A program made the translations under genes and the position numbers. A stretch of DNA of 64,000 nt from Nanobdellota archaeon (GTDB lineage: Archaea > Nanobdellota > Nanobdellia > CSSed11-243R1), in contig JAGGYW010000013.1 of the NCBI GenBank assembly GCA_021162365.1, positions 8,960 through 72,959 on the forward strand. The letters are read 5' to 3'. The notes beneath the pieces are model-generated. The model did not search any database, was not told the origin of the DNA, and was given only the letters and a program-made list of their open reading frames with translations. How positions within the stretch are numbered: position 1 is the stretch's first letter; each line of letters starts with the position of its first letter. This document shows positions 1 through 64,000 of the stretch, one piece after another.

Positions 1-2246
1 ATAATGTAATCCCAAACTGCTTGGTCGCTCCAGCTTCTGCCCGCGTCTAAGAAACCGTCATATACAGAATATAAAGCAAGTATCACTTTGGATTCATTTT
101 TGTCTGTTATGTTAAAGCCCGATTCTTTTATTAGTTTGTCAAGTAAATCCATTCCGTCCATGTAACCCCCAAGATTCATTGGATATCCTGTTATTGTAGT
201 GGATGAAGTGACATTATGCAATCTTATGAATAATGCTCTCTTTTCTAAATCAGTCAGATTTTCATAAGCATTAACTATATCCACTATCATCTGGGCTTCG
301 CTTGCATTTATACCATCATGGAAATTATCGTCTTCAGAAAGCAAGAGCGTTAGGTTTCCATAGTTTTTCAATCTTGAAGTAACATTAAATAAGTCTGGAA
401 TTACGTTAAATTCTTCTTTAGATAGCATGTTGCTTGCAATATACCTCGCAAGCAACATTGGATTTATTTTACCTGTTGTTACTAATGCACGACTTGCATT
501 ATAGTGCCAGTCATCTCCTGCGGGGAACCAACTTAAAAAATCGGATGTGAAATTCATGTTTTCCTGTGTTCCATTTAGTTGGCGGAATACATTATTCCAA
601 TATAATGTAAACCAGTCGGTTGCTCTTGTCCCCACCGTTCCATTTAAAGGCGTTCCTCTTGAACCAAATAAGTTGTATTTATCATTTCCACCCAGCATTA
701 AAATTGGGAGTATTTCCTTAAGTGTGCTGTTTGTATCCTCTATGTATTTTGCTAAATTATTAACCCCGATTGTATCAACTTGTTTTTCAGCTAAATCAAA
801 TGCACCTTTAGTACTTAGTTTGTCTTCTTTTAGAAGAGGGAAGATTTCAGTGTAAAGCGCCCAAACAATTCTTGCTTGAGTTTCATTTTGCATGTTTATC
901 CCTTTCTTCTTTGCGAATTCGCCGGCAAGATATCCTATTGCATCACCTCCATCTCCATCGTACTTTTCTATTTCTTTTTTGATTTCACTTATTTCTTGTT
1001 GTGATGTTGTACTTTGCTCTGAGGTATTAATCTGTGAAGAATTATTATTTCCTTTTTTTGTTGGTATAACAAATGGATAGTTTGTTTTGTTCATTAACTC
1101 AAGGGGAACTATGTTCTTTTCTGGTTGGGTGAGTCTTACATATGAAGTGAATATATCTTTGATTAGTTGAGTTTCGCTTGCGTTTATTCCATCTTGAAAG
1201 TTGTTATTTTCTGAAAGCAGAAGGGTTAGGTTAGAATATTTACTTAAGTTTCCATCAACAGAGAGAATCTTTGGGAGGATGTTGAATTCTTCTCTTGAAA
1301 GTTGACTGCTTTTAATTAGATTGAAGAATTGGTCACCTGTTATGTTACCATCTGCTATAATTGATTGGGTTGCGTTGAAGTGCTCCCAGTTTGTGGCATT
1401 AAATGCACTGAGGAAGTGATCAAGGGCCGTGGAATTTATTGGTTCATTGAATAATTCACTATACATAGTATCCCAATGTGGCGGTTCAGGCATTTTTTGG
1501 AATGCTGCATATGCTGCTGTGAGGAGCGTTCCAAGTGCTACCCCAATAGCGACAATCTTTTTGAAGAGGGATTTTCTCTTTTTCTTCTTTGAAGGGACCC
1601 CACCTTTTTTATTATTCTCACATCCGTTTATGAATCCCTCTCTTGGTGCTTTTCCATTGTCTATGCTATTCCCATTTGTAAGTCCCTGTCTTATTGTTTT
1701 TGGAGAACGAAGGTTTAGCGGGTAACTATGGTTTTCTATTCTTTCGAGGAGATCTACCGCACCATGCTCTATAGCTGCTACTGCGAGATTTGCTTTGTGT
1801 TCTATTTCATCTTCATCACCATAATACTCTAGTCTATGCTCTTTTGGATTAAATTTAAATGGGAGGTTTTCTTCTTCTAAGATTTTTTCAAGAGTTGCTT
1901 GCTCCTCCTCGTTTAGCGGTTGTGTTATCTCTTCTTTTCTTTTCTTGTAAGCACCCCATACCCATGAGAATAAAATTCCATCTGCAACTTCTTTTGGAAT
2001 TCCGAAGTAGGAATCTAGCTTCTTTAAGATATCTCCAACGAAGAGAGTGGGAGCTATACTAATATTTCCTGCCTCATCTAGGCGTTCTAAGAAAGGCCAT
2101 AGTGCATTTACGGTGTAATTTACTAATTCCGGCGTTTCTTCTGGTGATAATTCCTTAGTTTCCCCAAATTTTATGAGCTCCTGCTCTATTGGTGAGAGTA
2201 AATTCATATCCCAAGGCGTCATTAGCGGTTCCGCTTCAGTTGACAT
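1..2246 (-). CDS. Partial CDS (N-terminal >748 aa; C-terminus beyond window start). Single-pass membrane glycoprotein: ~210-aa cytoplasmic N-domain, polybasic stretch KKKKRKSLFKK, TM IVAIGVALGTLLTAAYAAF, then an extracellular region dense in N-x-S/T sequons. Contains an internal ~300-aa tandem duplication (e.g. GNLTLLLSENNNFQDGINASETQ / GNLTLLLSEDDNFHDGINASEAQ).
   Basis: Manual reverse-complement translation from ATG at 2246 gives an uninterrupted frame to position 1. The ORF track omits it because it has no in-window stop. The repeat is visible at DNA level: ~1180-1310 resembles ~290-420. Confidence 0.6.
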   Translation of the reverse strand, partial: MSTEAEPLMTPWDMNLLSPIEQELIKFGETKELSPEETPELVNYTVNALWPFLERLDEAGNISIAPTLFVGDILKKLDSYFGIPKEVADGILFSWVWGAYKKRKEEITQPLNEEEQATLEKILEEENLPFKFNPKEHRLEYYGDEDEIEHKANLAVAAIEHGAVDLLERIENHSYPLNLRSPKTIRQGLTNGNSIDNGKAPREGFINGCENNKKGGVPSKKKKRKSLFKKIVAIGVALGTLLTAAYAAFQKMPEPPHWDTMYSELFNEPINSTALDHFLSAFNATNWEHFNATQSIIADGNITGDQFFNLIKSSQLSREEFNILPKILSVDGNLSKYSNLTLLLSENNNFQDGINASETQLIKDIFTSYVRLTQPEKNIVPLELMNKTNYPFVIPTKKGNNNSSQINTSEQSTTSQQEISEIKKEIEKYDGDGGDAIGYLAGEFAKKKGINMQNETQARIVWALYTEIFPLLKEDKLSTKGAFDLAEKQVDTIGVNNLAKYIEDTNSTLKEILPILMLGGNDKYNLFGSRGTPLNGTVGTRATDWFTLYWNNVFRQLNGTQENMNFTSDFLSWFPAGDDWHYNASRALVTTGKINPMLLARYIASNMLSKEEFNVIPDLFNVTSRLKNYGNLTLLLSEDDNFHDGINASEAQMIVDIVNAYENLTDLEKRALFIRLHNVTSSTTITGYPMNLGGYMDGMDLLDKLIKESGFNITDKNESKVILALYSVYDGFLDAGRSWSDQAVWDYI

Positions 2247-2368
2247 AATTTATAAAAAGAAGATTCCCTTTTTAATATTTACTATTTTTGAGTAACTACT
2301 ACCACGTAGGGTGTGAAAATTTCCTACAACCTTTTTAAGGGAGGAATGATTATGTCGTATAGGTAGAA
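2247..2368. promoter_or_regulatory. Divergent intergenic region between the two giant membrane-protein genes. AT-rich TATA-like boxes (tttataaaaaga, ttttaatattt), a GGAGG Shine-Dalgarno and a 4-codon uORF (atg tcg tat agg tag, 2352-2366) ending 2 nt before the 2369 start.
   Basis: Read directly from sequence. Archaeal BRE/TATA-like A/T hexamers. SD-like GGAGG at 2338-2342. Confidence 0.4.
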
Positions 2369-5300
2369 ATGCGTCGATGGGTGCTCCTTCTTTTGTTGGC
2401 TTTTATTAGCGTGAGCTTTTTAGGTGTTGCTAATGCAGAAGTTTATTTTAACGATTCTAACCCTTCTCCTGGGGAGACGATTTCATTTGATGGGAATGTC
2501 ACGATCTGTGGGAGCAGTCCTCGAATTTTAATTAAAGATCCCTCCGGAAAATATAATCTTAATCCGGATTATGTTGATATAGATGTCAAATACATCAAAA
2601 GCATTGGTTATTGTACTAATAAATATCACGTGAATGGGACCATTAGAATCGGAAGTAATTTTACCTCTGGTGAGTATTCTCTTGTTTTAGATTTCTTGTA
2701 TGGTCTATCTGATCGCATTGTATCATATAAATTCGTTGTTGGCAGTGTTAGCCCTTGGAAATATTTGACTAATTCTCCCGATGGTGACTGGAAAAGTGTT
2801 AACTATGACGATTCAAATTGGGGGGAAGGCGATCCACCTTTTGGGAACCCATCTTTATTTCCAGATTCTGTAAATACTAGTTGGAGTTCTCGAGAGATTT
2901 ATCTAAGGAAGGAAGTCTATCTTGACAACTACTCACAAGCAATGCTAAGGATGTTTGCAGAGAACCACATTGAATGTTGGGTTAATGGAAATTATGTTGG
3001 TGAGCATAGTAGTATTAGTGCATTGAGATCCCTCAATTGTTATGGTGCTGATAATGTGTATTATGGAGATGTTGGTGTTACAGCAATAGGTGATTACACC
3101 TATAACGGGATCAAGTATGTAGATATCTCTAAATACCTAAAGCCAGGGAAAAATGTAATTGCTTGTAGAGCGGAAATATTCAATCAAGTTTATAGAAGGT
3201 GTTTTAACTTCTGTAGGTACTATCCCGGGAGGCAATTCGTGGATGTGGAATTTCTTCCACAACAAGGTAATGAGATATATTGGTCAGTGGATAGAGTTGG
3301 CACATATTACTACAAAAGAAACTACGATGCGTACTCAATTTACAGGGAGTATGGATGTAAAGAAGTGGTAGGTAGTTCTTACATTACACACAGATATGTC
3401 CCTGTGAGAGAATGGGAAGGATATTGGCAATGGAATCAATTGGATATAACTGATGACACAACTTTTTATCATAAGCCAAATCATTTTAACTGGGCATACG
3501 ACGAGTTGGATAGGACAATTTACTGGGGTATATCTCCATTTAATGGAAGAGCAACTTACATTAGGAAGTGGATTTGGAGTAGTGAAGATAAGTATTCTGT
3601 TTTAAAGGTGGCGAGTTTAAGCGAGCCAGTATGTTTTATAAATAACAAGCAAATTGCATTTTATGATTATAATCATAACTATTGGAGATATGTCTCTTAT
3701 GTCCATCTAACAGAGGGAGCAAATTTAGTCGCATGTTCCCTTCCATACAACGAATTTAATCTGTTTGATATATCCCTTTCTGCATTTGATGGAAAATTTA
3801 AGATTGATAATGTAAGATATGGTGATGGGAAGTTATTTATTGATCTGAGTGGCTTAGCGCATCCTGAAGTAAATTCTTTAGTTGAGGTAAATATTAGTAA
3901 TAAATCATACACTCTCCCAGTTGTAGATGCAGAGATAAATAAGAATACTGTTGTTGGGAATGTTTCTATTCCAAGTAAATCCCCCACTTGGGAAGAAAAT
4001 GCTACTTTGAGTGCAGTAGAAAATGCAGCACACACTTCAAATATTTTGGACGGAAATTGGAATAGTTACTGTTTTGCGTCACGCGGAGACCGGAATATGA
4101 CTGTTGAAGAAACATTTCATCTTCTTTCAAATCTTACTCTTTCAGAACTTAGAATCAAGTATAAATTCTTAAATAATGTTGAAGTGTATTTGTTTAATTA
4201 TAATACGAGCTCGTTTGATTTAGTAGATAAAAAATTCGCTAACTTAGTTTCAATGAGAACAATAGAAATTTCGAATGCTACTAGTTATTTCTCCCCAAGT
4301 GGCGAGGTGATAGTTAAATTAGTTGCTTCTGGAGATGCACGCCTGTATGAAGTTGCAATAATGTATGATGGGTTGCGAAATGTTTTTACTAATTATACTT
4401 ATATTCTTTCTTCGAAAGAAGTTGAGATTCCCATTTCAGTTGATCCAGGAATGTACAACTTAACTATCTCTGCTATTGATTTAATAGATGGTGAAATGGA
4501 TGTGTTTTTTGGTGAGATTTCTATTCCACAATATACTCCTGTTAACATTGGGTTTGTCCCAGTAAGTGGGAGCGGCAAATCAAATGATGGTGTAAAAGTT
4601 AATGGGGCTGTTGCCGTTGCTGCAATTGCTACATCTGCTGCCTTGGTTGCTATTCGTGTTGTGAGGGATAGTAGGAGCCCAGTTGGGCAGATTGAGAAAT
4701 CATTACAAAAGATGGATAAGATATTATCGCGTTTGGAGAGGCACAGACAAAGTTCAATACGTTCAAATTTATTTTCTTTTGTTAGTTTGGTGAATAAGAA
4801 ATATAATCTATTTAAACAACACTTAATGGAACGCAGGGAAGAAGAGAAGAGGGTGGATGAGTTAAAGGAGGAGATTAAAGAGCGCCGGAAGAAGATGAAG
4901 GAAGAGAGGGATTCTCTGTCTGAGAAGTTAGTGAAGGTGTTATTATCTAATCTTAGTGGGTCTATTGAAGAGCAGATAAGGGAAATAGATAGTTTGCTAA
5001 GTGGGTATGAGCTTAACTACAAAGATGCAAAGTTGCTTCTTAGGTATAGAAGGATGCTGTTTGCTAAGCTATTTGATATCGACAGCGAGAAAGTGGATGC
5101 ACTTGTCAAAGAGTTTGCAAGGGAGCATAAGTTAGGTTATCTGAAGTTGGGCAGGTGGTCGGATAGACTTCGTCTTATAATAGATGACTCAAGCTTAAGA
5201 AGTGAGTTTGAGGAGTTCTTGAATGGCAAGGATACAGGGGAGTTTTCCGATGAGATTACCCTAATTGAGGAGACATCTAGCGCTGAAGAAATTGATGATG

Positions 5301-7078
5301 AAGTCGAAGTAGTTGGCATTAGTGATGAAATAAATATAATTAATGAGATAATAGATACTTTTTCTGAGTGGGTTAATAAAATTGACTTTGATAATATTAG
5401 TGATGTTGAGTTATCATTTATATCCATCTATCTTGGAGAGTTAAAGGAGAAAATAAATGGATTATGGAAAAGGATAACTACTGAGTTAAATCCGAGCAAG
5501 GCTGAAATAGCTTTTGCAAATCAGAAATTTATTGAACTTTTGGGAAAAGAGAATGTACCTTTTGATATTTATAATCCATTTTTTGACAACAATGATTTCT
5601 TAGAGAATGCAATTGGGGTATCCGAAGAAAAGGTTAATATTCTGACTAAGCTGTTTATGTTGTCCCGTACAATGTATGATCTGAACAAAAGTGTTTTATT
5701 TAAAATAGATCCTGCCTCTGCTGCTCTAGAGTATTTTGATGAATTCGATTTGGCGATAGGATTTGTTCCACTCGCAGGGGATGTAGTTGATCTAGCTAAT
5801 TCTGTGGCGCATGTGATTTATGGATTTTGGAAAAATAACAAAGAGGAGGCGATCTTAAACATTATCTTAGCTACTATTGCGGTATGGGGTAGTGTAAGTG
5901 CATTTAGAGAGATGGGAAAGTTAAGCAAATCATCCCTAACTAAATTCAGAAAGACTCTACTTAGGAAGTTAATAGATATGGGAGTACCTGAGGAGGAAGC
6001 AGATAACATTGTTAGGAAGTTCGTTAGTTCTATGGATGATATGTCTGAAGCCATGTTTAATAAATTTAAAAATGCTTTAGATGATTTTGTTGAATTAGGC
6101 ATAGATTTAAGCAAAATAGACGATGTAGCTAGAGTCAATCTGTTGAAGTTAAGTAAATCCAAGTTAGATAAGCTGACTGATTTTATAAGGCGTGCCCCCG
6201 CAGGGGAAGTTGATGTTTCCACTTTGTTAAATAATATTCTTTCACATTCGGATGATGTTCTCCCGGTAATATCTAAGCTGAATTTGGATGATTTGAGTCC
6301 GGCTTTCTTTAAGTTGTTAAATGAAATGGATGATACCTCTCAAGTTTTCAAGTACCTCTCAAAAGCAGATGATGCCACTGATGTTGCTAATAAGTTGGCT
6401 GAGTTAAGAGCATTGGGGCTTAGTATAAATAAGATTAAGAAAATATTTTCTTGGCCAAAGATAAAGTTTGACATGGGAGGTAATGCTTTTGAAAGTTTTG
6501 TAAAGAATTTTGATGAGTGGGCGAAGGGATTTGATAAATTAAAAGACATAGTCTCAGAGGACATGGTGATAACGCTTAAAGATACAGTTTCAAGCGATGC
6601 AGGGGGAATATCGTGGGGTAAACATGGTGGATATGAGCACTGGATTGAGTTGAACGTTGGAGCGATATCCGAGTATCCGGAAGTTGCACCATCGATTATT
6701 CTTCACGAGGCTATTGAGAATAAGATATGGGCAAAGTTGGAGGGTTTATTCCCAAATAGAAGTTACGGCGAACAAGAGGTAATTGTTGAGTCTCTTGTAA
6801 GAAAGTTGCTTGGGAAAGGAGAATACAAATTTGCTACTCTTTCATCGCTTATGGATGAGATAGAAGAGATGATTAAAAATTGGCACTTACTTTCTGAGTT
6901 AGATAGAGATGTTTTAGCTAAGGATATGGCAATCCTTAGTGGCTTAGATATGCAATCCTATAAGGCATTTGAGAGCAAATTAATAAATATGAATGCGTGG
7001 TTTAGTATTAGTGAGGATATAAGCAAATATGCTGATGTTTTTAATAACGATTGGGCGAATTTATTGCTAGGGGGGTGA
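2369..7078 (+). CDS. Giant (1569 aa) single-pass membrane protein. Cleavable signal peptide (MRRWVLLLLLAFISVSFLGVANA), ~730-aa extracellular region with many N-glycosylation sequons and a possible galactose-binding-like/jelly-roll region. TM at VAVAAIATSAALVAIRVV. ~800-aa cytoplasmic coiled-coil/charged domain.
   Basis: ORF track. Hydrophobicity pattern and sequon density read from the translation. No catalytic motif recognised. Confidence 0.7.
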   Translation: MRRWVLLLLLAFISVSFLGVANAEVYFNDSNPSPGETISFDGNVTICGSSPRILIKDPSGKYNLNPDYVDIDVKYIKSIGYCTNKYHVNGTIRIGSNFTSGEYSLVLDFLYGLSDRIVSYKFVVGSVSPWKYLTNSPDGDWKSVNYDDSNWGEGDPPFGNPSLFPDSVNTSWSSREIYLRKEVYLDNYSQAMLRMFAENHIECWVNGNYVGEHSSISALRSLNCYGADNVYYGDVGVTAIGDYTYNGIKYVDISKYLKPGKNVIACRAEIFNQVYRRCFNFCRYYPGRQFVDVEFLPQQGNEIYWSVDRVGTYYYKRNYDAYSIYREYGCKEVVGSSYITHRYVPVREWEGYWQWNQLDITDDTTFYHKPNHFNWAYDELDRTIYWGISPFNGRATYIRKWIWSSEDKYSVLKVASLSEPVCFINNKQIAFYDYNHNYWRYVSYVHLTEGANLVACSLPYNEFNLFDISLSAFDGKFKIDNVRYGDGKLFIDLSGLAHPEVNSLVEVNISNKSYTLPVVDAEINKNTVVGNVSIPSKSPTWEENATLSAVENAAHTSNILDGNWNSYCFASRGDRNMTVEETFHLLSNLTLSELRIKYKFLNNVEVYLFNYNTSSFDLVDKKFANLVSMRTIEISNATSYFSPSGEVIVKLVASGDARLYEVAIMYDGLRNVFTNYTYILSSKEVEIPISVDPGMYNLTISAIDLIDGEMDVFFGEISIPQYTPVNIGFVPVSGSGKSNDGVKVNGAVAVAAIATSAALVAIRVVRDSRSPVGQIEKSLQKMDKILSRLERHRQSSIRSNLFSFVSLVNKKYNLFKQHLMERREEEKRVDELKEEIKERRKKMKEERDSLSEKLVKVLLSNLSGSIEEQIREIDSLLSGYELNYKDAKLLLRYRRMLFAKLFDIDSEKVDALVKEFAREHKLGYLKLGRWSDRLRLIIDDSSLRSEFEEFLNGKDTGEFSDEITLIEETSSAEEIDDEVEVVGISDEINIINEIIDTFSEWVNKIDFDNISDVELSFISIYLGELKEKINGLWKRITTELNPSKAEIAFANQKFIELLGKENVPFDIYNPFFDNNDFLENAIGVSEEKVNILTKLFMLSRTMYDLNKSVLFKIDPASAALEYFDEFDLAIGFVPLAGDVVDLANSVAHVIYGFWKNNKEEAILNIILATIAVWGSVSAFREMGKLSKSSLTKFRKTLLRKLIDMGVPEEEADNIVRKFVSSMDDMSEAMFNKFKNALDDFVELGIDLSKIDDVARVNLLKLSKSKLDKLTDFIRRAPAGEVDVSTLLNNILSHSDDVLPVISKLNLDDLSPAFFKLLNEMDDTSQVFKYLSKADDATDVANKLAELRALGLSINKIKKIFSWPKIKFDMGGNAFESFVKNFDEWAKGFDKLKDIVSEDMVITLKDTVSSDAGGISWGKHGGYEHWIELNVGAISEYPEVAPSIILHEAIENKIWAKLEGLFPNRSYGEQEVIVESLVRKLLGKGEYKFATLSSLMDEIEEMIKNWHLLSELDRDVLAKDMAILSGLDMQSYKAFESKLINMNAWFSISEDISKYADVFNNDWANLLLGG

Positions 7079-7542
7079 AAGATATTTTGAGATATCATTC
7101 ACACATCTTTTATGGTGATAAGAAAATTCATGAAGGTATTGTTAAGGAATTGAGTGAATTAGAGCACAGTCTAAAAGACAGATTAAGATGTGCTAAAATA
7201 AAATTTTACGGTGTTAGTTTGGCGGCGAGATGGCTAGAGAATGTGCTCCCTAAGGAGAAGAGTTCATATATCCCACGTGTAGCCTTATACTATATATTTG
7301 AAAGAGCACATGATAGAAAGATACCTATTTTATTGAGGAGCGAATCAGTATCTGAGTTTAGAGCCCCCACATCCAGAGACTTAAAAATAGTGAAAAGTGT
7401 ATTAGAGATAGACAAAGTGAGAGGATGGAAGTCTATAATAACTCGAATGGAAAAGATTGGTAAGGATATAGTTTCGACATCCTCTGGCGAATCGTTTGAT
7501 AAGGTTGTGGATCATTGGATAAAGGGGACCATTCCAATGTAA
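7051..7542 (+). CDS. Hypothetical protein (163 aa). Overlaps the 3' end of the giant ORF by 28 nt in another frame.
   Basis: ORF track. No recognisable motif. Confidence 0.45.
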   Translation: MGEFIARGVKDILRYHSHIFYGDKKIHEGIVKELSELEHSLKDRLRCAKIKFYGVSLAARWLENVLPKEKSSYIPRVALYYIFERAHDRKIPILLRSESVSEFRAPTSRDLKIVKSVLEIDKVRGWKSIITRMEKIGKDIVSTSSGESFDKVVDHWIKGTIPM

Positions 7543-7569
7543 TGTGTAGGCGATCTCTATCTTTGGTGG

Positions 7570-8067
7570 TTGAATATGGTAATATATTTATCTAATTCGG
7601 TTAAGGGTTTGCGGAAAGATAATTTCTTTAGAGATTTGGCTCGGTTAAGTGTGCCTATCCCATTTAAGTTGTTGGTATACCTACTTGACCTAAGGAGGTT
7701 TAGGAAGAATCTTCCTAAAGATGTGATGGCTAGGAGAGATTTGCTGGTAGATGCACTACTAGTTTCACTAGTTTCATATAAATTACGATTTTCATCTAAG
7801 GATAGTTTAAGTGGAGTAGAGATGTTATATTATTCTTTGGGAGAGTATGAAAATTATCTTAAGAGGATATTGAGAGGGATGTTTACTAATAGAAAGGACA
7901 TTACCATGTTGCCTGGTGATGTGGTGCAATCTCTAGCGAAGAAAATACTCAACCTTCAACTTAAGAAGGGCCTTTTCAAACTTAAAGATGGGAAGTTAAT
8001 TCCCACAAAGAAGTGGGAGAAGTTAAAGAAGGATTTAACTCCATTTATTGAGTATCTTATAGATTAA
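7570..8067 (+). CDS. Hypothetical protein (165 aa), basic and helical.
   Basis: ORF track. Co-oriented with and downstream of the giant ORF. Confidence 0.45.
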   Translation: MNMVIYLSNSVKGLRKDNFFRDLARLSVPIPFKLLVYLLDLRRFRKNLPKDVMARRDLLVDALLVSLVSYKLRFSSKDSLSGVEMLYYSLGEYENYLKRILRGMFTNRKDITMLPGDVVQSLAKKILNLQLKKGLFKLKDGKLIPTKKWEKLKKDLTPFIEYLID

Positions 8068-8121
8068 TATGAAATTTTTAAGTTAGGGTGGAAAGGTTAA
8101 GTACTAGTATCCCTAGTTGTA

Positions 8122-9225
8122 TTAGATAGCACATGTATAAATATCATTATCTTGAATCCACGCTATTCTTCTCCAAAATACAACCGGGTTTGTTTCGTTA
8201 GTTTTTGAGTTTGTTACTTGGATAATTTTTTTGTTGTGTATGTTATATGCGTAAATATCCCATTGATTGTTCTCGAGTTTTTGCCAAACTATGTAGTATG
8301 AAGAAACCCATGGGTTGATATCTGCGCTTTTGTCGCTTGTTATTCTAACTGTCTTGTTGGTAGATAAATCATGGTAGTATATGTTCCAGTTATTGTCTCT
8401 TTCTTGCCAGGCAATTATGTTTTTATATACCATTACATTCTTCATGTTGTTGCCTTTTTTGATTGTGTGTATGTCATCTTTATTAAATGTGTAATAACAC
8501 GAGAGGAAACAGATAACCCCATAATCAGTTGGGCGGTCATAACACGCTTCGGTTTTTTCAGCAGTTTTGTTTGATAGATTGTAATACTTCACCATAGTTT
8601 GATTATTAATACTTGAGATCCATGCTAGATTATTTTTGAATACATCAAGGGATAAGATACTATTTGGATTGTCTTTTATCTCATGTTTGCATTGGTTTTC
8701 AGAAAGGTTTAAGCAGAATATCTTATAAGATCCTACCCTATCTGAATAACATAAAATATTCTCCGATAGTTTTGGCGTACTTGCGCTTCTGGATGGTATA
8801 ACTTCACTTTTGTTAGTGACCATATCAAAGATTTTAATATCAAAGTCTGTTCTAAATAGTAAATATTCATCAAATATATCTCTCTCTTTTGATGACAGAT
8901 ACATCTCCAATTCTTTTGTTTTATTCTTGAGTGCATCATATAGGAACAAATGATAATTTGATCCCTCTTTTGTCTCCCAGACAATTTTATTCTCCCACAT
9001 GTTTAGGTTTACTTTTTTATTATGGTCATTAGTTATTTTGGTAATGTTACATAGTGATTCTGTCATGTTGTTTTCATTTGATTTGTTTATTTCAATTTTT
9101 GATGGTGTATTTGGTACATCGGTTGAGACATTCTCTACTGCTTCTTCTTTTACATTTTGGTGTGCCACACAGCCAAGAGAGAGTATAAGTGTGAATGTAA
9201 GAAAGAGCATTAGTATTTTTTTCAT
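8122..9225 (-). CDS. Secreted beta-propeller (TolB/PD40-like repeat) protein, probably a lipoprotein (signal peptide ending LSLGC).
   Basis: Repeated W-x-x...Y/W blades (KIVWETKEGSNYHLFLYD, NIIAWQERDNNWNIYYHDL, YYIVWQKLENNQWDIYAYN, RRIAWIQDNDIYTC). N-terminal hydrophobic signal with Cys. Confidence 0.55.
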   Translation of the reverse strand: MKKILMLFLTFTLILSLGCVAHQNVKEEAVENVSTDVPNTPSKIEINKSNENNMTESLCNITKITNDHNKKVNLNMWENKIVWETKEGSNYHLFLYDALKNKTKELEMYLSSKERDIFDEYLLFRTDFDIKIFDMVTNKSEVIPSRSASTPKLSENILCYSDRVGSYKIFCLNLSENQCKHEIKDNPNSILSLDVFKNNLAWISSINNQTMVKYYNLSNKTAEKTEACYDRPTDYGVICFLSCYYTFNKDDIHTIKKGNNMKNVMVYKNIIAWQERDNNWNIYYHDLSTNKTVRITSDKSADINPWVSSYYIVWQKLENNQWDIYAYNIHNKKIIQVTNSKTNETNPVVFWRRIAWIQDNDIYTCAI

Positions 9226-9309
9226 ATTTTATGAAACCCCTTCTGTCAATTTATATTTTACGTTCAATAGCAAAACATTTTTTAAGTAGTCATGGCTAGA
9301 TAAATTGGA

Positions 9310-10086
9310 ATGAAAAAATTATTTTTACTTTTAGTGGTAGTTTCCTTTGCGATTTTTATAGCTCCGAGTTTGGCGAATGCAGCTTGTAATGGAGTTACTA
9401 TTTGTGGAGTTAACTACACATGTGGTGTAAGTGATGGTGTATGTCCTGAAGACTTCTCTGCATGTGATAGATGTTCTACATGCGATCCCGACTGCGGACC
9501 TTGCGGTGGCGTTGGTGCAGCAGGCGGTGGAGGAGAGCAGACATATAGATGTCGAGCGGATTTTGAATCATATTATATATTTAGCCTTGAGGCAGGTGGG
9601 GTGTTTAGTACAATAGAAGATAGATATTGTACAGATTTACATTTGTATAAATTAAAGGTAAGCAATCCTATTAAGGATGCAACTACAAAGGTTGTTTTGA
9701 TTGAGCCCGAGGTAATTCCTCCGGAGGGGAAAGTATACAACTATTATAATTTCTCTGTGGATGATATGAAAAATTCTGATGTCGATGTAGTTGAATTTAG
9801 ATATAGGGTGCCTAATGAGTGGATAAGTAACAACAGTGTTGCTGAAGATAGAGTTGTGTTATACAAGCAAAGGAATGTGTTTTGGGAGAGGTTGGACAGC
9901 GAGAGATTAGGAAAAGACGAGCAATATAACTATTATTCTGCGAAGAGCAATTCCTTTGGAGTTTATGCTATTGTAGGTCATGGATTAGAGATTTGGGATG
10001 TACTTGAGAAGATTAGTTTATACTATTCTGGGGACATAGATTTCATAGAAGTGTTACATGTTATCGATATGTACTATTCATTCTAA
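9310..10086 (+). CDS. Secreted cysteine-rich protein. Signal peptide, Cys-rich N-module (CNGVTICGVNYTCGVSDGVCPEDFSACDRCSTCDPDCGPCGG), Gly-rich linker, ~170-aa C-domain.
   Basis: ORF track and manual inspection. Confidence 0.55.
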   Translation: MKKLFLLLVVVSFAIFIAPSLANAACNGVTICGVNYTCGVSDGVCPEDFSACDRCSTCDPDCGPCGGVGAAGGGGEQTYRCRADFESYYIFSLEAGGVFSTIEDRYCTDLHLYKLKVSNPIKDATTKVVLIEPEVIPPEGKVYNYYNFSVDDMKNSDVDVVEFRYRVPNEWISNNSVAEDRVVLYKQRNVFWERLDSERLGKDEQYNYYSAKSNSFGVYAIVGHGLEIWDVLEKISLYYSGDIDFIEVLHVIDMYYSF

Positions 10087-10126
10087 TTGACAACCTTTAA
10101 ATTCTAATTCTTCTTTAATTTATTCG

Positions 10127-11422
10127 GTGAGTTGGATGGCAAAAGGATATTTACATTACATAAATCTTGGCTACAAGCCAAAAAAAGACGAGCTTATAGC
10201 TGTATACAAGTTTAAACCAAGGAAAGGGGTGGGTAAGAAAGAAGCAGCGGGAGCAATTGCAGCAGAATCCTCTACAGGAACTTGGACAACACTTTCTACA
10301 ATGACTTTGAAGAGAATGACAAAGATAGGTGCGAAGGTTTACAAAATGTATGGGGACTATGCAGAGATAGCATACCCGCTTGATTTATTTGAATTGGGTA
10401 ATATGCCTGAGATTCTTTCTTCTATTGCTGGAAATATTTTTGGTATGAAGGAAGTTGACACTATAAGGCTTGTTGATGTCAAGTGGCCAACGAAGTTAAA
10501 GAATTCTTTTAAGGGACCGCAGTTTGGTATAAAAGGTGTGAGGAAACTTTTAGGTGTAAAAAAGCGCCCATTAGTTGGCACTATTGTAAAGCCAAAACTT
10601 GGATTGACTTCCAAGGAGCATGCCAAAGTTGCTTATGAAGCGTGGGTTGGTGGATTAGACATAGTAAAAGATGATGAGAATTTAACATCACAGCCATTTA
10701 ACAAGTTTAAGAAAAGAGTTGAAGAAACATTGAAGCTAAAATGGAAGGCAGAAAAAGAAACAGGCGAAAGAAAAATGTATATGGCAAATGTAACAGCAGA
10801 AACAAGAGAGATGCTAAAGCGTGCAAAGTTCCTTAAGGATATGGGAAATGAATATGCAATGGTTGACATTCTTACTGTTGGGTTTGCTGGATTGCAAACT
10901 TTACGTGATGAAATGGATAAACTAAAGCTTGTTTTGCATGGCCACCGTGCTATGCATGCTGCACTTACAAGGAATCCGAATCATGGCATATCTATGTCTG
11001 TGCTTGCAGAGATTTCAAGATTGATTGGAACAGACCAGCTACATGTTGGTACCGCGGTTGGTAAGATGGAAGGCAAGAAGAAAGATATCATCTATATAGT
11101 AGATGATGTTGAAGGGAAGTTCATAAGGAAGAGGGGGCACATGCTAGCAGAGAACTGGGGAAAGATAAAACCTATGTTTGCGGTTTGTTCTGGTGGATTG
11201 CATCCAGGATTAGTTCCACCACTAGTTAAGATGTTTGGCGAGGACATAATTATTCAAGCTGGTGGAGGGGTGCATGGACATCCGAGAGGAACAAGAAAGG
11301 GTGCAACTGCAATGAGGCAAGCAGTAGATGCAACTCTGAGAGGAGTCCCACTTAGAGAATATGCAAAGACACACAAGGAGTTAAAAGAAGCAATTGAAAA
11401 GTGGGGAGTTTACAAGGGGTGA
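10127..11422 (+). CDS. rbcL: Ribulose-1,5-bisphosphate carboxylase/oxygenase, archaeal form III large subunit.
   Basis: Family signatures GAIAAESSTGTWTT, GGLDIVKDDENLTSQPF, HGHRAMHAALTR. Length 431 aa. Confidence 0.9.
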   Translation: MSWMAKGYLHYINLGYKPKKDELIAVYKFKPRKGVGKKEAAGAIAAESSTGTWTTLSTMTLKRMTKIGAKVYKMYGDYAEIAYPLDLFELGNMPEILSSIAGNIFGMKEVDTIRLVDVKWPTKLKNSFKGPQFGIKGVRKLLGVKKRPLVGTIVKPKLGLTSKEHAKVAYEAWVGGLDIVKDDENLTSQPFNKFKKRVEETLKLKWKAEKETGERKMYMANVTAETREMLKRAKFLKDMGNEYAMVDILTVGFAGLQTLRDEMDKLKLVLHGHRAMHAALTRNPNHGISMSVLAEISRLIGTDQLHVGTAVGKMEGKKKDIIYIVDDVEGKFIRKRGHMLAENWGKIKPMFAVCSGGLHPGLVPPLVKMFGEDIIIQAGGGVHGHPRGTRKGATAMRQAVDATLRGVPLREYAKTHKELKEAIEKWGVYKG

Positions 11423-12920
11423 TATAGTGTTTCAGCTGAGAGCAAAGATTGTTGATATTGAAACGGGCGGCATGCCTGTTATTTCTTTAAATGAAGATTT
11501 TGCTAAAGAAAATGATTTTCACAATATGGATAGGGTGGTAGTTAGTTTTAATGGGAAATCTCTTGTTGCAGCAGTTGATACTTCTGAAAAGATAGTTTCA
11601 AAGGAAGAGGTAGGTATATTTGAAGATGTGTGGAAAAAGTTGAAAATTAAGAATGGGGACATTGTTGAGATTACTCCAGTTGGTAAGCCGGAGTCGACAA
11701 AGTATATACGCAAGAAGATGGATAGGGAAGAACTTTTCGATAAAGAGATTAGAGCGATTGTGAAAGACATTGTTGATGAAAAGTTGACAGATGTTGAAAT
11801 GGCAGCATTTGTTGCTGCGTCATATATGGAAGGATTAAGTATGTCGGAGACGACAAGCCTAACTCGTGCAATTGTAGAAACGGGTGGTCGTTTGAAGTTA
11901 AGGAAGAAAATAATTGCGGATAAGCATTCCATTGGTGGAGTGCCCGGAAACAGAGTTACTATGGTGTTGGTCCCCATAATTGCATCTCTTGGAATCACAA
12001 TCCCAAAAACATCTAGTCGTGCTATAACTTCCCCTTCAGGTACAGCGGACACCATGGAAGTTTTAGCAAACGTTAGTTTCTCAACGGAAGAATTAACTAA
12101 AATTGTAGAAAAGACAAATGGGTGCATTGCATGGGGTGGGGCAATTAATCTTGCGGCTGCGGATGACAAGCTTATCAGAATTAGACACCCACTTTCTTTG
12201 GATCCTGAAGGTTTAATGCTCGCATCTGTTATGGCAAAGAAAGTTGCAGTTGGGGCTACTCATGTTATATTTGACTTGCCAATAGGTGAGGAAGCAAAGC
12301 TCCAATCTTTAGGTGAGGCGAGACACCTTGAGAGAGAATTTACAAAACTTGCAGAGAAATTTGGTATTAAGGTTGAAACTTTAGTGACAGATGGAAACAA
12401 CCCAATTGGCAATGGGATCGGACCCAATCTTGAAGCAAGAGATGTTCTTTGGCTTTTAAAGAACGATAGAAGGGGACCTTTAGATTTGAGGAGAAAGTCT
12501 GTCTTGCTTGCAGGTAAACTTCTCGAATTAGTTGGTTATGCAAAGGAAGGAGAAGGGGAGAAAATTGCGGATGCACAGATAGACAACGGAAAGGCGTATC
12601 AGAAGATGAAAGAGATAATTGAAGCGCAGGGTGGAAATCCAAATGTCAATCCAGAAGATTTGCATGTTGGGGAGTTTACATGTGATTATGAAGCTGAAAA
12701 GTATGGTAGAATAACAAATATGAGTAATCATGCTCTCGCGAAGATAGCAAGGGCTGCAGGCTCTCCAGTGGATAAGGAAGCAGGCATTTACATCTATAAG
12801 AAGTATGGTTCTAATGTTAAGCAAGGAGAAAAAATATTTACTGTATACTCTAAAAGTGAAAGGCGCATAGAGCGTGCTATAAAGCTTATGAAGGAATTGA
12901 ATCCTGTTACAATTGAGTGA
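11394..12920 (+). CDS. deoA: AMP phosphorylase (thymidine-phosphorylase family with N-terminal extension).
   Basis: Pyrimidine-nucleoside phosphorylase core (SIGGVPGNRVTMVLVPIIASLG, TSSRAITSPSGTADT) plus the N-terminal domain typical of archaeal AMPpase. Start overlaps the rbcL stop. Confidence 0.85.
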   Translation: MKSGEFTRGDIVFQLRAKIVDIETGGMPVISLNEDFAKENDFHNMDRVVVSFNGKSLVAAVDTSEKIVSKEEVGIFEDVWKKLKIKNGDIVEITPVGKPESTKYIRKKMDREELFDKEIRAIVKDIVDEKLTDVEMAAFVAASYMEGLSMSETTSLTRAIVETGGRLKLRKKIIADKHSIGGVPGNRVTMVLVPIIASLGITIPKTSSRAITSPSGTADTMEVLANVSFSTEELTKIVEKTNGCIAWGGAINLAAADDKLIRIRHPLSLDPEGLMLASVMAKKVAVGATHVIFDLPIGEEAKLQSLGEARHLEREFTKLAEKFGIKVETLVTDGNNPIGNGIGPNLEARDVLWLLKNDRRGPLDLRRKSVLLAGKLLELVGYAKEGEGEKIADAQIDNGKAYQKMKEIIEAQGGNPNVNPEDLHVGEFTCDYEAEKYGRITNMSNHALAKIARAAGSPVDKEAGIYIYKKYGSNVKQGEKIFTVYSKSERRIERAIKLMKELNPVTIE

Positions 12921-15588
12921 TATGATGGGAGAAAGTGCATGGCATACACTAAAGATAAAAGAAATATTTAGGGTGCTCGAGACAAGTGAGAATGGATTAA
13001 CCAGTGAGGAAGCAGAAAGAAGGCTTTCGGAGTTTGGCCCAAATGAGTTAACTAAAGAAAAAAAGAAAACCATACTCTCAATTTTTTTAAATCAGTTCAA
13101 GTCGTTTTTGATAATAATTTTAATAATTGCTGCGCTTATCTCGTTTGCAGTTGGTGAGACACTCAACTCAATTGTTATTTTAATCATACTTCTTATTAAC
13201 GCTTTTCTTGGATTCTTTCAAGAGTACAAGGCAGAAAAAGCTGTGGAAGCACTAAAGAAAATGACTGCCCCCCGAGCTCTTGTTTTACGTGATGGTGTTA
13301 AAAAAGAAATTTTTTCGCGAGAGCTTGTTCCCGGCGATATTGTTTATCTGGAGGAAGGGAAGCAGGTGCCGGCTGATGTGAGAATTATTGAGTCTCAAAA
13401 CTTAAAGGTGGATGAAAGCATTCTAACAGGAGAATCCTTGCCGGTTCTAAAAGAAGTTTGCACTCTTAAGAAGGAAGTTCCTCTTTCTGAGATGAAAAAT
13501 ATGGCTTTCTTTGGCACATATGTTACATATGGCCATGGTAAAGGTGTTGTAGTAAGAACAGGAATGGAAACAGAGATGGGTAAAATCGCTGAGCTTGTTC
13601 AGGAAACAATAGAAGAAGAAACCCCACTTAAGAGAAAATTAAACAATTTAGCTAAGCAATTGGGTTTAATTGTTCTGTTCATAATTGGACTTGTTTTCTT
13701 GCTAAATATCTATGTTCATTCTAAAGAATTAATTGAAATTTTCATTTTAGCAATTGCCATGGCAATATCTGCTGTCCCAGAAGGACTGCCTATGGTTGTA
13801 ACTTTAACATTGGCTTTGGGTATGCAGGCAATGGCAAAACAAAACGCAATTGTTAGAAAACTAATGGCTGTTGAGACGTTGGGCGCCACAACTGTAATTT
13901 GCTCGGATAAAACAGGGACCTTAACAAAAAATGAGATGACTGTGACTGAAATATATGCTAACGGTAAATTCATCGAAGTAACTGGGGCAGGATATAAACC
14001 AATTGGTAAGTTTTTACTTGATGGGAAAGAGATAAATCCATCATCAGATAAGACGTTATCTCGCCTTCTTGAGATTGGGGCACTTTGCAATAATGCTGAA
14101 ATGATTAAAGATGATGGATGGAGAGTAATTGGTGATCCCACAGAGGGAGCATTAATATCTCTTGCTGAGAAGGGAGGATTTTCGCCGGAGAAGTTAAAAA
14201 AGCAAGCCAAGTTTATCACAGAAGTCCCCTTTTCTTCTGAAAGAAAGATGATGAGTGTTGCTTATTCTAATAAGAAAGTCATTTCATATGTTAAGGGAGC
14301 TCCTGAAAAAATTATTGATAGATGCAATTTCATCTTAGAGAATGGCAAAGTAAAGAAAATTACCCCTGCAATCAAGAAACAACTCATTAAAACATCTAAT
14401 AAAATGGCTGGGAAGCCACTTAGGGTTCTTGCATTTGCATATAAGGAACTTCCAAAGAGAAAGAAATACACATTCAAGGATATGGAATATGGATTGACTT
14501 TTGTTGGATTTGTTGGTATGATTGATCCTCCACGAGAGGGCGTTAAAGACGCTATCAGAAAATGTAACGAAGCTGGAATAAGAGTGATAATGATAACTGG
14601 GGACCACAAGACAACAGCAGTTGCAATTGCAAAAGAGATTGGTATAATGAAAGAAGGTGATATTTGCATTACCGGTATGGAACTAGAAGGAATGTCTCTT
14701 AAAGAGTTAGAGGAAGTTGTTGACAAAGTTTCTGTCTTTGCGAGGGTGTCTCCTGAGCATAAAGTTAAGATTTTACAGGCGTTGGATTCCAAAGGTGAAA
14801 CAGTTGCAATGACTGGCGATGGGGTTAATGATGCTCCTGCTCTTAAGCGGGCGCATATAGGGGTTGCTATGGGTATAAAGGGAACGGATGTTGCGAAACA
14901 AGCAAGCGATATGATTTTGGAAGATGATAACTTTTCAACAATTGTAAAGGCAGTGGAAAGCGGCAGAAGAATTTATGATAATATAAAGAAGTTTGTTAGG
15001 TTTGAACTGGCGGCTAACTTTGATGAGATTGCAGTTATCTCTTTTGCAGCGATATCTGGCCTTCCACTTCCGCTTTTGCCACTTCAGCTCTTGTGGATAA
15101 ATCTTGTTACGGATACAATTCCTGCCACCACATTAGCTATCGATCCGCCTGAAAAAGATATAATGAGACGACCGCCGAGAAAGAGAAATGAAAATATGAT
15201 TTTGGATATGCTACCTTATCTTTTGGCAACAATAGTGGTATGTACTTTTGTTGATACATGGTTGTTCTTGTGGGGACTGCAATATGGAATTCAAAAGGCA
15301 AGGACCCTTGTATTTACAGGTACAGTTATGTTCCAGCTTTTCTTGGTCTTCAATATACGTTCTGAAAGAAGGCCTTTCCTAAGAACAAATCCATTTGAGA
15401 ATAAGTATTTAGTGCTTGGTGTTTTTGCATCTTTCTTATTACAACTCGCAGTAGTTTATCTTCCACCACTTCAGGCAATATTTGGGACATTCCCATTAGA
15501 TTTGATAGATTGGGTTGTTGTAATGCTCTTTGCATTAATTGCCCTTGCAATTTCGCCAATAATATTTAGGTGGAGAAAGTCTACATGA
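12913..15588 (+). CDS. P-type cation-transporting ATPase (type II, Ca2+/cation pump-like).
   Basis: DKTGTLT phosphorylation motif, TGDGVNDAPAL hinge motif, ~10 TM helices. 891 aa. Confidence 0.9.
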   Translation: MSDMMGESAWHTLKIKEIFRVLETSENGLTSEEAERRLSEFGPNELTKEKKKTILSIFLNQFKSFLIIILIIAALISFAVGETLNSIVILIILLINAFLGFFQEYKAEKAVEALKKMTAPRALVLRDGVKKEIFSRELVPGDIVYLEEGKQVPADVRIIESQNLKVDESILTGESLPVLKEVCTLKKEVPLSEMKNMAFFGTYVTYGHGKGVVVRTGMETEMGKIAELVQETIEEETPLKRKLNNLAKQLGLIVLFIIGLVFLLNIYVHSKELIEIFILAIAMAISAVPEGLPMVVTLTLALGMQAMAKQNAIVRKLMAVETLGATTVICSDKTGTLTKNEMTVTEIYANGKFIEVTGAGYKPIGKFLLDGKEINPSSDKTLSRLLEIGALCNNAEMIKDDGWRVIGDPTEGALISLAEKGGFSPEKLKKQAKFITEVPFSSERKMMSVAYSNKKVISYVKGAPEKIIDRCNFILENGKVKKITPAIKKQLIKTSNKMAGKPLRVLAFAYKELPKRKKYTFKDMEYGLTFVGFVGMIDPPREGVKDAIRKCNEAGIRVIMITGDHKTTAVAIAKEIGIMKEGDICITGMELEGMSLKELEEVVDKVSVFARVSPEHKVKILQALDSKGETVAMTGDGVNDAPALKRAHIGVAMGIKGTDVAKQASDMILEDDNFSTIVKAVESGRRIYDNIKKFVRFELAANFDEIAVISFAAISGLPLPLLPLQLLWINLVTDTIPATTLAIDPPEKDIMRRPPRKRNENMILDMLPYLLATIVVCTFVDTWLFLWGLQYGIQKARTLVFTGTVMFQLFLVFNIRSERRPFLRTNPFENKYLVLGVFASFLLQLAVVYLPPLQAIFGTFPLDLIDWVVVMLFALIALAISPIIFRWRKST

Positions 15589-17239
15589 AGTTTGGAGCAT
15601 CTATACCCAATATCCAAAGTACGTTTTTTATTGTGTTTTTATACACTTTTACAATAAGCGCCCTTGTCATTTTTTTATTTTCATCCTTCTCGCTGATTAT
15701 TGGTGATGTTTCGTAGAAGTTGTTGAAGAGGTTTGCTAATTCATATGCATAGTGGGCAATTTTATGTATACTGTAATCCCTTGCTGTGCTTTCAATTATA
15801 CTTGGAAGTTCCGCTATTTTCTTTATGAGTTCAGTTTCAATATCATTTACTAAGATGTCTTTTGGTTGTTTTATTCTACCTAACTTTTCTAATATCCTCT
15901 TGCTTCTGACATAGGTATATTGGATATATGGTGCGCTATTTCCTTCAAAGTTCAGTGCCTCATCCCATTCGAATATTACGTTTTTATCTGGACTGACTCT
16001 TAGAATAGAGTATTTAAGTGCTCCATACCCAATTACCTTTGAAAGTTTTTCTAATTCTTTTGCAGCGATGTCTGGGTTTCTTTTTAATATTTCTTCCTTT
16101 GCTTTTTCTACAGCTTCTTTCATGAAATCTGTTAATAAAACCACATTTCCTTTTCTTGTTGACATCTTCCCTTCCGGCAGAAGGATGAAAGAGTAATGGA
16201 TTACTTCTGGTGCTTTGTGGCCAAGAATGCTTAGCGCCGCTTTTATTTGTTGGAATTCCAACTTGTGATCTTCTCCAAGGACGACTATATTCTTACCCTT
16301 CTTTACTTTTTTTGCCTTGTACACATTATAGGCAATATCTCTTAGTGCATAAAGAGATGTACCATTCGCTCTTGTTAATGGTAAGTATGGTTCCCTCATT
16401 GGAAGATTGAATTCAGATAAGTCAAGGACAGTCCTTCCATCTTCTGCCTGTTTAAGTTTTCTTTTTTTCTTGAATGTTTCAAGAATGTCTTTTAGCAACT
16501 TTGATTTTAGAAATTTGCTTTCGTAGTCAAAGTAGTCGTATTTTATTCCAAGCTCTCCAAGGATTTTTGTCTGCCCCTTGACACAAATACTTACTATTTT
16601 TTCAAATTCTTTTATCGTTTTTTTATCTCCAGATTCAAGTTTTTCTAAGAGCTCAAAAATCTCCCTTTCAATTGAGGCATTTTCAATTACTTTTCTGTTT
16701 ATCTCTATGTAATGTTTTAACATATCCTCAAATTTTGGTTTTCCTTTCAACTCTTTTGTAGCATAAACAAGCATGGCAATCTGTTTCCCGACATCATTCA
16801 CGAAGTAATGGACTTCTGTTTGATGGCCATAAAATTTAAGCAATCTTGTTATTGCATCCCCGATTAGAGCATTTCTTGCCCTTCCTACATGTGGGCTTGC
16901 GTTTGGATTGATTGATGTGTGTTCTATTAATGCCTTGCCTTTCCTTTTACCTTTACCAAAGTTTGGTTTTAAAATTTCTTTTAGTGCCTTTTTAGCAAAT
17001 TTTTTGCTGTCTATGAAAAAGTTGACATAAGGTCCCATTGGAACAACTTTTCCAATTAATCCAGTTGGTTTTACTTTTTCGGCAATTTCTTTTGCAACTT
17101 CGCTTGGGTTTTTCCCCTTTGCAATTTCAAAGCAAGGAAAAGATAAGTCACCAAATTTTGGATTTGGCGGTTTCTCTAGTTTGATTTTTTTCACTCCAGC
17201 CTTTTTTAGAGCTTTTTCAACTTCCTTTTGAAATTGCAT
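15581..17239 (-). CDS. argS: Arginyl-tRNA synthetase.
   Basis: Class I HIGH-type motif (HVGRARNALIGD), anticodon-binding C-terminal domain. 552 aa. Convergent 8-nt overlap with the ATPase gene. Confidence 0.9.
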   Translation of the reverse strand: MQFQKEVEKALKKAGVKKIKLEKPPNPKFGDLSFPCFEIAKGKNPSEVAKEIAEKVKPTGLIGKVVPMGPYVNFFIDSKKFAKKALKEILKPNFGKGKRKGKALIEHTSINPNASPHVGRARNALIGDAITRLLKFYGHQTEVHYFVNDVGKQIAMLVYATKELKGKPKFEDMLKHYIEINRKVIENASIEREIFELLEKLESGDKKTIKEFEKIVSICVKGQTKILGELGIKYDYFDYESKFLKSKLLKDILETFKKKRKLKQAEDGRTVLDLSEFNLPMREPYLPLTRANGTSLYALRDIAYNVYKAKKVKKGKNIVVLGEDHKLEFQQIKAALSILGHKAPEVIHYSFILLPEGKMSTRKGNVVLLTDFMKEAVEKAKEEILKRNPDIAAKELEKLSKVIGYGALKYSILRVSPDKNVIFEWDEALNFEGNSAPYIQYTYVRSKRILEKLGRIKQPKDILVNDIETELIKKIAELPSIIESTARDYSIHKIAHYAYELANLFNNFYETSPIISEKDENKKMTRALIVKVYKNTIKNVLWILGIDAPNFM

Positions 17240-17262
17240 GATTAATCACAGGAGTTAGTTCT

Positions 17263-18066
17263 TTAAAATTGTTTTGAGATTGAGGCAACTTCTAGGATAA
17301 TTTTTGCGGCAAGATTTGTTGTTAGGTTGTTTGTGTCTTTTGACGGGTTTACTTCCACCATGTCAGAGCCAATTATGGTGAAATTCTTACCTATATTATG
17401 TAGTAAGTTCAGGGAATCCCTGCTTGAAATCCCTCCAGGTTCTATGCATCCAGTTCCTGGGGCAAATGCGGCGTCAATAAAGTCGATGTCGAATGAGATG
17501 TACACTTTGTTGGGTAGGTGTTTTTTTGCTAGTTCGATTGCCTTTTCAATCGTGAAATCCTTTGCCTGTAGGAATGGGATTTTGTTTTCAATTAGGAAGT
17601 TATATTCATCTTCACTCCAATTGCGGACCCCAATTATTACAATTGGAATTTGCATCTCAACGATTTTTGAAACAACATCCCCAAATGGGAAGTAATCTTT
17701 CTGGCAGTCTGGATGGGCGTCTAGGAATATTATTCCAAAATTTTTATGCTTTTTAGAAAATGCTTTAACAATTGGTGCGGTTACGGAGTGATTTCCGCCA
17801 ATTGATATTATTGGCTTTTTATGCTTTAGAAGCTCGGAAATTTTTTTCTCAATTTTCTCCATTGTTTTTTCGAAATCTTCTTCTTCTACCACGTCACTTA
17901 CGTCATAAATCTTGCTTTCTTTTGCATTTTCTGAGAAGTAGAAGTTATCAAATGCTTTTCTTACTTCTGCCGGTGCATCTTTGGTTCCTTTGTTTTCTGT
18001 TCCTTGATCTACAGGAAATCCTATAATGATTGCATCTGCTTCCTCAATTGTTTTGGCGAATTTCAT
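17263..18066 (-). CDS. speB: Agmatinase/arginase-family ureohydrolase.
   Basis: GGNHSVT, DAHPD, SFDIDFID Mn-binding motifs. Confidence 0.75.
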   Translation of the reverse strand: MKFAKTIEEADAIIIGFPVDQGTENKGTKDAPAEVRKAFDNFYFSENAKESKIYDVSDVVEEEDFEKTMEKIEKKISELLKHKKPIISIGGNHSVTAPIVKAFSKKHKNFGIIFLDAHPDCQKDYFPFGDVVSKIVEMQIPIVIIGVRNWSEDEYNFLIENKIPFLQAKDFTIEKAIELAKKHLPNKVYISFDIDFIDAAFAPGTGCIEPGGISSRDSLNLLHNIGKNFTIIGSDMVEVNPSKDTNNLTTNLAAKIILEVASISKQF

Positions 18067-18070
18067 ACCA

Positions 18071-18730
18071 TCATCTAAATTTTGGTAGTTTAAATTTTAT
18101 TCCTTTTGATATAAGCTTTTCAATTATTTGCCTAAACACTTTTGGCGTGCTGAAATCATGAATTAGTATAATTGCTTCTTTTGCTTTAAGGCGAGGACTA
18201 TCATCTATGCGTTTGAAGACTTTATCAATTGGGAGTTCATATTCAAGGCAATCAAATGTCCAAATCACATCTCTGTCTTTTTTATTATGCTTTAAGGGTT
18301 TTAGTAGATTTATGTCTATGTTTTTGTATCCAAGTTTCTTTAAGATTTTCTGGATTTCTCTTGCGTGTTTGTTTTTTGGTTTTACCTCTTCAAAATCTCC
18401 GTTACCTTTGTCGCCGAAGGGAAATCTAAACAATTTAACTTTCCTTTTCGCTTTTGCTTTTTTGTATGCTTCTTCAATTAGTTTGTCTGTTTCTTCTATT
18501 TGCCATTTTGCATCTTTGATCGAAATTTTTGAGAAGTAAGGGTGGTTGTAGGAGTGATTACCAATTATAAATCCTTTCTTTATTGTATACACTACAATAT
18601 TCATCTTTTTCTTAATTAGCTCTCCAGGACAGAACAGAATTGCTGATATCTTTTTTGAAATGAGGTAATCTAATTTTTTCTTTGTATATCTTGTTGGCGC
18701 ATCATCAATGGTAAGATATCCAACTGGCAT
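18071..18730 (-). CDS. Polysaccharide deacetylase (NodB/CE4 family).
   Basis: NodB signature GNHSYNHP. Asp/His-containing motifs. Confidence 0.65.
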   Translation of the reverse strand: MPVGYLTIDDAPTRYTKKKLDYLISKKISAILFCPGELIKKKMNIVVYTIKKGFIIGNHSYNHPYFSKISIKDAKWQIEETDKLIEEAYKKAKAKRKVKLFRFPFGDKGNGDFEEVKPKNKHAREIQKILKKLGYKNIDINLLKPLKHNKKDRDVIWTFDCLEYELPIDKVFKRIDDSPRLKAKEAIILIHDFSTPKVFRQIIEKLISKGIKFKLPKFR

Positions 18731-18771
18731 AATACAAAAACAATAAATAATGTAAAAAAGATTTCTATTTT

Positions 18772-19380
18772 ATGATAAAATTAATTGCTTTTGATTTGAA
18801 TGGTGTTCTCTTAAAGAGCGGGCACTTAGTTAGCGAGAATTTGATGAGTTTTGTGGAAAAGCCATACTCTTTTGTTAAGAAGCAGTATTTGAAATATAGC
18901 GTTGGTAAAATTTCACGAGAGGAGTTTTGGGGTTCTGTTGGGATGGACTTAAAAGAAGGGGAGAGGAAGTTATATGAACGGGTTAAACTAAATGTAAATT
19001 TGAATTTATTAGAAATGCTTTCTAAAAGATACACTCTTGTAATTGTTTCTAACCTGCCAAAGGAGTGGATTAAAATCCTGTTTTTTGATAGAGCCCCCAA
19101 GCTCTTTTTTAAGCATGTTATCATCTCTGGGGATGTTGGGGTAAGAAAACCAGATAGGAAAATGTATGAAAAATTGCTCTCGGAGAGTAAGGTTTCTCCA
19201 AACGAGATTGTGTTTATAGATGATAAAAAATCAAATTTAATGGTTGCACGGGATTTTGGTATGATTACAATTTGGATGAGGGGAAGGGGTGACGATGCTC
19301 CATTTGAGCCGGATTTTACTATTAGTTCTCTTGAAGAGTTGCCAAGCATTCTCAGTAACATAGAAAAAGATATTAAGTAA
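18772..19380 (+). CDS. HAD-superfamily hydrolase.
   Basis: Motif I AFDLNGVLL, later Lys/Asp motifs (GVRKPD, DDKKSN). Confidence 0.65.
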   Translation: MIKLIAFDLNGVLLKSGHLVSENLMSFVEKPYSFVKKQYLKYSVGKISREEFWGSVGMDLKEGERKLYERVKLNVNLNLLEMLSKRYTLVIVSNLPKEWIKILFFDRAPKLFFKHVIISGDVGVRKPDRKMYEKLLSESKVSPNEIVFIDDKKSNLMVARDFGMITIWMRGRGDDAPFEPDFTISSLEELPSILSNIEKDIK

Positions 19381-19401
19381 TCTCTGCATTTCCTTTTGTG
19401 C

Positions 19402-19475
19402 GGGCCGATAGCTTAACCTGGTAAAGCGCCGCCCTCGCACGGCGGAGACTCGGGGTTCAAATCCCCGTCGGTCCA
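19402..19475 (+). tRNA. tRNA-Ala (anticodon CGC). Intron-less. G3:U70 identity pair. CCA not encoded.
   Basis: Manual cloverleaf. Acceptor GGGCCGA/TCGGTCC, anticodon loop CTCGCAC, T-arm CGGGG-TTCAAAT-CCCCG. Confidence 0.85.
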
Positions 19476-19554
19476 CTAAAACCTTTTTCTTAAAAAGAAA
19501 AAGCTTTACCAAAAAGAAGGAATTGGAGAAGTCTTGAGGAAAAGAAGTTCTAGA
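19476..19554. repeat. tRNA 3' trailer carrying an AT-rich palindromic mini-hairpin (ctttttcttaaaaagaaaaag). Member of the TTTCTT..AAGAAA hairpin family seen elsewhere in the window.
   Basis: Seen in sequence. Confidence 0.4.
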
Positions 19555-20001
19555 TTATGTTACTGCTAATTCACCAGAATATTCAGTTATTATGTCAAGT
19601 AAGAATGCCGCATCCCCAAAAGGTTCTACCCTTTTTTCCTGTGCAGCTTTATGTAATGGCGTTCCTTCTTCAGCGAGGAGACTTGGATCAACGTACTCCC
19701 TTAGAACATCATAAAATGTATCTCCCCTATGTGTTTTGTAAAATATCTCGTATGTGTCCTGTAATAAGTTATCAATAGTGGAGTTTACCTCTTTTGTGAG
19801 TGATTCTTCTAATCTTGTTATGTAAGGTATAGGATAACCAATGATTTCCCAGAATTCTTTTTTAACTTTAAATATTATGCTTGAAGTGTCTGTTTTTTTC
19901 TCGATTTTGTGTACTAATGGGGGAAGTACCTCTTTATCTAGGTCGATTGCTTTTTTTCTAAGGTAGGAAGAGTCAACGTTCTTACCAGAAAGCCTTTTCA
20001 T
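19555..20001 (-). CDS. Hypothetical protein (148 aa). Possibly an all-alpha NTP-pyrophosphohydrolase-like protein (weak call) adjacent to the dNTP module.
   Basis: ORF track. Acidic helical sequence. No firm motif. Confidence 0.4.
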   Translation of the reverse strand: MKRLSGKNVDSSYLRKKAIDLDKEVLPPLVHKIEKKTDTSSIIFKVKKEFWEIIGYPIPYITRLEESLTKEVNSTIDNLLQDTYEIFYKTHRGDTFYDVLREYVDPSLLAEEGTPLHKAAQEKRVEPFGDAAFLLDIITEYSGELAVT

Positions 20002-20229
20002 TAAGTAGTTTTCAAGCTCTCTCTTCTAAATTCAGTGTATTCCTTCACCGTTTGAGATACGTTCATAATACCACTACTATCAAGTAGTGATTACGTATTT
20101 ATATATTTTTCGATAAAGTTTTCCTTCTTTTAGCAAAGCTCTTTTTAGTGCAGGTTTTCTCGTAGAGAAAAAGTGCTAAAGAAAGAAATTTTTCTCTTTG
20201 GTAAAGCTTTCTCTTTCTAAGAGAAAGGT

Positions 20230-20715
20230 TTATTGGTTGTCATATTTCATGACTTCATCTTGAAGCACTTCTAATTTGACTCCTGCTTGTTTGAAAAATT
20301 CCCTGGTTAGTTTGCCAGCATGGTATCTCTTTTTGCAAACGACTCTTTTTATTCCAGCATTGATTATCATTTTTGCGCAGGTTAAGCAAGGCTCCATGGT
20401 GCAATACATCGTTGCTCCATTTATTGCAATTCCATGTTTTGCTGCTTGTACTATTGCATTTTGTTCTGCATGTGTCGTCCTAATGCAATGCATAGATTCG
20501 TTTCCATCCTCATCTATGTATTTCATCATTAAATGCCCGACATCGTCACAATGTGGCAAGCCTGCAGGTGCACCTACATATCCTGTTGATAGGATCTGCT
20601 TGTCTTTTACTATTATTGCTCCACTTTTTCCTCTATTACATGTTGCTCTTTGGGCAACTGCATCAACAATTTGCATAAAATATTCATCCCAACTTGGACG
20701 TGCCATTTGTATCAC
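20230..20715 (-). CDS. dCMP deaminase (cytidine/deoxycytidylate deaminase zinc-binding family).
   Basis: HAEQNAI ... PCLTCAKMII zinc-ligand motifs. Confidence 0.85.
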   Translation of the reverse strand: MIQMARPSWDEYFMQIVDAVAQRATCNRGKSGAIIVKDKQILSTGYVGAPAGLPHCDDVGHLMMKYIDEDGNESMHCIRTTHAEQNAIVQAAKHGIAINGATMYCTMEPCLTCAKMIINAGIKRVVCKKRYHAGKLTREFFKQAGVKLEVLQDEVMKYDNQ

Positions 20716-20716
20716 C

Positions 20717-21223
20717 TCAAAAATCTAGTCCTTCTATGGCAGGTTTGCCTTTTTGAAAAGGATGTTTTATTTCTTTCATCTCAGTTACTAGGTCTGCTTT
20801 GTCAATTAATTCTTGTTTTGCATATCTCCCTGTTATGATAATATGTGTTTCTTCAGGGATGTTGCTTAACATTTCTAATACCTCTTCAACACTAAGTAAG
20901 TTTGCAGCAATTGCCACGTTTAACTCATCTAAAACAAGCAGGAATGGTTTTTCTTTTAGCTTTTCTTTTGCGAAGTTTAATCCTTCTTTTGCAAGCTGTT
21001 TATCTTTCTCTGTTGGATTTTTGAAATCTACAAATTTTTCTGTGCCAAACTGGTAAAACTCGTATCCATGTTTTTGGAAGAATTTTTTTTCTCCTGTCTC
21101 TCTTTTTTTCATGAATTGAATCACGACAACTTTTTTTCCGTAGCCGATTGCTCTTATTGCTGTTCCAAGTGCGGAAGTTGTTTTTCCTTTTCCATTCCCT
21201 GTGAATAAGTAAATCATCCCCAT
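20717..21223 (-). CDS. cobA: Cob(I)alamin adenosyltransferase, CobA/CobO/BtuR type. Likely real start is MGMIYLFTG...; the track start at 21277 overlaps the RNR gene.
   Basis: P-loop GNGKGKTT and family-typical VVVIQFMK, LLVLDELN motifs. Confidence 0.8.
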   Translation of the reverse strand: MGMIYLFTGNGKGKTTSALGTAIRAIGYGKKVVVIQFMKKRETGEKKFFQKHGYEFYQFGTEKFVDFKNPTEKDKQLAKEGLNFAKEKLKEKPFLLVLDELNVAIAANLLSVEEVLEMLSNIPEETHIIITGRYAKQELIDKADLVTEMKEIKHPFQKGKPAIEGLDF

Positions 21224-21228
21224 TTGCA

Positions 21229-23877
21229 TCACGAGATTATACATTCGCTCCATCCACAATCTTTGCAGACAACACACCCCGCTTCATAAACCAAATTTTT
21301 GCTGCCGCATACCGGGCATTTTTCTATTTCCGGTTTTTCGACAGGCTTGTGCTCTTCGCTTTCTACTTCTTTTTCTTCTGCAATTATTGGAGGTTTTGAT
21401 TCAACTTCTTCTTTTTTCTTTCCAATTTCAATGTATTCATTCATCCACGGTTTCTCAGCAAGGATTTCATTCAACCATTTCATTGCATAATCAGATGGTT
21501 TTGGTTTAACTCGTAGCTCCTTTTTCTCTGAGGTTACGCTAAGCACTTGCGCTGTTTTTGATCCGTCTCTATATACTGTTGTGCCTTTACACCCCATTTC
21601 ATGTGCAATTAAATATGCTTGTTTCACATCTTCGACAGTTACATCATTTGGCATGTTAATTGTTTTCGAAATGGAATCTGTTATTGCTAACTGCAAGACT
21701 GCTTGTGCAACTACATGGTCTAACCAATGGATGTCCATAGATGTTACAAATACATCTCTTATTTCTTTTGGAATTTCTTCTATGCCTTGCACGCTGCCGT
21801 AGTTTTCAGAAATTTTCTTTAATATCTCATCGCTGTAGAGTCCTGCTTCTCTCAACTTCTTTTCGAATACATTGTCTATATAATAAAATGAGCCAACGGT
21901 TACATTTTTTTCATAGACGAGAGAGAAAACTGGCTCAATTCCATTACTTGTATCCGCAATCATGGATATTGAACCTGTAGGTGCATTTGTTGTCACCATT
22001 GCATTTCTTAGCCCATACTTCTTTATCTTTTCAACAAGTTCATCCCAATTTAAGCTCCACAAATCTCTTCTGTAAAATATTTCGACTGGCATCTTCCCGT
22101 TTACATAATCTGTTTCTTTGTAAAGTGGGAATGTACCTCTTTCTTTTGCAAGTTCAATTGAAGATTCGTATGCATAGTATGTTAAGTATTCTGCTAGTTT
22201 CCTCATGAATTCATATCCTTCTTTTGAGTTGTATTTGATGCCCAATTCGAAGAGCAAATCCGCAACACCCATTAAACCAAGGCCGATTCTTCTTGTTTCT
22301 TTCGTTCTGATGTCAATTTCCGGAATTGGGTATTTGTTCATAGTTATTATGTTCTCCAATGCACGTGCAGTGAATTTAATTACTTCTTTATATGTTTCCC
22401 AATCAAAATCTTTCTTCCCATTTCTGTCAATTACAAATCTTGCAACATTTATACTACCTAAGTTGCAGGATTCATATGGATACAATGGTTCCTCGCCACA
22501 AGGATTAGTTACATTTATCTTCCCACCCCTGGCGTTAATTAACACATTTCTTTTATTGACGTTATCGAAGAAAAGCACTCCTGGGTCTGCTTTGTGCCAT
22601 GCATGATATGCAATTGAGTGTAGTAGTGATTTTGGACTTGTGTGTTTCCAAACTTTTTTGGTTCTTGGATTGATAAGTGGGTAATCTGTGTCTTTTGCAA
22701 GGTATTCCCAGAAATCTTTCCATATCCCCACAGATATGTTAAAGTTTTCAAATACGCCTTCCTTGTCTTTTAGTGCAATGAACTTTTCAATTTCTGGGTG
22801 CCAAATTTCTAATATCCCCATGTTTGCTCCTCTTCTGACACCTCCCTGCTTTATTACATCTGAAACGGCGTCTATAATTTTCATGAAGGAAATTGGGCCT
22901 GACGCGCTTCCCATAGTTGATTTAACAACATCGCCTGATGGGCGAATCTTGGAGAAGTTCATGCCGGTTCCTCCACCAGCCTTTTGTATGAGTGCGACAT
23001 CCCTTGCAAGTTTCATTATGGATTCAATGTTGTCCTCTACGTCGAGAGTAAAGCAGGCAGAAAGCATTCCTAGCTTTTTACCGGCATTTATTAGGGTTGG
23101 AGTGTTTGGCATAAATACTTGGTTTACCATTAAATTAAAGTATCTGTCAAAGACTTCTTCGTATTCTTCAAAAGTTCCATTTTGAAGCATGCTCATTAAC
23201 TCGTCAAATCCAATCTTCATTTTTCCTTTGTTTGCATGCTCTTCGTATGCTGAGATAAATCTCTCCAAGTGCCATTTAGTGAGTGTATACTTTCCGATTT
23301 TGATTTTTTTATCCCACGCATCTAAGTTGCCTAAATACTTGGAAATTGTAATTGGTATTTGATACTTCCCATCTTTATCGTAAACTCTCTTATCATAAAG
23401 AATTTCAGAGAGGCCAATGGTTATGGCAACTCTTTGGAATAGCTCTTTTGGAGACTCAATTACTTTTCCTTCATCATCTTTTGTTAGGTATCTAAATGCT
23501 AGGACTCTTAGTGCGTTTACACTAAATCTCTTGTCAATGTCGTCAAGTACTTCTTTGTTTAGAATTTTCTTTTTTTCTTCTCTAATCTCCGTCTTTTTTT
23601 GCCTATATAATATGTATGCTTTGGCGGTTTTTGCATGCCCATTCTCAATTAAGACCTTTTCTACTATGTCTTGGATTTCTTCAACTGTCGGGATTGTGTG
23701 TCCATCATATTTTTCTTCTAGTATTTTAACAACTTGATCTGAAAGGAATTTGGCTCTTTCATAATCTTCTCCACCAACCGCTTTTGCAGCTTTGAATATG
23801 GCTTGGGTTATTTTTTCTTGGTTGAAATCAACTATTCTTCCATCCCTTTTCTTTACTTTTTTAAGGGTTAGTTTCAT
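21229..23877 (-). CDS. nrdJ: Ribonucleoside-diphosphate reductase, class II (adenosylcobalamin-dependent), with N-terminal ATP-cone and C-terminal zinc ribbon.
   Basis: ATP-cone (KRDGRIVDFNQEKI), class I/II catalytic core motifs (NPCGEEPL, radical Cys region), C-terminal CPVCGS...CKDCG. 882 aa. Confidence 0.9.
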   Translation of the reverse strand: MKLTLKKVKKRDGRIVDFNQEKITQAIFKAAKAVGGEDYERAKFLSDQVVKILEEKYDGHTIPTVEEIQDIVEKVLIENGHAKTAKAYILYRQKKTEIREEKKKILNKEVLDDIDKRFSVNALRVLAFRYLTKDDEGKVIESPKELFQRVAITIGLSEILYDKRVYDKDGKYQIPITISKYLGNLDAWDKKIKIGKYTLTKWHLERFISAYEEHANKGKMKIGFDELMSMLQNGTFEEYEEVFDRYFNLMVNQVFMPNTPTLINAGKKLGMLSACFTLDVEDNIESIMKLARDVALIQKAGGGTGMNFSKIRPSGDVVKSTMGSASGPISFMKIIDAVSDVIKQGGVRRGANMGILEIWHPEIEKFIALKDKEGVFENFNISVGIWKDFWEYLAKDTDYPLINPRTKKVWKHTSPKSLLHSIAYHAWHKADPGVLFFDNVNKRNVLINARGGKINVTNPCGEEPLYPYESCNLGSINVARFVIDRNGKKDFDWETYKEVIKFTARALENIITMNKYPIPEIDIRTKETRRIGLGLMGVADLLFELGIKYNSKEGYEFMRKLAEYLTYYAYESSIELAKERGTFPLYKETDYVNGKMPVEIFYRRDLWSLNWDELVEKIKKYGLRNAMVTTNAPTGSISMIADTSNGIEPVFSLVYEKNVTVGSFYYIDNVFEKKLREAGLYSDEILKKISENYGSVQGIEEIPKEIRDVFVTSMDIHWLDHVVAQAVLQLAITDSISKTINMPNDVTVEDVKQAYLIAHEMGCKGTTVYRDGSKTAQVLSVTSEKKELRVKPKPSDYAMKWLNEILAEKPWMNEYIEIGKKKEEVESKPPIIAEEKEVESEEHKPVEKPEIEKCPVCGSKNLVYEAGCVVCKDCGWSECIIS

Positions 23878-23881
23878 TCTC

Positions 23882-24331
23882 TCACCTCTTGAGTGCTTTT
23901 AGTTCTTTTTCAAAATCTTTTGTATCTTTGAAGGATTTATATACCGAAGCAAACCTAAGGTATGCAATTTTATCAACTATTTTTAGTTTTTTAATCACCA
24001 TAGCTCCAATAGTACTGCTTTTGATTTCTGTACTTTTATATCTCCTAATTCTGCGTTCAATATCATCGACTATTTTATCAATTTGTTCTTCGGTAATGGG
24101 TCTTTTTTCGCACGCTTTTAGAATTCCGGCTTTTATCTTCTCTCTTACAAATGGTTCTCGTCTGCCATCTTTCTTTAAAACAAATATATTTGTTCCTTCT
24201 ACTCGCTCATATGTTGTAAATCTTTTCTTGCAGGAGAGACACACTCTACGTCGCCTGTTTACTTCTCCATTAGCAATGCTACGTTTGTCAATCACCTTTG
24301 TATTTAATGAACCACAAAAAGGACATTTCAC
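23882..24331 (-). CDS. nrdR: NrdR transcriptional repressor (zinc ribbon plus ATP-cone).
   Basis: MKCPFCGS...CLSCKKRFTTYE zinc ribbon followed by ATP-cone. 149 aa. Immediately upstream of and co-oriented with nrdJ. Confidence 0.85.
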   Translation of the reverse strand: MKCPFCGSLNTKVIDKRSIANGEVNRRRRVCLSCKKRFTTYERVEGTNIFVLKKDGRREPFVREKIKAGILKACEKRPITEEQIDKIVDDIERRIRRYKSTEIKSSTIGAMVIKKLKIVDKIAYLRFASVYKSFKDTKDFEKELKALKR

Positions 24332-24522
24332 TTTCTCACCACAATATGTTGTGTTATGTGTTGTAAAAAATTACAATATGTTGCAAACTTTCATGTATAA
24401 GTGTGGGGTTGTATATAAACAATTTCATACTACAGAATATATCTTGGAGTTTGGAATTACTGCTAAGTGATTTTTGGGTTTCTTTAAAAACATTTATAAT
24501 AAGCGGGCTTTTTGGTCAATTT

Positions 24523-26283
24523 ATGTGTGGGATAATAGGGTATATCGGTAGTAAAAATGCTGTTCCTCTTGTAATTAACGGTTTGAGGAATTTGGAGTAC
24601 AGGGGGTATGACAGTGCTGGAATTGCTGCTGTCGTTGATGGTAAGCTTATAGTTAAAAAAGATGTTGGAAAATTAGATGAAGTATTCTCTAAGGTAGATA
24701 TATCTAATTTGAAAAGTAATGTTGCAATTGGGCATACCCGTTGGGCAACACATGGTAAGGTCACCAAGGAAAATGCGCATCCCCACACAGACTGCAAGGG
24801 CGAAATTGCAATTGTTCATAATGGTATAATTGAGAATTATCAGGAACTAAAAAAGGAGTTGGAGTCGAAAGGGCACATATTCAGAAGTGAAACTGATTCT
24901 GAAGTTATAGCACATCTTATAGAGGAGGGTATGAAAACGAAAAACTTTGTGGACGCATTTAATGAGATGATTAAGAAAATTGTGGGGAGCTATGCTATTG
25001 TTGCTATAAACAAAGATGGTAAAGAAATGATAGGAGCAAGGAAAGATTCTCCTTTAGTTGTGGGTATATCAGAAGATGGATACTTTATTGCTTCTGATGT
25101 TCCCTCTTTTTTGGATGAAACTAAAAAGGTTATTTATCTATATGATGGAGATGTGGTTGTTGTTAACAAGAAGATTGTTATTTACCATGATGGCAAGCCG
25201 GTGGAGAGGGATATAGACAGCATAGAGTGGGATGCGGAGCAAGCAAAAAAAGGTGTTTTCAAGCATTTTATGCTTAAGGAAATAAGTGAGCAGGCAGATG
25301 TAATTAAAAGGGCCATTATGCAAGATGATAAAATAATAAATGAAATTGCAAATGAGATAAAAAAATCAAAAGGTGTTTTCTTTGTCGGGTGTGGGACTGC
25401 ATATCACGCTTGTTTGGAAGGAAGTTATATCTTTTCAAAAGTTGCGAATATGCATGTGAATGTTACATATGCTCATGAGTTTCCTAATTATGTTCACTTT
25501 CTAACCCCAGAAAGTTTAGTTATTGCTGTGTCACAATCAGGGGAGACAGCAGATACACTCGAGGCAATTAGGGCAGCGAAAGCAAAAGGTGCTAAAGTGA
25601 TATCTATAGTAAATGTTGCTGGTTCAACTTTAGTTAGGGAGTCAGATAAGGTTTTACTTCAGCATGCTGGACCTGAAATTTGTGTTCTTTCAACGAAGAG
25701 CTATACATCTCAGCTTGCGGTTTTGACTTTACTTGCATACTCTCTTGCCGGAAGACTTGAGGAAGGAAAATCCAAATTAAAAGAATTAATTAGGTATATC
25801 TACTACTTGACTTCAAGGAACACACGAGATTATATAAGAAAACTTGCAGAGAAGCTAAAAGATGTGAAGGATATATACATAATTGGGAGAGATTTACAAT
25901 ATCCAACAGCTCTTGAGGCGGCTTTGAAGATAAAGGAGGTTTCCTACATACATGCAGAGGGATTCGCTGGAGGAGAGTTGAAGCATGGGAACATCGCACT
26001 AATAGAAGAAGGGACCCCATGTATTGTATTTACATCCAAAGAAAATGAGAAGGAAATAATTTCTAATGCGGCAGAGTTAAAAGCGAGAGGTGCATACATA
26101 ATAGGGGTTGGTCCAAGGAATAATGAGGTGTTTGACTTTTTCATCAAAGTTAGAGAAGCAGAGGAGGCAAATTCCATCGTGCAGATAATTCCTATTCAGA
26201 TACTTGCATACCAGCTTGCGATATTGAGGGGGCTCGACCCGGACAAGCCAAGAAACTTGGCAAAAAGTGTGACGGTGAAATAA
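24523..26283 (+). CDS. glmS: Glutamine--fructose-6-phosphate aminotransferase (GlmS). Start corrected to MCGIIGY (catalytic Cys2); the track start at 24403 is over-extended.
   Basis: N-terminal Ntn amidotransferase (CGIIGY), two SIS domains, C-terminal ...SVTVK. Confidence 0.9.
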   Translation: MCGIIGYIGSKNAVPLVINGLRNLEYRGYDSAGIAAVVDGKLIVKKDVGKLDEVFSKVDISNLKSNVAIGHTRWATHGKVTKENAHPHTDCKGEIAIVHNGIIENYQELKKELESKGHIFRSETDSEVIAHLIEEGMKTKNFVDAFNEMIKKIVGSYAIVAINKDGKEMIGARKDSPLVVGISEDGYFIASDVPSFLDETKKVIYLYDGDVVVVNKKIVIYHDGKPVERDIDSIEWDAEQAKKGVFKHFMLKEISEQADVIKRAIMQDDKIINEIANEIKKSKGVFFVGCGTAYHACLEGSYIFSKVANMHVNVTYAHEFPNYVHFLTPESLVIAVSQSGETADTLEAIRAAKAKGAKVISIVNVAGSTLVRESDKVLLQHAGPEICVLSTKSYTSQLAVLTLLAYSLAGRLEEGKSKLKELIRYIYYLTSRNTRDYIRKLAEKLKDVKDIYIIGRDLQYPTALEAALKIKEVSYIHAEGFAGGELKHGNIALIEEGTPCIVFTSKENEKEIISNAAELKARGAYIIGVGPRNNEVFDFFIKVREAEEANSIVQIIPIQILAYQLAILRGLDPDKPRNLAKSVTVK

Positions 26284-26927
26284 TGGAAAGAGATGTAAAG
26301 TATTATTTTAAAAAAGTTGAAGATTTTCCATTTCCGGAGATATTTAAAGTTGATGATGTCATAAAAGTCCTTGACGAAAAGGACAAGTTGTTGTCTAAAT
26401 TTAAGGAATCTGAAATTAAAGGCACGATGGGTAAGAATGTACATTTTGAGGGTGTAGTGATTCTTGAAGAAGGTGCAAGGGTTTTACACAATAGTATCAT
26501 AATTGGACCGGTATATGTAGGCAAAAATACAGTTGTTGGTCCTGATGCACATATAAGGAGCGGCACAATAATCGGTAACAATTGCAAGATAGGAAAAACA
26601 GAGATAAAAGGAAGTGTTATTATGAATAATGTTCGCGCGGACCACTTTGGATATGTTGGTGATTCAATTCTTGGGGATTCGTCTCATTTGGGTGCTGGAG
26701 CTGTAACCGCGAATTTTCGCTTTGATGGAAAGGAAACTTTTGGGCGTCGCAAGCTTGGGGCAATAGTTGGTGACAACACTCAAGTTGGGGTAAATGCAAC
26801 TACACTTCCTGGAACATTTATAGGTTCAAATTCTTGGATATACCCTGGAGTTGTGGTAAGGGGGTTTGTTCCTGAGAATTCTATCTTAAAGTGGAAGCCC
26901 AATTATGAAATTGTTGAAAAGAAGTAA
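26283..26927 (+). CDS. Left-handed beta-helix (hexapeptide-repeat) acyl/acetyltransferase, GlmU C-terminal-domain-like. No nucleotidyltransferase domain.
   Basis: Repeating [LIV]G-x-x-x-x hexapeptides (IGPVYVGKNTVVGPDAHIRSGTIIGNNCKIG...). Directly follows glmS. Confidence 0.6.
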   Translation: MERDVKYYFKKVEDFPFPEIFKVDDVIKVLDEKDKLLSKFKESEIKGTMGKNVHFEGVVILEEGARVLHNSIIIGPVYVGKNTVVGPDAHIRSGTIIGNNCKIGKTEIKGSVIMNNVRADHFGYVGDSILGDSSHLGAGAVTANFRFDGKETFGRRKLGAIVGDNTQVGVNATTLPGTFIGSNSWIYPGVVVRGFVPENSILKWKPNYEIVEKK

Positions 26928-27174
26928 GGCCCCGACGGGACTTTCGTGCAAGCCTTTTCTTAAAAAGAAAAGCCTTGAGGGAAAAGAAGTTTCTTTCCCT
27001 GCAGACTTTCTTTCCTAAAGAAAGGCTGCTTTCGAACCCGCAACCACCTGGTTTCTCCTCTCTTCTTTGCTCAAGCTTTCTTTCTAAGAAAGCTTGTCCG
27101 AAGCCAGGCGCTCTATCCAGGTTGCTTCAACACCTCTTCTTTCTAAGAAAAGGTGCTGATTAAGCTACGGGGCC
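26927..27174 (-). tRNA. tRNA-Arg (anticodon TCG) interrupted by three introns: D-loop, canonical anticodon-loop 37/38, and T-loop 59/60. 248 nt for a ~73-nt mature tRNA.
   Basis: Manual parse of the minus strand. Exons GGCCCCG-TA-GCTT-A..CCTGGATA-GAGC-G-CCTGG-CTTCGG[intron]A-CCAGG-TGGTT-GCGGG-TTCGAA[intron]T-CCCGT-CGGGGCC-T. Introns carry palindromic TTTCTT..AAGAAA mini-hairpins. Confidence 0.6.
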
Positions 27175-27213
27175 ATAAGAAAAAGAGCAATTAGTGCTTA
27201 AAATTATTTCTAT

Positions 27214-28437
27214 TCAGCGGAGTTTGTATTTTTGTTCTAAATCAGCAATTTCGTTTTTGATATCCTCTATTTTTTCGTGCACCTTTTTAAGCTCATTTAG
27301 CTTTGCTCCGAAGTTTTTTCCCTTTCGGGTTTTCATTTTTTTGAGCTTGCTTTCTATATCGTTAGATTTTGAATATAACCCATTCAGCTTTGCCTTAAGG
27401 CGCGTCAACTTTTGCTTGGCTTTTCTTTTTTCCTCTAATGGTATTATTTCTTCCTTTGTCAAATAATACATAAATAAGGAGATTCCAACGACTACAAGCA
27501 TCCAACAGCAGATGCTGAGCTGCTGGCTTTCCATTATTTCGTTAGGGAAGAATATAACTTTTGGAGGTTCGCTACTAGTTGCATTATTTTTTTCTCCGTA
27601 AATTATGAATTCTGAGAAGCCCATTGTTTTAAAGTAGAAGTAAACATTGCCCTCATCCTCACTTATTCTATATGGAATTATTCTGTTTACACCATTTGAA
27701 ATTTCAATTATGCCTATTTTTGAATCGTTTATGTTATTAGAATTGATCCATTCCTTTGGTATTTTGAAATGAATAACTGCATTTTCGTATTGTTCTTTAT
27801 AGATATCTTCTAAGTCAACAGACAAGCAATCAAAAACAATTCCTGAAGATAGAGAATAATCCTTGTTGCATCTTTGAATGTTTATTGTACCAGATGATAT
27901 TTGTTGAGATGTATATATTGTTAATTTTTGAAAGTTTTCTAATATATCCAATCCAATTGTGAGGTTTGTGTTTGGTGGAACTGGAAGAATGTTCATGCTT
28001 TGGTTTCCAACTTTTATTACTATAAATGAATTTCCACCACCACTCGACATGCTTTTAAACGATATTCTGACACCAAATTCTTTAATTTGTTCTACATATC
28101 CCACTTTCTTGGCGGTTATCTTTGTAAAGTACACACCTGTTGTATCAAATTTTTTCTTGAATATAAAGGCAGAATTCGAAGGACTATATGCCATCTGGTA
28201 TGTTTTCCCATCTACAGAAATTGTAACATTTGCATCCACAATGTCAGTACCATTTTCATCTTCATAATCTGCTATAAACATAACTTCTTGATTTACCCTT
28301 GGGTTTTCTGGAGTATAGCTAGTTTTTAGTGTTGTATTTACTAGCGGTGGAACAGTTAAAGATGCACCAAGGGACGCAGCGCTAGCTACAGAAATCACTA
28401 AAAGTACTAGAGTTAAAGCTAAAGTTGCCTTTCTCAT
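27214..28437 (-). CDS. Single-pass membrane protein (407 aa). Signal peptide, ~300-aa extracellular beta-rich domain, TM (ICCWMLVVVGISLFMYYL), cytoplasmic coiled-coil tail.
   Basis: ORF track and manual topology reading. Confidence 0.55.
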   Translation of the reverse strand: MRKATLALTLVLLVISVASAASLGASLTVPPLVNTTLKTSYTPENPRVNQEVMFIADYEDENGTDIVDANVTISVDGKTYQMAYSPSNSAFIFKKKFDTTGVYFTKITAKKVGYVEQIKEFGVRISFKSMSSGGGNSFIVIKVGNQSMNILPVPPNTNLTIGLDILENFQKLTIYTSQQISSGTINIQRCNKDYSLSSGIVFDCLSVDLEDIYKEQYENAVIHFKIPKEWINSNNINDSKIGIIEISNGVNRIIPYRISEDEGNVYFYFKTMGFSEFIIYGEKNNATSSEPPKVIFFPNEIMESQQLSICCWMLVVVGISLFMYYLTKEEIIPLEEKRKAKQKLTRLKAKLNGLYSKSNDIESKLKKMKTRKGKNFGAKLNELKKVHEKIEDIKNEIADLEQKYKLR

Positions 28438-28462
28438 AATTAAAAAATAAAAAATTAAGGGT

Positions 28463-28957
28463 TTAACAGTTCATTGTTATTGTAATTGTTTGTGTGTATG
28501 TTGCTGGGTATTGTGCGTTTGGTACTCCTACTCCAAAGTACAATGTGAACGAGCTACCTGCTGCAAGGCTTGCGCCTGCGGGTATTGCTGTGTCTGTAGT
28601 TGTAAGTGGTGTTCCGCTGGTAGAATAGTCAAATGAGGATGTACTCCATTTTGTTTGTCCAACAGCCATTGTGTGTCCTGCACCATCATCCCAGTTTGTA
28701 CCTTTTATTGTTGTGTTTGTTGTAGGTGTGTTACCTCCATTTGTAACAGTTACTTGTTGGTTTGTGCTCCCTGTATCAGTTCCTGGTGTAACGCTGTTAA
28801 AGTTAATCGTGTTTGTTGATAGATTTACTGTACAAATTGCTGGGACTGTTACTGTTGCTGTAATTGTGTCGCTATCTGTGTATGCTTTTGCTATTCCCAC
28901 GAATGCAATTCCTGCTGCTAGCAAGATTACAAACGCAGCAATTATTTTCGCATCCAT
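28463..28957 (-). CDS. Small secreted protein (164 aa) consisting of a signal peptide plus a ~130-aa Thr/Asn-rich beta domain. That domain is paralogous to the C-terminal domain of the adjacent 1325-aa protein and resembles a SCPU/Csu-pilin-like fold (both end ...YTQTITITMNC).
   Basis: Direct alignment of the two protein sequences from the ORF track. The fold assignment is a weak inference. Confidence 0.55.
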   Translation of the reverse strand: MDAKIIAAFVILLAAGIAFVGIAKAYTDSDTITATVTVPAICTVNLSTNTINFNSVTPGTDTGSTNQQVTVTNGGNTPTTNTTIKGTNWDDGAGHTMAVGQTKWSTSSFDYSTSGTPLTTTDTAIPAGASLAAGSSFTLYFGVGVPNAQYPATYTQTITITMNC

Positions 28958-29439
28958 CTCTTCTTACCTCCTTTTAGCTTATAATAATATATGGAAAGGA
29001 ATATTAAAAATATTACTATACCCCCAAAAAATAGCCATTTTGAGGGGAATTCTTGTTTTTTTATAACTTCAAACTTATAATTCTTTTCTAGTTCAACATT
29101 GAAGACAATTGTGCCTGTGACATTTTGAAGCGCCCTTGCTGTTATTTTGCCGCTGAAATTTCCAGTTTCGTTAGCTATTGCTGTGACTTTCATTTCTTGT
29201 TGGCTGTGCGGTAGTATTGTTCCATTAGTGGGTTCAACTACGATATTACCTGAATATGTAATTATCTCAAATTCTATTGGTTCATTGCCTGTATTTACAA
29301 GCCAATATGTTAATGTTTTGTTTTCTCCAAGGGTTATTTCACCGAAGTCGAGCACGCCCGCAGATTGTCCGAAGTCGGCGTTTGCAATTGCAGTTGCTAC
29401 GAAAATCAATCCAATTAAAATGATTGTTTTTCCTTTCAT
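28942..29439 (-). CDS. Secreted Ig-like (PapD-like/ASH/DUF1573-like) domain protein with a C-terminal TM anchor and a basic tail.
   Basis: LDFGEITLGENKTLTYWLVNTGNEPIEFEI pattern. C-terminal KWLFFGGIVIFLIFLSIYYYKLKGGKKRWMRK. Confidence 0.5.
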   Translation of the reverse strand: MKGKTIILIGLIFVATAIANADFGQSAGVLDFGEITLGENKTLTYWLVNTGNEPIEFEIITYSGNIVVEPTNGTILPHSQQEMKVTAIANETGNFSGKITARALQNVTGTIVFNVELEKNYKFEVIKKQEFPSKWLFFGGIVIFLIFLSIYYYKLKGGKKRWMRK

Positions 29440-29448
29440 TTTTTCACC

Positions 29449-32400
29449 TCAACAGTTCATGGTTATTGTGATAGTTTGAGTATAACTACTTGCGGCTTGG
29501 TATTGTGGTACTCCTACTCCAAAGTAGGTTGTTATCGAATTTCCTGCTCCAAGATTTGTTGTTATCGCAGCATCTGTTGTTGTCAAGTCAGTTCCGCTTC
29601 CGTATGTAAATGCACTTGTACTCCATTCTGTGTTCCCAACTGCGAATGTGTTTCCTCCTCCATCACTCCAATCTGTTCCTCTAATGGTAACATTTGTTGC
29701 TGTTCCACTTCCAGAGTTGGTAATAGTAACATTTTGGTTTGTGCTTCCAGTATTTGTTCCTGGATTCACACTTCCAAAACTAATTGTGTTTGTGGATAGA
29801 GAAACTACACATGTTTGTGTGTTTAAAATTGTTAGATTTGTGAGTGGGTCATAATAATTGCTATATGTATTTGTTCCGTCCACATCTATTGCCCTGCATC
29901 TCAAATCAACATTTGTTTGGTCAGGGATGTTGGATACGTTCCATACAAATGTGCTTCCTTCGGTATGGTTCCCTATAGTTCTCCATTTTTTAACTAATCC
30001 CCAAGCACATTGGCTACATGATTGGCAGGATGTTTGGCTTGTGTATGTGTCACAATTTAAGTTTCCATTACAAGATTGGGGTACACTTTTTATGCCTGTG
30101 ATGTTCACACAGTCTAGGTAAGCATCATCTCTATTTCCCGAAAACTCTGTTTCAAATCTAATTGTAACCGAGTCATCAAATGTGCAATCGCTTGGAGTAA
30201 TTGTTACACACTGTTCATCTGTGCATCCATTTAGCCATTGGCCTTCCGTACCTTTTTCGTTTGGGCAGTAGGTCCACACTATGTTTCCATCACATTTTAG
30301 GTCTATACACTCTCCCGCCTCTATGCTTGTATAATATGCGGACCAGCTTATGGTTACGTTGGTATATCCTGTAAAGTTGAATGACTTTTCTGTATATGAG
30401 GTAGTGGTATCGTCTTGAAGGTGCCATGAGTAACTTCCTCCACTACTCCCATCATCTTGACAATTACTTGTTACACTACTCCAGTCCGAATCTGATCCTG
30501 GATCAGTCCATCCGTCTGGTCCCGATTCCCAGCCAGTATAGTAAATATTTGTCTTAGATGTTCCTCCTCCCCAGCTGCATCCTGCTGATGAACAATTACT
30601 ACAACTGCTCGAATCGCTGCATGCACTACAGCTTCCATTGTTGTAGCAGGAGTAATCACTATAATTTGCTTCTATAACGTACGTAATTGTATCTCCGTCC
30701 GGATCAGTGGAGCCGGAGCAAGTTATATTTACGCTGTTAGAGAAAGTTCTGTTACAGCTTCCTCCGTCACAACTTATGTTGGTAGGGGTGGTTGGTGGGC
30801 CCTCTTCTCCAAATAGATATTGGGTAGTTGAGTCTCTGCTCTGACTAATTGGGAATATAGCTCTATAGGCACTGCCGTCTTGTTCAAATTGAATCTGTGT
30901 GGCACTTAAGATTTGAGTCCAAATTCCATTTGAGTATTTGTATACCATACCGTTTGCATGGGATAAGTTGGTTACTTCTATGTATAGTTTTTCTGTGCCT
31001 TGGTCCCAATTTGAGTTTCCTGTAATATTGAATTTTATGTCTTTACCTGTATTTCTCTGTATTTTGTATATAAATTCTTTTGAGTCAAAACCAGTTATGG
31101 TACAATTTTCTACAGCAGTTATTGTTGCGGGATTCTCATGAAGAGAGTATATATTTTTTACGGTTGCATTTGAATTTCCGTCATAAAGGACAGTTATTGT
31201 AAATATATCATCATAGTTTTGTATGGAATTTGCGGAATACCAGAATTGATCGAAATAATCACTTCCATTCGTTTCTATATCTATTGTTGAGCTGTCTTGA
31301 TCTGTGGCTCCACTTGGCATTGCCTTTATTATCTTTCCGAATGCTAAATCGTTTGTAGTTGATCCATACCAACTAACCCACGAATTACTTGATTGATCAA
31401 ATACGTCATACACAGAATTTGAAGTTGAGGTTGTTGTGTCTGTCGGTCCCGCTTTGCTTCCGCCAGTATAATGTAAGCCATATGAATCATATCCACTTGT
31501 AGTATTTGTGTCATTTACCACGGTTAAAATTCGTAACCCATCATTGTATGTTCCAGCAAAGTTTATTGTTTTTATTCTTCCTACATAATAGTCATTATAG
31601 AAGTACCAATCTATGTATATCTGGCCCGACCAGTTTACCTCTACAGCGACTCTATAAGAGCCATTTTCTAAAATTGTTATATCTGTTGGAGTTACTTGGT
31701 TCGAGATTATATCGCTTATTGGTACGGTGATAAGTGGTTTGTATACTAATGCTACATAATCTGCTATGTAGCCTTGAGATAATTCTACGTTTGGATCGTA
31801 TTCTTTTGACCAGAAGTCTTTAACGTACCCCCATGATGTATAGGATGTGTTGTTACTGATACATACTTTGTATTTGTTTGTTTCCACAGTTATACATGTT
31901 CCATCTGCACTTACTACATATGCTGGGTCATTTGCAGATATATGGAGGGTGTAATTCTGTCCAGGTGTAACGTCAGCAATTTTTGTCCAGCTTCCTTCAC
32001 ATTCTCTTGAGCTAAAATTCCAATCTTTACATTTGTATATGAAGTTCCCCTTTGGTGTTATGGTTACATTCCCTTCAACAAATTTAACCTTTGGATCTAT
32101 TGCAAAAGATTGAACAGCATCTTGGATATTTGATGGAATATCTAAATCTAAGTCAACTATCTCATTTAATGTGGATTGTATCTCCACATTCTTTAGAGTT
32201 ATTGATTTAACAATGTGGTTTCTTGGAATTAATTTGATAGTATAGTTCCCCTTCTTTACGCTGATTGGAGTTCCTTCGGAGATAGCAATTAGCTTGTTAT
32301 TTTGGAATACTTTCGCAGTTGTTGGTATGTCTTTATTTTCAAAGTCCTTAATTTTTGGTGTGATTACTATGTACATCCTACCAAAATATGACGCGCTCAT

Positions 32401-33426
32401 ATTTGTTTCGTTTTTTGGGAGTTGGAATACAAATACCTCTGATTGATTTCCAACTTGAAGTTCAAAGCGGCTTCCATCCCATTTGTAAATGGTGAGAGTT
32501 ATGTTCTCATTAGGTGGTGCTGGGTATTTACTAAACCCATATGTTACGTTACCTATGATGTAGAATGGTTCCTCTTTTGTAGAGTTATGTGAAAAAACTA
32601 TTACAAAATTATCATTTTTCCAAGAAGTAGACAAAATTTTTACATCAAAGTTTTCGTCATCTTTTATCTTTTCATAATATTTTTCACTGCTCATGTTTTG
32701 GATCGCAGAAACATTTTCTTCTTGTACCTTTACAAATGAATACTGAATTTTGAATATCTTTACTTTTCCATTTCCATGTAATTCAAAGTAGAGTTTATAT
32801 GAAGAATAATTTAACTTTTTATCAAGTAGGTTACATGTTTCTTCGCAGACATAGTTAAGGGGCACAACTCTTGTAGCTTGTGTTGGGGTTTCTCCTCCAG
32901 TTTCGCCTTCTACACCCCCTTTTTCTTTTTGAGGGAGTGCCTTTTTTACATCTTTTATAAGGAATGCCGTCACACCTTTCATGGCAAGGAAGTCTTTCGT
33001 GTTTGCAATTAGGTATCTGTTTCCATCTTTATCCTCGAGGTATATTTGCGCGTCTCCGTCCCCTTCATATACTCCGGAAATTTTTATGGAACTTAAATAG
33101 CCCTTCACTTTGTTTTGTGGTTCCCAATTTACATATTTTGAATTTTCTACAATGATGTTTACATCATCTGTGAAGGAGATAATGTTGCTTTCGGATGTTA
33201 CGAATCCTTCAATTGATGGGGATATGTGTGTTACAAGTGTGTATGATACAATTGAGAGTAGGATGAAGACAATGAAGGGAAGAAATGGTCCCGCCCTCTT
33301 CCCTTTAAGTAACCTTTCTCTTATCATTCCATCAGTTACTTTCTTTTTGATGCCAATTATTTCGAGGGACTTTATCGTTTTTGGGTTTTGAAGATTAACT
33401 TTATACAGTGTTTTCTTGCCTTCCAC
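29449..33426 (-). CDS. Giant (1325 aa by track) surface protein. N-terminal signal-anchor (most plausible start ATG at 33327: MIRERLLKGKRAGPFLPFIVFILLSIV...). Huge Thr/Ser/Asn-rich extracellular region with Cys-rich modules. C-terminal domain is homologous to the 164-aa protein at 28463-28957.
   Basis: ORF track (the track start is GTG at 33426). See finding on the in-frame wHTH-like extension up to 33588. Confidence 0.7.
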   Translation of the reverse strand: MEGKKTLYKVNLQNPKTIKSLEIIGIKKKVTDGMIRERLLKGKRAGPFLPFIVFILLSIVSYTLVTHISPSIEGFVTSESNIISFTDDVNIIVENSKYVNWEPQNKVKGYLSSIKISGVYEGDGDAQIYLEDKDGNRYLIANTKDFLAMKGVTAFLIKDVKKALPQKEKGGVEGETGGETPTQATRVVPLNYVCEETCNLLDKKLNYSSYKLYFELHGNGKVKIFKIQYSFVKVQEENVSAIQNMSSEKYYEKIKDDENFDVKILSTSWKNDNFVIVFSHNSTKEEPFYIIGNVTYGFSKYPAPPNENITLTIYKWDGSRFELQVGNQSEVFVFQLPKNETNMSASYFGRMYIVITPKIKDFENKDIPTTAKVFQNNKLIAISEGTPISVKKGNYTIKLIPRNHIVKSITLKNVEIQSTLNEIVDLDLDIPSNIQDAVQSFAIDPKVKFVEGNVTITPKGNFIYKCKDWNFSSRECEGSWTKIADVTPGQNYTLHISANDPAYVVSADGTCITVETNKYKVCISNNTSYTSWGYVKDFWSKEYDPNVELSQGYIADYVALVYKPLITVPISDIISNQVTPTDITILENGSYRVAVEVNWSGQIYIDWYFYNDYYVGRIKTINFAGTYNDGLRILTVVNDTNTTSGYDSYGLHYTGGSKAGPTDTTTSTSNSVYDVFDQSSNSWVSWYGSTTNDLAFGKIIKAMPSGATDQDSSTIDIETNGSDYFDQFWYSANSIQNYDDIFTITVLYDGNSNATVKNIYSLHENPATITAVENCTITGFDSKEFIYKIQRNTGKDIKFNITGNSNWDQGTEKLYIEVTNLSHANGMVYKYSNGIWTQILSATQIQFEQDGSAYRAIFPISQSRDSTTQYLFGEEGPPTTPTNISCDGGSCNRTFSNSVNITCSGSTDPDGDTITYVIEANYSDYSCYNNGSCSACSDSSSCSNCSSAGCSWGGGTSKTNIYYTGWESGPDGWTDPGSDSDWSSVTSNCQDDGSSGGSYSWHLQDDTTTSYTEKSFNFTGYTNVTISWSAYYTSIEAGECIDLKCDGNIVWTYCPNEKGTEGQWLNGCTDEQCVTITPSDCTFDDSVTIRFETEFSGNRDDAYLDCVNITGIKSVPQSCNGNLNCDTYTSQTSCQSCSQCAWGLVKKWRTIGNHTEGSTFVWNVSNIPDQTNVDLRCRAIDVDGTNTYSNYYDPLTNLTILNTQTCVVSLSTNTISFGSVNPGTNTGSTNQNVTITNSGSGTATNVTIRGTDWSDGGGNTFAVGNTEWSTSAFTYGSGTDLTTTDAAITTNLGAGNSITTYFGVGVPQYQAASSYTQTITITMNC

Positions 33427-33625
33427 TTTTCTAATTAGATGATTTTGTTTGACTAAGTCATTTAAATGTCTGTGCGCAGGTTCGTATGATATCTTGAGTT
33501 TATCTTGTATCTCTTTGATAGAATACCATCTATTTGGATCACTGAATGCTCTTAATACTTCTAAGTAACTGTTTATTTTCTTTATAGTACCACCAATTTA
33601 TAGGAGAAAATAAGCGCTTAAAAAA

Positions 33626-33644
33626 CTATTGGATTATCCAATAG
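33626..33644. promoter_or_regulatory. 19-bp perfect palindrome ctattggat-t-atccaatag upstream of the giant surface-protein gene. Candidate operator for a winged-helix regulator.
   Basis: Seen in sequence. Adjacent TTTTTTAA TATA-like element on the minus strand. Confidence 0.4.
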
Positions 33645-33670
33645 AAGCACTTTTCTTTCTTAAAAAGAAA

Positions 33671-33692
33671 GAAACCTGCACTAAAGAAAGAA
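33671..33692. repeat. 22-nt exact repeat gaaacctgcactaaagaaagaa (second copy at 39280-39301), flanked by a TTTCTTTCTT-AAAA-AGAAAGAAA hairpin.
   Basis: Exact string match between the two loci. Confidence 0.6.
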
Positions 33693-33789
33693 ATTACTCT
33701 TTCCACAACTTACGCTTTGACAAGACTTCGTCTCGGCATAAGCGACGGAGTCGCTCTGTCTCTTCTTCCTAAAAAAGAAAGGGCAGAAG

Positions 33790-34047
33790 AGGGCCCGGTG
33801 GGACTTCCAAGCACTCGCCAAGAGTTTCTCTCTTAGCGCAGGTTCTCTCTTTTCAAAGAGAGAAAGTGCTTTCGAACCCACGACCCCTTGCTTGCCACGC
33901 TCCCTCTTTCTTTCCCGAGGGTTTCTTTCTCGGGAGAAAGAAAGGCTCTTAGGAGGCAAGTGCTCTATCCAAGCTTTGCCACGCACCCATTCTGCCAGCG
34001 CTTTTCCGTGCACGCTTTTTTAAAGGGTGCGTTTGAGCTACGGGCCC
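33790..34047 (-). tRNA. Candidate tRNA-Arg (anticodon CCT) with multiple introns: D-loop, anticodon loop, T-loop 59/60. The variable region is atypically long (possible extra intron), so the model is tentative.
   Basis: Manual parse. GGGCCCG-TA-GCTC...CTTGGATA-GAGC-A-CTTGC-CTCCTAA[intron]GCAAG-...-GTGGG-TTCGAA[intron]T-CCCAC-CGGGCCC-T. Introns contain gtttctttctcgggagaaagaaagg-type hairpins. Confidence 0.45.
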
Positions 34048-34101
34048 TTTTGTACAATAACAATCCAATTCTTTTTAAAATTTAACTTTCTAAAATTAGA
34101 T

Positions 34102-34704
34102 ATGGGTGAGCTGATAAGGAATTTTAATTTCTTGAAAGAAAATGGGTTTAATGTAGCTGAATTTGGATTTGCTAAGACGATAGGAGATGCAATAGACATT
34201 GCGGATAGGATAGGGTATCCTATAGTACTTAAAATTCCTTCACAGATGCATAAAAGTAAAGTTGGTGGCGTTTTGACGAATATTCATAATTTAACTGACT
34301 TAAAGACTTTGAGTAAGGATTTTGTAGATACCTTAGAGGAGAGAGGGGTTTTCTTTGATGGGTTAATTGTTCAGAAGCAAATAAAGGGTGTCGAGTTAAT
34401 TGTCGGACTAAAGGAGGATAAAGTTTTTGGAAGAGTAATTTTGCTTGGCAGTGGAGGTACTCTTGCAGAGATGATTAATGATGTTACATTTAGGGTTTGT
34501 CCAATTACAGAGAGAGATGCGGTGGAGATGGTTGGAGAGATAAAGGCAAAAGCACTTCTGTCAAAGGAAGGGGTATCCTTAAATGAGCTTACAGATTTGC
34601 TTGTTAAAGTTTCTAAGATAAATATAAAAGAGATGGATTTGAATCCTGTGATTTGTAATTCTAATGGATGTTGGATTGTTGACGCAAGAATTCTTAAGGT
34701 GTAA
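34102..34704 (+). CDS. ATP-grasp domain protein, acetate--CoA ligase (ADP-forming) beta-subunit-like. Start corrected to MGELIRNF.
   Basis: IGYPIVLKIPSQMHKSKVGGV... typical of the ACD beta/ATP-grasp_5 family. Weak call. Confidence 0.5.
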   Translation: MGELIRNFNFLKENGFNVAEFGFAKTIGDAIDIADRIGYPIVLKIPSQMHKSKVGGVLTNIHNLTDLKTLSKDFVDTLEERGVFFDGLIVQKQIKGVELIVGLKEDKVFGRVILLGSGGTLAEMINDVTFRVCPITERDAVEMVGEIKAKALLSKEGVSLNELTDLLVKVSKINIKEMDLNPVICNSNGCWIVDARILKV

Positions 34705-35971
34705 GCCGTTCTGGGTCTCTTGGGGTTAGGCTTGCCTCTCTTATGTTTTGTAGTCCAAGAATTAACATGGTTAGTCTTTCTATGCCGATTGCAAATCCGC
34801 CATGGGGTGGGATACCATATTTGAAGAATCTTAAGTGATCGAATGTTTCCGGATTTAGTCCCTTTTCAATCATTTGAGATTTCCTTTTTTCATAGTTTTC
34901 TTCACGTAATCCACCAGTTGTTATTTCAATACCTTTGTATAATAAATCGAAAGACAGCGTGTTCTCCCCTTCTTTTTTTGCATAGAATACTTTGTGCTTG
35001 AATGGGAAGTGTGTTAGGAATACGAAATCGGAATCGTGCTCTTTTTTAGCCCATTCGCAGAGTGCTTTTTCCCCTGCGTGTGTTAAATCACCTTCCTCTG
35101 TTTCGACGCCCATTTTTTCTACAATTTTTTTCGCTTCTCCAAATTTTATTCGTGGTATTTTCTTTGGGAAGTTGAGAGTTACATTATAAACTTGGATTGC
35201 ATTTTCGTTTTTGATTTTTTCAAACAGATACCTTAACATTTTTTCTTCAAAATTTAATAGTTCATCGAAGTTATCTGTAATCCACTCAACATCAAATGAG
35301 TTATATTCACATAAATGTCTTATTGTGTGGTGTGGTTCCGCCCTGTAAACATTCCCTATTTCATATACCTTTTCTAATCCACCACTTAGTGCGAGCTCTT
35401 TGTAAAATTGAGGAGATTGTGCTAAGTATGCCTTTTTGTCAAAGTAATCAACTTCGAAGTATTCTGTGCCCCCCTCTGTGGGTACTCCAACAAGTTTGGA
35501 GGTGTTTATTCTAATAAACTCATTTTCATCGCAGAATCTTGAAAGGGTATTTATTATTTTGCTTTGGAGCTTAAAGATTTCATTTACTTTTGGATTGCGG
35601 ATATCTATAAATCTCCAATCTAATCTTTTGCTAAGATCCGTTTCAATCTTCCCAGAGATATCAATTGGGATTGGTGTTTCCGCTTTGGAGAGAATTTTTA
35701 TTTCACTTGGGATTAATTCTTTTCCTCCTCGCGCTTCTTTGCTGTCAATCATTTTTCCTTTAACGAAGATATAGGATTCTTGTGTCGGTTCTAATGAGAA
35801 TACTTCGTCCGGCACTTTTGCTTTTGGCATAGTTATCTGCAGTGTTCCTGTCGAATCTCTGAGAATGATGAACTTAATTTTTTTCAAGTCTCTGTAACTT
35901 TCGACCCACCCAGCTACAGCTACACTTTGCAAATTAAATGCATCTTTAATAGGAACTCGTTTTTCTAACAT
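34694..35971 (-). CDS. aspS: Aspartyl-tRNA synthetase, archaeal type (class IIb; AsnRS cannot be fully excluded).
   Basis: N-terminal OB fold, LAQSPQFYKELA, motif 2/3 (FRAE-like NVYRAEP, GGFAIGIERLTMLILG). Confidence 0.75.
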   Translation of the reverse strand: MLEKRVPIKDAFNLQSVAVAGWVESYRDLKKIKFIILRDSTGTLQITMPKAKVPDEVFSLEPTQESYIFVKGKMIDSKEARGGKELIPSEIKILSKAETPIPIDISGKIETDLSKRLDWRFIDIRNPKVNEIFKLQSKIINTLSRFCDENEFIRINTSKLVGVPTEGGTEYFEVDYFDKKAYLAQSPQFYKELALSGGLEKVYEIGNVYRAEPHHTIRHLCEYNSFDVEWITDNFDELLNFEEKMLRYLFEKIKNENAIQVYNVTLNFPKKIPRIKFGEAKKIVEKMGVETEEGDLTHAGEKALCEWAKKEHDSDFVFLTHFPFKHKVFYAKKEGENTLSFDLLYKGIEITTGGLREENYEKRKSQMIEKGLNPETFDHLRFFKYGIPPHGGFAIGIERLTMLILGLQNIREASLTPRDPERLTP

Positions 35972-35975
35972 AATA

Positions 35976-36992
35976 TCACTGCATTAATTTTTGTCGGATG
36001 AATGCATTTAGTTCTACTAGTGCATCTTGTGTGGTGATTATCTGTTGTTTTAATATTTCGATATCCTTTCTTAGCTCTTCTATTTCCCCACTCTCTACTT
36101 CTGGTTGTTTAGATTCAAGTTGAGAAATTCTTTCGTTTAATTCGTCAATTGTTTCTTGATTGGATTGAATAGTTAACTTTAATTCATCAATTTCGTCAGC
36201 TATTTCGTAGAGCTTCTTTTTTGCCTCTTCGAATTCTTTTTTCTTTGCGAAAATGTCTTTCAGCTTTTTGAACTCTTCGAGAATGGCTTCAAAGTCTGGG
36301 CCCAATCTATCTTCAATGTCCCTTATTTTTTTGGCAAGCTCTAAATCTCTCTCAGCAAGCTCTTGTGGAGTGGGATATTTGTCCATGCTTAACTGCATCA
36401 TCTCCACTTTCTTTGAAAGGTCGTTTATTTTATTCTCAAGTTCACCTTCTGTGGCAGCAATGTCCATCTTTAATTGTCCGAAACTCTTTTGAAGTTCATC
36501 TATGCTTGCAAGCTTTTTATCTGTTGCAGCTAGCTTTTTGTCTGTTTCTTTTAATTTTTCATCTGTTTTTCTTAACCTTTCAATCGCTGCATCTATTTTC
36601 TCTATTTTTTCTTTGAGGAGTTTGTCCATTTTTGAGAACTTTGAAGAGAATTCTTCTAATTCATCCTTTGTGGCAAGTTTGCTTAATTTTTTACTTAGTT
36701 CCTTCTCCTTTTTCTCTTCATTCTCTTTAAGCCACTCCTCTATTTTCTCAATGTCTTTTATTAATGAATGGAATTTCTTTTCGATTGTTTCCTCAATTGA
36801 GCGGATTCGAGCTTTATTGGCATCTGTTTCGTCATCTATTCTTTTTGAGAGTTTGTTTATTTCTACCTCTTTTTCGCCTAGTTTTGCAATTACATCTACT
36901 GCTTTTTTGATTTCTTTTTCCAGTAAGGTTACTCTTTTTTCAACATCATCTAGTTTGTCCTTAAGGGAAGCAAGCTTATTTGGGAGATCCAT
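35976..36992 (-). CDS. Long coiled-coil protein (338 aa).
   Basis: Heptad-rich K/E/L composition throughout. No globular motif. Confidence 0.5.
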   Translation of the reverse strand: MDLPNKLASLKDKLDDVEKRVTLLEKEIKKAVDVIAKLGEKEVEINKLSKRIDDETDANKARIRSIEETIEKKFHSLIKDIEKIEEWLKENEEKKEKELSKKLSKLATKDELEEFSSKFSKMDKLLKEKIEKIDAAIERLRKTDEKLKETDKKLAATDKKLASIDELQKSFGQLKMDIAATEGELENKINDLSKKVEMMQLSMDKYPTPQELAERDLELAKKIRDIEDRLGPDFEAILEEFKKLKDIFAKKKEFEEAKKKLYEIADEIDELKLTIQSNQETIDELNERISQLESKQPEVESGEIEELRKDIEILKQQIITTQDALVELNAFIRQKLMQ

Positions 36993-37438
36993 TATAACAC
37001 CTTTTCTAATTCATTAATTAATTTAGAGGTATTGTTTACTTTTATATTTATTCTTTCTATTTCTGTCACTACTTTATGCAAGCGATCTTCGAGTTGGGTT
37101 ACTCTCTTTGAGATTTCTGATACTTCTTTCTTTATTTTTCTTATTTCTTTTTCTTCTTTATCTGATTGAATTGATTTTAAGGATTTTATTTCGCTTGAGA
37201 GGCGTTCTATCTGCCTTTTGAGCAGAAGGATTTCTTTTTTGTTCTCTTTTTCCTTTTTTATCTTTTGGAGCTCAACCTCAAGTTTTCTTGTTTTTATATC
37301 TGCATTTCTTTTTGTTCGTTCAATTTCTACTTTTAATTCCTTAATTTTCTTTAGCTCTCTAAGAAGGGGAGTTATAGCATGTTTTACTTCCTTGAACTCT
37401 TTTTTGAGACCTTCCACTTCATATGGTTTTAATGTCAT
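36992..37438 (-). CDS. Coiled-coil protein (148 aa).
   Basis: As above. Start/stop overlap with its neighbours indicates an operon. Confidence 0.5.
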   Translation of the reverse strand: MTLKPYEVEGLKKEFKEVKHAITPLLRELKKIKELKVEIERTKRNADIKTRKLEVELQKIKKEKENKKEILLLKRQIERLSSEIKSLKSIQSDKEEKEIRKIKKEVSEISKRVTQLEDRLHKVVTEIERINIKVNNTSKLINELEKVL

Positions 37439-37439
37439 T

Positions 37440-38354
37440 TTAATTACCTCTCAATATTTTTGCAATATTTTCTGGAGATATTTTACACAAGTTAATTCCA
37501 TATCCTTCTTTTATTGTTGGATGAAGTGTCTTTTGGAAGATTTTTATATGGAAATGGAAGTCTTTTTCTTTGTTTGGTCTTAGATAGAATACCATCCCAT
37601 ACTTGAATGGATTTATGGCGACACTTAATCGTGTGAGGATATTTTTAATTGTTTCTGCAAGAGTGAATATTTCGAAGTCGTTTAACTCACTAATACAGGT
37701 ATAGTGTTTTTTGGGGATTATCCACACTTCGAAGTTTTCTGATGGGGAAAATGGGGCGAAAGCTATGAATGAGTCATTTTCAAGTATGTGTCGCGGGCCT
37801 TTTGCTTCTTTTTTGATTATATCGCAATAAATGCATTTTTCTGTTTTAAATTGGTAATCATTAAATGCATTTATCTTTTCTTTAATTTGTTCTGGTAGAA
37901 TTGGTAAGGTGAAAATTTTTGAATATGCATGTTCGAACTCAAGATGAAGATTATCTTTTATTATTCCTATAAACTCCACATTTTCTCTATTTCTTAGCTC
38001 CTTAACTCTTGCTGCATAAACTTTTAGAACATTTTTTATTTCTTCTGAAGGAAGCTCATGTAACTCTTTTGTGTGGTCCCGAGTTTCTACAACTACCTCG
38101 CTCCACCCATGTGCATTTATGGTGTTAAATATTCTCTCTTTTTCTTTTACCTTAAACTTTGTTGGGTGTGTTAATGGGTAGGGGTCTACTATGCTTCTGA
38201 CAAGCCACTTTCCCTTTTTATCTTCAATTTTGAATGTTTCTTCAGTTTTTTCTTCTGATCCTGGACAGAGAGCACACCCTACCGCAGAAGGTTCAATTTC
38301 AGATAATATAGACCATTCATTTATATCATAGGATTTTCTGAGCTCGTTTTGCAT
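37440..38354 (-). CDS. Galactose-1-phosphate uridylyltransferase-like / nucleotidyl-sugar phosphorylase of the HIT superfamily (GalT branch).
   Basis: N-terminal CALCPGSE (GalT CxxCPG zinc motif) and C-terminal HFHIKIFQ (HxHxQ-like). Confidence 0.6.
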   Translation of the reverse strand: MQNELRKSYDINEWSILSEIEPSAVGCALCPGSEEKTEETFKIEDKKGKWLVRSIVDPYPLTHPTKFKVKEKERIFNTINAHGWSEVVVETRDHTKELHELPSEEIKNVLKVYAARVKELRNRENVEFIGIIKDNLHLEFEHAYSKIFTLPILPEQIKEKINAFNDYQFKTEKCIYCDIIKKEAKGPRHILENDSFIAFAPFSPSENFEVWIIPKKHYTCISELNDFEIFTLAETIKNILTRLSVAINPFKYGMVFYLRPNKEKDFHFHIKIFQKTLHPTIKEGYGINLCKISPENIAKILRGN

Positions 38355-38834
38355 GATTATCCAAAGTTTATAAAATACCTTTCATTTAAATATTATATGG
38401 GTAAAGTGTTTAAGGATGTTCCTATCGCAGAGATTACGCTAAGAAAGTTTGAGAGACCCAGTAACGAAGACAAGAAGGAATTAATTCGTAAGTTTTGCAT
38501 TTCTGTTGGACTTCTTCAGCCAGGAGATTCAAGAGATGTGATTGTAGATATAATTAATCTGCTTTTGGATGCAAGTAAACATCATGAGTTTATGACATCT
38601 AAGGAAATAGAGGATGAAATTAAAAAAATTAGAACAAAGGGAGTTGCACCATCAAATATACGACGTCAGCTTTTGAGATTGGAACGTACAGGATTTATCG
38701 AGAGGGTTAACGGGAGATATAGAATAAGGGAATTTATGAATTTAAGTGATTTGATAGATGAGATTAGGCGGTTTGTAGTTGAGCCAACACTTGAGAGAAT
38801 TAAAGAATACGCGAAGCGGATTGACAACATTTGA
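38349..38834 (+). CDS. Winged-helix DNA-binding protein (161 aa).
   Basis: RRQLLRLERTGFIERVNGRYRI winged-helix-like segment. Confidence 0.45.
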   Translation: MHDYPKFIKYLSFKYYMGKVFKDVPIAEITLRKFERPSNEDKKELIRKFCISVGLLQPGDSRDVIVDIINLLLDASKHHEFMTSKEIEDEIKKIRTKGVAPSNIRRQLLRLERTGFIERVNGRYRIREFMNLSDLIDEIRRFVVEPTLERIKEYAKRIDNI

Positions 38835-39125
38835 TTATCTGTCTGCTTTCTTGAATAACCTCATTGCCTTTGAAAGATGTTCTGCTATATCTCTTCCAAG
38901 AGGAGTTAGTTTAATTGTTTTTAGTCTGCCCTTTTTGTCAAACTCTACAAGCCCATGATCTTCCATGGTTTTTAGAATCCTTACAGTGTGAGAGTATGTG
39001 CAATCAACCTCTTTTGCAAGCACAGATGCATACCTTAGCTTGTGATCTTTTGCTAAATTTAGCAATATGTTTACTGGTTTTTTTCTTAAGAAAAATGAAT
39101 AGAGATTTTTTTTCTTAGCACCCAT
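38835..39125 (-). CDS. Small winged-helix transcriptional regulator (ArsR/MarR-like, 96 aa).
   Basis: ASVLAKEVDCTYSHTVRILKTMEDHGLVEFDKKGRLKTIKLTPLG. Confidence 0.55.
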   Translation of the reverse strand: MGAKKKNLYSFFLRKKPVNILLNLAKDHKLRYASVLAKEVDCTYSHTVRILKTMEDHGLVEFDKKGRLKTIKLTPLGRDIAEHLSKAMRLFKKADR

Positions 39126-39348
39126 ACTCTAAAGTTAAAATAGTTGCTTTAATAAATCTTTCGCAGCACCTTCTTAGAAAGAAGCTGCACCAAGAAAATC
39201 TTTCTCTTAAAAAGAAAGCTTAACTAAAGAAATTTTTTTCTCTTAATGCATGTTCTCTTTTCTAAAGAGAAAATGCTAAGAAACCTGCACTAAAGAAAGA
39301 ACATTTCACTTTTCTTTTTTGTAAAGCTTTTTAAGAAAAAGGTTTTAA
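39126..39348. repeat. Intergenic block packed with TTTCTT..AAGAAA mini-hairpins (cttcttagaaagaag; tctcttttctaaagaga) and the 22-nt repeat (39280-39301).
   Basis: Seen in sequence. Same motif family as the tRNA introns. Confidence 0.45.
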
Positions 39349-39422
39349 TGGGCCCGCTGGGATTTGAACCCAGGTCCCAGCCTCCGCAGGGCTGTATTCT
39401 ATCCAAGCTAAACTACGGGCCC
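39349..39422 (-). tRNA. tRNA-Arg (anticodon GCG). Intron-less. CCA not encoded.
   Basis: Manual cloverleaf. Acceptor GGGCCCG/CGGGCCC, anticodon arm CAGCC-CTGCGGA-GGCTG, T-arm CTGGG-TTCAAAT-CCCAG. Confidence 0.8.
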
Positions 39423-39503
39423 AAATTTAAAAAGCAGAGTTTGCTTTATAAATGTTGATTTATGCTTCTCTCCAGTGACGAAATCTTTTTAACTTAACTA
39501 TTT

Positions 39504-41135
39504 GTGTGTAATTGTATGGGTGCTCTTGGAGAAGAATGTGGTGTTCTCGCAGTTGTAGGTCCAGAGTATGCGATGGATGTTGTTGTTAAAAATTTGCGTT
39601 ATATTCAGAATAGGGGGCCACAATCCGCTGGAGCTGCTGGTTCAGATGAAGATGGAGATATAATTGTTTACAAAGGTGTTGGATTAGTCAAGGATGTTTT
39701 TAAAAAATATCCATTTAGGATGTTCCATGGTAGTGCTGCAATTGGTGGCACACGTTATTCTACAGTTGGTGGAGATTTAGAAAGAGATGCGAAACCTATT
39801 GTGAGGTATATAAAATTGCCAACTGGCGAGAAAATAAATTTATCTGATGCGTATAGAATCGAGAAGCCAATCCATTTGGAGGATGTTTTGCAAATAGCAG
39901 TTGACCATAATGGTAATGATCCTTTCTTTACTGAGGTGAGAGATGAAGCAGAGAAGAAAGGTGTTACTTTTGGGAGTGAAAATGATGTGGAGGGGTTTGT
40001 ATACAGACAGGCTGAGTACTTAGTTGAACAGCATAATGAGAATCCTTATTTAGATATAGATGATGAGGTAATTTTTAACTCGATAAAATACGCTGCGGAA
40101 AGGTGGCAAGGTTCGATAAGCCTAGTGGAATTAGTTAATGGTGAGGTGTGGGTATACAGAGAACCAAAGGGGATAAAACCGCTTGTTTGGGGATATAAAG
40201 AATTAGATTGGGGAAAGATGTTTATGATTTCATCTGAATCCCTTCCACTTACTCAAGAAGGTGTTGAGTTAGAGAATATTTTCTCCTTCCCACTAGGATA
40301 TATTGGTGTGTTTAAAGATGAAGATGTAGATATTAAAAGGTTATTTGATCCGGATCCAAAATATTGTTCATTTGAGTGGGCTTATTTTGCGAATCAGTTA
40401 TCCGTAATTAATGGTGTGCCTGTGGCTAAATTTAGAGGAGATAACCTAAGTCAACTTATAGCAGAAGATATTAGGTCTCTTGGAAAGAGAGTTGATGCAG
40501 TTACAGCAGTTCCAGAAACAGCGGAGCTTTATGCATTTTCACTTGCGCATATCCTTGGAGTTCCTTATGTGAAGCTTATCATTAGGAATAGGGATTATTC
40601 AAAGAGAGCATTTCAGCTTTTAGATAGCGAAAGAAAAGATGCATACAACCTTAAGTATTTGATAACTCCTTTTGAATTAGAAAATATCAAACATCTTGTC
40701 ATAGTAGACGATAGTATCGTTAGAGGAGAAACGTTAGGTAAGTTAGTTAAAAAGATTAGAGAAATGCATCCTGAGCTGGAGGAGATTGGGGTTTATTCAG
40801 CGTTTTTCAAAATTACAAATATTTGTCCATATGGCATTGACATGCAAAGGAGAAGCAAGTTAATTGGATATGATTTTGAAAAAGGGAGAGAAAGAAGCGA
40901 AGAAGAAATAGCAAAAATACTGGGAGTTGATTGGGTTAGGTATGCAACACCAGATATGTATGAAAAGGCCCTTGTTGTGAAGAGTAAAGATGGGAGTATA
41001 CAATATAGTATCTCAAAAGAGCACCTATGTTTGGGTTGTAGTTTAGGGCAATATCCTCTGCCTATAAGCGAAGAAGATTTAGAGAGATTAGCAAGGGAGA
41101 GAGAAGAAGCCCATTCTATTTCTTCAAATAAATAG
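39504..41135 (+). CDS. purF: Amidophosphoribosyltransferase-like (class II Ntn glutamine amidotransferase plus PRTase domain). Divergent, with a short N-terminal propeptide and insertions (543 aa).
   Basis: Catalytic Cys in ...GEECGVLAVVG. PRPP-binding loop LVIVDDSIVRGETLGKLV. Confidence 0.7.
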   Translation: MCNCMGALGEECGVLAVVGPEYAMDVVVKNLRYIQNRGPQSAGAAGSDEDGDIIVYKGVGLVKDVFKKYPFRMFHGSAAIGGTRYSTVGGDLERDAKPIVRYIKLPTGEKINLSDAYRIEKPIHLEDVLQIAVDHNGNDPFFTEVRDEAEKKGVTFGSENDVEGFVYRQAEYLVEQHNENPYLDIDDEVIFNSIKYAAERWQGSISLVELVNGEVWVYREPKGIKPLVWGYKELDWGKMFMISSESLPLTQEGVELENIFSFPLGYIGVFKDEDVDIKRLFDPDPKYCSFEWAYFANQLSVINGVPVAKFRGDNLSQLIAEDIRSLGKRVDAVTAVPETAELYAFSLAHILGVPYVKLIIRNRDYSKRAFQLLDSERKDAYNLKYLITPFELENIKHLVIVDDSIVRGETLGKLVKKIREMHPELEEIGVYSAFFKITNICPYGIDMQRRSKLIGYDFEKGRERSEEEIAKILGVDWVRYATPDMYEKALVVKSKDGSIQYSISKEHLCLGCSLGQYPLPISEEDLERLAREREEAHSISSNK

Positions 41136-41682
41136 GCAGAAATGCTTCAAAGAGCAAGTATCTCTTTGAGTTTACATCTTCTTTAATTAGTTCAAAATCC
41201 TTTTTCTTTGTTAGATAAAATGGAGAGTGTAATCCAACAATCATATTTTTGTCTTTAACAATTTTTCTTTTGTTTTTGGAAACTACATCTGAATCAATTA
41301 AATACACAATGTTTATTTTTGTTAGGTCTTTTTTCATTTTTTTAAAGACAGCATGGATTGCTTCTAACTGGTTTGATGGAATACAAATCGATAGCAAGTT
41401 TGCTTTTCCATTATAAAGTTTGATTTTATCTTCTAAGATTTTCTTCCTTGGTTTCAAATGGACTTCAATTATTTCTGTGAAAGTCATCCCCTTGTATTCC
41501 CATTTCAGAAAAAGGTCTGCAACGCCCTTTCCAATCTTTTTTTCTGCTTCGATATCAATTAGCTTTCTGTTGAATGGGTCTTGGCCCTCGAGAAATAAAA
41601 GAGCAAGTATTTTTTGATAATAATTGTGTATCTTCGTGCTTGGATTTTTGTCTATTTTTTTACAAATTTCCTTAAAATTCAT
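41116..41682 (-). CDS. Hypothetical protein (188 aa).
   Basis: ORF track only. Confidence 0.4.
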   Translation of the reverse strand: MNFKEICKKIDKNPSTKIHNYYQKILALLFLEGQDPFNRKLIDIEAEKKIGKGVADLFLKWEYKGMTFTEIIEVHLKPRKKILEDKIKLYNGKANLLSICIPSNQLEAIHAVFKKMKKDLTKINIVYLIDSDVVSKNKRKIVKDKNMIVGLHSPFYLTKKKDFELIKEDVNSKRYLLFEAFLPIYLKK

Positions 41683-41742
41683 ATAACAATTTTAGAACTT
41701 GTTTTTTAAAATACTTTTCAAAAAATAAAAAAGAAAGAAATA

Positions 41743-42492
41743 TTATATTGCACAGCAAGTTCTTATGTCAATTAGTGTGTCTGTAAATTCAAATAAATCT
41801 GTTCTATCTGAGTCAATTAAATGTATAAACATTGGCTCTGGTGTGTATCCCACATATGTTACTAGCGAGTCTGTTGCTCTTAGTGTTCCTTGAAATACAA
41901 CGGGGTCCTCTCCACCGCGGAGATATATTCCTCCACCGCCCCCACCGCCTTCAAGCGAAACTATGAGGTTGTCTCCGTTAATCTCTGCTATAATAGGCTC
42001 ATTTGCAAGGCCCCATACTGGTATTATTATTGCATGGTCTATGTCGACATGTTCTGTCGTTGTTCCTATAATTGGTGCTAGTTCATCTCCATGTGGGAGG
42101 ATGATGTAATCTTTGTGTAGAGTAACTAACAATGTTTCATTTTCTAGAGGGATAAATATTGCTCTCTTGTTGTTAGTTATTTTTAAGTCATCAAATACTT
42201 TATACGGTATTGTGATTATCTTGTGCACAAAGTGTATCTCTGGTCTTTCCCCCTCGAACGGCACTATAAATATTGCACTATCGTTTATAGGTACAATTAC
42301 TGGTCTCCCATCGAATGGAATCACTAATGGTATTTTGCTATATTCAACTGGAACTACCCAAGCTTTGTCCGTATTCTCTGGTAACGTTACTGGGTTGCCC
42401 AATCCTGTTGCATCACACATGTAATCCAATGCGTTTGTTGCTGCAAAACTTAGCACAAGCACAATTCCTAACAGAAAAATTTTGGATTTCAT
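41743..42492 (-). CDS. Secreted protein. Start corrected to MKSKIFLLGIVLVLSFAATNA signal peptide. Contains a G7 tract. Ends ...RTCCAI.
   Basis: ORF track and signal-peptide inspection. Confidence 0.5.
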   Translation of the reverse strand: MKSKIFLLGIVLVLSFAATNALDYMCDATGLGNPVTLPENTDKAWVVPVEYSKIPLVIPFDGRPVIVPINDSAIFIVPFEGERPEIHFVHKIITIPYKVFDDLKITNNKRAIFIPLENETLLVTLHKDYIILPHGDELAPIIGTTTEHVDIDHAIIIPVWGLANEPIIAEINGDNLIVSLEGGGGGGGIYLRGGEDPVVFQGTLRATDSLVTYVGYTPEPMFIHLIDSDRTDLFEFTDTLIDIRTCCAI

Positions 42493-42594
42493 ACATTCAC
42501 TAAGTGAAGTTCTTTTTATTTTTTTATGTGGAAATAAAAGCCTATTTTTTGTCCAAAAGTTTATATTGCCACAGACATTAGATAGATTGGGGAA

Positions 42595-43791
42595 ATGATA
42601 AGCCACTTTGACGAAAAATTACTCAAGTTTATTTATCATCTTTCAAGAGAGCAAAGATACCTAAATTCTATTGAGGCGGCAGAATATCTTTCTAACAAGG
42701 GCATTAAAGTTACGGATAGGACCGTTAGGAGATGGTTTGATTTCTTAAAAAGTGTTGGGTTCCAATATTTTCCATCTCCCAAATACGACTCTATTGGTTT
42801 AGATTATGCAGTTGTAATATTATTTGGTGTTAAAAATGAGGGTGTATTTGATATAATTCCTTATGACATGTATATTGATAAGGTTATGAGTTTATCTCAC
42901 TGTAAGCATGCATATGTATGTTACTATTCTGTTCCATTTGGAAAGATGAATCAGTTTAAGGAGTTTTGGAGTACAGCGAAGAAGATGGGGATAGTCAAAG
43001 ATTTTATCTTACTAGAGTCTAAGGCAGCCACATTTATTTTCTCCCCATTTCATAAAGTTATAACTAATGGGGTTATCTCTTTTGAGAAAGTGGATGAAAA
43101 AGACAATGAGCACTTCATTAAATTGCTTGAAGAAAACATGAAATACACACCATCTTTAGATCCACATCCGTTGGTGAAGAAAAATCCCTTTTTAGTTCCT
43201 GTTCTTCTTGAGTACTACAGGAAGCATGTATCTTCAATTGATGTATGGAACAACCTAAAGGAAAAACTTGGGGATAGAGTATGGAAGGAATACTTACATA
43301 GGTTTAGACGGAAGTCCTCTGATGGCAGAGGTGTCTTTTTTGTCCAGCAGGCGTTGAAGCTATTAAAGAATAACTCTGATTTTGTTCAACAGATGCGGGT
43401 GATATATGATATGATTTATATCTCACACAACATAGCAATGATGTATGCATATGTTAAGCTTAGAAAAATAGAGGATGTTGTTGAGCTGGCAAGGAAAATT
43501 TCAAAGTATGGTGTCCATGTTAATATTTCCTTGCCGCGTGATAATTCAAAGAAAGAGGTTTTATTTTACATAGTGACTAACAACAAAAGTATTGTTAAAA
43601 TCGTAGGCACATGCCTGGAGTTTGCTCGCGCACGCCCTTACATTTTCATTAATGACTTTGACTACTCAAAGAAATTTTGGAATGAGGAAAGGTTTAGCTT
43701 AGATTATGCTAATCTTTTTGATCCGCGTACCTGTAGTTGGAGGTATTCGCATGAAGTATATATATCTAAGTTAAAGGAGCTTGCTTCTTGA
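42595..43791 (+). CDS. HTH protein (398 aa). N-terminal Lrp/AsnC-like wHTH followed by RAM/ACT-like repeats.
   Basis: KLLKFIYHLSREQRYLNSIEAAEYLSNKGIKVTDRTVRRWFDFL, then IGLDYAVVILFGVKNEG. Confidence 0.45.
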   Translation: MISHFDEKLLKFIYHLSREQRYLNSIEAAEYLSNKGIKVTDRTVRRWFDFLKSVGFQYFPSPKYDSIGLDYAVVILFGVKNEGVFDIIPYDMYIDKVMSLSHCKHAYVCYYSVPFGKMNQFKEFWSTAKKMGIVKDFILLESKAATFIFSPFHKVITNGVISFEKVDEKDNEHFIKLLEENMKYTPSLDPHPLVKKNPFLVPVLLEYYRKHVSSIDVWNNLKEKLGDRVWKEYLHRFRRKSSDGRGVFFVQQALKLLKNNSDFVQQMRVIYDMIYISHNIAMMYAYVKLRKIEDVVELARKISKYGVHVNISLPRDNSKKEVLFYIVTNNKSIVKIVGTCLEFARARPYIFINDFDYSKKFWNEERFSLDYANLFDPRTCSWRYSHEVYISKLKELAS

Positions 43792-44731
43792 ATAATTTGA
43801 TGACTTCTATTCTGGAGTAATTGTCGTTTTTTGCAAGAGCATAGAATTCATAATCCCCTATTCTTCCATTTGAATACACACTTGAATGATTTGTATTAAA
43901 CTCAAATTTTTCTATAACTCCATTGCTCCCGGAAATTTCTCTGTAAAAAGAGGTTACTAGCTCTGGAAATTTGTTGTAGTAATATGCAGTATCTGGGTTT
44001 GAGGAGGAAGGATATGCAATACTTAAGATGTAGCTATTGTTGCAGCGAAATAAATATTCTTTGAAGGTTGGTGTTTCAATTTTATCTTCAATGTCGCAAG
44101 GAAATGTTTTAGCGTAAATTTCCTTTGGGATAAATAGAGAGATCAATAACGATATGGCTACTACTATTGCTAATATAGCAAAGCTTCCCTTTAAGTTAAA
44201 CTCTTTTTTGTACATAGTAATTAAAAATGCGCCCCCGATTAGTCCGAAAATGTGTGCAGATTGAGCTATGTTGTCTACCCCAAAGAATGATATTACTTCT
44301 GTTATTCCCCAGATGATTGCTGCTACAGCGAGAGGAAATGGTCCAAACTGAGTGAATACAATTTGTTTTGGTTTTAGTACTGCCGCCGCTCCCATTAATC
44401 CAAATATAGCTCCACTTGCCCCAAGCGCCGGAATAAAAGGATTTGACAGTAGCATGTACCCAATGTTCCCAATGATGCCTGATATTAGGAATAATAATAC
44501 CCACTTCAGCTTTGGGATTTCTGTTTCTACAATTAAGCCAAAAATTAGGAGTCCAATTGAGTTAAGTAGGAGGTGATGTACATTTGCATGCATAAATATG
44601 GAAGTAACAAGTATGTATGGTTTGCTTAATACCTCTGCCGGCATGAAAGCAAAGGAGTCGTTAATTACTCCAATCTGTTGTAATCCGAAGACGAGAATTA
44701 TTAAAAAAATTGTTAAGTATGTTACTTTCAT
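43766..44731 (-). CDS. Rhomboid-family intramembrane serine protease with a C-terminal extracytoplasmic domain.
   Basis: GASGAIFGLMGA (catalytic Ser) and AHIFGLIGGAF (catalytic His). About 7 TM helices. Confidence 0.75.
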   Translation of the reverse strand: MKVTYLTIFLIILVFGLQQIGVINDSFAFMPAEVLSKPYILVTSIFMHANVHHLLLNSIGLLIFGLIVETEIPKLKWVLLFLISGIIGNIGYMLLSNPFIPALGASGAIFGLMGAAAVLKPKQIVFTQFGPFPLAVAAIIWGITEVISFFGVDNIAQSAHIFGLIGGAFLITMYKKEFNLKGSFAILAIVVAISLLISLFIPKEIYAKTFPCDIEDKIETPTFKEYLFRCNNSYILSIAYPSSSNPDTAYYYNKFPELVTSFYREISGSNGVIEKFEFNTNHSSVYSNGRIGDYEFYALAKNDNYSRIEVIKLFKKQAPLT

Positions 44732-44775
44732 GCGAAAAGAAAAACTTTAATTTATTTTAAACCTTTACACATGGC

Positions 44776-46068
44776 ATGAAGAAGCTCTTGTTTATTGTGA
44801 TTGATGGGGGTGCCGATACTCCACATCCAGACATTAACGGAAGAACTGCATTTGAAGCTGCTAATATACCTAATATTGACTTCTTGGCTCGAAATGGTAG
44901 AAATGGTGTCCTTCGCATTCTCCCCGTACCTCCAGAGAGTGATGAGGCTGTGCTTTCTCTTCTAGGATATGATGTTTTTAAAGTGTATACAGGTAGAGGT
45001 CCTCTTGAAGCAGTTGGTGGTGGAGTGAGATTTAAGGATGGTGATCTTGCACTGAGATGTAATTTCGGTACTGTCGAGGGGGATACAATCGTTAACATAA
45101 GGGCTGGTGGGCTGACCCCAAAAGAAGCAAAAGAGCTGGAGCGTGCAATTAAGCAGTATGTTTCTCTTACGGATGCAGAATATGAGTTTAAAGCAACTGC
45201 GGGATATAGGGGTGTTCTTGTTATAAAATCTAGGGAAGAGCTTTCTCCAAAGATAAGTAATACTCATCCCGCGTATAAACTCCACTTTTTTGATGTTACA
45301 TGGAGTAGAGACGGTTTCATAAAATCAATACCTCTTAGCGAGGCGTTGAGTGAGCCTGTTTTAAAACTTCAAAAGTGCGTTCCGTTGGAAAAAAGCAAGG
45401 CTGCAGCAACTTCTGCAAGATTGGTAAATGAATTTATAGAAAAAAGTAGGCTTGTTTTAGAGACTCATCCAATAAACAAAAGGCGGGTTAAGGAAGGAAA
45501 ACCTCCAGCGAATATAGTTTTGGTTAGGGATGCAGGGACTGCCTTGCCAAAGTTATATAATTTAAGCAAAACATTTGGTGTAAGGTGGGCATCATTTGTA
45601 GACATGCCTGTCGAGAGAGGGATTGCTCAGCTTACAGGTATGGATGTGATACCCATCCCCCCTTTGTCAGGGGATGCAAGAAAAGATATGACAATAAGAG
45701 TGCTCACGTTGCTTAAAAATCTGAATTTTTACGACGCATTTTATATTCATTTAAAAGGACCAGATGAATTTGCTCACCTAAAAGATATAGAAGGAAAAAT
45801 AAAGTCTATAGAAGCGATTGATGAATATTTCTTTAGACCGTTGTTAAAAAATATTGATTTAATGAATACAATTGTTGTTGTAACTTGCGATCACACCACA
45901 TCCACAGAAAAAGGGATCCACACAAATGATCCGGTCCCAATTACTATATTTGGAAGTGGTTTACCTGACCACATTCCAGAATTTTCTGAGAAGAGTTGCA
46001 GTAAGGGTAGCTTGGGTTCTACTGATGGTAGAAGATTGATGGGTTATTTGATGAAGCTAATAAAATGA
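44776..46068 (+). CDS. apgM: 2,3-bisphosphoglycerate-independent phosphoglycerate mutase, archaeal type.
   Basis: MKKLLFIVIDGGADTPH... metalloenzyme superfamily. ~430 aa, typical of ApgM. Confidence 0.85.
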   Translation: MKKLLFIVIDGGADTPHPDINGRTAFEAANIPNIDFLARNGRNGVLRILPVPPESDEAVLSLLGYDVFKVYTGRGPLEAVGGGVRFKDGDLALRCNFGTVEGDTIVNIRAGGLTPKEAKELERAIKQYVSLTDAEYEFKATAGYRGVLVIKSREELSPKISNTHPAYKLHFFDVTWSRDGFIKSIPLSEALSEPVLKLQKCVPLEKSKAAATSARLVNEFIEKSRLVLETHPINKRRVKEGKPPANIVLVRDAGTALPKLYNLSKTFGVRWASFVDMPVERGIAQLTGMDVIPIPPLSGDARKDMTIRVLTLLKNLNFYDAFYIHLKGPDEFAHLKDIEGKIKSIEAIDEYFFRPLLKNIDLMNTIVVVTCDHTTSTEKGIHTNDPVPITIFGSGLPDHIPEFSEKSCSKGSLGSTDGRRLMGYLMKLIK

Positions 46069-46319
46069 TAGAAGATATCATCAGAAAATATGGAAAGATA
46101 GTTGAAAAAGATGGGAATACTTTTTTATTAGAAACCTCTGGATTTGATATCGAATCTCTTGAAAAAGAACTTGGGGTTTACTCTGTTGAAATTGTGGAAC
46201 AGAAAGGTAGCTTGGTTAGAATAAAACTAAAACGCGATTTACTTAAAGAGTTCCAGAATCAAATTAAGAAATATAATGAAGATGTTCCGCCAGAAGATTT
46301 GAGGTATATGGATGATTGA
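46065..46319 (+). CDS. Small hypothetical protein (84 aa).
   Basis: ORF track. Start/stop coupling with neighbouring genes. Confidence 0.35.
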   Translation: MIEDIIRKYGKIVEKDGNTFLLETSGFDIESLEKELGVYSVEIVEQKGSLVRIKLKRDLLKEFQNQIKKYNEDVPPEDLRYMDD

Positions 46320-46986
46320 GATGAAGCTTGCAATTGTAAGTAAATTTGAAAGCGAAGCTATTGCTGCGGCAAAAAAATATTTTACCATAGTTAGTTATAA
46401 TCCTGATTTTGTTCTTGCGTATGGTGGAGATGGCACTTTGCTTTTTGCAGAAGAGTTGTATCCAAATGTTCCAAAGATTTTTGTCAAGCATAAATCAAGC
46501 TGTAGTGGGTGCAAACTTCTTGATTTGGAAAAAGTACTTAAGAAGGTTGCGAATGGAGAATATAAATTAAAAGAATTGGTAAAATTAGAAGCTGAAGTAA
46601 ATGGTAAGAAAATGGTTGCATTAAATGATGTAAATATCCACTATTCTCCTCCAGAGGCCTTGAGATTTTTTGTTTATGTTAATAACAAAAAAGTAAATGG
46701 TGAATTCATTGGGGATGGCGTTGTCGTTGCTACACCATTTGGTTCCTCGGCTTATTTTAAGTCAATAACAAGGGGAACATTCAGTAAAGGAATTGGAATT
46801 GCGTTTAATAATACAACTAATCCTCAAAAGCCAAAGGTTGTTGGAGAGAATTCAAAAATTGTTGTTAAAATAACCCGTGGTAGTGGTGTTGTTGTTGCTG
46901 ATAATCAAAAGCCAATTAAAATCAAAAAAGGAGACAAAATAAAAATCAAAAAATACAAGACAAGGGCAAAGTTAGTTGTTATATAA
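46312..46986 (+). CDS. nadK: NAD(+) kinase (short form).
   Basis: GGDGTLL and [11 protein letters not shown]-like motifs. Confidence 0.7.
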
Positions 46987-48217
46987 TGCCTTTCAACTTC
47001 ATGGCATCAACAACTCTTTTCATTGCAATCATGTATGCCGCTGTTCTATTGTCAACTTTTTCTTTTTCTGCCATTTTCACCATCTGTGAAAATGCGCTTG
47101 TTAGCTTTTCGTCTAATCTCTTGTCGACTTCTTCTTCGCTCCAATAGTCGCCTGTTCTGTTTTGCACCCATTCAAAGTAACTCACAATGACACCACCAGC
47201 GTTGCAAAGTATGTCTGGGATTAGGAACTTTCCATTTTTGTATAATATCTCGTCTGCCTCTGGTGTTGTTGGACCATTTGCTGCCTCGGCAATAATCTTT
47301 GCCTTTATCTTGTCCGCGTTATCTTTTGTTATCTGGTTTTCCAGAGCTGCTGGAATTAGTATATCACATTCAAGCTCAAGTAATTCCTCGTTTGAAATTT
47401 CCTTTGTTCCTTCAAGCCCCTTTAATGAACCTATTTCCTGCTTGTGCTTAATTGCTTTTTCGACGGAAATCCCATCTGGATTGTAAATTCCACCTTTTGA
47501 ATCAGAGAGGGCAATTATTTTTGCACCCATCTGTTCAAGCGACTTTGCTACATACATACCTACATTCCCAAAGCCTTGTATGGCGACCTTTGCACTATTT
47601 AGCTCAAGTCCAATTTTCTTTGCTGCTTCCCTTATATTGATTGCAACTCCAAACCCAGTTGCTTTTGTTCTTCCCTTGCTTCCTCCAACTTCAAGTGGCT
47701 TTCCAGTAATAACTGCTGGGGAATTTTTCCTTACTATTTTTTCGTATTCGTCGAGCATCCACGCCATTGTTTGTGGATTTGTATAAACATCTGGAGCTGG
47801 AATGTCTTTATCTGGGCCAATGAATTCTGCAATCTGCCTGATATATCCCCTGCTTAGTCTCTCTAACTCTGCTTGACTCATTTCTTTTGGATTGCAAATA
47901 ATTCCGCCCTTTGCACCACCAAATGGTATATCTGCAATTGCACATTTCCAAGTCATCCAGGCAGCCAACGCTTTTACAGTATCAAGACTTTCATTTGGAT
48001 GGTATCTTATCCCCCCTTTTGTTGGCCCACGAGCATTGTTATACTGAACTCTAAATCCTGTAAAGGTTTTAATTGAGCCATCATCCATTTTTATTGGGAT
48101 TCTTACTTGTAGGATTCTCATTGGCTCTTTTAGAGTTTCAACTACGTTCTTATCCAAGTTTAGTTTTTCAGCAGTCTTTTCAATTTGTTTTTGTGCATTT
48201 GAGAATGGATTTTCCAT
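46979..48217 (-). CDS. gdhA: Glutamate dehydrogenase (NAD(P)). Start corrected to MENPFSNAQ.
   Basis: K-region PFGGAKGGI. Rossmann GFGNVG. Confidence 0.9.
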
Positions 48218-48305
48218 CTTAGAATCGCCCCCTTGAGATTGGATAGTAAGAGTAAATAATATATATTTAAAAATATTGCTCTTTTCAAATAGCGGGGTGA
48301 TAAAT

Positions 48306-49232
48306 ATGTATGACATGCTTATAATTGGTGGCGGACCTGCAGGACTTTCTGCGGCAATTTATGCAAATAGGTATAAGATGAAAAACATAGTTATAACAAG
48401 AGAAAGGTATGGTCTTCTTGCAATGACACATTTGGTTGAGAATTGGCCGGGTGAAATTAAGATTTCTGGGATGGATTTAATGAAAAAACTTGAGAAGCAT
48501 GCCTTAGCTCTTGGAAGCGAGATTGTAGATGATGAAGTGGTTAGAATAAATAAACAGGATGATGGTAATTTTAAGGTAATCACAAAAAGCGGCAAGGAAT
48601 ACGAAGCCAAAACTGTTTTAATTGCAATTGGTATGGAAAGAAGAAAGTTAAATGTTCCCGGAGAAAAAGAGTATTTGAATCGCGGTGTAAGTTATTGTGC
48701 AACTTGTGATGGTGCGTTATTTACTGGGAGAGTTGTTGCTGTAATTGGTGGAAGTGACTCTGCTGCAAAAGAAGCTTTACTATTGACGCAATATGCAAAA
48801 AAAGTTTACATAATTTACCGCGGGGAACAAATTCATCCAGAGCCATTAAATATGGAAGCAGTTATGAAAAAAGTTGAAGAAGGAAAAATAGAGATAATTA
48901 ATAATGCAAATGTTAAGGAGATAAAAGGGAATGGCAGCGTTGTTACCGGTGTTGTTCTTGATAGAGAATATAATGGTTCAAATGAACTTCCACTTGATGG
49001 TGTTTTCGTTGAGATTGGGAGCGTGCCAAATGATGCAATTCTTAAGCCACTTGGTGTTGAATTAGATGCAAAGGGGCATATTAAAATAAACAGGAGAGCA
49101 GAAACGAATATACCCGGAGTTTATGCTGCAGGAGATATCGTTGATGATCCATTCCCTAAGCAAGCAATAACTGGAGCAGCAGAGGGGGCAATTGCCGTTA
49201 TGTGTGCATTTGAGTATTTACATAAGCGATAG
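48306..49232 (+). CDS. trxB: Thioredoxin-disulfide reductase.
   Basis: FAD GGGPAG, redox CATCDG, NAD(P) GGSDSA motifs. Confidence 0.85.
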
Positions 49233-50048
49233 TCTTTTCCATTCTTTTTTTAGTAATTGGGTGTCTCCACCAACAATTCCATTATTTGGGCTTTCGCAAA
49301 TAATTATCCCATCTGCTTTGAAATCCTTTAATGCTTTTAGCAGAGCTCTGTAGTTGAAATCAGAATATTTTAGATTTAGATGGTTCCTTTCTCCTTTTCC
49401 ATTATAATTGATTCCTGAGATGTGGATATGCATATTCCTTAGTCCTTCTTTACCAAGGTGTTTTTCTACAAGCGAAAGAATTTGTGAGAATTCTTCATAG
49501 GAGTTATATTTTTGTGTTCTTGCATGTATGTGGGCAAAGTCAATGCAAGGCATAACATCTTCTAATTCTATGCTTAGCTTTAGCAGTTCATTAATTGTCC
49601 CAAATTGAGTTAGTTTTCCAGTTGTTTCTGGGCGAAGTAAGATGTTAACATTTTCTTCTTTGAGCTTGTTAATGATCTTCTTTATTTCTTCCTTTATTTT
49701 CCCATAAACTATTTTGCTGTCTTGCCCCAAATAAAAGCCAGGGTGGAATACGACACTCTTTGCACCGGCAAGATGCGCGATTTTTGCTGATTGTAGAATT
49801 CTTTTTTTGCTTGCCTCAACCTTTGCTTTTTCTTTTGAATTTAGATTTATGAAATATGGGGCATGCGCCGTTAGAGTTATACCTTCTCTCTTTGCTGTTT
49901 TGTTTACTTTTGCTGCTTCTTCTTTTGAAAGATAAACTCCATAAACAAACTCAAGCTCCATGGCGTCAAGATTCATTTCCCTAACTTTCTTAATGCCATC
50001 AATTGTATTTTCTGAATCAAAAGGAATTCCAGCTGTGCCAAACTTCAT
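49218..50048 (-). CDS. nfo: Endonuclease IV (AP endonuclease family 2, TIM barrel).
   Basis: Family-typical HAPYFINL, FHPG, H-containing metal-ligand segments. Confidence 0.75.
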   Translation of the reverse strand: MKFGTAGIPFDSENTIDGIKKVREMNLDAMELEFVYGVYLSKEEAAKVNKTAKREGITLTAHAPYFINLNSKEKAKVEASKKRILQSAKIAHLAGAKSVVFHPGFYLGQDSKIVYGKIKEEIKKIINKLKEENVNILLRPETTGKLTQFGTINELLKLSIELEDVMPCIDFAHIHARTQKYNSYEEFSQILSLVEKHLGKEGLRNMHIHISGINYNGKGERNHLNLKYSDFNYRALLKALKDFKADGIIICESPNNGIVGGDTQLLKKEWKRLSLM

Positions 50049-50085
50049 GATTACTTTTAAATAATATTCAATTTAATAGTTATCT

Positions 50086-50730
50086 GTGGGAAAACCAATT
50101 GAAAAAATAATTAAAACTTTGGAAGAATATTACAAGAATTTTGAGGCACCTCCAGTTGTTAGGGGAAGTCCACCTTTGTTTCAATTATTAATAAGAACAA
50201 TCTTGTCTGCAAGAAATACAGATGAGAATGCAGTTGCTGCCGCCAAATTGCTTTTTTCTAAATACAAAACCCCTAAAGAAATTGCGAGAGCTCCAATAAA
50301 AGAGTTGGAAAAACTTGTCAAGCGCGGTGTTTTTTACAAAGTAAAAGCAAGAAACATAAAGAAGCTTTCTAAAATTCTCGTTGAAAAATACGGTGGAAGA
50401 GTGCCAAATTCAATGGAGGAGTTAATTAAGCTTCCAGGTGTTGGAAGAAAAACAGCAAACATTGTTTTGTCTTATGGATTTAAGAAAGCCGAGGGGATTG
50501 CGGTAGACACCCATGTTTTTAGGGTTGTAAATAGAATTGGAGTTGTTCATGAAAAAACGCCGTTGAAGATGGAGAAGGCGCTTCTAAAAGTTGTGCCTAA
50601 GAAATATTGGCTTAATTTTAACCACTTATTTGTCCTTCATGGCAGAAACATATGTAAGGCGAGAAATCCAAAATGTGAGATTTGCCCGATAAGAAAGTGG
50701 TGTGATTACTACAATTCTATTTCTTCTTAA
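50086..50730 (+). CDS. nth: Endonuclease III (HhH-GPD, [4Fe-4S]).
   Basis: LPGVGRKTANIV HhH. C-x6-C-x2-C-x5-C cluster (CKARNPKCEICPIRKWC). Confidence 0.85.
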   Translation: MGKPIEKIIKTLEEYYKNFEAPPVVRGSPPLFQLLIRTILSARNTDENAVAAAKLLFSKYKTPKEIARAPIKELEKLVKRGVFYKVKARNIKKLSKILVEKYGGRVPNSMEELIKLPGVGRKTANIVLSYGFKKAEGIAVDTHVFRVVNRIGVVHEKTPLKMEKALLKVVPKKYWLNFNHLFVLHGRNICKARNPKCEICPIRKWCDYYNSISS

Positions 50731-50860
50731 TTTTTTTCTTTAGTTCTTCGACTTCTTCGCGTAGAATTTTTACTTCTGCGGTTAGATCATCTATGCTTCT
50801 ACTAAGTGCTGCTACCATTTTTTCCAACATTCTAATTTTTTCTTTATCTTTACCAAACAT
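50717..50860 (-). CDS. Possible small coiled-coil protein (47 aa; MFGKDKEKIRMLEKMVAALSRSIDDLTAEVKILREEVEELKKKIKKK). Below the ORF-track size cut-off.
   Basis: Manual translation. ATG abuts the stop of the last pilin gene. Confidence 0.3.
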   Translation of the reverse strand: MFGKDKEKIRMLEKMVAALSRSIDDLTAEVKILREEVEELKKKIKKK

Positions 50861-51319
50861 TTAGCACCACCTTAATAAGTTTTTATTTAGATATAGCGTA
50901 ACCGTCACTTGATTTGAGGTCATATTTGTAGAATTTATTTTTGGGAGAGTGAGTCTTGCTTTGGCTTCGTCTGTGCCGTATATGTTAAATCCCCAATTTG
51001 CACTTCCAAAATGAGTAGTTAAATTTTCTTCTACACAGCCTTCCAAATCTGTTTCATTACATGGATATGGAAATGCTTCTGAGCACAAATATGTTGCAAC
51101 TTTAGCAAAGGAGATTATATCTATTTGCTTCTTTTCTATGATATTAACTCCAGTTTCAATTTTTGAGTTTTCATGTATATTCTCTGAAGTGGTTTTGTCC
51201 ATAGTTGATGTATATACTGAAAATACGACTACTACGAGAAATATTGCTATAAACACTATTGGTGTGAACATAAATCCCTTTTTGTTTAACATTTTTCCAC
51301 CTTCATCGACTTCGGCCAT
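50861..51319 (-). CDS. Type IV pilin-like protein (class III signal peptide; likely start MLNKKG|FMFTPIVFIAIFLVVVVF).
   Basis: K/R-K-G cleavage-type motif followed by a hydrophobic helix. Confidence 0.55.
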   Translation of the reverse strand: MAEVDEGGKMLNKKGFMFTPIVFIAIFLVVVVFSVYTSTMDKTTSENIHENSKIETGVNIIEKKQIDIISFAKVATYLCSEAFPYPCNETDLEGCVEENLTTHFGSANWGFNIYGTDEAKARLTLPKINSTNMTSNQVTVTLYLNKNLLRWC

Positions 51320-51801
51320 ATCCCAAGGGAAACAATAGTGAAGTTATAATTACATCCGTTGGGTAAAGTTAGATTAGCTGATGCAATAATAGCACTTTTT
51401 GTTTTAACACAGCAGCCACCATATTGGTCGGATACTTCCTTACTACATATGGCTATTGCATTTGAGGCGCAATCCCCTTCTGGACAGATAGTTAGGATAT
51501 AATTATACTCCTTTCTATTTAACTTTGAGATGATGTATTCAATTGTGTCCTCCATGTCTGCTTCTTTGTTATACCCGCAGTAGTTAAGTTTAATCATATC
51601 TGCAACGCTTGTGTTTGCGCGCGAAAAGTATAATGTGGAAGATAGAAGTTTTCGGGTGTATAAATTTTGCGAGCGAATTGCTGCTGTTGAAATAGATTCC
51701 CTGTTTAATTCTGTGCTTAGAAAGGTAATGGCAAGTGTAGATAGTATAAGGAGTAATGCAATATCTACTACAACTCCTTGCGATTTTTTATTTGCCAACA
51801 C
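51286..51801 (-). CDS. Type IV pilin-like protein (KKSQG|VVVDIALLLILSTLAI).
   Basis: Class III signal-peptide pattern. Confidence 0.55.
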   Translation of the reverse strand: MLANKKSQGVVVDIALLLILSTLAITFLSTELNRESISTAAIRSQNLYTRKLLSSTLYFSRANTSVADMIKLNYCGYNKEADMEDTIEYIISKLNRKEYNYILTICPEGDCASNAIAICSKEVSDQYGGCCVKTKSAIIASANLTLPNGCNYNFTIVSLGIWPKSMKVEKC

Positions 51802-52195
51802 TCACCACCACCGTTGCAGGTATTGTTTCGTTTTTATACGTGATTAACGTTGGTATTTTGATGGTAACTAATTTTGTTGAATCTTCTATGTTCCCCCAGC
51901 ACCACCATCTTCCATTTTCCTCATTTGTAATATTCACTTTTATTTTTTGTTTTGAGTGAATCCCAATCTCTGAAATGTTTTTGCAGCCCCATATATTTGG
52001 GGGAGAAGTTATTCCAATAGTGTTGTTAAATTTTTGATTTATGATGTAGTTCCCTATTGTAGTTGCTTCCTGTGACATTTGGATTATTTCGTCTTGTTCT
52101 GCGGAATGTAAAAATAAAGAAAATAAAAATAAGATGAACACTACAAGAATAATAGAAATAGGTACTAAGATTGGAACATCTTCACCTATAGGCAT
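51788..52195 (-). CDS. Pilin-like small membrane-anchored protein (N-terminal hydrophobic helix, weaker signal motif).
   Basis: MPIGEDVPILVPISIILVVFILF. Confidence 0.4.
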   Translation of the reverse strand: MPIGEDVPILVPISIILVVFILFLFSLFLHSAEQDEIIQMSQEATTIGNYIINQKFNNTIGITSPPNIWGCKNISEIGIHSKQKIKVNITNEENGRWWCWGNIEDSTKLVTIKIPTLITYKNETIPATVVVSVGK

Positions 52196-52611
52196 TTCTT
52201 AAGCACCACCTTTCCATAAATGTTTGTGATGTTCACACAGCTCGTAGTTAAATTTTCATCTGATCCACTTTCGTTGATTTCGAAGTAAAGAGATTTCGTT
52301 AGGTTGTGTTTGTTGTTAAATAAAGTAATATTTTTGCTTTCTACTATGATACCATAGTTATTTCCTTTGTATACACTCCATGTTTTGTATTTTGAGACGG
52401 AAACAGAATTTATTCTATTGGTTATTTCGTCTATTTCTTTTGACATCAATTTAAGAGAGTATATGTCTCTTTCAATTGATAAGACAAAGAAGAATGTAAT
52501 AGTTATTATTATTGCGAATAGGATGAAAGACATCTTTGAAAATACGAAACTTATTACTCCACGCTTATTTGAAGAAAACTTCAAGTGGCTTCGTTTCCTG
52601 CGGATAGCCAT
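52186..52611 (-). CDS. Type IV pilin-like protein (NKRG|VISFVFSKMSFILFAIIITI).
   Basis: Class III signal-peptide pattern. Confidence 0.5.
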   Translation of the reverse strand: MAIRRKRSHLKFSSNKRGVISFVFSKMSFILFAIIITITFFFVLSIERDIYSLKLMSKEIDEITNRINSVSVSKYKTWSVYKGNNYGIIVESKNITLFNNKHNLTKSLYFEINESGSDENLTTSCVNITNIYGKVVLKKCL

Positions 52612-53014
52612 AATATATCACCAAATTGTAATCTCCCGGCTGAAGAGTGTAGTTTGCTTTTATCTCTCCAAAGGCATCAGTTACATTTATTATATCTATG
52701 TCCGGTTGATTGCTTAAGTTTATTCCAGGACCACTTATTGAGATGGTATCATTTTCTGCATAAAATGTTAACTTGTATCTTTTGGGAATTGTTATGTGTA
52801 CTCGTGCAAATGAGCCAATATCTGTTGTTTCCCTTAGGTTTTTCATGGTATTAATTATCCTTTCATAGCTTTGCATTATCTCTCTCTTGGATGAAAACTC
52901 TGAGAACGCGCTTACCTGATAAAAACCAATCGTTATTACAATTGCAGCTACTAAAAGGGACAAAAATAAAAAAAATGGAAAAGATTCAACACCTTTTTTT
53001 GACATCATTGGCAA
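52565..53014 (-). CDS. Type IV pilin-like protein (SKKG|VESFPFFLFLSLLVAAIVI).
   Basis: Class III signal-peptide pattern. Confidence 0.55.
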   Translation of the reverse strand: MPMMSKKGVESFPFFLFLSLLVAAIVITIGFYQVSAFSEFSSKREIMQSYERIINTMKNLRETTDIGSFARVHITIPKRYKLTFYAENDTISISGPGINLSNQPDIDIINVTDAFGEIKANYTLQPGDYNLVIYYGYPQETKPLEVFFK

Positions 53015-53553
53015 GTCACTGTTTCAGCCACAGCATAGTTTTCGGCAGTTGCTTTATCTTTTACCCAGATGACAACGATATCTCCACTTTGTATATCATA
53101 TGTTTTATCTACTTGTGCTGGGTCTGTGAAGTTTAGTGCTCCATTTGTCCACCATGTGTTTTCTTCTTTAGATTTTACTACTAAGCTTGCAAGCCCGTTG
53201 AAGTCATTTGTGCTGTTCATTAGTTCTATCTTTGCCCATTCAACGCCACAATCATCTTCTATTTTAACACTTGTTACATTTACAATGTCATCCGATGCAT
53301 TACAAATTATGTCCCAGTTGCTTACAATAGGTTTCTCTTCGTCTAGTTCGCATGTTGTTTTTTCAGTTAGAGTTTTGTTTATTTGGGTTGCAGTACTAAT
53401 TGTTCCGCTGCGTAAGATTCCCGTAAATTGAAGTGCTATTCCAATTACCAATGCTGCCACAAGGGCAATTATAATATATCTCAGAGGTAATGCTTCTACA
53501 CCCCTTTTGTTTAATCTCATTTTAAAACCTCCTAACATGTAAAATTTTGACAA
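53005..53553 (-). CDS. Type IV pilin-like protein (NKRG|VEALPLRYIIIALVAALVIGIAL).
   Basis: Class III signal-peptide pattern. Confidence 0.55.
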   Translation of the reverse strand: MSKFYMLGGFKMRLNKRGVEALPLRYIIIALVAALVIGIALQFTGILRSGTISTATQINKTLTEKTTCELDEEKPIVSNWDIICNASDDIVNVTSVKIEDDCGVEWAKIELMNSTNDFNGLASLVVKSKEENTWWTNGALNFTDPAQVDKTYDIQSGDIVVIWVKDKATAENYAVAETVTCQ

Positions 53554-53565
53554 ACTTATAAACTT

Positions 53566-55494
53566 TTATACTCCAAGCGCAATTCTACTTCCAATTAAGG
53601 TGAATGTGAATACAAATAATGCTATTGGTATGTTACGTGCGACTTCATAACTAACCATAACTCCATCCTTCCCATATTCTAGTATTGAAACATAGCGAAT
53701 TAGTAAAACCGCGAGGAGTAACATATAAATTCCTGCGATTAGTTGTAGGGACTCTGCACTAAAGTTTGGTGTTGTTAGGAAAGAGAGATTTAGGTATTGG
53801 TACCCTAAGTTTCCAAGACCTTCCTTTACACTTCTTAGCCCGTCTTGTATTAGCTGTTGTAGGGTTATTACAATACCTGTGATAACTGGTGCAAATATGC
53901 TTGCAGTAGTTCTCATCATTGAAAGGGCATTCCTCAATGTAGTTTTCAACTTTTCTTCAGTTCTATTTAGTTGGTCATAGTGGTTGGATATTGTAAATAG
54001 CATTTGGGCGCTATTTTTAACTCCTTTCTTTAGAGATATTAAAAACACTCTAAACATTACTTTAACATTTGTAGAATGTACGTCTCTTAGGGAGCCATAC
54101 TCTGGATTGAAGAGGGCATTCTCAAGAGTGGTGTGTCTACTTCTTAGTATTTTATATGTTTTTTTCATTAGTTCACCAAATTTTGTATTTGGCATATTTT
54201 CACTTACATGTTTTATTGCTTCTTCTGGAGAACGCCCCTCATCTATTCGGCTTGCAAGGTGATACATCCCATCTATAGCTTCATTTTCAAGTTGTTTTAT
54301 TTCATCTCTTAATTTCTTTTTATACCAAGAAGTCCCATAAGAATATATTGCAATTGCAATCCCAAATCCCCAAATTATTGTGAGGGTGTTGAATCCCTTA
54401 ATCATGTTTGTAAGGAAGTTTGGAATTAGACTTACAAAAGGTGTTTCACTTAAAAGATAAAATATGCCTGGAAAGCTGATTGTTATAAAAATTAATAGCA
54501 CATAAGGTAGGGCAGGAAACTCAATTTCTTTTCCACCAATGATTAACTTTAGGTTTCCCTCTTTTGGGTAAGTTGGCAGCCATTTTGGTAGTTGTATGTT
54601 TGTGAATGAGGGTGGTCTTTTTGATATGATTTTGTTTGAGTAAAAGTAGATTATCAATAGCGACACGCTGAGAATTAGAAACATCTGAAAAGGAGATGCA
54701 AATTCTCCTCCCAAGAAGGAAAATATTGGTAACAGGGAAATTATTACGAGTGGGAGGACAGTTCCAAAGCTAAATAAAAACAAAGTTGGTAGGTATAATT
54801 TGTTTGCATAATCTCTTACTTTGTTTACTACTCCATCTAATGCTATTTTTAATGCTCTGTCGAGGGACTGATTTCTTTTTACCTCATTTTTCTCAGACAT
54901 GGAAGCTATTATCAAGTACAAACTTCTTTTTAGTTCCAGTAGGTATTCTCCCCATGTTTGGGCAAGTTTCCCAAGCTCTTCTTTTAGATTTGTTTTATAA
55001 CCCATGAGACATTTCCACAGAACATCTCTAATTTCCTTACTAATTCTTCCCTCGGAATAGTTTGATACAAATTGAAGTGCTCTTTCTAAGTTTGGATTTT
55101 GTTTTAGGAAAATTACAATTTGGGTGAGTAATGTGGGGGCATAACTAAGTGCATCTATTCTCTCAAGTGCAGCTTCTGTTTTTGGGAACTCTGTTATTAA
55201 GTGCGCTATTAAAAAAGGAATTATTGCACTAATTGAGATTATAATTATGGACGGCGGGATAAATGAAAGAGCAATTAGGTTAATCAAAAGCAAAACAACC
55301 GCACTTATAATTAGAGCCACCCTACTAAAGATGACTACTTCGTATGGCTTAACTCCCCATTTTAAGAACTTTAATGACTTTTTTAGTTCGTCTGTTACGT
55401 TTGTGTCTCTACTTGCAAGCTGTGGGAAATGTATGGAACACCATTTACATGCTTCGACATAAATTTCTCTAATTTTGCTTTCGTGTGTTGCCAT
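53566..55494 (-). CDS. FlaJ/TadC-like polytopic membrane platform protein of an archaeal type IV pilus/archaellum-type system.
   Basis: 642 aa, two blocks of TM helices separated by cytoplasmic domains. Immediately upstream of the six pilin genes on the same strand. Confidence 0.6.
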   Translation of the reverse strand: MATHESKIREIYVEACKWCSIHFPQLASRDTNVTDELKKSLKFLKWGVKPYEVVIFSRVALIISAVVLLLINLIALSFIPPSIIIISISAIIPFLIAHLITEFPKTEAALERIDALSYAPTLLTQIVIFLKQNPNLERALQFVSNYSEGRISKEIRDVLWKCLMGYKTNLKEELGKLAQTWGEYLLELKRSLYLIIASMSEKNEVKRNQSLDRALKIALDGVVNKVRDYANKLYLPTLFLFSFGTVLPLVIISLLPIFSFLGGEFASPFQMFLILSVSLLIIYFYSNKIISKRPPSFTNIQLPKWLPTYPKEGNLKLIIGGKEIEFPALPYVLLIFITISFPGIFYLLSETPFVSLIPNFLTNMIKGFNTLTIIWGFGIAIAIYSYGTSWYKKKLRDEIKQLENEAIDGMYHLASRIDEGRSPEEAIKHVSENMPNTKFGELMKKTYKILRSRHTTLENALFNPEYGSLRDVHSTNVKVMFRVFLISLKKGVKNSAQMLFTISNHYDQLNRTEEKLKTTLRNALSMMRTTASIFAPVITGIVITLQQLIQDGLRSVKEGLGNLGYQYLNLSFLTTPNFSAESLQLIAGIYMLLLAVLLIRYVSILEYGKDGVMVSYEVARNIPIALFVFTFTLIGSRIALGV

Positions 55495-55518
55495 AGCACC
55501 CCTCTAAAAGATGAAAAG

Positions 55519-55698
55519 TGGGCCCGCCCAGATTTGAATTCCCCGACCCCGTCAACTTCTTTTCCGTTGACGCTTTTCTTCTTAAGAAAAGGGTCACTGG
55601 GGACCTCCCGCGTGTAAGGCGGACGTCATAACCATTCTCCACTCCTTTCTTTGGTGCAGCTTTCTTTTCCAAAGAAAGGTGCGCTAGACCACGGGCCC
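55519..55698 (-). tRNA. tRNA-Val (anticodon TAC) with two introns: D-loop, and T-arm 53/54 or 59/60 (boundary ambiguous). No canonical anticodon-loop intron.
   Basis: Manual parse. GGGCCCG-TG-GTCT-AGC[intron]TGGTTA-TGAC-G-TCCGC-CTTACAC-GCGGG-AGGTC-CCCAG[intron]TTCAAAT-CTGGG-CGGGCCC-A. Introns contain cctttctttgg...ccaaagaaagg and cttcttaagaag hairpins. Confidence 0.55.
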
Positions 55699-55737
55699 AT
55701 CTATGAATGTAACTGAATATACTTAGTTTTAAAAGGA

Positions 55738-56016
55738 TTACGCTATCTCGCAGATATGGTTTCTACATACACATTTAATAGTTGTATTTGGCTCGCATAC
55801 TATATTCCTTTTTACTGATACACAATCTCCGCAATATTCAAAACAATCTGAATCCTCTTCGCAGTACTTCATGGAATTCGTAGTCGTTTCTTTAAATCCA
55901 ACGCCGAATTTCTGCATGTCGACATAGACCAGTATCGCAACAATTATCCCTAGGATAATTATAATTATTTTGCCGTGCTTAAGTAAAGTATAATAAAAAA
56001 ATTCACTTAGCGACAT
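55738..56016 (-). CDS. Small membrane protein with a Cys-rich extracytoplasmic tail (92 aa).
   Basis: One TM helix, then CEEDSDCFEYCGDCVSVKRNIVCEPNTTIKCVCRNHIC. Confidence 0.4.
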   Translation of the reverse strand: MSLSEFFYYTLLKHGKIIIIILGIIVAILVYVDMQKFGVGFKETTTNSMKYCEEDSDCFEYCGDCVSVKRNIVCEPNTTIKCVCRNHICEIA

Positions 56017-56018
56017 GA

Positions 56019-56300
56019 TTATTCCTTCGAATATTGTTTGAGTAGTTCTTTAATTTCAGGTTGTAGCTTCTTGCTTAATTCTAATATGATATCCTTTGAT
56101 TTCCCCTCTAGCTTCTTAGCACAGTCAATGCATATGTTCTCTCTGAAGAATTCGATTGATGGACCTCTCCATTTCATTCCAAGCTCTAGGCTGAATGATT
56201 GTGTGCATTGCTTGCAGACATCTCTTCCACAGATTGGACATTGACCGACTGCCAATCTTTCTTTACAAATGTCACAAACCCTTACTGTTACTTCCACCAT
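56019..56300 (-). CDS. Small double zinc-ribbon protein (93 aa).
   Basis: CDICKERLAVGQCPICGRDVCKQC ... CIDCAKKL. Confidence 0.45.
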   Translation of the reverse strand: MVEVTVRVCDICKERLAVGQCPICGRDVCKQCTQSFSLELGMKWRGPSIEFFRENICIDCAKKLEGKSKDIILELSKKLQPEIKELLKQYSKE

Positions 56301-56363
56301 TACAACACCTCTTTATTTTGTTAAAACATTAAATTAGGTCACCATTAATATTATTTTCTAAAA

Positions 56364-56541
56364 TGCGCCGTCCGGGATTCGAACCCGGGTTACAAGCTCT
56401 TCACACACCCTTTCCGTACACGCTTTCGCTTGCGAAAGGGTGTTGGCAAGCTCGCGTCCTAACCATTGTCCGTTCCTTTCCTTTCTTGGCAACCTACCTT
56501 CTTTTCTAAAGAAGGCGGAAAGGTCGCTAGACTAACGGCGC
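56364..56541 (-). tRNA. tRNA-Gly (anticodon GCC) with two introns: a ~60-nt D-loop intron and a canonical ~45-nt anticodon-loop intron.
   Basis: Manual parse. GCGCCGT-TA-GTCT-AGC[intron]TGGTTA-GGAC-G-CGAGC-TTGCCA[intron]A-GCTTG-TAAC-CCGGG-TTCGAAT-CCCGG-ACGGCGC-A. The anticodon intron has an ACACCC/GGGTGT helix. Confidence 0.65.
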
Positions 56542-56605
56542 ACATTTTGAGTATATTTTAGGGGATATATAAATCTTTTTAAACACACACCTTTGAAATA
56601 TTTTT

Positions 56606-57550
56606 ATGGTTCTTGCAAGGCTGACTGAGGCACAGAAGAGACTTTTCATTAGACAGCACTATGGAATAGCAGGGAATCATTCTGCAGTTAAGTTGTGTGG
56701 CTGGACGAAAAAATCTCTTCATGATAAAGGCGTTTGCTACAAGCAAAAATTTTATGGAATAGAATCCCATAGGTGTCTTCAATGCACACCTGTTATTAAT
56801 TGGTGCACACAAAATTGTGACTTTTGCTGGAGGTTAGGGAGATATCAATACCCAGAGTTAGAAGGGTGGGATGAGCCAAAGGAAATTGTTGACAAAATGA
56901 TCGAAGCGCAGAGGAAGCTACTTTCTGGCTTTCCCGGTGCTGATGTAAATATGAAAAAATGGAAGGAAGCACAAAATCCAACTCAAGTAGCAATTTCCCT
57001 CGCAGGAGAGCCAACGATATATCCAAAGCTTGGAGAATTAATTGCTGAATTTCATAAAAGAGGTATGACAACTTTTTTGGTAACAAATGGGACTTTGCCT
57101 GAGAGACTTGAAAATTTAAATCCGCTTCCAACACAACTTTATGTTACTATTGCAGCGCCAGATAAAGAAACTTGTATGGGTTTATGTCATCCGAATTTGC
57201 CTGACGCTTGGGAGCGTTTGATGAAAACTCTTGAGTTGCTTCCAAAATTGAACACTCGCAAAGTAATTCGTCTTACTCTTGTCAAAGGAGTTAATATGAA
57301 GTATCCTGAAAAATACGCCGAGCTAATAAAAAAAGCAAAACCACATTTCATTGAGGCAAAGGGATATATGTCTGTTGGCTCTGCAAGGCAGAGATTGGGA
57401 TTAGAGCACATGCCAACTCATGAAGAAATTGTTGAATTTTCTAAGGAGCTTTCCAGACATTTGGGAGTTCCAATTGCTGATGAGCACAAGCCAAGCAGAG
57501 TTGTTTTGCTAACTAATCTGCCAAAGGAAAAGTGGAAGGTTAACCGCTGA
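56606..57550 (+). CDS. taw1: tRNA 4-demethylwyosine synthase (radical SAM; Taw1/TYW1).
   Basis: Radical-SAM CTQNCDFCWR (Cx3Cx2C) plus family-typical N- and C-terminal blocks. Confidence 0.8.
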   Translation: MVLARLTEAQKRLFIRQHYGIAGNHSAVKLCGWTKKSLHDKGVCYKQKFYGIESHRCLQCTPVINWCTQNCDFCWRLGRYQYPELEGWDEPKEIVDKMIEAQRKLLSGFPGADVNMKKWKEAQNPTQVAISLAGEPTIYPKLGELIAEFHKRGMTTFLVTNGTLPERLENLNPLPTQLYVTIAAPDKETCMGLCHPNLPDAWERLMKTLELLPKLNTRKVIRLTLVKGVNMKYPEKYAELIKKAKPHFIEAKGYMSVGSARQRLGLEHMPTHEEIVEFSKELSRHLGVPIADEHKPSRVVLLTNLPKEKWKVNR

Positions 57551-57551
57551 G

Positions 57552-58046
57552 ATGAGAAAGATTCTTATAACTGGTATGCCTGGGAGCGGTAAAAGTAGAT
57601 TAATAAAAGAATTTCTTAAGTTTTATTCTGGTAGAGTTACAGGAATTTTAACAGAAGAGATTCGTGAGAATGGCAAGCGAGTTGGATTTAAAATAAGAGA
57701 TATTCAGACAGGTAGGGAAAAAGTTTTGGCACACATTAACTTTGAAGGTCCTCAGGTTTCAAAGTATCATGTTGATATAAACTCTTTAGAAGAAGTTGCA
57801 ATTCCTGCATTAAGCAGAGAAGCAGATTTGTATGTAATAGATGAGATTGGCAGGATGGAGCTTTTTTCTGAGAAGTTTGAGGAAAAGGTTAAGGAGTTGT
57901 TAACTTCTAAGAAGGATGTTTTGGCAACTTTACATAGGAATTATGTGGATAAATACAAAAATTTTGGAGAAGTAATTATCTTAGAAAAGAAATATTGGGA
58001 TAAAGTTTTCAAGAAAGTTTTAGAAGCTTTTCTCGGTAGGAAATAA
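57552..58046 (+). CDS. Nucleoside-triphosphatase THEP1 family.
   Basis: Walker A GMPGSGKS, Walker B LYVIDEIG. Confidence 0.75.
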   Translation: MRKILITGMPGSGKSRLIKEFLKFYSGRVTGILTEEIRENGKRVGFKIRDIQTGREKVLAHINFEGPQVSKYHVDINSLEEVAIPALSREADLYVIDEIGRMELFSEKFEEKVKELLTSKKDVLATLHRNYVDKYKNFGEVIILEKKYWDKVFKKVLEAFLGRK

Positions 58047-58646
58047 TTACTTCTTTGCTACTTCTTTCTTTTCCTTGAGTAGTTCTACCTTTCTGACATC
58101 AAAGAATCTAAGAGGATATACTTTGCTTATTTTCTTTTGCATTTCTCTTTGGAGTTTACCAATTGATAATGAAGCTATGAGGGACTCGATGTCTTGAGAA
58201 GGGATGCTGTTTTCTATTTCTTTTTCTATTGCTTTTACAAGTGCAGATTGTTGAGAAGAACTTGTTCTGTGTAATGTGACTGCAACAACTTTTATTCTGT
58301 ATTTCTTTCCATCTTTTAATCTCAAATCTTTGACTACTTCTATTTTTGTTGTTCTTCGTCTTATCATTCTTTGTAAGAATGGCTTTGAAAGCTCGTATGA
58401 CGCAATTGTAGTATATGCATGCTCTCCTGTGACTTTTGTTATCTTTAGTTTTATAACTATGTTGTGTTTTGTGATGTCTCCACTTATCTCTGAAAATGGA
58501 ACCTTAATTGTTCTCCCGATTATAGACTGCTCATCTTTGCCTAGCGTTTCTCCGATTTCATTTTCATTAAATATTTTTGGAGCATGTACCTTAAACCATA
58601 TCTTCCCACGCTTGATTTTCCTTCTTGTTGTGGTTTTTCTTGCCAT
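58047..58646 (-). CDS. rps3ae: 30S ribosomal protein S3Ae (eS1).
   Basis: KKIKRGKIWFKVHAPKIF... archaeal S3Ae signature. Confidence 0.85.
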   Translation of the reverse strand: MARKTTTRRKIKRGKIWFKVHAPKIFNENEIGETLGKDEQSIIGRTIKVPFSEISGDITKHNIVIKLKITKVTGEHAYTTIASYELSKPFLQRMIRRRTTKIEVVKDLRLKDGKKYRIKVVAVTLHRTSSSQQSALVKAIEKEIENSIPSQDIESLIASLSIGKLQREMQKKISKVYPLRFFDVRKVELLKEKKEVAKK

Positions 58647-58651
58647 TCACA

Positions 58652-59107
58652 TCACTTTAACAATAAGTTAATATTTTCCCTCGAGTATTTCCAGTCTTTT
58701 GGAAGTCTTTTTGTTTTCTTATAATATCTAACAAGACGTCTTATTTTTGATTCAGTTAATTGGAGCCCTCTTTTTGCAGTCATGTCCTTCCTGTTTTTTT
58801 CCATATGTTTCATAATTGCAATTACTCTTCTCATTAGATTTTTAAGATCTTCAGGAACTTTAGATGCAAGCTGATTTTCCTCTAAGATTTTTGTTATTTT
58901 TTTGCCTGTTATCGACTTAACACTTGGAATTCCATAGGAATCTCTGAGAATTAATCCTATCTCGGCAGAGCTTTTTCCTTCTTTTGCCAATTTTATAACG
59001 AGTTTTTCAACTTCTTCTGCTTTGTATTTTACCCAGCTAGGAGCGACTTTACTAACTGGCTTAGTTGATCCACTCTTTCCTCTTTTCCTTGAATGCATTC
59101 TTGCCAT
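58652..59107 (-). CDS. rps15: 30S ribosomal protein S15 (uS15; S13e type).
   Basis: [18 protein letters not shown]-terminus typical of archaeal S15P. Confidence 0.85.
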
Positions 59108-59291
59108 TTAATTCACCCGAACATGTTTCGCTTTCACGAAACATGTCTTGTTAGATAATATTTGCAATTTTGATTCCTTTTTAAATCTTTTGCTTTTGGT
59201 TTCAATATGCAGTGGTTCGTTCACACAATATGTTGTTATACCACATGTTGAGCATAACAATTTAAATACCTTTTATGTGTTACAGTTTCTC

Positions 59292-61664
59292 ATGGCAAAA
59301 AACTTCAGGTTGTTTGGGATTTTACTTTTAGCACTTGTGACTCTTAGTGTTGCTAATGCAGATTGGACGATGTTTGGTGGAAATGTTAATAGAACCTTTG
59401 CAGCGGGTGATGTAGCAGATATTGTGAACTTAGCGTTATTATGGGATTATTCAGTTTCGTGCGAGCAGGCTTTTGGCTCGGTACAGTTGATGACACCAGT
59501 AGTAGTTGATAATATTAATGGGAATACAGTTGCAGTATTCAACTCTAATTGTGGGGATGGTAAAGTTTTTGCGCTAAATCTCGATGACAAGTCAAAGCTT
59601 TGGGAGTTTAACTTGCCAAACTATTCTATGTCTCAACCAGTTTATTATAACGGTATTGTTATCATAGGGAATGACTTAGGGAATGTTTATGATGATAACT
59701 GGAATTTAATTGCATCTTACCCATCCCATCTTTATGCCATTAATGTAACTGACGGTAGCTTGGTATGGCAAAAAGATTTTGATAAATCAATAGATACTTC
59801 CCCTCTTGTTGTTGATGGAGTTCTTTACTTTGGACTTAATGGTGCTAATTCACCATTTTTAGTTTTAAATACAACAACCGGCGAAAACCTAACTGATGGA
59901 CACATAGTTTACAATGGGAACAAGGTTTACTTCCCCGGGAGTGTAATGTCTCCATTTGCGCTTCTTGGAGATAACATTGTTGCGGGAGTTACAGATTCAA
60001 ATTGGGGAAATAGTGGATGGCTTTATTTAATTAACAAGAGCGGTTATGCGGTAAAGAATGTGACAGTAGATGGGTATGTTAAGGCAGCACCAGCGATTTA
60101 CAACAACACAATTTTTCTTGGAACAGGCAGCGGGCTTCGTGTTTATGATTCTAACTTAAATTTGTTAGCAAGTTATAATACAGAACCGATACAGATGGGT
60201 GTGAATGTAAATGACTATGATGGTGATGGGAAGCCCGAGATTGTATTTGGAGTTGGAGATTATTTCACTAACAGCGAAAAGAAAGTTTACGTTCTCGAGT
60301 TTAATGGGACAGGATTAGCTTCTGAAAAGACATTTGATGCAAAAAGCTATGTTGCGTCAGTTCCTCTTGTGATGGATATTAACAACGATGGCAATCTTGA
60401 GGTAGTTTTTGAAGATAGGAGCAATAGTACTTATGTCTACAATTACACGAGTGGTGAGTTAATTAAAGAGATAGAAGGTGTTCATGGGACTGCAGCACCC
60501 GTTTTTTATAATGTCTCTGGAAAGGAATCTGTCTTACTTGCAGGAGATGATTCTTTTTTTGTGTTTAGTAATCATCCATACAATTTCTTAGTAGGTGACA
60601 TAGTGGTAAACGACTCAAGTCCAAGGGAATATAGCTTAGTGGGAATTAATATTTCGATTAAAAATGATGGATTTGAGGAGGGAAATGCAACAGTTAGACT
60701 TTACAATGGAAGTAATCTTGTTGATGAAGAAGATGTAATTAACGTATGGCATGATATCGTTAATGTCACTTTTGAAATAGCAGTTGATAGAAATACGAAT
60801 TTAACCGTTAAAATAGAAGCTGTTGAGCAAACAGATTATAACTTAAGCAATAATGAAAAACAAGTTTCAATAACAGTTCGCTATTGTGGGGATGGGATTT
60901 GTAGCCCTTGGGAAAATTGTGATAGCTGTTCAGAAGATTGTTCTTGCAGTTCAGATAATGGTGGAAGTAGTGGAAGCAGTGGTGGAACTACGAACACTTC
61001 ATTTTCAAGTGATTATGTGAACACATTGTTTAACCCAGGGAAACACGTTGAGATTAACATAACTTATGGGAAAATCGATCTGGAAAAAGTTGAGATAAAT
61101 CTAAAAAACAATTTATCTAGGATTGTCTTCAAGGTATCAAAAGTTGACAATCCAAATGTTAGTTTTAGTGGTAAAGTTTACCAATATATTAAAATAGATG
61201 TTGAAGGTGCAACTGACAGTGATATAGAAGGAGCTAATATAACTTTCAAGGTAAATGGCACTTGGCTTGATGAAAATAACATAAGTTATAACGAGGTTGC
61301 TTTGTTTAGATACCACAATGGAGATTGGCAGGAATTAAAGACGCAATTAACAAACCATAAAGATGGAGTGTATTATTTCACGGCGTTTTCCCCAGGATTT
61401 TCGTATTTCGCAATCGGAGTTAAAAATGAAACAACAGTTAAGAATGAAACAAACACAACAAGTGTGGTTAGTGAAACAAGTAGTGTTGAAAGCAGTAGCG
61501 TGGAAAAGGGGGGAAATTCAAATCCATGGATTTGGATTGGTATTTCTATTGTAATCCTTTTTGTGGCAGCGTTTTTATTTTTCAGGCCAAAAATTCCAAA
61601 AGGTGGAAAGGCAAATATAGCTACAGAAGAAGAAATCGATGACATTTTTAGACGAGTAGTTTAA
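59292..61664 (+). CDS. Secreted PQQ-like beta-propeller repeat surface protein (790 aa). Cys-rich linker, PGF-pre-PGF-like segment, C-terminal TM anchor. Start corrected to MAKNFRLFGILLLALVTLSVANA.
   Basis: Repeated ...G.LY.G...G.LYA.N..TG..LW.... propeller blades. CGDGICSPWENCDSCSEDCSC. FTAFSPGFSYFAIG. TM WIWIGISIVILFVAAFLFF. Confidence 0.65.
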   Translation: MAKNFRLFGILLLALVTLSVANADWTMFGGNVNRTFAAGDVADIVNLALLWDYSVSCEQAFGSVQLMTPVVVDNINGNTVAVFNSNCGDGKVFALNLDDKSKLWEFNLPNYSMSQPVYYNGIVIIGNDLGNVYDDNWNLIASYPSHLYAINVTDGSLVWQKDFDKSIDTSPLVVDGVLYFGLNGANSPFLVLNTTTGENLTDGHIVYNGNKVYFPGSVMSPFALLGDNIVAGVTDSNWGNSGWLYLINKSGYAVKNVTVDGYVKAAPAIYNNTIFLGTGSGLRVYDSNLNLLASYNTEPIQMGVNVNDYDGDGKPEIVFGVGDYFTNSEKKVYVLEFNGTGLASEKTFDAKSYVASVPLVMDINNDGNLEVVFEDRSNSTYVYNYTSGELIKEIEGVHGTAAPVFYNVSGKESVLLAGDDSFFVFSNHPYNFLVGDIVVNDSSPREYSLVGINISIKNDGFEEGNATVRLYNGSNLVDEEDVINVWHDIVNVTFEIAVDRNTNLTVKIEAVEQTDYNLSNNEKQVSITVRYCGDGICSPWENCDSCSEDCSCSSDNGGSSGSSGGTTNTSFSSDYVNTLFNPGKHVEINITYGKIDLEKVEINLKNNLSRIVFKVSKVDNPNVSFSGKVYQYIKIDVEGATDSDIEGANITFKVNGTWLDENNISYNEVALFRYHNGDWQELKTQLTNHKDGVYYFTAFSPGFSYFAIGVKNETTVKNETNTTSVVSETSSVESSSVEKGGNSNPWIWIGISIVILFVAAFLFFRPKIPKGGKANIATEEEIDDIFRRVV

Positions 61665-61719
61665 GCTTGACTAACAAATTTTTTGTATTCATATTTTCAA
61701 TAAAGGGAGGTAAATTGAA

Positions 61720-63813
61720 ATGTTTAAAAAAATAAAAAAAAGAGATGGGAGAATTGTAGATTTTGATATTGATAGGATTACAAGTGCAATTACTAGGGCG
61801 GGGGCTGCAACTAAAGAGTTTGATGAAGAAACTGCAAAGAAACTCACACTTAAAGTTTTAGCTTTTGCTGATAAGACAATTAAACAAGAAATACCTTCTG
61901 TAGAGGAAATTCAAGACATTGTAGAAGAAGTATTAATGGCTTCTCCTTATCGTAAAACAGCAAAAGCATATGTGATTTATCGCGAGCAACATGCAAGAAT
62001 TAGAGAGATAGTGTCGAAGGCAAATGTATCTCTTGTGGACCAATATCTGAAAAAAATAGATTGGCAAGTTAATGAAAATAGTAATATGACCTTTTCGTTG
62101 CAAGGATTAAATAATTATATCTCTTCTGAAATTAGTAAAGTTTATTGGCTAAATAGGATATACTCCAAACAAATTAGAGAAGCTCATTTGAATGGTGATT
62201 TTCATATTCATGACCTTGGTTTATTATCAGTATACTGTGTTGGATGGGATTTGTTGGATTTGTTGCTTAATGGATTTAAAGGAGTGCCTGGAAAAGTTGA
62301 AAGTAAACCTGCTAAACATTTTCGTAGTGCACTTGGCCAAATAGTAAACTTTTTTTATACTCTTCAAGGAGAATCTTCAGGAGCCCAGGCATTTTCGAAT
62401 TTTGACACATTATTGGCACCATTTATTAGATATGATGGTCTTAGTTATAAAGAAGTTAAACAAGCATTACAAGAATTTGTTTTTAATGTAAATGTGCCAA
62501 CGAGAGTTGGTTTTCAAACACCGTTTACAAACATAACTCTCGATTTAACAGTTCCATCTAACTTTGTTGATAAACGCGTAGTCATTGGGGGGAAATTTCA
62601 AAAAGAAACATATAGGGATTTTCAGAAAGAGATGGAGATGTTTAATAAGGCTTTTTTGGAGGTAATGCACGAAGGGGATGCAAAAGGAAGGGTTTTTACA
62701 TTTCCAATTCCAACATATAACATAACAAAAGAATTTGATTGGGATAACAAAAATTTAGATTTATTATGGGAGGTTACAGCTAAATATGGAATACCTTATT
62801 TTTCTAATTTCATAAACTCTGATATGAAACCAGAAGATGCTCGTTCAATGTGTTGTAGACTAAGACTTGACACTAGAAAATTAGAGAAAAGAGGTGGAGG
62901 TCTATTTGGGGCTAATCCATTGACTGGTAGTATCGGAGTGGTTACAATTAATATGCCAAGATTGGGGTATTTTGCGAAAGATGAAGAAGATTTCTTAGAT
63001 AAGTTAGAAAGTTTAATGAATCTTGCAAAGGAAAGTTTAGAAATCAAGAGGAAAGTTCTGGAGAAATTCACTGAGAGGGATCTTTATCCTTATACTAAGT
63101 ATTATTTACGAAATATTAAAAGCACCTTTGGTGAATATTGGAAAAATCATTTTTCAACTATAGGTTTGGTTGGTATGAATGAGGCATGTTTAAATTTGCT
63201 TGGGGAGGGAATCTCTTCTAACATAGGAAGAAAATTTACCTTAAGAGTTTTAGATTTTATGAGGGAAAAACTGATAAAATTTCAAGAAGAAACAGGAAAC
63301 AATTATAATCTAGAGGCGACGCCTGCAGAAGGCACAAGTTATAGATTAGCAAAAATAGATAAAGAAAAGTACCCAAAGATTATTTGTGCGAATGAAAAAA
63401 AATACGAACAAGGAGCAGAACCATTTTACACAAATTCGACTCAGTTGCCTGTCAATTTTACAGATGATATTTTTGAAGCGTTAGATTTACAAGATGAAAT
63501 TCAAACAAAATATACTGGTGGAACGGTTCTTCATTTATTTATTGGTGAAAAAATTACGGATATTGGTAGTGTGAAAAGTCTTGTGAAAAAGATATGTAAT
63601 AACTATCATTTGCCGTACTTTACACTTACCCCCACTTTTTCTGTGTGTCCGACACATGGATATATTTCTGGGGAACACGAAAACTGCCCCAAGTGTGGTG
63701 CTAAGTGTGAAATTTATTCAAGAGTTGTTGGATATCTTCGCCCTGTAAGTCAGTGGAATAAAGGTAAGCAAGAAGAATTTAGTTTGAGAAAAACATTTAA
63801 GGTGGTAGGATAA
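61720..63813 (+). CDS. nrdD: Anaerobic ribonucleoside-triphosphate reductase, class III.
   Basis: N-terminal ATP-cone, glycyl-radical enzyme core, C-terminal zinc ribbon CPKCGAKC. Confidence 0.85.
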   Translation: MFKKIKKRDGRIVDFDIDRITSAITRAGAATKEFDEETAKKLTLKVLAFADKTIKQEIPSVEEIQDIVEEVLMASPYRKTAKAYVIYREQHARIREIVSKANVSLVDQYLKKIDWQVNENSNMTFSLQGLNNYISSEISKVYWLNRIYSKQIREAHLNGDFHIHDLGLLSVYCVGWDLLDLLLNGFKGVPGKVESKPAKHFRSALGQIVNFFYTLQGESSGAQAFSNFDTLLAPFIRYDGLSYKEVKQALQEFVFNVNVPTRVGFQTPFTNITLDLTVPSNFVDKRVVIGGKFQKETYRDFQKEMEMFNKAFLEVMHEGDAKGRVFTFPIPTYNITKEFDWDNKNLDLLWEVTAKYGIPYFSNFINSDMKPEDARSMCCRLRLDTRKLEKRGGGLFGANPLTGSIGVVTINMPRLGYFAKDEEDFLDKLESLMNLAKESLEIKRKVLEKFTERDLYPYTKYYLRNIKSTFGEYWKNHFSTIGLVGMNEACLNLLGEGISSNIGRKFTLRVLDFMREKLIKFQEETGNNYNLEATPAEGTSYRLAKIDKEKYPKIICANEKKYEQGAEPFYTNSTQLPVNFTDDIFEALDLQDEIQTKYTGGTVLHLFIGEKITDIGSVKSLVKKICNNYHLPYFTLTPTFSVCPTHGYISGEHENCPKCGAKCEIYSRVVGYLRPVSQWNKGKQEEFSLRKTFKVVG

Positions 63814-63815
63814 GA

Positions 63816-64000
63816 TGTTGATAGGTGGTTTTCAGAAGGTATCTTTAATAGATTATCCCAATAAAGTATGTGCCATTGTTTTTACACAGGGATGTAATTT
63901 TAGATGTCCCTATTGCCACAATCCAGAACTTGTGGATCCCACACTATTTCAGGATCCAATAGAAGAAAAAGAGATATTTTCTTTTTTGAAAAGTAGAGTC
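63816..64000 (+). CDS. nrdG: Anaerobic RNR activating protein (radical SAM). Partial; runs off the window end.
   Basis: MLIGGFQKVSLIDYPNKVCAIVFTQGCNFRCPYCHNPE (Cx3Cx2C). Not in the ORF track because it is edge-truncated. Confidence 0.75.

Follow-up and report, generated by a model that had tools for sequence, protein, structure and literature searches.

Two rare, divergent envelope-protein genes of a DPANN archaeon, one with a predicted cytoplasmic tail assembled from exchanged cassettes

Results

Genomic setting

The stretch of DNA analysed (hereafter the window; 64,000 nucleotides from a Nanobdellota archaeon) opens with two large divergent genes, both of them genuine, which we call the minus and the plus gene after their strands. 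They sit in a surface-protein gene island beside the genes for form III (type III) RuBisCO and AMP phosphorylase, which adjoin the pair in the window together with the gene for a PGF-pre-PGF protein; the island also encodes other secreted or surface proteins, namely a beta-propeller and an L1_1950-like protein. The neighbours in the island are conserved. The plus protein is a 100% match to NCBI J7K73_01620, deposited as "Nanoarchaeota archaeon" from a metagenome-assembled genome (MAG).

Searches of both proteins against Pfam, NCBIfam, PADLOC, PHROG and PDB gave no match, with the exception of two jelly rolls in the plus ectodomain, and the families are very rare: the plus family forms 8 clusters among 5.8 billion and has a relative in one of 185,579 species-representative genomes, and 6 of 1.84 billion representatives belong to the minus family.

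The spacer between the two genes measures 122 bp (2247..2368, by direct reading of the sequence), in agreement with the approximately 120 bp given in the original prediction, which had taken it for a shared promoter region. The promoter elements were judged by eye; the sigma-70 scanner is inapplicable to archaea. One TATA-like run lies at 2269-2281 on the side of the minus gene (-23 to -35 from the ATG) and another at 2331-2339 on the side of the plus gene (-30 to -38), each gene apparently having a TATA-like box of its own.

The minus gene and its ancient duplication

The first 748 codons of the minus gene occupy positions 1..2246 on the minus strand. As had been noticed, the gene is missing from the list of open reading frames, because ORFs running off the window go unlisted; the frame runs without a stop from 2246 up to the window edge and is matched by the orthologue P0010 of genome L001 (38% identical), the start at 2246 being supported by an alignment that begins at residue 1 in both proteins. 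The complete product has 1099 aa, and the remaining 351 codons, past window position 1, were recovered from P0015 on L006, a near-identical contig from a separate assembly that overlaps window positions 1-664 at 663/664 nt and in which the minus gene shows a nonsense change.

The protein starts with a predicted cytoplasmic domain (aa 1-230, 1557..2246, minus strand), which has an M(A/S)TEA(K/E)P start conserved in the family alignment and a basic cluster at its end. This domain is helical in a low-confidence AF2 model (pLDDT <50 over most of its length) and found no match in family profile searches. It is followed by a transmembrane (TM) signal-anchor (aa 231-249, 1500..1556, minus strand; Kyte-Doolittle (KD) mean 2.05 over 19 residues), the lone hydrophobic span in the part encoded within the window, and the KKKKRK cluster preceding it predicts a positive-inside orientation. 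Beyond the anchor, aa 250-748 contain 24 sequons against 7.0 expected from composition (P<0.001), and the N-domain contains 3. Hydropathy, charge and sequon enrichment agree with the order proposed originally, with a predicted cytoplasmic N-domain, a TM helix and a putatively glycosylated ectodomain.

The protein had also been described as single-pass, but when completed it carries a second hydrophobic anchor at the C-terminus. The sequences of P0015 (which provides the C-terminus of the window protein), P0010 and P0011 all end in PEF, about 15 hydrophobic residues and an Arg/Lys cluster, as do the PGF-/PEF-CTERM substrates of archaeosortases. In contrast to these substrates, NCBIfam CTERM models gave no match to the minus C-termini at E<=1, P0012 lacks the PEF, and the cytoplasmic N-terminal domain with a signal-anchor is unusual. 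The C-terminal domain, encoded beyond the window, was compared with the Cys, His and Asp triad of transglutaminase-like and papain-like cysteine peptidases. It has an invariant D-C pair (P0015 aa 165-166) and an invariant H211, 45 aa apart, with an acidic residue about 19 aa after H211 in three of four sequences, as judged by eye. It gave no Pfam or PDB profile match, and a known enzyme family, which would have counted against the original reading, was not what the completed gene revealed, just a putative Cys/His motif. The AF2 model of the whole protein is weak (mean pLDDT 47) and has no match to solved folds. In the arrangement that we propose, the protein would be anchored at both ends, by the cytoplasmic N-domain with its TM helix and by the C-terminal PEF, hydrophobic and basic tail, and would expose a heavily glycosylated loop of about 820 aa, with one or two all-alpha units followed by the domain of the invariant Cys/His pair. 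It is probably a surface scaffold or an enzyme.

An internal duplication of a unit of about 300 aa had been predicted in this ectodomain, and it is real, with a period of about 292 aa. Unit 1 (aa 256-470, 837..1481, minus strand) is an all-alpha extra copy, and unit 2 (aa 548-748, 3..605, minus strand) is of the ancestral type; in BLASTP they align with an E-value of 5e-32 and 32% protein identity over 210 aligned columns, and their AF2 cores (aa 320-375 and aa 610-665) reach pLDDT 70-79 and 69-79, respectively. The DNA identity of about 80% attributed to them is wrong, as the sole DNA-level match comprises 118 nt at 69.5% identity (window 1115-1232 vs 239-356), and neither an ungapped repeat finder nor TRF detects the duplication. 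It had also been called recent, but P0010, which comes from an independent genome and is 38-40% identical to the window protein, already has both units. The nearest relative of unit 1 is its counterpart in P0010, and the family alignment shows no such copy in P0011, P0012 or P0013, whose single units are those nearest to unit 2 (50% identity for P0011). The duplication is therefore ancient and predates the split of species whose proteins are about 40% identical.

The MAG source, and the nonsense change in the near-identical contig, could raise the suspicion that assembly errors created the repeat or the gene models. This is extremely improbable, since units with so little protein and DNA identity are not collapsed or duplicated reads, an independent genome also has both, the independent assembly reproduces the window edge at all but one position, and the NCBI record holds the identical plus protein.

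The plus gene: predicted ectodomain and topology

The plus gene (2369..7078, plus strand) encodes 1569 aa. The NCBI model starts 8 codons later; with the ATG at 2369 the protein regains a canonical signal peptide common to the homologues (aa 1-23, 2369..2437; hydrophobic span KD 2.39), which reads MRRWVLLLLLAFISVSFLGVANA followed by E, with a conserved ANA|E cleavage motif. The ectodomain contains two putative jelly rolls. The first (aa 138-273, 2780..3187) is galactose-binding-like, and its family profile aligns by hhalign with the C-terminal sugar-binding region of P0009, a GH2-type protein of Bacteroidota (probability 96.3%, E 1.6e-9); the second, diverged copy (about aa 340-470, 3386..3778) is homologous to the first (94.7%, E 5.8e-8). 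Pfam models gave no match above any threshold for either. The likeness is to the galactose-binding, CBM-like jelly rolls of GH2-type glycosidases, but unlike these enzymes the plus protein has no attached glycosidase catalytic domain.

An Ala/Ser-rich TM helix follows (aa 747-765, 4607..4663; KD 2.22), and the basic stretch behind it predicts an N-out/C-in orientation. Sequons are enriched in the ectodomain (16 vs 8.5 expected, P=0.006), with 4 in the C-terminal half; over the whole family, the outside parts have 114 against 80 expected and the tails 24 against 42 expected. The topology of both proteins was assigned from hydropathy, charge and sequon statistics only, and on this basis the proposal that each has sizeable portions on either side of the membrane is supported, the ectodomains being enriched in sequons. 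For the plus protein, the signal peptide, ectodomain and TM helix of the original prediction are borne out, but a further hydrophobic pair in the tail (see below) means that it is not single-pass.

The cytoplasmic side had been described as an 800-aa coiled coil. A crude heptad a/d scan flags only aa 772-862 (about 90 aa), the sole coiled-coil-like stretch of the protein, which lies within a juxtamembrane region (aa 766-960, 4664..5248) found to be conserved in the homologue alignments. The remainder of the cytoplasmic side consists of helical or amphipathic modules and a hydrophobic hairpin.

Exchange of C-terminal cassettes

The most notable feature of the locus, and a new finding, is cassette swapping in the inner tail of the plus protein. 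The conserved N-terminal 950-990 aa or so of the family end at a DDPxLRSKF motif, which in the window protein is part of the junction sequence DRLRLIIDDSSLRSEF (aa 932-947, 5162-5209), and identity collapses directly after it. The consensus D(Q/R)LRLIIDD(P/S)xLRSxF closes the shared region in six of the eight members. The homologues P0002-P0006 align through about aa 950-990, and P0007 and P0008, in which the motif is absent, stop at about aa 889 and aa 846.

Past the junction, the window protein has a first variable cassette (aa 961-1367, 5249..6469) that BLASTP and tblastn found to be common only to P0002. It includes a pair of hydrophobic segments (aa 1128-1179, 5750-5905; KD 1.43 and 1.94), the first arm of which (aa 1128-1150) contains three Asp and is weakly hydrophobic; from the basic flank after aa 1179, the C-terminal end is predicted to be cytoplasmic. 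The hairpin of P0005 weakly matches the HlyE/ClyA pore-formers (E 0.0024, below threshold). The second variable cassette (aa 1380-1569, 6506..7075) is helical and closest to that of P0007, the only member with which it shares 29-30% identity. It contains HEAIE (aa 1446-1450, 6704-6718), and a comparison of motifs across the family showed that each of the eight proteins has a single HExx[E/H], placed 123-143 aa before its C-terminal end, as HExxE in seven and as HExxH only in P0002 (HEISH). An acidic helix (QEVIVES) lies downstream of the motif, and the family shares an FN-containing C-terminal end.

Comparisons between members indicate how these tails are put together. Over 982 N-terminal residues P0002 shares 76% identity with P0006; beyond these residues the two are unrelated, and the tail of P0002 instead matches that of the window protein (36% over 383 aa). 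P0003 and P0005 differ by an internal replacement flanked by related sequence, and identity inside shared cassettes is 36-67%. By these alignments, the plus tail is assembled from swapped and recombined C-terminal cassettes, a hairpin module and then a helical HExxE/H module. Rapid evolution of the kind typical of host-interaction proteins had been proposed from the duplication, but the part of this locus that changes fast is the plus-protein tail, predicted to be cytoplasmic, and not an ectodomain.

A zincin metallopeptidase identity for this tail is not supported. As in zincins and BlaR1-type membrane sensor-proteases, a helix close to the C-terminal end of a membrane receptor-like protein carries a conserved H-E-x-x-(E/H) motif, with an acidic helix next and one canonical HExxH in the family; in contrast to zincins, Glu replaces the second His in seven of the eight members, and no Pfam or NCBIfam zincin model, DUF4157 included, matched even at E<=5. 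The AF2 model of the C-terminal module (mean pLDDT 59) has a low-confidence N-terminal part and a six-helix bundle over its last 130 aa or so (pLDDT 60-93), all helical and with no beta-sheet. It has no fold match in PDB, the best Foldseek match being a non-peptidase at E 0.44.

Coupled small ORFs and orphan fragments

A small ORF is translationally coupled to the plus gene (7075..7542, plus strand): its GTG at 7075 overlaps the plus-gene TGA at 7076-7078, the start in the ORF list being a TTG at 7051. In all five other loci, too, the start of a small ORF lies no more than a few nt from the plus-family stop, which makes six of six with the window. The one in the window gave no family match in profile searches and has no detectable relative; even the ORF that follows P0007, the member with the same C-terminal cassette type, is not similar to it. 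A second small ORF (7570..8067, plus strand, probable ATG at 7576) is homologous to the ORF following P0002, the only homologue with cassette 1 in common with the window protein (34% identity to L005 6335-6571, E 2e-8). Small-ORF similarity tracks cassette type in two pairs, L001/L002 (48%) and window/L005 (34%).

Orphan cassette fragments adjoin two family members. An upstream fragment in L001 (9481-9801) matches the hairpin module of P0003 (E 1e-15 to 1e-18), and in L004 an ORF downstream of P0008 repeats 66 aa of the C-terminal part of P0008; none was found in the window. A hypervariable cytoplasmic tail with orphan fragments is odd for an adhesin or receptor and fits conflict systems better.

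Conservation of the gene pair

Direct divergent adjacency of a plus and a minus gene occurs in this window only. In the orthologous genome L001 both lie in the same island, separated by 1.67 kb and four small ORFs; in L003, L004 and L005 the plus gene has no adjoining minus-family gene; and in L008 a minus-family gene directly faces a PGF-pre-PGF gene, with a plus-family gene from the same sequencing run (SRR32456876) on a different contig. The two proteins have no sequence similarity to each other. They are unrelated, lineage-restricted envelope proteins and not a conserved two-gene module.

Discussion

DPANN archaea rely on being in physical contact with other cells, and to our knowledge almost no proteins that make or use this contact have been described. 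A cell-surface or contact role, as originally suggested, is reasonable for such an archaeon. We tentatively favour the reading, plausible though still short of probable, that both are lineage-specific envelope proteins for contact or adhesion, the plus protein acting as a lectin-like receptor whose cytoplasmic tail is polymorphic and binds a partner. It would be a type-I membrane glycoprotein, with a signal peptide, a sequon-rich ectodomain of about 720 aa bearing the two jelly rolls, and one TM helix, past which a conserved cytoplasmic stalk of about 200 aa would extend up to the DDPxLRSKF-type motif and carry a tail of interchangeable cassettes, a membrane-dipping hairpin and then the helical module with the conserved HExxE/H. 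The lectin-like head may bind a glycan on a partner or host surface, and the tail may dock a strain-specific small protein, the product of the coupled downstream ORF; together, the two interactions would couple contact to an intracellular response or to anchoring.

A conserved lectin-like head combined with a tail that recombines and a tightly coupled small ORF makes up a pattern that normally marks systems of molecular conflict or specificity, and the plus gene could instead encode an archaeal polymorphic toxin-like effector, with the N-terminal part serving for display or receptor binding, exchangeable cargo after DDPxLRSKF and the small ORF for immunity. Its cargo, the hairpin and the HExxE/H module, would be held in the cytoplasm until contact triggers export, by analogy with the programmed secretion arrest that Ruhe et al. 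reportedly described for CdiA in 2018. The term is also used in PMC8510554 and PMC9086364. The features in common with the polymorphic toxin and CDI systems (CdiA-CT/CdiI and Rhs-CT, and the archaeal loci of Makarova et al., as cited in PMC6393860) are a protein that is large, displayed at the surface and conserved in its N-terminal body, a sharp breakpoint at a motif beyond which C-terminal cassettes are exchanged, a coupled small ORF at each locus that is similar where the cassette is shared, in two cases, and orphan fragments nearby. The true HExxH of P0002 and the sub-threshold HlyE/ClyA resemblance of P0005 point the same way, and according to PMC6393860 Zn-protease domains are signatures of such loci in archaea. 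We nevertheless consider this reading rather unlikely. In contrast to those systems, the predicted location of the C-terminal half is the producer cytoplasm, behind a TM helix, on the positive-inside rule and sequon depletion. No toxin, immunity, PADLOC or Pfam family matched, and the tail had no toxin match in NCBIfam, PHROG or PDB either; the small ORFs are unlike known immunity proteins, and the cassettes end in one shared HExxE/H module, resembling divergent versions of a single domain, modelled as a plain helical bundle, and not unrelated toxins. In the neighbourhood no dedicated secretion partner was seen either, be it two-partner, T6SS or T7SS-like. Distinctly unlikely is the fuller proposal that this would be the first contact-dependent polymorphic effector of DPANN, a lectin-tipped stalk with a Gly/Ala-rich hairpin and an HExxE/H metallo-domain as cargo parked in the cytoplasm behind a weak Ala/Ser-rich stop-transfer segment, released or translocated into a host or competitor on contact, with the small ORF as immunity protein or chaperone and the orphan fragments as a cassette reservoir.

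Both proteins could also be ordinary structural components of the envelope, either S-layer-associated or wall-organising glycoproteins, with no partner or host role and a tail that varies through relaxed constraint. Their sequon-rich ectodomains, the PGF-pre-PGF, beta-propeller and L1_1950-like proteins of the island, the PEF, TM and basic tail of the minus protein and the lack of any detected enzymatic or signalling family would suit such a role. It is fairly improbable, as families confined to a handful of genomes are unlikely core components, and relaxed constraint fails to explain clean exchange with 36-67% identity within cassettes, the junction motif, the HExxE/H and the coupled ORFs. 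In the model suggested by the original prediction, a common promoter would co-regulate the two genes, and their products would make up a single trans-envelope complex for signalling or host contact. The divergent arrangement 122 bp apart, the shared island in the orthologous genome, the substantial parts predicted on either side of the membrane in each protein and the recovery of both families from one sequencing run would favour it, but the adjacency is absent from L001, L003, L004, L005 and L008, so that an obligate pair is not upheld; the proteins are dissimilar, each gene seems to own a TATA-like element, and there is no co-variation, the plus tail being a mosaic and the minus protein differing mainly in the number of repeat units. 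We regard such a complex as very unlikely.

The locus provides two concrete and rare candidates for DPANN contact proteins, the plus family being the more useful. If its tail is an effector or a specificity determinant, archaea would have a counterpart to the contact-dependent systems of bacteria, unusual in its topology because the tail is parked inside, and there would be a direct handle on the host range of uncultured nano-archaea. If it is not, the analysis still corrects the record: the two genes do not form a conserved module, and the duplication is ancient and no sign of rapid evolution. Large lineage-specific surface or membrane proteins of DPANN/Nanoarchaeota have reportedly been proposed to mediate symbiont-host contact (Jarett and colleagues, in 2018), and the giant proteins of nanohaloarchaea are another example. 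The window proteins resemble these in general terms, being large, sequon-rich and membrane-anchored DPANN proteins of narrow distribution in a surface-protein island. They differ in that no sequence relationship to the described proteins was found and that, in the plus family, the ectodomain is conserved and the predicted cytoplasmic tail diversifies.

The plus-strand gene and its ectodomain

The plus-strand gene (2369–7078) encodes a protein of 1569 aa with a canonical signal peptide. It is 100% identical to the NCBI entry J7K73_01620, a 'hypothetical protein' [Nanoarchaeota archaeon] on an 87.7-kb MAG contig, but the NCBI model (1561 aa) begins at a TTG at position 2393, 8 codons downstream of 2369, which cuts off the MRRW n-region of a signal peptide that is otherwise canonical and conserved in the homologues. 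The predicted ectodomain is enriched in sequons (16 versus 8.5 expected, P 0.006) and is followed by a transmembrane segment (aa 747–765) with a basic stretch after it, and the C-terminal half has few sequons. These parts of the original prediction were borne out, whereas the 800-aa coiled coil it placed in the cytoplasm was limited to a coiled-coil-like stretch at aa 772–862 in a crude heptad scan. The protein does not appear to be single-pass either, given an additional hydrophobic pair (aa 1128–1150 and 1161–1179); the basic flank C-terminal to aa 1161–1179 suggests that this pair is a hairpin taking the chain back into the cytoplasm. Topology and glycosylation are predictions for both proteins of the locus, and promoter elements were read by eye; a sigma-70 promoter scanner was set aside, as it does not apply to archaea.

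A profile search with the plus family retrieved a single protein from beyond the family, a Bacteroidota GH2-type 'sugar-binding domain-containing protein', whose C-terminal sugar-binding region aligns with aa 138–273 of the plus protein (hhalign probability 96.3%, E 1.6e-9), with aa ~340–470 as a diverged second jelly roll copy (probability 94.7%). This predicted jelly roll is the sole homology of the ectodomain to a known protein. The family itself amounts to eight clusters (90% identity) out of 5.8 billion, the same number by single sequence or by profile, and a relative was present in only one of 185,579 species genomes. JGI metagenome contigs gave a single match, a duplicate of an already known member; no contig encoding exactly the window plus protein or P0001 was found, and no relative was detected in viral contigs scanned with the plus-family alignment A1. 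No significant match was obtained in Pfam, NCBIfam, PADLOC or PHROGs for the minus or plus protein, for the homologues of either or for the small ORFs; all that surfaced was coiled-coil noise plus a single HlyE match below threshold. The PDB, queried by sequence and by profile with A1, A4 and the second of the small ORFs, was equally negative; a TAF1 bromodomain match (E 0.002) in the PDB searches was weak and regarded as due to chance.

A mosaic C-terminal region in the plus family

The new finding of this analysis is the mosaic tail of the plus family. Five homologues (P0002–P0006) align to the window plus protein up to about aa 950–990, and the alignment ends at about aa 889 for P0007 and about aa 846 for P0008. 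In six of the eight members the conserved region closes at the motif D(Q/R)LRLIIDD(P/S)xLRSxF, after which, as judged from the alignments, family relationships re-assort: aa 960–1367 of the window protein are common to P0002 only, and aa 1380–1566 to P0007 only. Over 982 residues P0002 and P0006 share 76% identity, and beyond that they are unrelated, with the break at most about 40 residues past the motif, and between P0003 and P0005 there is an internal replacement, similarity being back at 42–62% in the final 150 residues.

Each member carries exactly one HExx[E/H] motif, 123–143 residues from the C-terminus (HEISH in P0002, HExxE in all others), and a motif-anchored alignment (A6) reveals a common FN-containing C-terminal end. 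A6 replaced A5, which covered the entire cytoplasmic region and was discarded since MAFFT had positioned the P0007 fragment wrongly. The single motif at a fixed distance, together with the shared FN end, indicates that the terminal modules are divergent versions of one predicted domain. AlphaFold2 modelled a six-helix bundle over the last ~130 residues of the plus protein (pLDDT 60–93), with the HExxE motif in its first helix (pLDDT ~56–63 there), the module model being only partly confident; a Foldseek search against the PDB gave no related solved fold (best E 0.44). A possible resemblance of a GFVPLAGDVVD motif to DUF4112 was dropped, as the motif had no Pfam match. In the L001 homologue P0005, aa 1049–1134 (a Gly/Ala-rich, hydrophobic hairpin cassette of the P0004–P0007 type) gave a sub-threshold Pfam match to haemolysin E/ClyA (E 0.0024, 17.7 bits versus a cutoff of 25), centred on the membrane-inserting tongue of the toxin.

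At all six plus-family loci, a small ORF begins about −8 to +3 nt from the stop of the giant gene. In the window, the first small ORF (7051–7542) probably starts at a GTG at 7075, which overlaps the plus-gene TGA at 7076–7078 (GTGA), and the second (7570–8067) probably at the ATG at 7576, behind a GGTGG run; neither has family matches. By sequence comparison the small ORFs seem related within a cassette type (two pairs) and unrelated across types: those of L001 and L002 are 48% identical, and the second window ORF shares 34% identity with the ORF after P0002. Orphan cassette fragments were also found, namely in L001 at 9481–9801 (a 90-aa ORF, 9571–9843, upstream of P0005), which resembles the P0003-type hydrophobic hairpin module (41% identity), and in L004 at 6270–6914, where 66 aa from the C-terminal part of P0008 recur in the ORF that follows it; none were found within the window.

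The minus-strand gene

On the minus strand the frame stays open from 2246 down to position 1 (748 codons), and its start is fixed at 2246 by the L001 orthologue P0010, which aligns from residue 1. The fragment has a single hydrophobic span (aa 231–249) preceded by a KKKKRK cluster and followed by 24 sequons versus 7.0 expected (P<0.001), from which an N-in/C-out topology with a glycosylated ectodomain can soundly be predicted, as originally proposed. A word-indexed homologue search with this protein yielded 8000 candidates, 0 of them significant, and a scan of genome contigs nothing; an exhaustive search later found homologues (six matches among 1.84 billion representatives). This search returned P0015, in which the first 28 residues are identical to the final 27 of the fragment in the window. 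The contig that carries P0015, L006, comes from another metagenome assembly; it is identical to window 1–664 at 663/664 nt and extends past the window edge, giving a complete protein of 1099 aa.

Beyond two repeated units the completed protein continues into a domain of ~330 aa, in which an Asp-Cys is invariant and a His follows 45 residues on. This domain had no match in family scans or a PDB profile search; the Cys/His reading of this domain is a candidate, to be taken as a lead only. No known enzyme family was recognised in the completed gene. The C-terminus, IPEFSDMMIPTAATLLIGLYARRAARRKREED, consists of a PEF motif, a hydrophobic stretch and a basic tail, so the protein, rather than being single-pass as first described, is predicted to be held in the membrane at both ends, barring processing by an archaeosortase-type enzyme. 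The sole mismatch between L006 and the window (window 95, L006 position 570) changes codon 718 from GAA to TAA in L006, dividing the gene into products of 189+ aa and 379 aa, and may be a genuine population nonsense allele or a sequencing error. The AlphaFold2 model of the 748-aa fragment (pLDDT 47) is readable only as all-alpha repeat cores, and a Foldseek search with this weak model gave no match in the PDB.

The internal duplication is real, with 32% identity between unit 1 (aa ~256–470) and unit 2 (aa ~548–748) at E 5e-32, but the ~80% DNA identity claimed for it did not hold: only 118 nt align, at 69.5% identity, and repeat finders run on the window did not detect it. Both units are present in P0010 (38–40% identical overall), and P0011, P0012 and P0013 carry one. 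In an all-against-all comparison window unit 1 is nearest P0010 unit 1, and window unit 2 is nearest the single units of P0011, P0012 and P0013. This unit-by-unit kinship, with both units in P0010, means that the duplication is older than the divergence of these species, and hence not recent as had been supposed. An assembly artefact from collapsed or duplicated reads was dropped, and can be excluded for practical purposes, as the copies are far too diverged and P0010 has both. No paralogues of either protein were found elsewhere in the window.

Relationship between the two genes and possible functions

The direct divergent adjacency of the two genes (122 bp) occurs in this genome only, and synteny does not support a conserved unit. 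In L001 the two genes are separated by 1.67 kb and four small ORFs; in L003, L004 and L005 the plus-family gene has other neighbours; and in L008 the minus-family gene directly faces a PGF-pre-PGF gene, with the plus-family gene of the same run on a separate contig. Conservation around the minus gene extends to two neighbours, one an L1_1950-like surface protein and the other an L1_4503-like membrane protein. The two genes are, on this gene-order evidence, members of one surface-protein island and not a conserved module. The original model of a co-regulated complex, consistent with the adjacency seen here, is accordingly quite improbable.

The descriptive picture, such as the architecture, is secure, and the function of both proteins is what we infer from it. 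We tentatively favour contact or adhesion proteins of the envelope, in which case the plus protein would be a lectin-like receptor, and its polymorphic cytoplasmic tail would have a small cognate protein as its partner. The chief alternative is that the plus gene belongs to a polymorphic effector system, which accounts better for the logic of the cassettes; it is at odds with the topology predicted here and shows no toxin signature, and we consider it unlikely. A purely structural role of both proteins is about as unlikely as an effector system, and likewise weaker than the contact or adhesion reading.

Genomic setting

Directly downstream of the plus gene lie the two small ORFs, a beta-propeller protein and a Cys-rich secreted PGF-pre-PGF protein, and further on a type III RuBisCO, AMP phosphorylase, a P-type Ca-ATPase and ArgRS. 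The same gene order is found in L001/L009, from 'Nanobdellati archaeon S014_metabat2_scaf2bin.107', the only related species-representative genome, and in the metagenome contig L002, so the locus is chromosomal DPANN DNA. The G+C content of the window is 33–39%.

The beta-propeller protein (8122–9225, minus strand; 367 aa) is sequon-rich, with a lipoprotein-like N-terminus (LSLGC) and repeats matching TIGR04275 below cutoff, and its gene is missing from the corresponding position in L001 and L002. The PGF-pre-PGF protein (9310–10086) is a conserved neighbour, with 57–60% identity in L001 and L002; the homologue facing the minus-family gene in L008 is partial (50–81% identity over 27–44 aa), and a segment of weak similarity (about 25% identity) lies at 61002–61415, within an FG-GAP/beta-propeller ORF (59148–61664). 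The type III RuBisCO and AMP phosphorylase, parts of the archaeal AMP-salvage pathway, and a PMR1/SERCA-type P-type ATPase follow in succession at 10127–15588. The product of 29449–33426 (minus strand; 1325 aa) is a third large envelope protein, with an N-terminal anchor and a high content of Cys, Ser, Thr and sequons; it has no Pfam match and is unrelated to the minus and plus proteins. Two ribonucleotide reductases are also encoded in the window (21229–23877, minus strand, and 61720–63813, plus strand), both with an ATP-cone; one has a barrel domain of the aerobic type (Ribonuc_red_lgC) and the other is an anaerobic class III NrdD.

Follow-up and report, generated by a model that had tools for sequence, protein, structure and literature searches.

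A window of 64 kb of DNA (the whole stretch analysed, 64,000 nt) carries on its minus strand a gene for tRNA-Arg(UCG), anticodon TCG in the DNA, which is split by three introns, one each in the D-loop, the anticodon loop and the T-loop. Judged from its sequence, the gene is very probably functional and its introns are predicted to be removed by bulge-helix-bulge (BHB) splicing, a reading to which we assign a probability of about 0.88. An earlier note on this DNA had proposed a tRNA-Arg(TCG) gene with three introns, and the proposal is borne out by in-silico splicing, by the BHB geometry and by syntenic orthologues with colinear exons.

Strand and anatomy of the locus

The two ends of the locus form the perfect 7-bp acceptor stem that had been described, GGCCCCG (27174-27168, minus strand) pairing with CGGGGCC (26934-26928). 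Because these halves are mutual reverse complements, the strand had to be decided. The earlier note gave none; the gene is as it described, with the correction that it lies on the minus strand, the only one on which the tRNA landmarks appear: U8, A9, GCUU-A14-A15, G18G19, A21, GGAUA-GAGC and the anticodon loop CUUCGGA, followed on the same strand by GGUUCGAA, with the T-loop landmark GGTTCGAA also read there. The D-loop is indeed interrupted, although the wording 'after the AGC-type D-loop 5' part' was imprecise, as exon 1 ends GCUUAA (A14 A15) and the junction is at 15/16. The canonical intron at 37/38 and the T-loop intron at 59/60, after TTCGAA and before T, lie where they had been placed (Table 1).

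CCA is not encoded. A convergent plus-strand hexapeptide-transferase ORF (26283-26927) ends on the discriminator base, which completes its TAA stop codon. An identical tRNA locus, found via this adjoining gene, occurs on two other, independent metagenome contigs. The box GAAATAATTTTAAG upstream, which we infer to be a TATA/BRE promoter, has a counterpart, GAAATAATTTTAAAC, upstream of the orthologues in two related loci (L004 and L009).

Table 1. Predicted anatomy of the tRNA-Arg(UCG) locus, and the other tRNA genes of the window
Feature	Position	Strand	Description
tRNA-Arg(UCG) gene	26928-27174	-	247 nt precursor body: mature nt 1-72 and three introns
Putative archaeal TATA/BRE-like box	27198-27210	-	GAAATAATTTTAAG; 24-36 nt upstream of tRNA nt 1
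Exon 1, 15 nt	27160-27174	-	Acceptor 5' strand, U8 A9, D-stem 5' strand GCUU, A14 A15
Intron 1 (I1), 38 nt	27122-27159	-	D-loop, 15/16
Exon 2, 24 nt	27098-27121	-	D-loop 3' part CCUGGAUA with G18 G19 A20, D-stem 3' strand, G26
Exon 2, remaining part	within 27098-27121	-	Anticodon stem 5' strand, C32 U33 U34 C35 G36 G37
Intron 2 (I2), 45 nt	27053-27097	-	Canonical, 37/38
Exon 3, 22 nt	27031-27052	-	A38, anticodon stem 3' strand, variable loop UGGUU
Exon 3, remaining part	within 27031-27052	-	T-stem 5' strand GCGGG, T-loop UUCGAA (54-59)
Intron 3 (I3), 90 nt	26941-27030	-	T-loop, 59/60; three hairpins
Exon 4, 13 nt	26928-26940	-	U60, T-stem 3' strand CCCGU, acceptor 3' strand CGGGGCC
Discriminator U73	26927	-	Read directly from the sequence
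tRNA-Ala(CGC)	19402-19476	+	Ordinary gene, ARAGORN
tRNA-Arg(CCT)	34047 to 33791	-	Three introns, D-loop, anticodon-loop and T-loop places as in tRNA-Arg(TCG)
tRNA-Arg(GCG)	39348-39423	-	Ordinary gene, ARAGORN
tRNA-Val(TAC)	55698 to 55520	-	Introns at 15/16 and 53/54
tRNA-Gly(GCC)	56541 to 56365	-	Introns at 15/16 and 37/38

The spliced product

As it stands in the genome, the locus yields 0 genes with ARAGORN, with or without intron options and relaxed thresholds, and no Rfam match at gathering thresholds; at E <= 10, Rfam returns only spurious miRNA/sRNA-like matches. The expectation that annotators miss such genes is therefore correct for ARAGORN, in both intron modes, and for Rfam, and over the sister gene tRNA-Arg(CCT) spurious ORFs have been called (33681-34013 in the window, 8432-8761 in the related locus L006). 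Spliced in silico, the exons give the 74-mer GGCCCCGUAGCUUAACCUGGAUAGAGCGCCUGGCUUCGGACCAGGUGGUUGCGGGUUCGAAUCCCGUCGGGGCC, in which ARAGORN finds a tRNA-Arg(tcg) with a clean cloverleaf. The GC content of this product is about 65%, against 36% for the window, and it has an A15-U48 pair together with the classical identity elements for ArgRS, A20 and C35.

The mature layout was referred to homologues found by searching metagenomes with the 21-nt exon core, mostly unrelated intronless tRNA-Arg genes, from which a profile HMM was also built. The layout is shared by 110 intronless homologues. Against the profile (75 distinct intronless tRNA-Arg(TCG) genes, training range 59.5-81.6 bits), the spliced sequence scores 66.7 bits, like its intronless homologues, and the unspliced one 27.5. 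The optimum coincides with the predicted junctions for I2 and I3. For I1 the profile mildly favours a D-loop shorter by 1 nt (71 vs 66.7 bits), a preference due to the training organisms, which are mostly unrelated and have 9-nt D-loops; the 10-nt D-loop is supported by the close orthologue in L009 (below). On sequence, the 3' junction of I1 is thus certain to within 1 nt. An exact probe of the 24-nt exon 2 gave 0 matches in GTDB genomes, and the species is therefore absent from that collection.

Bulge-helix-bulge geometry at the three junctions

Classical alpha4 and alpha'2 EndA enzymes require a strict hBHBh' motif with both outer helices. The strict 3-4-3 hBHBh' form and the relaxed HBh' and hBH forms have been described (PMC3239211), and we applied the archaeal rule by which bulges flank a 4-bp helix and the splice site follows the second nucleotide of a 3-nt bulge. 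That a BHB-like fold be possible at the junctions was one of the things that the earlier note had staked its proposal on, and at all three the central helix is complete (4/4: GCUU/AAGC, CUUC/GGAG and UUCG/CGAA) and flanked by 3-nt bulges. Arbitrary junction pairs in the same sequence reach 4/4 central pairs with a chance of 4.4%, which for three junctions comes to about 8e-5.

Measured against the strict form, I3 is near-strict and I1 and I2 (2/3) are relaxed. In I1, GCUU (10-13) pairs with AAGC, the bulges are AA↓U and AA↓C (the arrow marking the splice site) and a 14-bp intron hairpin supplies the inner helix (H2), while an exon-side outer helix is lacking (H1=0), making the motif HBh'-type. 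In I2, CUUC (32-35) pairs with GGAG and the bulges are GG↓A and AA↓A; the 7 bp of the anticodon stem serve as outer helix. Its intron side has an 11-bp hairpin and, after it, 13 unpaired linker nucleotides (H2 about 0), so that the fold has a 3 x 13 nt internal loop there and no clean bulge. The I2 junction can slide by +1 or +2 with the mature sequence unchanged, and 4/4 central pairs form at 37/38 only. In I3, UUCG (54-57) pairs with CGAA, the bulges are AA↓A and AG↓U, the outer helix is the T-stem (H1=5 bp) and the intron helix GCAGCC/GGCuUGC (H2=4) has one extra A opposite the 5' bulge.

The motifs of I1 and I3 are already present in the unconstrained MFE fold, and forcing all three BHBs costs 4.5 kcal/mol (-106.8 vs an MFE of -111.3 kcal/mol). 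Ensemble pair probabilities are 0.88-1.0 for I3, about 0.65 for I1 and about 0 for I2, the last because CCUGG of the D-loop competes for the 3' strand of the anticodon stem. The T-runs of I3 (TTTTCTTTTT) could serve as archaeal terminators. A CGAAAG repeat around I3 was considered as a target-site duplication and rejected, since the palindromic TTCGAA T-loop and the BHB requirement explain the repeat; the 53/54 intron of tRNA-Val, which has no flanking repeat of this kind, also counts against it.

Host and syntenic orthologues

By its sequence the host is a DPANN archaeon, a 'Nanoarchaeota' MAG, as the earlier note had guessed for the lineage. The AspRS of the window (34694-35971) is 100% identical to a protein of an NCBI 'Nanoarchaeota archaeon' MAG and has relatives at 85-64% identity. 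Other genes of the window encode a form III-like RuBisCO, a nucleoside/AMP phosphorylase-like protein, the archaeal ribosomal proteins S3Ae and S15, Taw1 and ArgRS, alongside several very large ORFs without Pfam matches, typical of DPANN.

The loci of the AspRS relatives are syntenic with the window, and orthologues of tRNA-Arg(TCG) were found in at least three related genomes. In L009 (the 85% relative) I1 is absent and the D-loop region is contiguous (GCTTAACTTGGATAGAGC, read on as GGCCCCGTAGCTTAACTTGGATAGAGC), which confirms the predicted exon 1-exon 2 junction and the 10-nt D-loop. Introns are present there at 37/38 and 59/60, unrelated in sequence to those of the window: the exons of the two genes are identical at 59 of 61 positions, whereas the same-site introns score at the level of shuffled controls. 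In L004/L005 (the 82% relative, GCA_027007025.1) an intron is found at 37/38 alone, with a strict hBHBh' motif; I1 and I3 are missing, the T-loop is intact (GGGTTCAAATCCC), and the acceptor-stem changes are compensatory. There is, then, presence/absence polymorphism, with uninterrupted orthologues for I1 (L009, L004/L005) and for I3 (L004/L005). Constrained exons with diverged inserts fit a functional gene with fast-evolving, dispensable inserts rather than a pseudogene.

Other disrupted tRNA genes

The window holds six tRNA genes, four of which are disrupted, by ten introns in total within 64 kb. The hidden genes were found by motif together with inspection of GC islands and gaps, the fourth by GC-island/gap inspection; brute-force excision of all combinations of BHB-like candidates followed by ARAGORN was dropped as too permissive, with many junk 'tRNAs'. 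All four have a D-loop intron, at which nt 10-13 (10-12 in tRNA-Arg(CCT)) pair with a mimic at the end of the intron, followed by AA and the splice site. The D-loop junction of tRNA-Arg(CCT) is probably 14/15 rather than 15/16, as G15-C48 is then kept, as in its orthologues.

The earlier note had held multiple non-canonical introns to be known from only a few lineages, DPANN among them. That multi-intron tRNAs are known in DPANN is right; they are less rare than it implied, and several public DPANN MAGs have them. Exon 2 of tRNA-Arg(CCT) has matches in 43 GTDB genomes, of which 40 are labelled archaea, mostly DPANN lineages (Aenigmatarchaeota, Woese-, Pace- and Nanoarchaeia, and Nanohaloarchaea), those labelled otherwise being Methanosarcinales (2) and Eubacteriales (1); the tRNA-Arg(CCT) genes of these genomes range from intronless to three introns. 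Among independent T-loop-interrupted DPANN genes, 59/60 is the best-fitting junction in 19 of 21, with 3-4 of 4 central pairs (manual values were used for L004 and L009), which makes T-loop 59/60 introns a class widespread in DPANN. D-loop introns, found in the window, L174, L134 and L171, are rare. In the closest reference relative, GCA_024277205.1 (L138, L174), tRNA-Gly has three introns and tRNA-Val two; the copies of more distant relatives (L175, L176) are intronless.

Intron families and hairpin modules

All-against-all local alignment of the introns, with shuffled controls, revealed a family to which I3 belongs. The tRNA-Gly 53/54 intron of L174 and the tRNA-Arg(CCT) 59/60 intron of L006 are identical at 81 of 82 positions (z=67), and I3 matches the former at 67/79 (z=30) and the latter at 65/78 (z=28). 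Similarly, I1 of tRNA-Val in the window matches I1 of tRNA-Gly in L174 at 42/44, and I2 of tRNA-Arg(CCT) in the window matches I2 of tRNA-Arg(TCG) in L009 at 41/44. Introns at orthologous sites are often unrelated, such as I1 of tRNA-Gly in the window and in L174 (z=1.8). Within the family the core is conserved, while the last 6-8 nt vary and fit each insertion site. For I1 and I2 of tRNA-Arg(TCG), no full-length relatives were found among the compared sequences, which gave only hairpin-level matches of 18-19 nt.

A hairpin of the form CTTTCTT-NNN-AAGAAAG is enriched, with 14 matches in the window against an expectation of about 1. It is also present outside introns, both in the 3' trailers of tRNAs and at a further intergenic site. 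Generic long hairpins are not enriched in the window, with 80 and 226 per strand vs 122-152 in shuffles.

Alternative explanations

The enrichment of this hairpin, and its presence outside introns, speak for the view that the locus is dead, a tRNA-Arg(UCG) pseudogene retaining three insertions of a palindromic repeat, and its invisibility to standard tools points the same way. We nevertheless consider this improbable. The exons are intact and under strong constraint, as the comparisons with L009 and L004 demonstrate, and the promoter box is conserved. Every insert ends in a site-specific tail which forms the 4-bp helix and 3-nt bulges exactly at its junction. The window has no further copy of tRNA-Arg(UCG), and it is implausible that the four disrupted genes, which belong to different codon families, share one design and recur in relatives, should all be dead.

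It is less probable still that the gene is alive and its introns are removed without EndA and a BHB, by group I-like self-splicing or by trans-splicing of separately transcribed pieces, as in a split tRNA. Archaea are known to have group I introns, as are ultrasmall bacteria in their tRNA genes (PMC6125680, PMC13011429); Nanoarchaeum has split tRNAs (PMC4033280); and EndA was not found in the window or related loci. The inserts of 38-90 nt are, however, far below the size of group I/II ribozymes (core >200 nt), and they match no Rfam intron family even at E <= 10. A split or permuted tRNA is contradicted by four exons in order on one strand within 247 nt, behind a single upstream promoter-like box, and by introns without promoter-like elements or leader complementarity, and all such routes by the BHB geometry at every junction. 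A chance assembly of unrelated tRNA-like fragments inside a 7-bp inverted repeat is effectively refuted. Octamers resembling a T-loop are common, as are short inverted repeats (GGTTCGAA, allowing <=1 mismatch, is not enriched in the window), but the cloverleaf built by the four pieces is complete and its score falls among those of genuine genes, and at least three related genomes have syntenic orthologues.

Predicted processing of the precursor and the splicing enzyme

For a functional gene with BHB introns, transcription of the minus strand would give a precursor of about 250 nt with three protein-spliced introns. EndA would cut both bulges of each motif, and an RtcB-type ligase would join the exons and probably circularise the introns; RNase P and RNase Z would trim the ends, after which CCA would be added. 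I3 would be a near-strict substrate in which the T-stem serves as outer helix, and I1 would be presented by the D-stem 5' strand pairing with a stretch of the intron that mimics the D-stem 3' strand. Given that I1 has no exon-side helix and I2 no adjacent intron-side helix, the enzyme would have to tolerate relaxed motifs, and it is reasonable to expect, as the earlier note did, a broad-specificity EndA in the host. Neither EndA nor RtcB was found among some 60 window ORFs (Pfam) or in about 1.1 Mb of related loci (tblastn, with verified M. jannaschii EndA as the EndA query).

Several DPANN lineages, including Pace- and Woesearchaeota, have an alpha4 EndA with an L3 loop, and DPANN EndAs with this loop are associated with increased tRNA disruption; the same authors expect 'unidentified disrupted tRNA genes' in DPANN (Kaneta et al., PMC5829648). 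The L1 (CSL) loop, the basis of broad specificity in TACK EndAs, is reported absent from DPANN (PMC5829648), and the enzyme solution is therefore probably different from that of TACK. The locus thus bears on enzyme-substrate co-evolution: an EndA presumably without the CSL loop, yet D-loop and T-arm introns with relaxed motifs, would predict broad-specificity cleavage by a different structural solution.

Intron mobility

The occurrence of the I3 family in different tRNA genes and at different positions in relatives means that the introns are mobile, as in Thermoproteales. In our reading the tRNA introns are evolutionarily young as well as mobile: close relatives carry one or at least two of them in this gene, and I3 descends, with divergence, from an element also present in other tRNA genes and positions of sister genomes. 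We found no report of tRNA-intron transposition in DPANN in the searchable literature.

It is tempting to speculate further, at somewhat under even odds, that this DPANN lineage harbors an actively mobile, modular population of BHB introns. In this joint reading, the core would consist of a closing helix with one to three CTTTCTT/AAGAAAG hairpins, it would move, or be exchanged, from one tRNA gene to another and among positions 15/16, 37/38, 53/54 and 59/60, and the last 6-8 nt would be re-tailored at each site so as to complement four bases of the exon that lie upstream of the 5' splice site. The hairpin modules of the tRNA 3' trailers could then be a reservoir or a by-product of mobile introns. 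If so, the sister genomes, which differ in having one, at least two or three introns in the same gene and whose orthologous sites hold non-homologous introns, would form a natural time series of intron gain, replacement and loss, and the insertion mechanism, long unknown (perhaps reverse splicing, ligase-mediated integration or gene conversion), would become directly testable.

Whatever the mechanism, near-identical introns (81/82) in different genes and positions, together with unrelated ones at orthologous sites, make this DPANN clade a tractable comparative system for intron evolution beyond Thermoproteales. There is also a consequence for annotation, as the four of six window tRNA genes that ARAGORN and Rfam cannot see are an instance of the gap flagged by Kaneta et al. 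(PMC5829648), and DPANN MAGs judged on 'missing' tRNAs, completeness or reduced decoding capacity stand to be systematically misjudged.

Comparison with known systems

As a colinear gene with two or more BHB introns, including at least one in a non-canonical place, tRNA-Arg(TCG) belongs to the multiple-intron tRNA genes. Three introns are the recorded maximum per tRNA gene (PMC4033280), and positions 53/54 and 59/60 were already known (PMC4090602). A close likeness is to the multi-intron tRNAs that Sugahara et al. (2008) and Fujishima et al. (2010) described in Thermoproteales, reviewed in PMC4033280 and PMC4090602. Those genes too have up to three BHB introns each, in the canonical place as well as in non-canonical ones including 53/54 and 59/60, with relaxed motifs; similar introns in different tRNA species are read there as transposition, and gain and loss between close relatives is rapid. 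In contrast to these crenarchaea, our host is a DPANN archaeon of low GC (36%), and its introns are built of hairpin modules with a pyrimidine and a purine arm, which are found in tRNA 3' trailers as well.

Among DPANN, ARMAN-2 (Ca. Micrarchaeum; epsilon2 EndA; PMC3239211, PMC3488258) provides another T-loop 59/60 intron, in tRNA-Cys, whose relaxed motif is cleaved in vitro by ARMAN-2 EndA (PMC3239211). That intron is of 13 nt and hBH type, whereas I3 has 90 nt and a near-strict hBHBh' motif. A D-loop BHB intron is known from pre-tRNA-Thr2(UGU) of Aeropyrum pernix, where EndA suffices to cut it in vitro, at a slower rate than an intron of the anticodon loop (PMC3241643). The A. pernix intron is single and served by a crenarchaeal (alpha-beta)2 EndA with the CSL, whereas the D-loop motif here has no exon-side helix and recurs after nt 15 (14 or 15 in tRNA-Arg(CCT)) in four tRNA genes. 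Introns in the D, anticodon and T regions of one tRNA gene, removed in a BHB-dependent manner, are also found in C. merolae (PMC9602550), although there the gene is nuclear and eukaryotic and the enzyme is the eukaryotic Sen complex, and common descent is not implied. To these systems the tRNA-Arg(TCG) locus adds a DPANN host, a high density of disruption and comparative evidence for intron mobility.

Hidden tRNA genes with multiple introns

In addition to tRNA-Arg(TCG), three further interrupted tRNA genes lie hidden in the window (see table). The tRNA-Arg(CCT) gene, for which neither ARAGORN nor Rfam returned a call, carries three introns at the same sites as tRNA-Arg(TCG) and is overlapped by a spurious 110-aa ORF (33681-34013). 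Its D-loop junction, where the central helix has only 3 bp, is ambiguous between 14/15 and 15/16; orthologues with a G15-C48 pair favour 14/15 as the probable site.

The tRNA-Gly(GCC) and tRNA-Val(TAC) genes have two introns each, and the former sits immediately upstream of a Taw1-like gene in divergent orientation. Intron content varies among relatives of both. In L174, from the closest reference relative (GCA_024277205.1), the tRNA-Gly(GCC) orthologue has an additional third intron at 53/54, and the tRNA-Val(TAC) orthologue has instead a T-loop intron and a 91-nt D-loop intron, the latter unrelated to that of the window. The tRNA-Val(TAC) copy in L175, from a more distant relative, is intronless.

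Features of the window and of related locus L004
Feature	Position	Strand	Details
tRNA-Arg(TCG), CCUGG duplicate and CCAGG partner	27054-27058 / 27117-27121 / 27104-27108	-	
tRNA-Arg(CCT)	33791-34047	-	257 nt; introns: D-loop, 59 nt; 37/38, 57 nt (33949-33893); 59/60, 67 nt (33870-33804)
tRNA-Val(TAC)	55520-55698	-	179 nt; introns: 15/16, 49 nt; 53/54, 58 nt, central helix CCCC/GGGG
tRNA-Gly(GCC)	56365-56541	-	177 nt; introns: 15/16, 61 nt, GUCU/GGAC; 37/38, 45 nt, UUGC/GUGA
24-nt repeat	~33675-33700; ~39285-39310	-	TTCTTTCTTTAGTGCAGGTTTCTT
Trailer hairpin arrays	19477-19520	+	CTTTCTT-NNN-AAGAAAG
Trailer hairpin arrays	39130-39347; 33620-33790	-	CTTTCTT-NNN-AAGAAAG
Trailer hairpin arrays, L004	6466-6640; 18323-18480		CTTTCTT-NNN-AAGAAAG
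Very large ORF	2369-7078	+	1569 aa
RuBisCO large-subunit homologue, then glycosyl-transferase-3/PYNP-type phosphorylase	10127-12920	+	
RNR locus	21229-24331	-	
Very large ORF	29449-33426	-	1325 aa
RNR locus	61720-63813	+	

Interruptions of tRNA-Arg(CCT) also seem to be present in other DPANN reference genomes. The gene is apparently interrupted at the D-loop, 37/38 and the T-loop in L134 (CAYJRV010000017.1, ~2203-2225 (-) region), and at the D-loop and T-loop in L171 (JAGXOK010000001.1), and thus three-intron tRNAs are probably scattered, unannotated, across public DPANN MAGs. Three Aenigmatarchaeota loci (L137, L151 and L157) carry a 16-nt insert at 53/54 of tRNA-Arg(CCT), GCAGG|TGAGTTTCTCTGCGAA|TTCGAGTCCTGC, which is a separate, minimal class of putative T-arm intron.

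Precursor folding and hairpin modules

The CCUGG of the anticodon-stem 5′ strand of tRNA-Arg(TCG) is duplicated in its D-loop, and because either copy can pair with CCAGG, thermodynamic folding leaves the precursor mispaired. Ordered splicing steps or protein chaperoning of the precursor could therefore be required.

Hairpins of the form CTTTCTT-NNN-AAGAAAG are common to tRNA introns and tRNA 3′ trailers, where the pyrimidine arm is always 5′ relative to transcription. Trailers are homologous across different tRNA genes (Ala and Arg-GCG in the window; Arg-GCG and Arg-TCG in L004), and nt 4-23 of the T-loop intron of tRNA-Arg(TCG) are identical (20/20) to L004 18361-18380. The 24-nt repeat lies 3′ of both tRNA-Arg(CCT) and tRNA-Arg(GCG) in the window and also occurs in L138, with variants (..GGTGCAG.., ..GGTCCAG..) recurring in tRNA trailers of relatives. 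The trailer hairpins may serve as terminators, act as processing signals or supply the introns with their modules. A perfect hairpin of this class (TAAACCTTTCTCTTAGAAAGAGAAAGCTTTA) stands isolated at 20202-20232 between two protein-coding genes, with no adjoining tRNA gene, which suggests that the module may be a general intergenic element, for example a terminator.

Protein-coding neighbours

Neither very large ORF matched Pfam; both are probably DPANN surface proteins. An Ig-like domain protein follows the 1325-aa ORF, and one of the two has a 1150-aa orthologue in L004. Two RNR systems are encoded in this small genome: one with a Ribonuc_red_lgC barrel and ATP-cone, adjoined by an NrdR-like repressor and a CobA/BtuR-type corrinoid adenosyltransferase, and an anaerobic class III NrdD. 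The RuBisCO homologue and phosphorylase are the archaeal AMP-salvage (form III RuBisCO) pair, a pairing that is frequent in DPANN.

Follow-up and report, generated by a model that had tools for sequence, protein, structure and literature searches.

Several archaeal filaments are already described in which donor strands are used. Threads (Saci_0406), bundling pili (AbpA, which is TasA-like) and cannulae (CanA) are Sec-dependent, chaperone-free and held together by N-terminal donor-strand complementation. The tafi system of Haloarcula hispanica comprises TafC, a multi-domain tip/initiator protein, and TafA, the small major subunit, whose donor strand is N-terminal, and has no usher (PMC11821415), and its pilin-like TafF protein, which has a membrane-spanning C-terminus, is proposed to be both anchor and terminator of the fibre (PMC11821415). 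Sec-dependent tafi-like clusters are found in Thermococcales and Archaeoglobus, with a DUF1102 subunit in non-halophiles (PMC11821415). In Methanothermobacter thermautotrophicus, the mth58–mth61 operon encodes the Mth60 fimbriae, built from a ~15 kDa Sec-secreted self-assembling fimbrin (PMC10370314, PMC11821415); the neighbouring gene product, Mth59, is the proposed chaperone, AlphaFold models of Mth60 predict donor-strand exchange and the fimbriae have a role in cell–cell connection (PMC10370314, PMC11821415). The original prediction for the locus studied here, that it encodes a fibre or adhesin assembly system of a kind not described for archaea, is outdated in that last respect, as all the filaments named above are archaeal and of the donor-strand type, in the case of Mth60 according to models.

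The gene block occupies positions 27214–33426 on the minus strand of a 64,000 nt stretch of a Nanoarchaeota MAG (referred to as the window), and the ORF list verified the four closely spaced ORFs that had been predicted there, namely the giant, p165, p164 and p407 (Table 1). The giant and p165 genes are separated by 9 nt, those of p165 and p164 overlap by 16 nt and a gap of 25 nt lies between p164 and p407; both flanks of the block are plus-strand genes. Elsewhere in the window, alignment and in-silico splicing identified a three-intron tRNA-Arg in a G+C-rich island, and Rfam scans of this island returned no match.

Table 1. Features of the gene block and their coordinates in the window
Feature	Position	Strand	Basis or remark
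Giant 'head' gene	29449..33597	(-)	ORF list; stop-to-stop ORF 29452-33597; frame conserved in L001, P0017
Giant, annotated ORF	29449-33426	(-)	1325 aa from GTG
p165: signal peptide, single ASH/PapD-like Ig, C-terminal TM, basic tail	28942..29439	(-)	PF22544; Hydin ASH profile match
p164: Sec-type signal peptide, donor-type N-strand, shared domain	28463..28957	(-)	Candidate polymerising subunit
p164 candidate donor strand TITATVTVP, residues 31-39	28841..28867	(-)	+19.9 bits, motif matrix
p164 shared domain, Cys42 to Cys164	28466..28834	(-)	BLASTP, tblastn
Giant shared domain, residues 1206-1325, Cys to terminal Cys	29452..29811	(-)	BLASTP, tblastn
Giant N-terminal extension, 57 codons, winged-helix HTH-like	33427..33597	(-)	65-71% identical to two orthologs
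Giant hydrophobic segment PFLPFIVFILLSIVSYTLV, ~residues 47-68 of annotated protein	33223..33288	(-)	Translation; conserved in L001, P0017
Giant variable central region, ~residues 565-1148	29983..31734	(-)	BLASTP vs orthologs
p407	27214..28437	(-)	TIGR04213 match
Perfect 9-1-9 palindrome CTATTGGAT-N-ATCCAATAG	33626..33644	.	Single occurrence in window

By analogy, the closest described system is tafi: as read from the genes, the giant, p164 and p165 would parallel TafC, TafA and TafF respectively, and a small transcription regulator associated with the tafi cluster is a further point of likeness. However, p164 has no DUF1102 or TafA match (for the family, DUF1102 was not among the matches at E≤10 (A1) or E≤0.1 (A2)) and the block has no TafD-type signal peptidase or TafG (DUF5305). 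Annotations of the neighbouring genes included no peptidase or DUF5305, no peptidase, ATPase or usher lies adjacent to the block, and no usher-like gene was found in the block or in syntenic loci. The locus differs from tafi also in its predicted ASH/PapD-like sandwich with a terminal Cys–Cys clamp, in its DPANN hosts, in heads that reach 3421 aa in the family and in gene conversion between head and subunit. With the Mth60 operon it shares, by description, a four-gene archaeal layout and a small Sec-secreted (here putative) fimbrin, but no giant head is reported there, and both the taxon and the pseudomurein cell wall differ; with threads, bundling pili and cannulae it would share the character of an archaeal extracellular donor-strand filament, as we propose for p164.

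The shared domain and its family

The C-terminus of the giant and the mature part of p164 had been predicted to be colinear duplicates of ~130 aa. BLASTP aligned p164 residues 42–164 with giant residues 1206–1325 (80 identities in 123 positions, 65%; E 7e-44), and both segments start with C-x-V-x-L-S-T-N-T-I-x-F and end with YTQTITITMNC, which upholds the duplication with a corrected length of 120–123 aa. A tblastn search of the whole window placed the domain at these two positions only. A 'giant + 163 + 165 aa' gene set at 2369–8067 was considered as a second copy and rejected, as the large protein there contains an extended helical stretch on the cytoplasmic side and lacks the shared domain.

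The domain belongs to an unannotated family of 1133 representative clusters (E≤1e-3), the members of which are currently annotated as hypothetical. Stand-alone proteins of ~155 aa are the commonest form (~96 of the 159 proteins retrieved), and the domain also occurs in tandems of ~320 aa and as the C-terminal domain of proteins of up to 3421 aa, ending at the protein's last residue, a Cys, in 61 of 67 multi-domain members. The first and last Cys of the domain are each at least 90% conserved in the family, and in the first domains of tandems both were lost jointly in five of 23 cases and never singly; the pair is predicted from sequence to form a disulfide that clamps the domain. Gene-conversion tracts of 65–75 identical codons connect the head domain with the subunit in four relatives. 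PGF-CTERM/archaeosortase sorting was considered for the domain and dropped, since it ends in Cys and has neither a TM segment nor a PGF motif; an exosortase gene lies ~3 kb from the family locus in L007.

The AlphaFold model of p164 (pLDDT 90.1) predicts a PapD/ASH-like Ig sandwich, not demonstrably of SCPU type, and the modelled domain looks complete, with seven strands in the sandwich and the C-terminal strand supplied by the domain itself. Its best structural neighbours are non-pilin, i.e. GH123-N and the CEP192/Hydin ASH domains, with SCPU pilins ranking below them. By sequence, comparison with PDB chains gave noise only, SCPU (PF05229) did not match p164 and its matches within the family were all sub-threshold (three of 12, best E 0.08; 13 of 95, best E 0.005). 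The TasA/AbpA and TasA/camelysin (Peptidase_M73) family provided neither a sequence match nor a strong structural match. ASH/PapD-like/MSP Ig domains (Hydin, CEP192, CFAP65/74, VAP) are intracellular ciliary or centrosomal domains and the GH123 N-domain is an enzyme accessory; neither is known to polymerise by strand donation. The p164 domain differs from those of the intracellular Hydin/CEP192 type in being secreted and, as proposed below, strand-donating.

Donor-type N-strands and the proposed fibre

In stand-alone subunits the first Cys is preceded by a conserved N-strand of alternating pattern, [VI]-T-A-[ST]-V-T-V-P. Median donor-motif scores were 11.2 bits (leave-one-out) for stand-alone proteins and 10.0 bits for the second domains of tandems, as against −5.1 bits for other large proteins (p = 5e-9). 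In the block itself p164 scores +19.9 bits and the corresponding pre-Cys segment of the giant, LTNLTILNT, −12.7 bits. The same difference between head and subunit was seen in 10/10 loci of the first set and replicated in nine of ten metagenome loci (p = 0.004), and in many head proteins poly-Thr or Cys-rich linkers occupy the position of the N-strand. It is this N-terminal strand, and not the C-terminal T-x-T-I-T strand named in the original prediction, that is the candidate donor. As the 7-strand sandwich seems complete, the donor would be an extra strand at the edge and would not stand in for an absent G strand, as it does in chaperone–usher pilins, and the giant domain, having no donor-type N-strand, would be 'acceptor-only'. 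In the AlphaFold model of a tandem protein (P0018), only the inter-domain copy of the strand becomes β, and the preceding last strand grows from 6 to 12 residues; as judged from DSSP, this asymmetry suggests the strand with which the inter-domain copy would pair. In the p164 monomer model the N-strand has a pLDDT of ~94 but is unpaired, and it may pack in cis.

With moderate confidence, we read the block as encoding a Sec-dependent donor-strand surface fibre that is built without an usher. In such a fibre p164 would be the polymerising subunit: cleavage of its signal peptide would expose the N-strand TITATVTVP ahead of the disulfide-clamped PapD/ASH-like Ig domain, and the N-strand of each p164 would pair with the edge strand at the C-terminus of the domain before it. 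The giant, whose C-terminal domain has no donor strand and should therefore only accept one, would form the acceptor end and hence one defined terminus of the fibre, with its cassette-like, Cys-rich and sequon-rich centre as the likely binding (adhesin) part. p165 would be an obligate third partner, acting either as a TafF-style anchor/terminator or as a membrane-tethered chaperone, and p407 an accessory protein of the surface that is specific to the clade. The originally predicted scheme, in which a large head is combined with a strand-exchange subunit, gains indirect support from the motif dichotomy and the tandem model, and the assignment to the SCPU/Csu type does not. Points against a fibre are the non-pilin structural neighbours, the apparently complete sandwich, the unpaired N-strand of the p164 monomer model, the lack of a donor-like motif in p165, the N-terminal membrane anchoring that the giant seems to have in this clade, and the lack of an adjacent peptidase, ATPase or usher.

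Subunits of this kind might instead form a planar envelope structure, an arrangement that we consider improbable, in which p164-type proteins make up an abundant sheath or S-layer-associated two-dimensional array, heads insert into it by the same domain and p165 ties it to the membrane. The family is abundant and consists mostly of small secreted proteins, gene conversion keeps head domain and subunit alike, as a single shared lattice would need, and DPANN S-layer proteins are Ig-rich and without homology to known ones, according to a Nanobdella preprint. However, with one donor strand of fixed direction and one acceptor edge, assembly should be linear and not planar, and the existence of tandems suggests that units are chained head to tail. 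Single Ig domains of 14 kDa are also atypical of S-layer proteins, which counts against a lattice.

The Ig/TM partner and the conserved gene set

In p165 a TM helix and a basic tail come after a single Ig domain of ~100 aa. It scored above the Pfam gathering thresholds for PF22544 (HYDIN/VesB/CFA65-like Ig; 36.6 vs 25.5) and PF07610 (DUF1573; 27.0 vs 26.1) and slightly under that for ASH (23.9 vs 27), and a profile of its orthologs matched Hydin (E 7.6e-34, repeats summed) and the HYDIN PapD-like domain 2e6j (E 0.008) in the PDB. The two matches above gathering and the C-terminal TM bear out the predicted PapD-like/ASH Ig domain with a membrane anchor. Among the SCPU, PapD and DUF1573 signatures that had been suggested for the module, DUF1573 was found on p165, SCPU stayed under threshold and PapD_N and PapD_C were not among the Pfam matches of p165 at E≤1.

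Chaperone–usher pili, the archaic Csu/CupE (SCPU) pili among them, have two-domain tip adhesins (FimH, CsuE, CfaE). The acquisition of such a bacterial system by an archaeon, with p164 as the SCPU pilin and p165 as the PapD chaperone, is very improbable and already contradicted on its defining features: no SCPU match reaches the Pfam threshold, ASH and GH123-N domains are nearer structural neighbours than SCPU pilins, and usher and outer membrane are both absent. Furthermore, p165 is a single-domain, TM-anchored protein that matches ASH/HYDIN and not PapD_N, as opposed to a soluble two-domain periplasmic PapD chaperone, and the shared domain appears to keep its own C-terminal strand. The distribution is likewise archaeal: a degenerate C-terminal motif scan of a genome collection, by which related loci were located, matched archaeal MAGs in seven of seven cases (Nanoarchaeota, Micrarchaeota and unclassified DPANN MAGs).

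Of 29 archaeal loci left after de-replication, 25 have a gene for an Ig/TM protein (signal peptide, ASH-Ig and TM) beside that of a family member, as do 19 of the 20 with visible flanks, the usual order being head protein, Ig/TM protein and stand-alone subunit. This adjacency is kept at ~30% identity (L007, L018–L020) and is found also in Micrarchaeota (L016) and, despite different flanks, at the P0026 locus. The genes thus co-occur in related genomes, as the original prediction expected, which points to a conserved functional module, and p165 is a candidate membrane anchor/terminator or tethered chaperone.

Such adjacency would suit a docking module too, a reading that we regard as rather unlikely, in which the shared domain serves as a C-terminal tag for surface anchoring that binds p165 in cohesin–dockerin style, heads and stand-alone copies alike dock on p165 and no fibre is formed; the N-strand would then be the first strand of the domain, supplied in head proteins by the preceding domain or linker. 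The strictly C-terminal position of the domain is consistent with docking, as are the complete-looking fold and the high pLDDT of the N-strand in the p164 monomer, a weak profile match between the p165 and p164 families across the A–C strands (hhalign 59%, E 9e-5) and the lack of a donor motif in p165 (a motif search of p165 and the giant body found no conserved or significant donor-like strand). A docking tag, however, gives no role to cargo-less stand-alone copies, the commonest form, or to tandems, and it leaves unexplained the poly-Thr/Cys-rich linkers at the N-strand position of many heads, the one-sided pairing that the tandem model suggests and the presence of one strand-less and one strand-bearing protein per locus.

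The fourth protein, p407, comprises a signal peptide, an Ig-like N-region, a PGF-pre-PGF domain (TIGR04213, residues 195–281; 46.3 bits vs a cut-off of 28), a TM segment and a cytoplasmic helical Lys/Glu-rich tail. The PGF-pre-PGF domain is also present in two other proteins of the window. As a PGF-CTERM archaeosortase substrate p407 does not qualify, since no PGF motif precedes its TM and its helical tail is ~70 aa long and not short and basic. It is present in close relatives only and lies outside the conserved core of the module to which it had been assigned; it is a lineage-specific accessory.

The giant head protein and the biology of the module

The reading frame of the giant is open and conserved for 57 codons beyond the annotated GTG, up to 33597. 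This extension contains no in-frame ATG, GTG or TTG, and near-cognate ATT/ATA codons only; the upstream frame of P0017 begins with a canonical Met. Programmed frameshifting was considered for the absent start codon, L001 having an ATG in another frame with an A-run after it, and was not adopted because the window has no slippery site. Profile matches of the extension were coherent but sub-threshold (HTH_24, TBPIP-wH, ArsR/SmtB, Lrs14, Sta1 and Rrf2). The hydrophobic segment PFLPFIVFILLSIVSYTLV would act as a signal anchor or else form the h-region of a signal peptide, and in the source clade the giant seems to be N-terminally membrane-anchored (wHTH plus TM), an arrangement that is not easily reconciled with a 'distal tip' role. 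The palindrome lies ~30 nt upstream of the open frame with a T-run after it, is unique in the window (0.04 expected) and conserved in L001 and L002, and carries a terminator-like flag as well; it is possibly an operator or a terminator.

In BLASTP comparisons with its orthologs, only residues 18–563 (~40% identity) and 1149–1325 (48–56%) of the giant aligned, and the Cys-rich, sequon-rich region between them (~565–1148) had no detectable similarity to the centres of the orthologs. The body of the giant gave no Pfam, NCBIfam or PDB match, also when an ortholog profile or excised segments were used; Big_7/Big_13 domains occur in its orthologs and are absent from the window protein.

The N-terminal architecture bears on a further reading, which in our judgement is unlikely, of a pilus pathway of DPANN's own, where p165 would be both chaperone and anchor of a Sec-secreted donor-strand fibre and, in the present Nanoarchaeota clade, the giant would also be a ToxR-like one-component sensor. 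The latter would run from a cytoplasmic winged helix through one TM helix to a variable adhesin-like ectodomain of ~1250 aa, and with such an architecture host contact could therefore couple directly to transcription, perhaps via the palindrome upstream of the giant's gene. If this DPANN-pathway reading were true, the link between the PapD and ASH folds could be informative about where the chaperones of bacterial chaperone–usher systems and the eukaryotic ASH/MSP domains came from.

What is new at this locus is an unannotated domain family, which merits a Pfam/NCBIfam model, and a distinct gene architecture to set beside those of the archaeal donor-strand filaments. Gene conversion between head and subunit, together with the cassette-like head centre, suggests that the binding part diversifies fast while the scaffold for assembly is conserved, and such diversification of the binding part is the pattern expected of host-range determinants. 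Attachment to host cells is the way of life of DPANN archaea, and little is known of how they achieve it. A role of this module in symbiont–host attachment is plausible. The module is widespread in DPANN and combines a hypervariable and at times giant surface protein with a subunit predicted to self-assemble and a putative membrane anchor; the donor-strand fibre that we propose is in this way a concrete and testable candidate for an attachment fibre.

Gene block and shared-domain family

The original prediction described four minus-strand genes in which the C-terminal domain of a giant protein (1325 aa) is duplicated as a stand-alone subunit, p164, and both coordinates and BLASTP bear this out: residues 42–164 of p164, which is identical with NCBI protein J7K73_01730 from a Nanoarchaeota MAG, align with giant residues 1206–1325 at 65% identity (80/123, E 7e-44). 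Both copies of this shared domain start at a Cys (C-x-V-x-L-S-T-N-T-I-x-F) and end at a terminal Cys (YTQTITITMNC), and a whole-window search found no third copy. The giant gene lies 9 nt from that of p165, an Ig/TM protein, which overlaps the p164 gene by 16 nt, and 25 nt separate p164 from p407, a PGF-pre-PGF protein; the genes to either side of the block are on the plus strand. A further two large surface proteins of the window, one of 1569 aa whose N-terminal ectodomain is joined by a TM segment to a very long helical region in the cytoplasm, and one of 838 aa with a PGF-pre-PGF domain, a TM anchor and, as judged by eye, a candidate beta-propeller, are unrelated to the shared domain.

Coordinates of features in the window and in related loci (L numbers)
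Sequence	Feature	Position	Strand
Window	giant ORF	29449-33426	minus
Window	p165 ORF	28942-29439	minus
Window	p164 ORF	28463-28957	minus
Window	p407 ORF	27214-28437	minus
Window	1569-aa surface protein	2369-7078	plus
Window	838-aa surface protein	59148-61664	plus
Window	57-codon extension of giant frame	33427-33597	minus
Window	palindrome	33626-33644	
Window	tRNA-Arg(CCU) gene	33791-34047	minus
Window	tRNA-Arg exons	about 34047-34033, 33973-33950, 33892-33871, 33803-33791	minus
L001	identical-codon locus	6060-10489	
L004	identical-codon locus	3-3228	
L005	identical-codon locus	1-4127	
L006	identical-codon locus	3-1925	
L001	tRNA-Arg ortholog	5507-5699	
L001	wHTH–S_layer_C gene	14516-15538	
L004	wHTH–S_layer_C gene	7307-8242	
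L018	ParA/MinD-like ATPase gene	1542-2342	
L019	ParA/MinD-like ATPase gene	2406-3203	
L007	exosortase/archaeosortase gene	5178-5741	

The shared domain defines a large family that lacks annotation: p164 has no significant match in Pfam or NCBIfam, members give only sub-threshold matches (NPCBM_assoc, SCPU, DUF4402 and GH123_N), and a profile search of 1.84 billion representatives returned 1133 proteins at E≤1e-3, of which 382 reached E≤1e-10. Some consist of the domain alone behind a signal peptide (~155 aa), some are tandems (~320 aa), and in others, of up to 3421 aa, it is one part of a larger protein. Of 67 multi-domain members, 61 have the domain as their extreme C-terminus, with a Cys as the final residue. 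Conservation reaches at least 90% for the first Cys and likewise for the last, and in domain 1 of the tandems both are missing in 5/23 and a single one in 0/23, which argues for a disulfide clamp between them. An exact-motif scan, with each GTDB species represented by one genome, found archaeal MAGs only (Nanoarchaeota, the DPANN kingdom ‘Nanobdellati’, Micrarchaeota and unclassified archaea). The weakly related protein P0091 (789 aa) repeats the domain's first half, in partial form, six times internally and has a C-terminal TM anchor in place of the terminal Cys, suggesting that ‘x-FG-x-V-x-x-G...N-x-G-N’ Ig repeats form a superfamily wider than the C-terminal family.

Structural neighbours of the shared domain were the GH123 N-terminal domain (8.0), CEP192 ASH (7.5), Hydin (7.2), TasA-like TLP-2 (7.0), FimI (6.8), CsuA/B (5.9), the CupE SCPU pilin (5.5) and AbpA (5.3), a list that makes the modelled fold a PapD/ASH-type Ig sandwich. 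The SCPU/Csu-type domain proposed originally was not upheld, as CsuA/B and CupE rank below GH123-N, ASH and Hydin and the SCPU profile matches stay below threshold; the module also failed the tests that define SCPU/chaperone-usher systems. A weak profile–profile match (59%, E 9e-5) connects the p165 family with the p164 family at their first strands.

Conservation of the module and evolution of its copies

In close relatives the order giant, Ig/TM, subunit, p407 is kept, as are the flanking genes, and at the P0026 locus it is kept with different flanking genes. Module elements return at ~30% identity in L018 (a 1333-aa giant with the domain at its end, two stand-alone copies and Ig/TM), L019 (a 1224-aa LamG-containing giant, subunit and Ig/TM), and L020 and L007 (head, Ig/TM and subunit). 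When the Ig/TM profile was broadened and 22 extra metagenome loci were added, with de-replication at 95% to 29 locus clusters, the expected co-occurrence was found: the Ig/TM gene adjoins a family member in 25/29 clusters, three of the four exceptions lying at contig edges, and in 19/20 of those with visible flanks. As the p407-type gene occurs only in the close clade, the conserved core is head, Ig/TM and subunit, and the proposed four-gene module holds for these three alone. Directly upstream of the head gene in L018 and L019 are genes for a ParA/MinD-like ATPase and a ~680–700 aa surface protein, neither with a counterpart in the window. About 3 kb downstream of the L007 module there is an EpsH-family exosortase/archaeosortase gene; a link is unlikely because the shared domain lacks a matching sorting signal.

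In p165 a signal peptide is followed by a single Ig domain, a TM helix towards the C-terminus and a basic tail. The protein scores above the Pfam threshold both for the HYDIN/VesB/CFA65-like Ig domain and for DUF1573, and its ortholog profile matches ASH (‘PapD-like’) domains of Hydin and CFAP in the PDB, in agreement with the membrane-anchored PapD-like/ASH fold predicted for it. p407 combines a TM segment and a helical tail in the cytoplasm with a PGF-pre-PGF domain that exceeds the NCBIfam cut-off; since two further window proteins carry this domain, it is a common anchor module in the source organism.

Head domain and subunit are mutual closest relatives in 8/11 genomes, with up to 88% identity, above ortholog identities. 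In four loci (L001, L004, L005 and L006) the giant C-terminal domain and the stand-alone gene share 65–75 consecutive identical codons, and the tract boundaries differ among them, a sign that the copies underwent gene conversion recently; no tract of this kind is present in the window pair.

Giant protein and its upstream region

The giant protein, with 32 Cys and 38 N-glycosylation sequons, aligns with orthologs only at 18–563 (~40% identity) and 1149–1325 (48–56%). Its central ~600 aa have no detectable ortholog counterpart or database match, and orthologs have Big_7/Big_13 domains there, a pattern suggestive of a variable binding region between conserved ends. Its frame stays open for 57 codons upstream of the annotated GTG, an extension 65–71% identical with L001 and P0017, with coherent sub-threshold winged-helix matches (ArsR/SmtB, Lrs14, Sta1, HTH_24 and Rrf2). 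P0017 has a canonical Met start, at a position that is TAA in the window, where the extension contains no in-frame ATG, GTG or TTG; either a near-cognate start is used (ATT 33597 or ATA 33585) or the domain is no longer translated here. The head of the close clade is thus probably a wHTH, TM and ectodomain protein, unlike distant heads, which have plain signal peptides. The syntenic relatives L001 and L004 have, between GlmS and NrdR, a gene that joins another wHTH (HTH_20/HTH_5) to an S_layer_C domain, and the window lacks a gene at this position; wHTH fusion to extracellular domains may be a recurrent architecture in the lineage.

Between the giant gene and a tRNA gene lies a perfect 9-1-9 palindrome, CTATTGGAT-N-ATCCAATAG, unique in the window (0.04 expected), kept in L001 and L002, with T6 and a TATA-like TATAAAT after it; it may serve either as a terminator or as an operator bound by the wHTH domain. 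The tRNA-Arg(CCU) gene, overlooked by both ARAGORN and Rfam, is interrupted by three introns, in the D-loop, in the anticodon loop (37/38) and in the T-loop (59/60), forms an island of 50–54% G+C against a 36% background, and yields a perfect cloverleaf on in-silico splicing; its L001 ortholog has two introns only, none in the D-loop.

Proposed strand donation and relation to known filaments

Stand-alone proteins carry a conserved alternating strand immediately ahead of the first Cys (consensus [VI]-T-A-[ST]-V-T-V-P; V/I/L/F/M 76–91% at −10, −6 and −4, Ala 64% at −8). By position matrix, median scores were 11.2 bits for stand-alone proteins (leave-one-out), 10.0 for tandem second domains and −5.1 for C-terminal domains of other large proteins (stand-alone against other large, p = 5e-9), which frequently have poly-Thr or Cys-rich linkers at this position. 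Within loci, proteins opening the module all score low (−12.7 to +4.8) and partner subunits high (+12 to +21), with −12.7 for the giant and +19.9 for p164 in the window; the first protein of L007 is a small copy in which the Cys directly follows the signal peptide. Ten independent metagenome loci gave medians of −8.2 and +13.2 respectively (p = 0.004), the sole exception having the motif offset by one residue.

In the predicted structure of the natural tandem P0018 (pLDDT 84.3), the N-strand of domain 1 is coil (pLDDT ~63) and the homologous inter-domain strand, 185–193, is a confident beta strand one turn past the last strand of domain 1, which spans 12 residues there; its counterparts in the p164 monomer and domain 2 have only six paired residues each. 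From the motif split and this model we infer that a unit most likely adds its N-strand to the C-terminal edge of the unit before it, and that head proteins only accept a strand. The fold looks complete without a donor strand, and docking without polymerisation is a viable, if less probable, alternative. The unpaired N-strand of the p164 monomer is nonetheless modelled with high pLDDT, which would allow a closed cis state.

The original claim that such fibres were not described for archaea does not hold, since donor-strand assembly is established for threads, bundling pili, cannulae and tafi, and is predicted for Mth60 fimbriae (PMC10370314, PMC11821415). In tafi, TafC is the tip, TafA the shaft, and TafF, with an Ig-like domain on a membrane-spanning C-terminus, is proposed to accept a TafA strand and anchor the fibre (PMC11821415). 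As a motif search found no donor-like motif in p165, a TafF-like acceptor/anchor and a tethered chaperone are its two live options. Tafi are the closest analogue in logic of a module known here from genes and models, from which we infer polymerisation, polarity, the p165 role and an attachment function. The module differs, however, in its domain family (no DUF1102 match), its lack of TafD and TafG genes, its terminal Cys clamp, giant heads, DPANN hosts and gene conversion.
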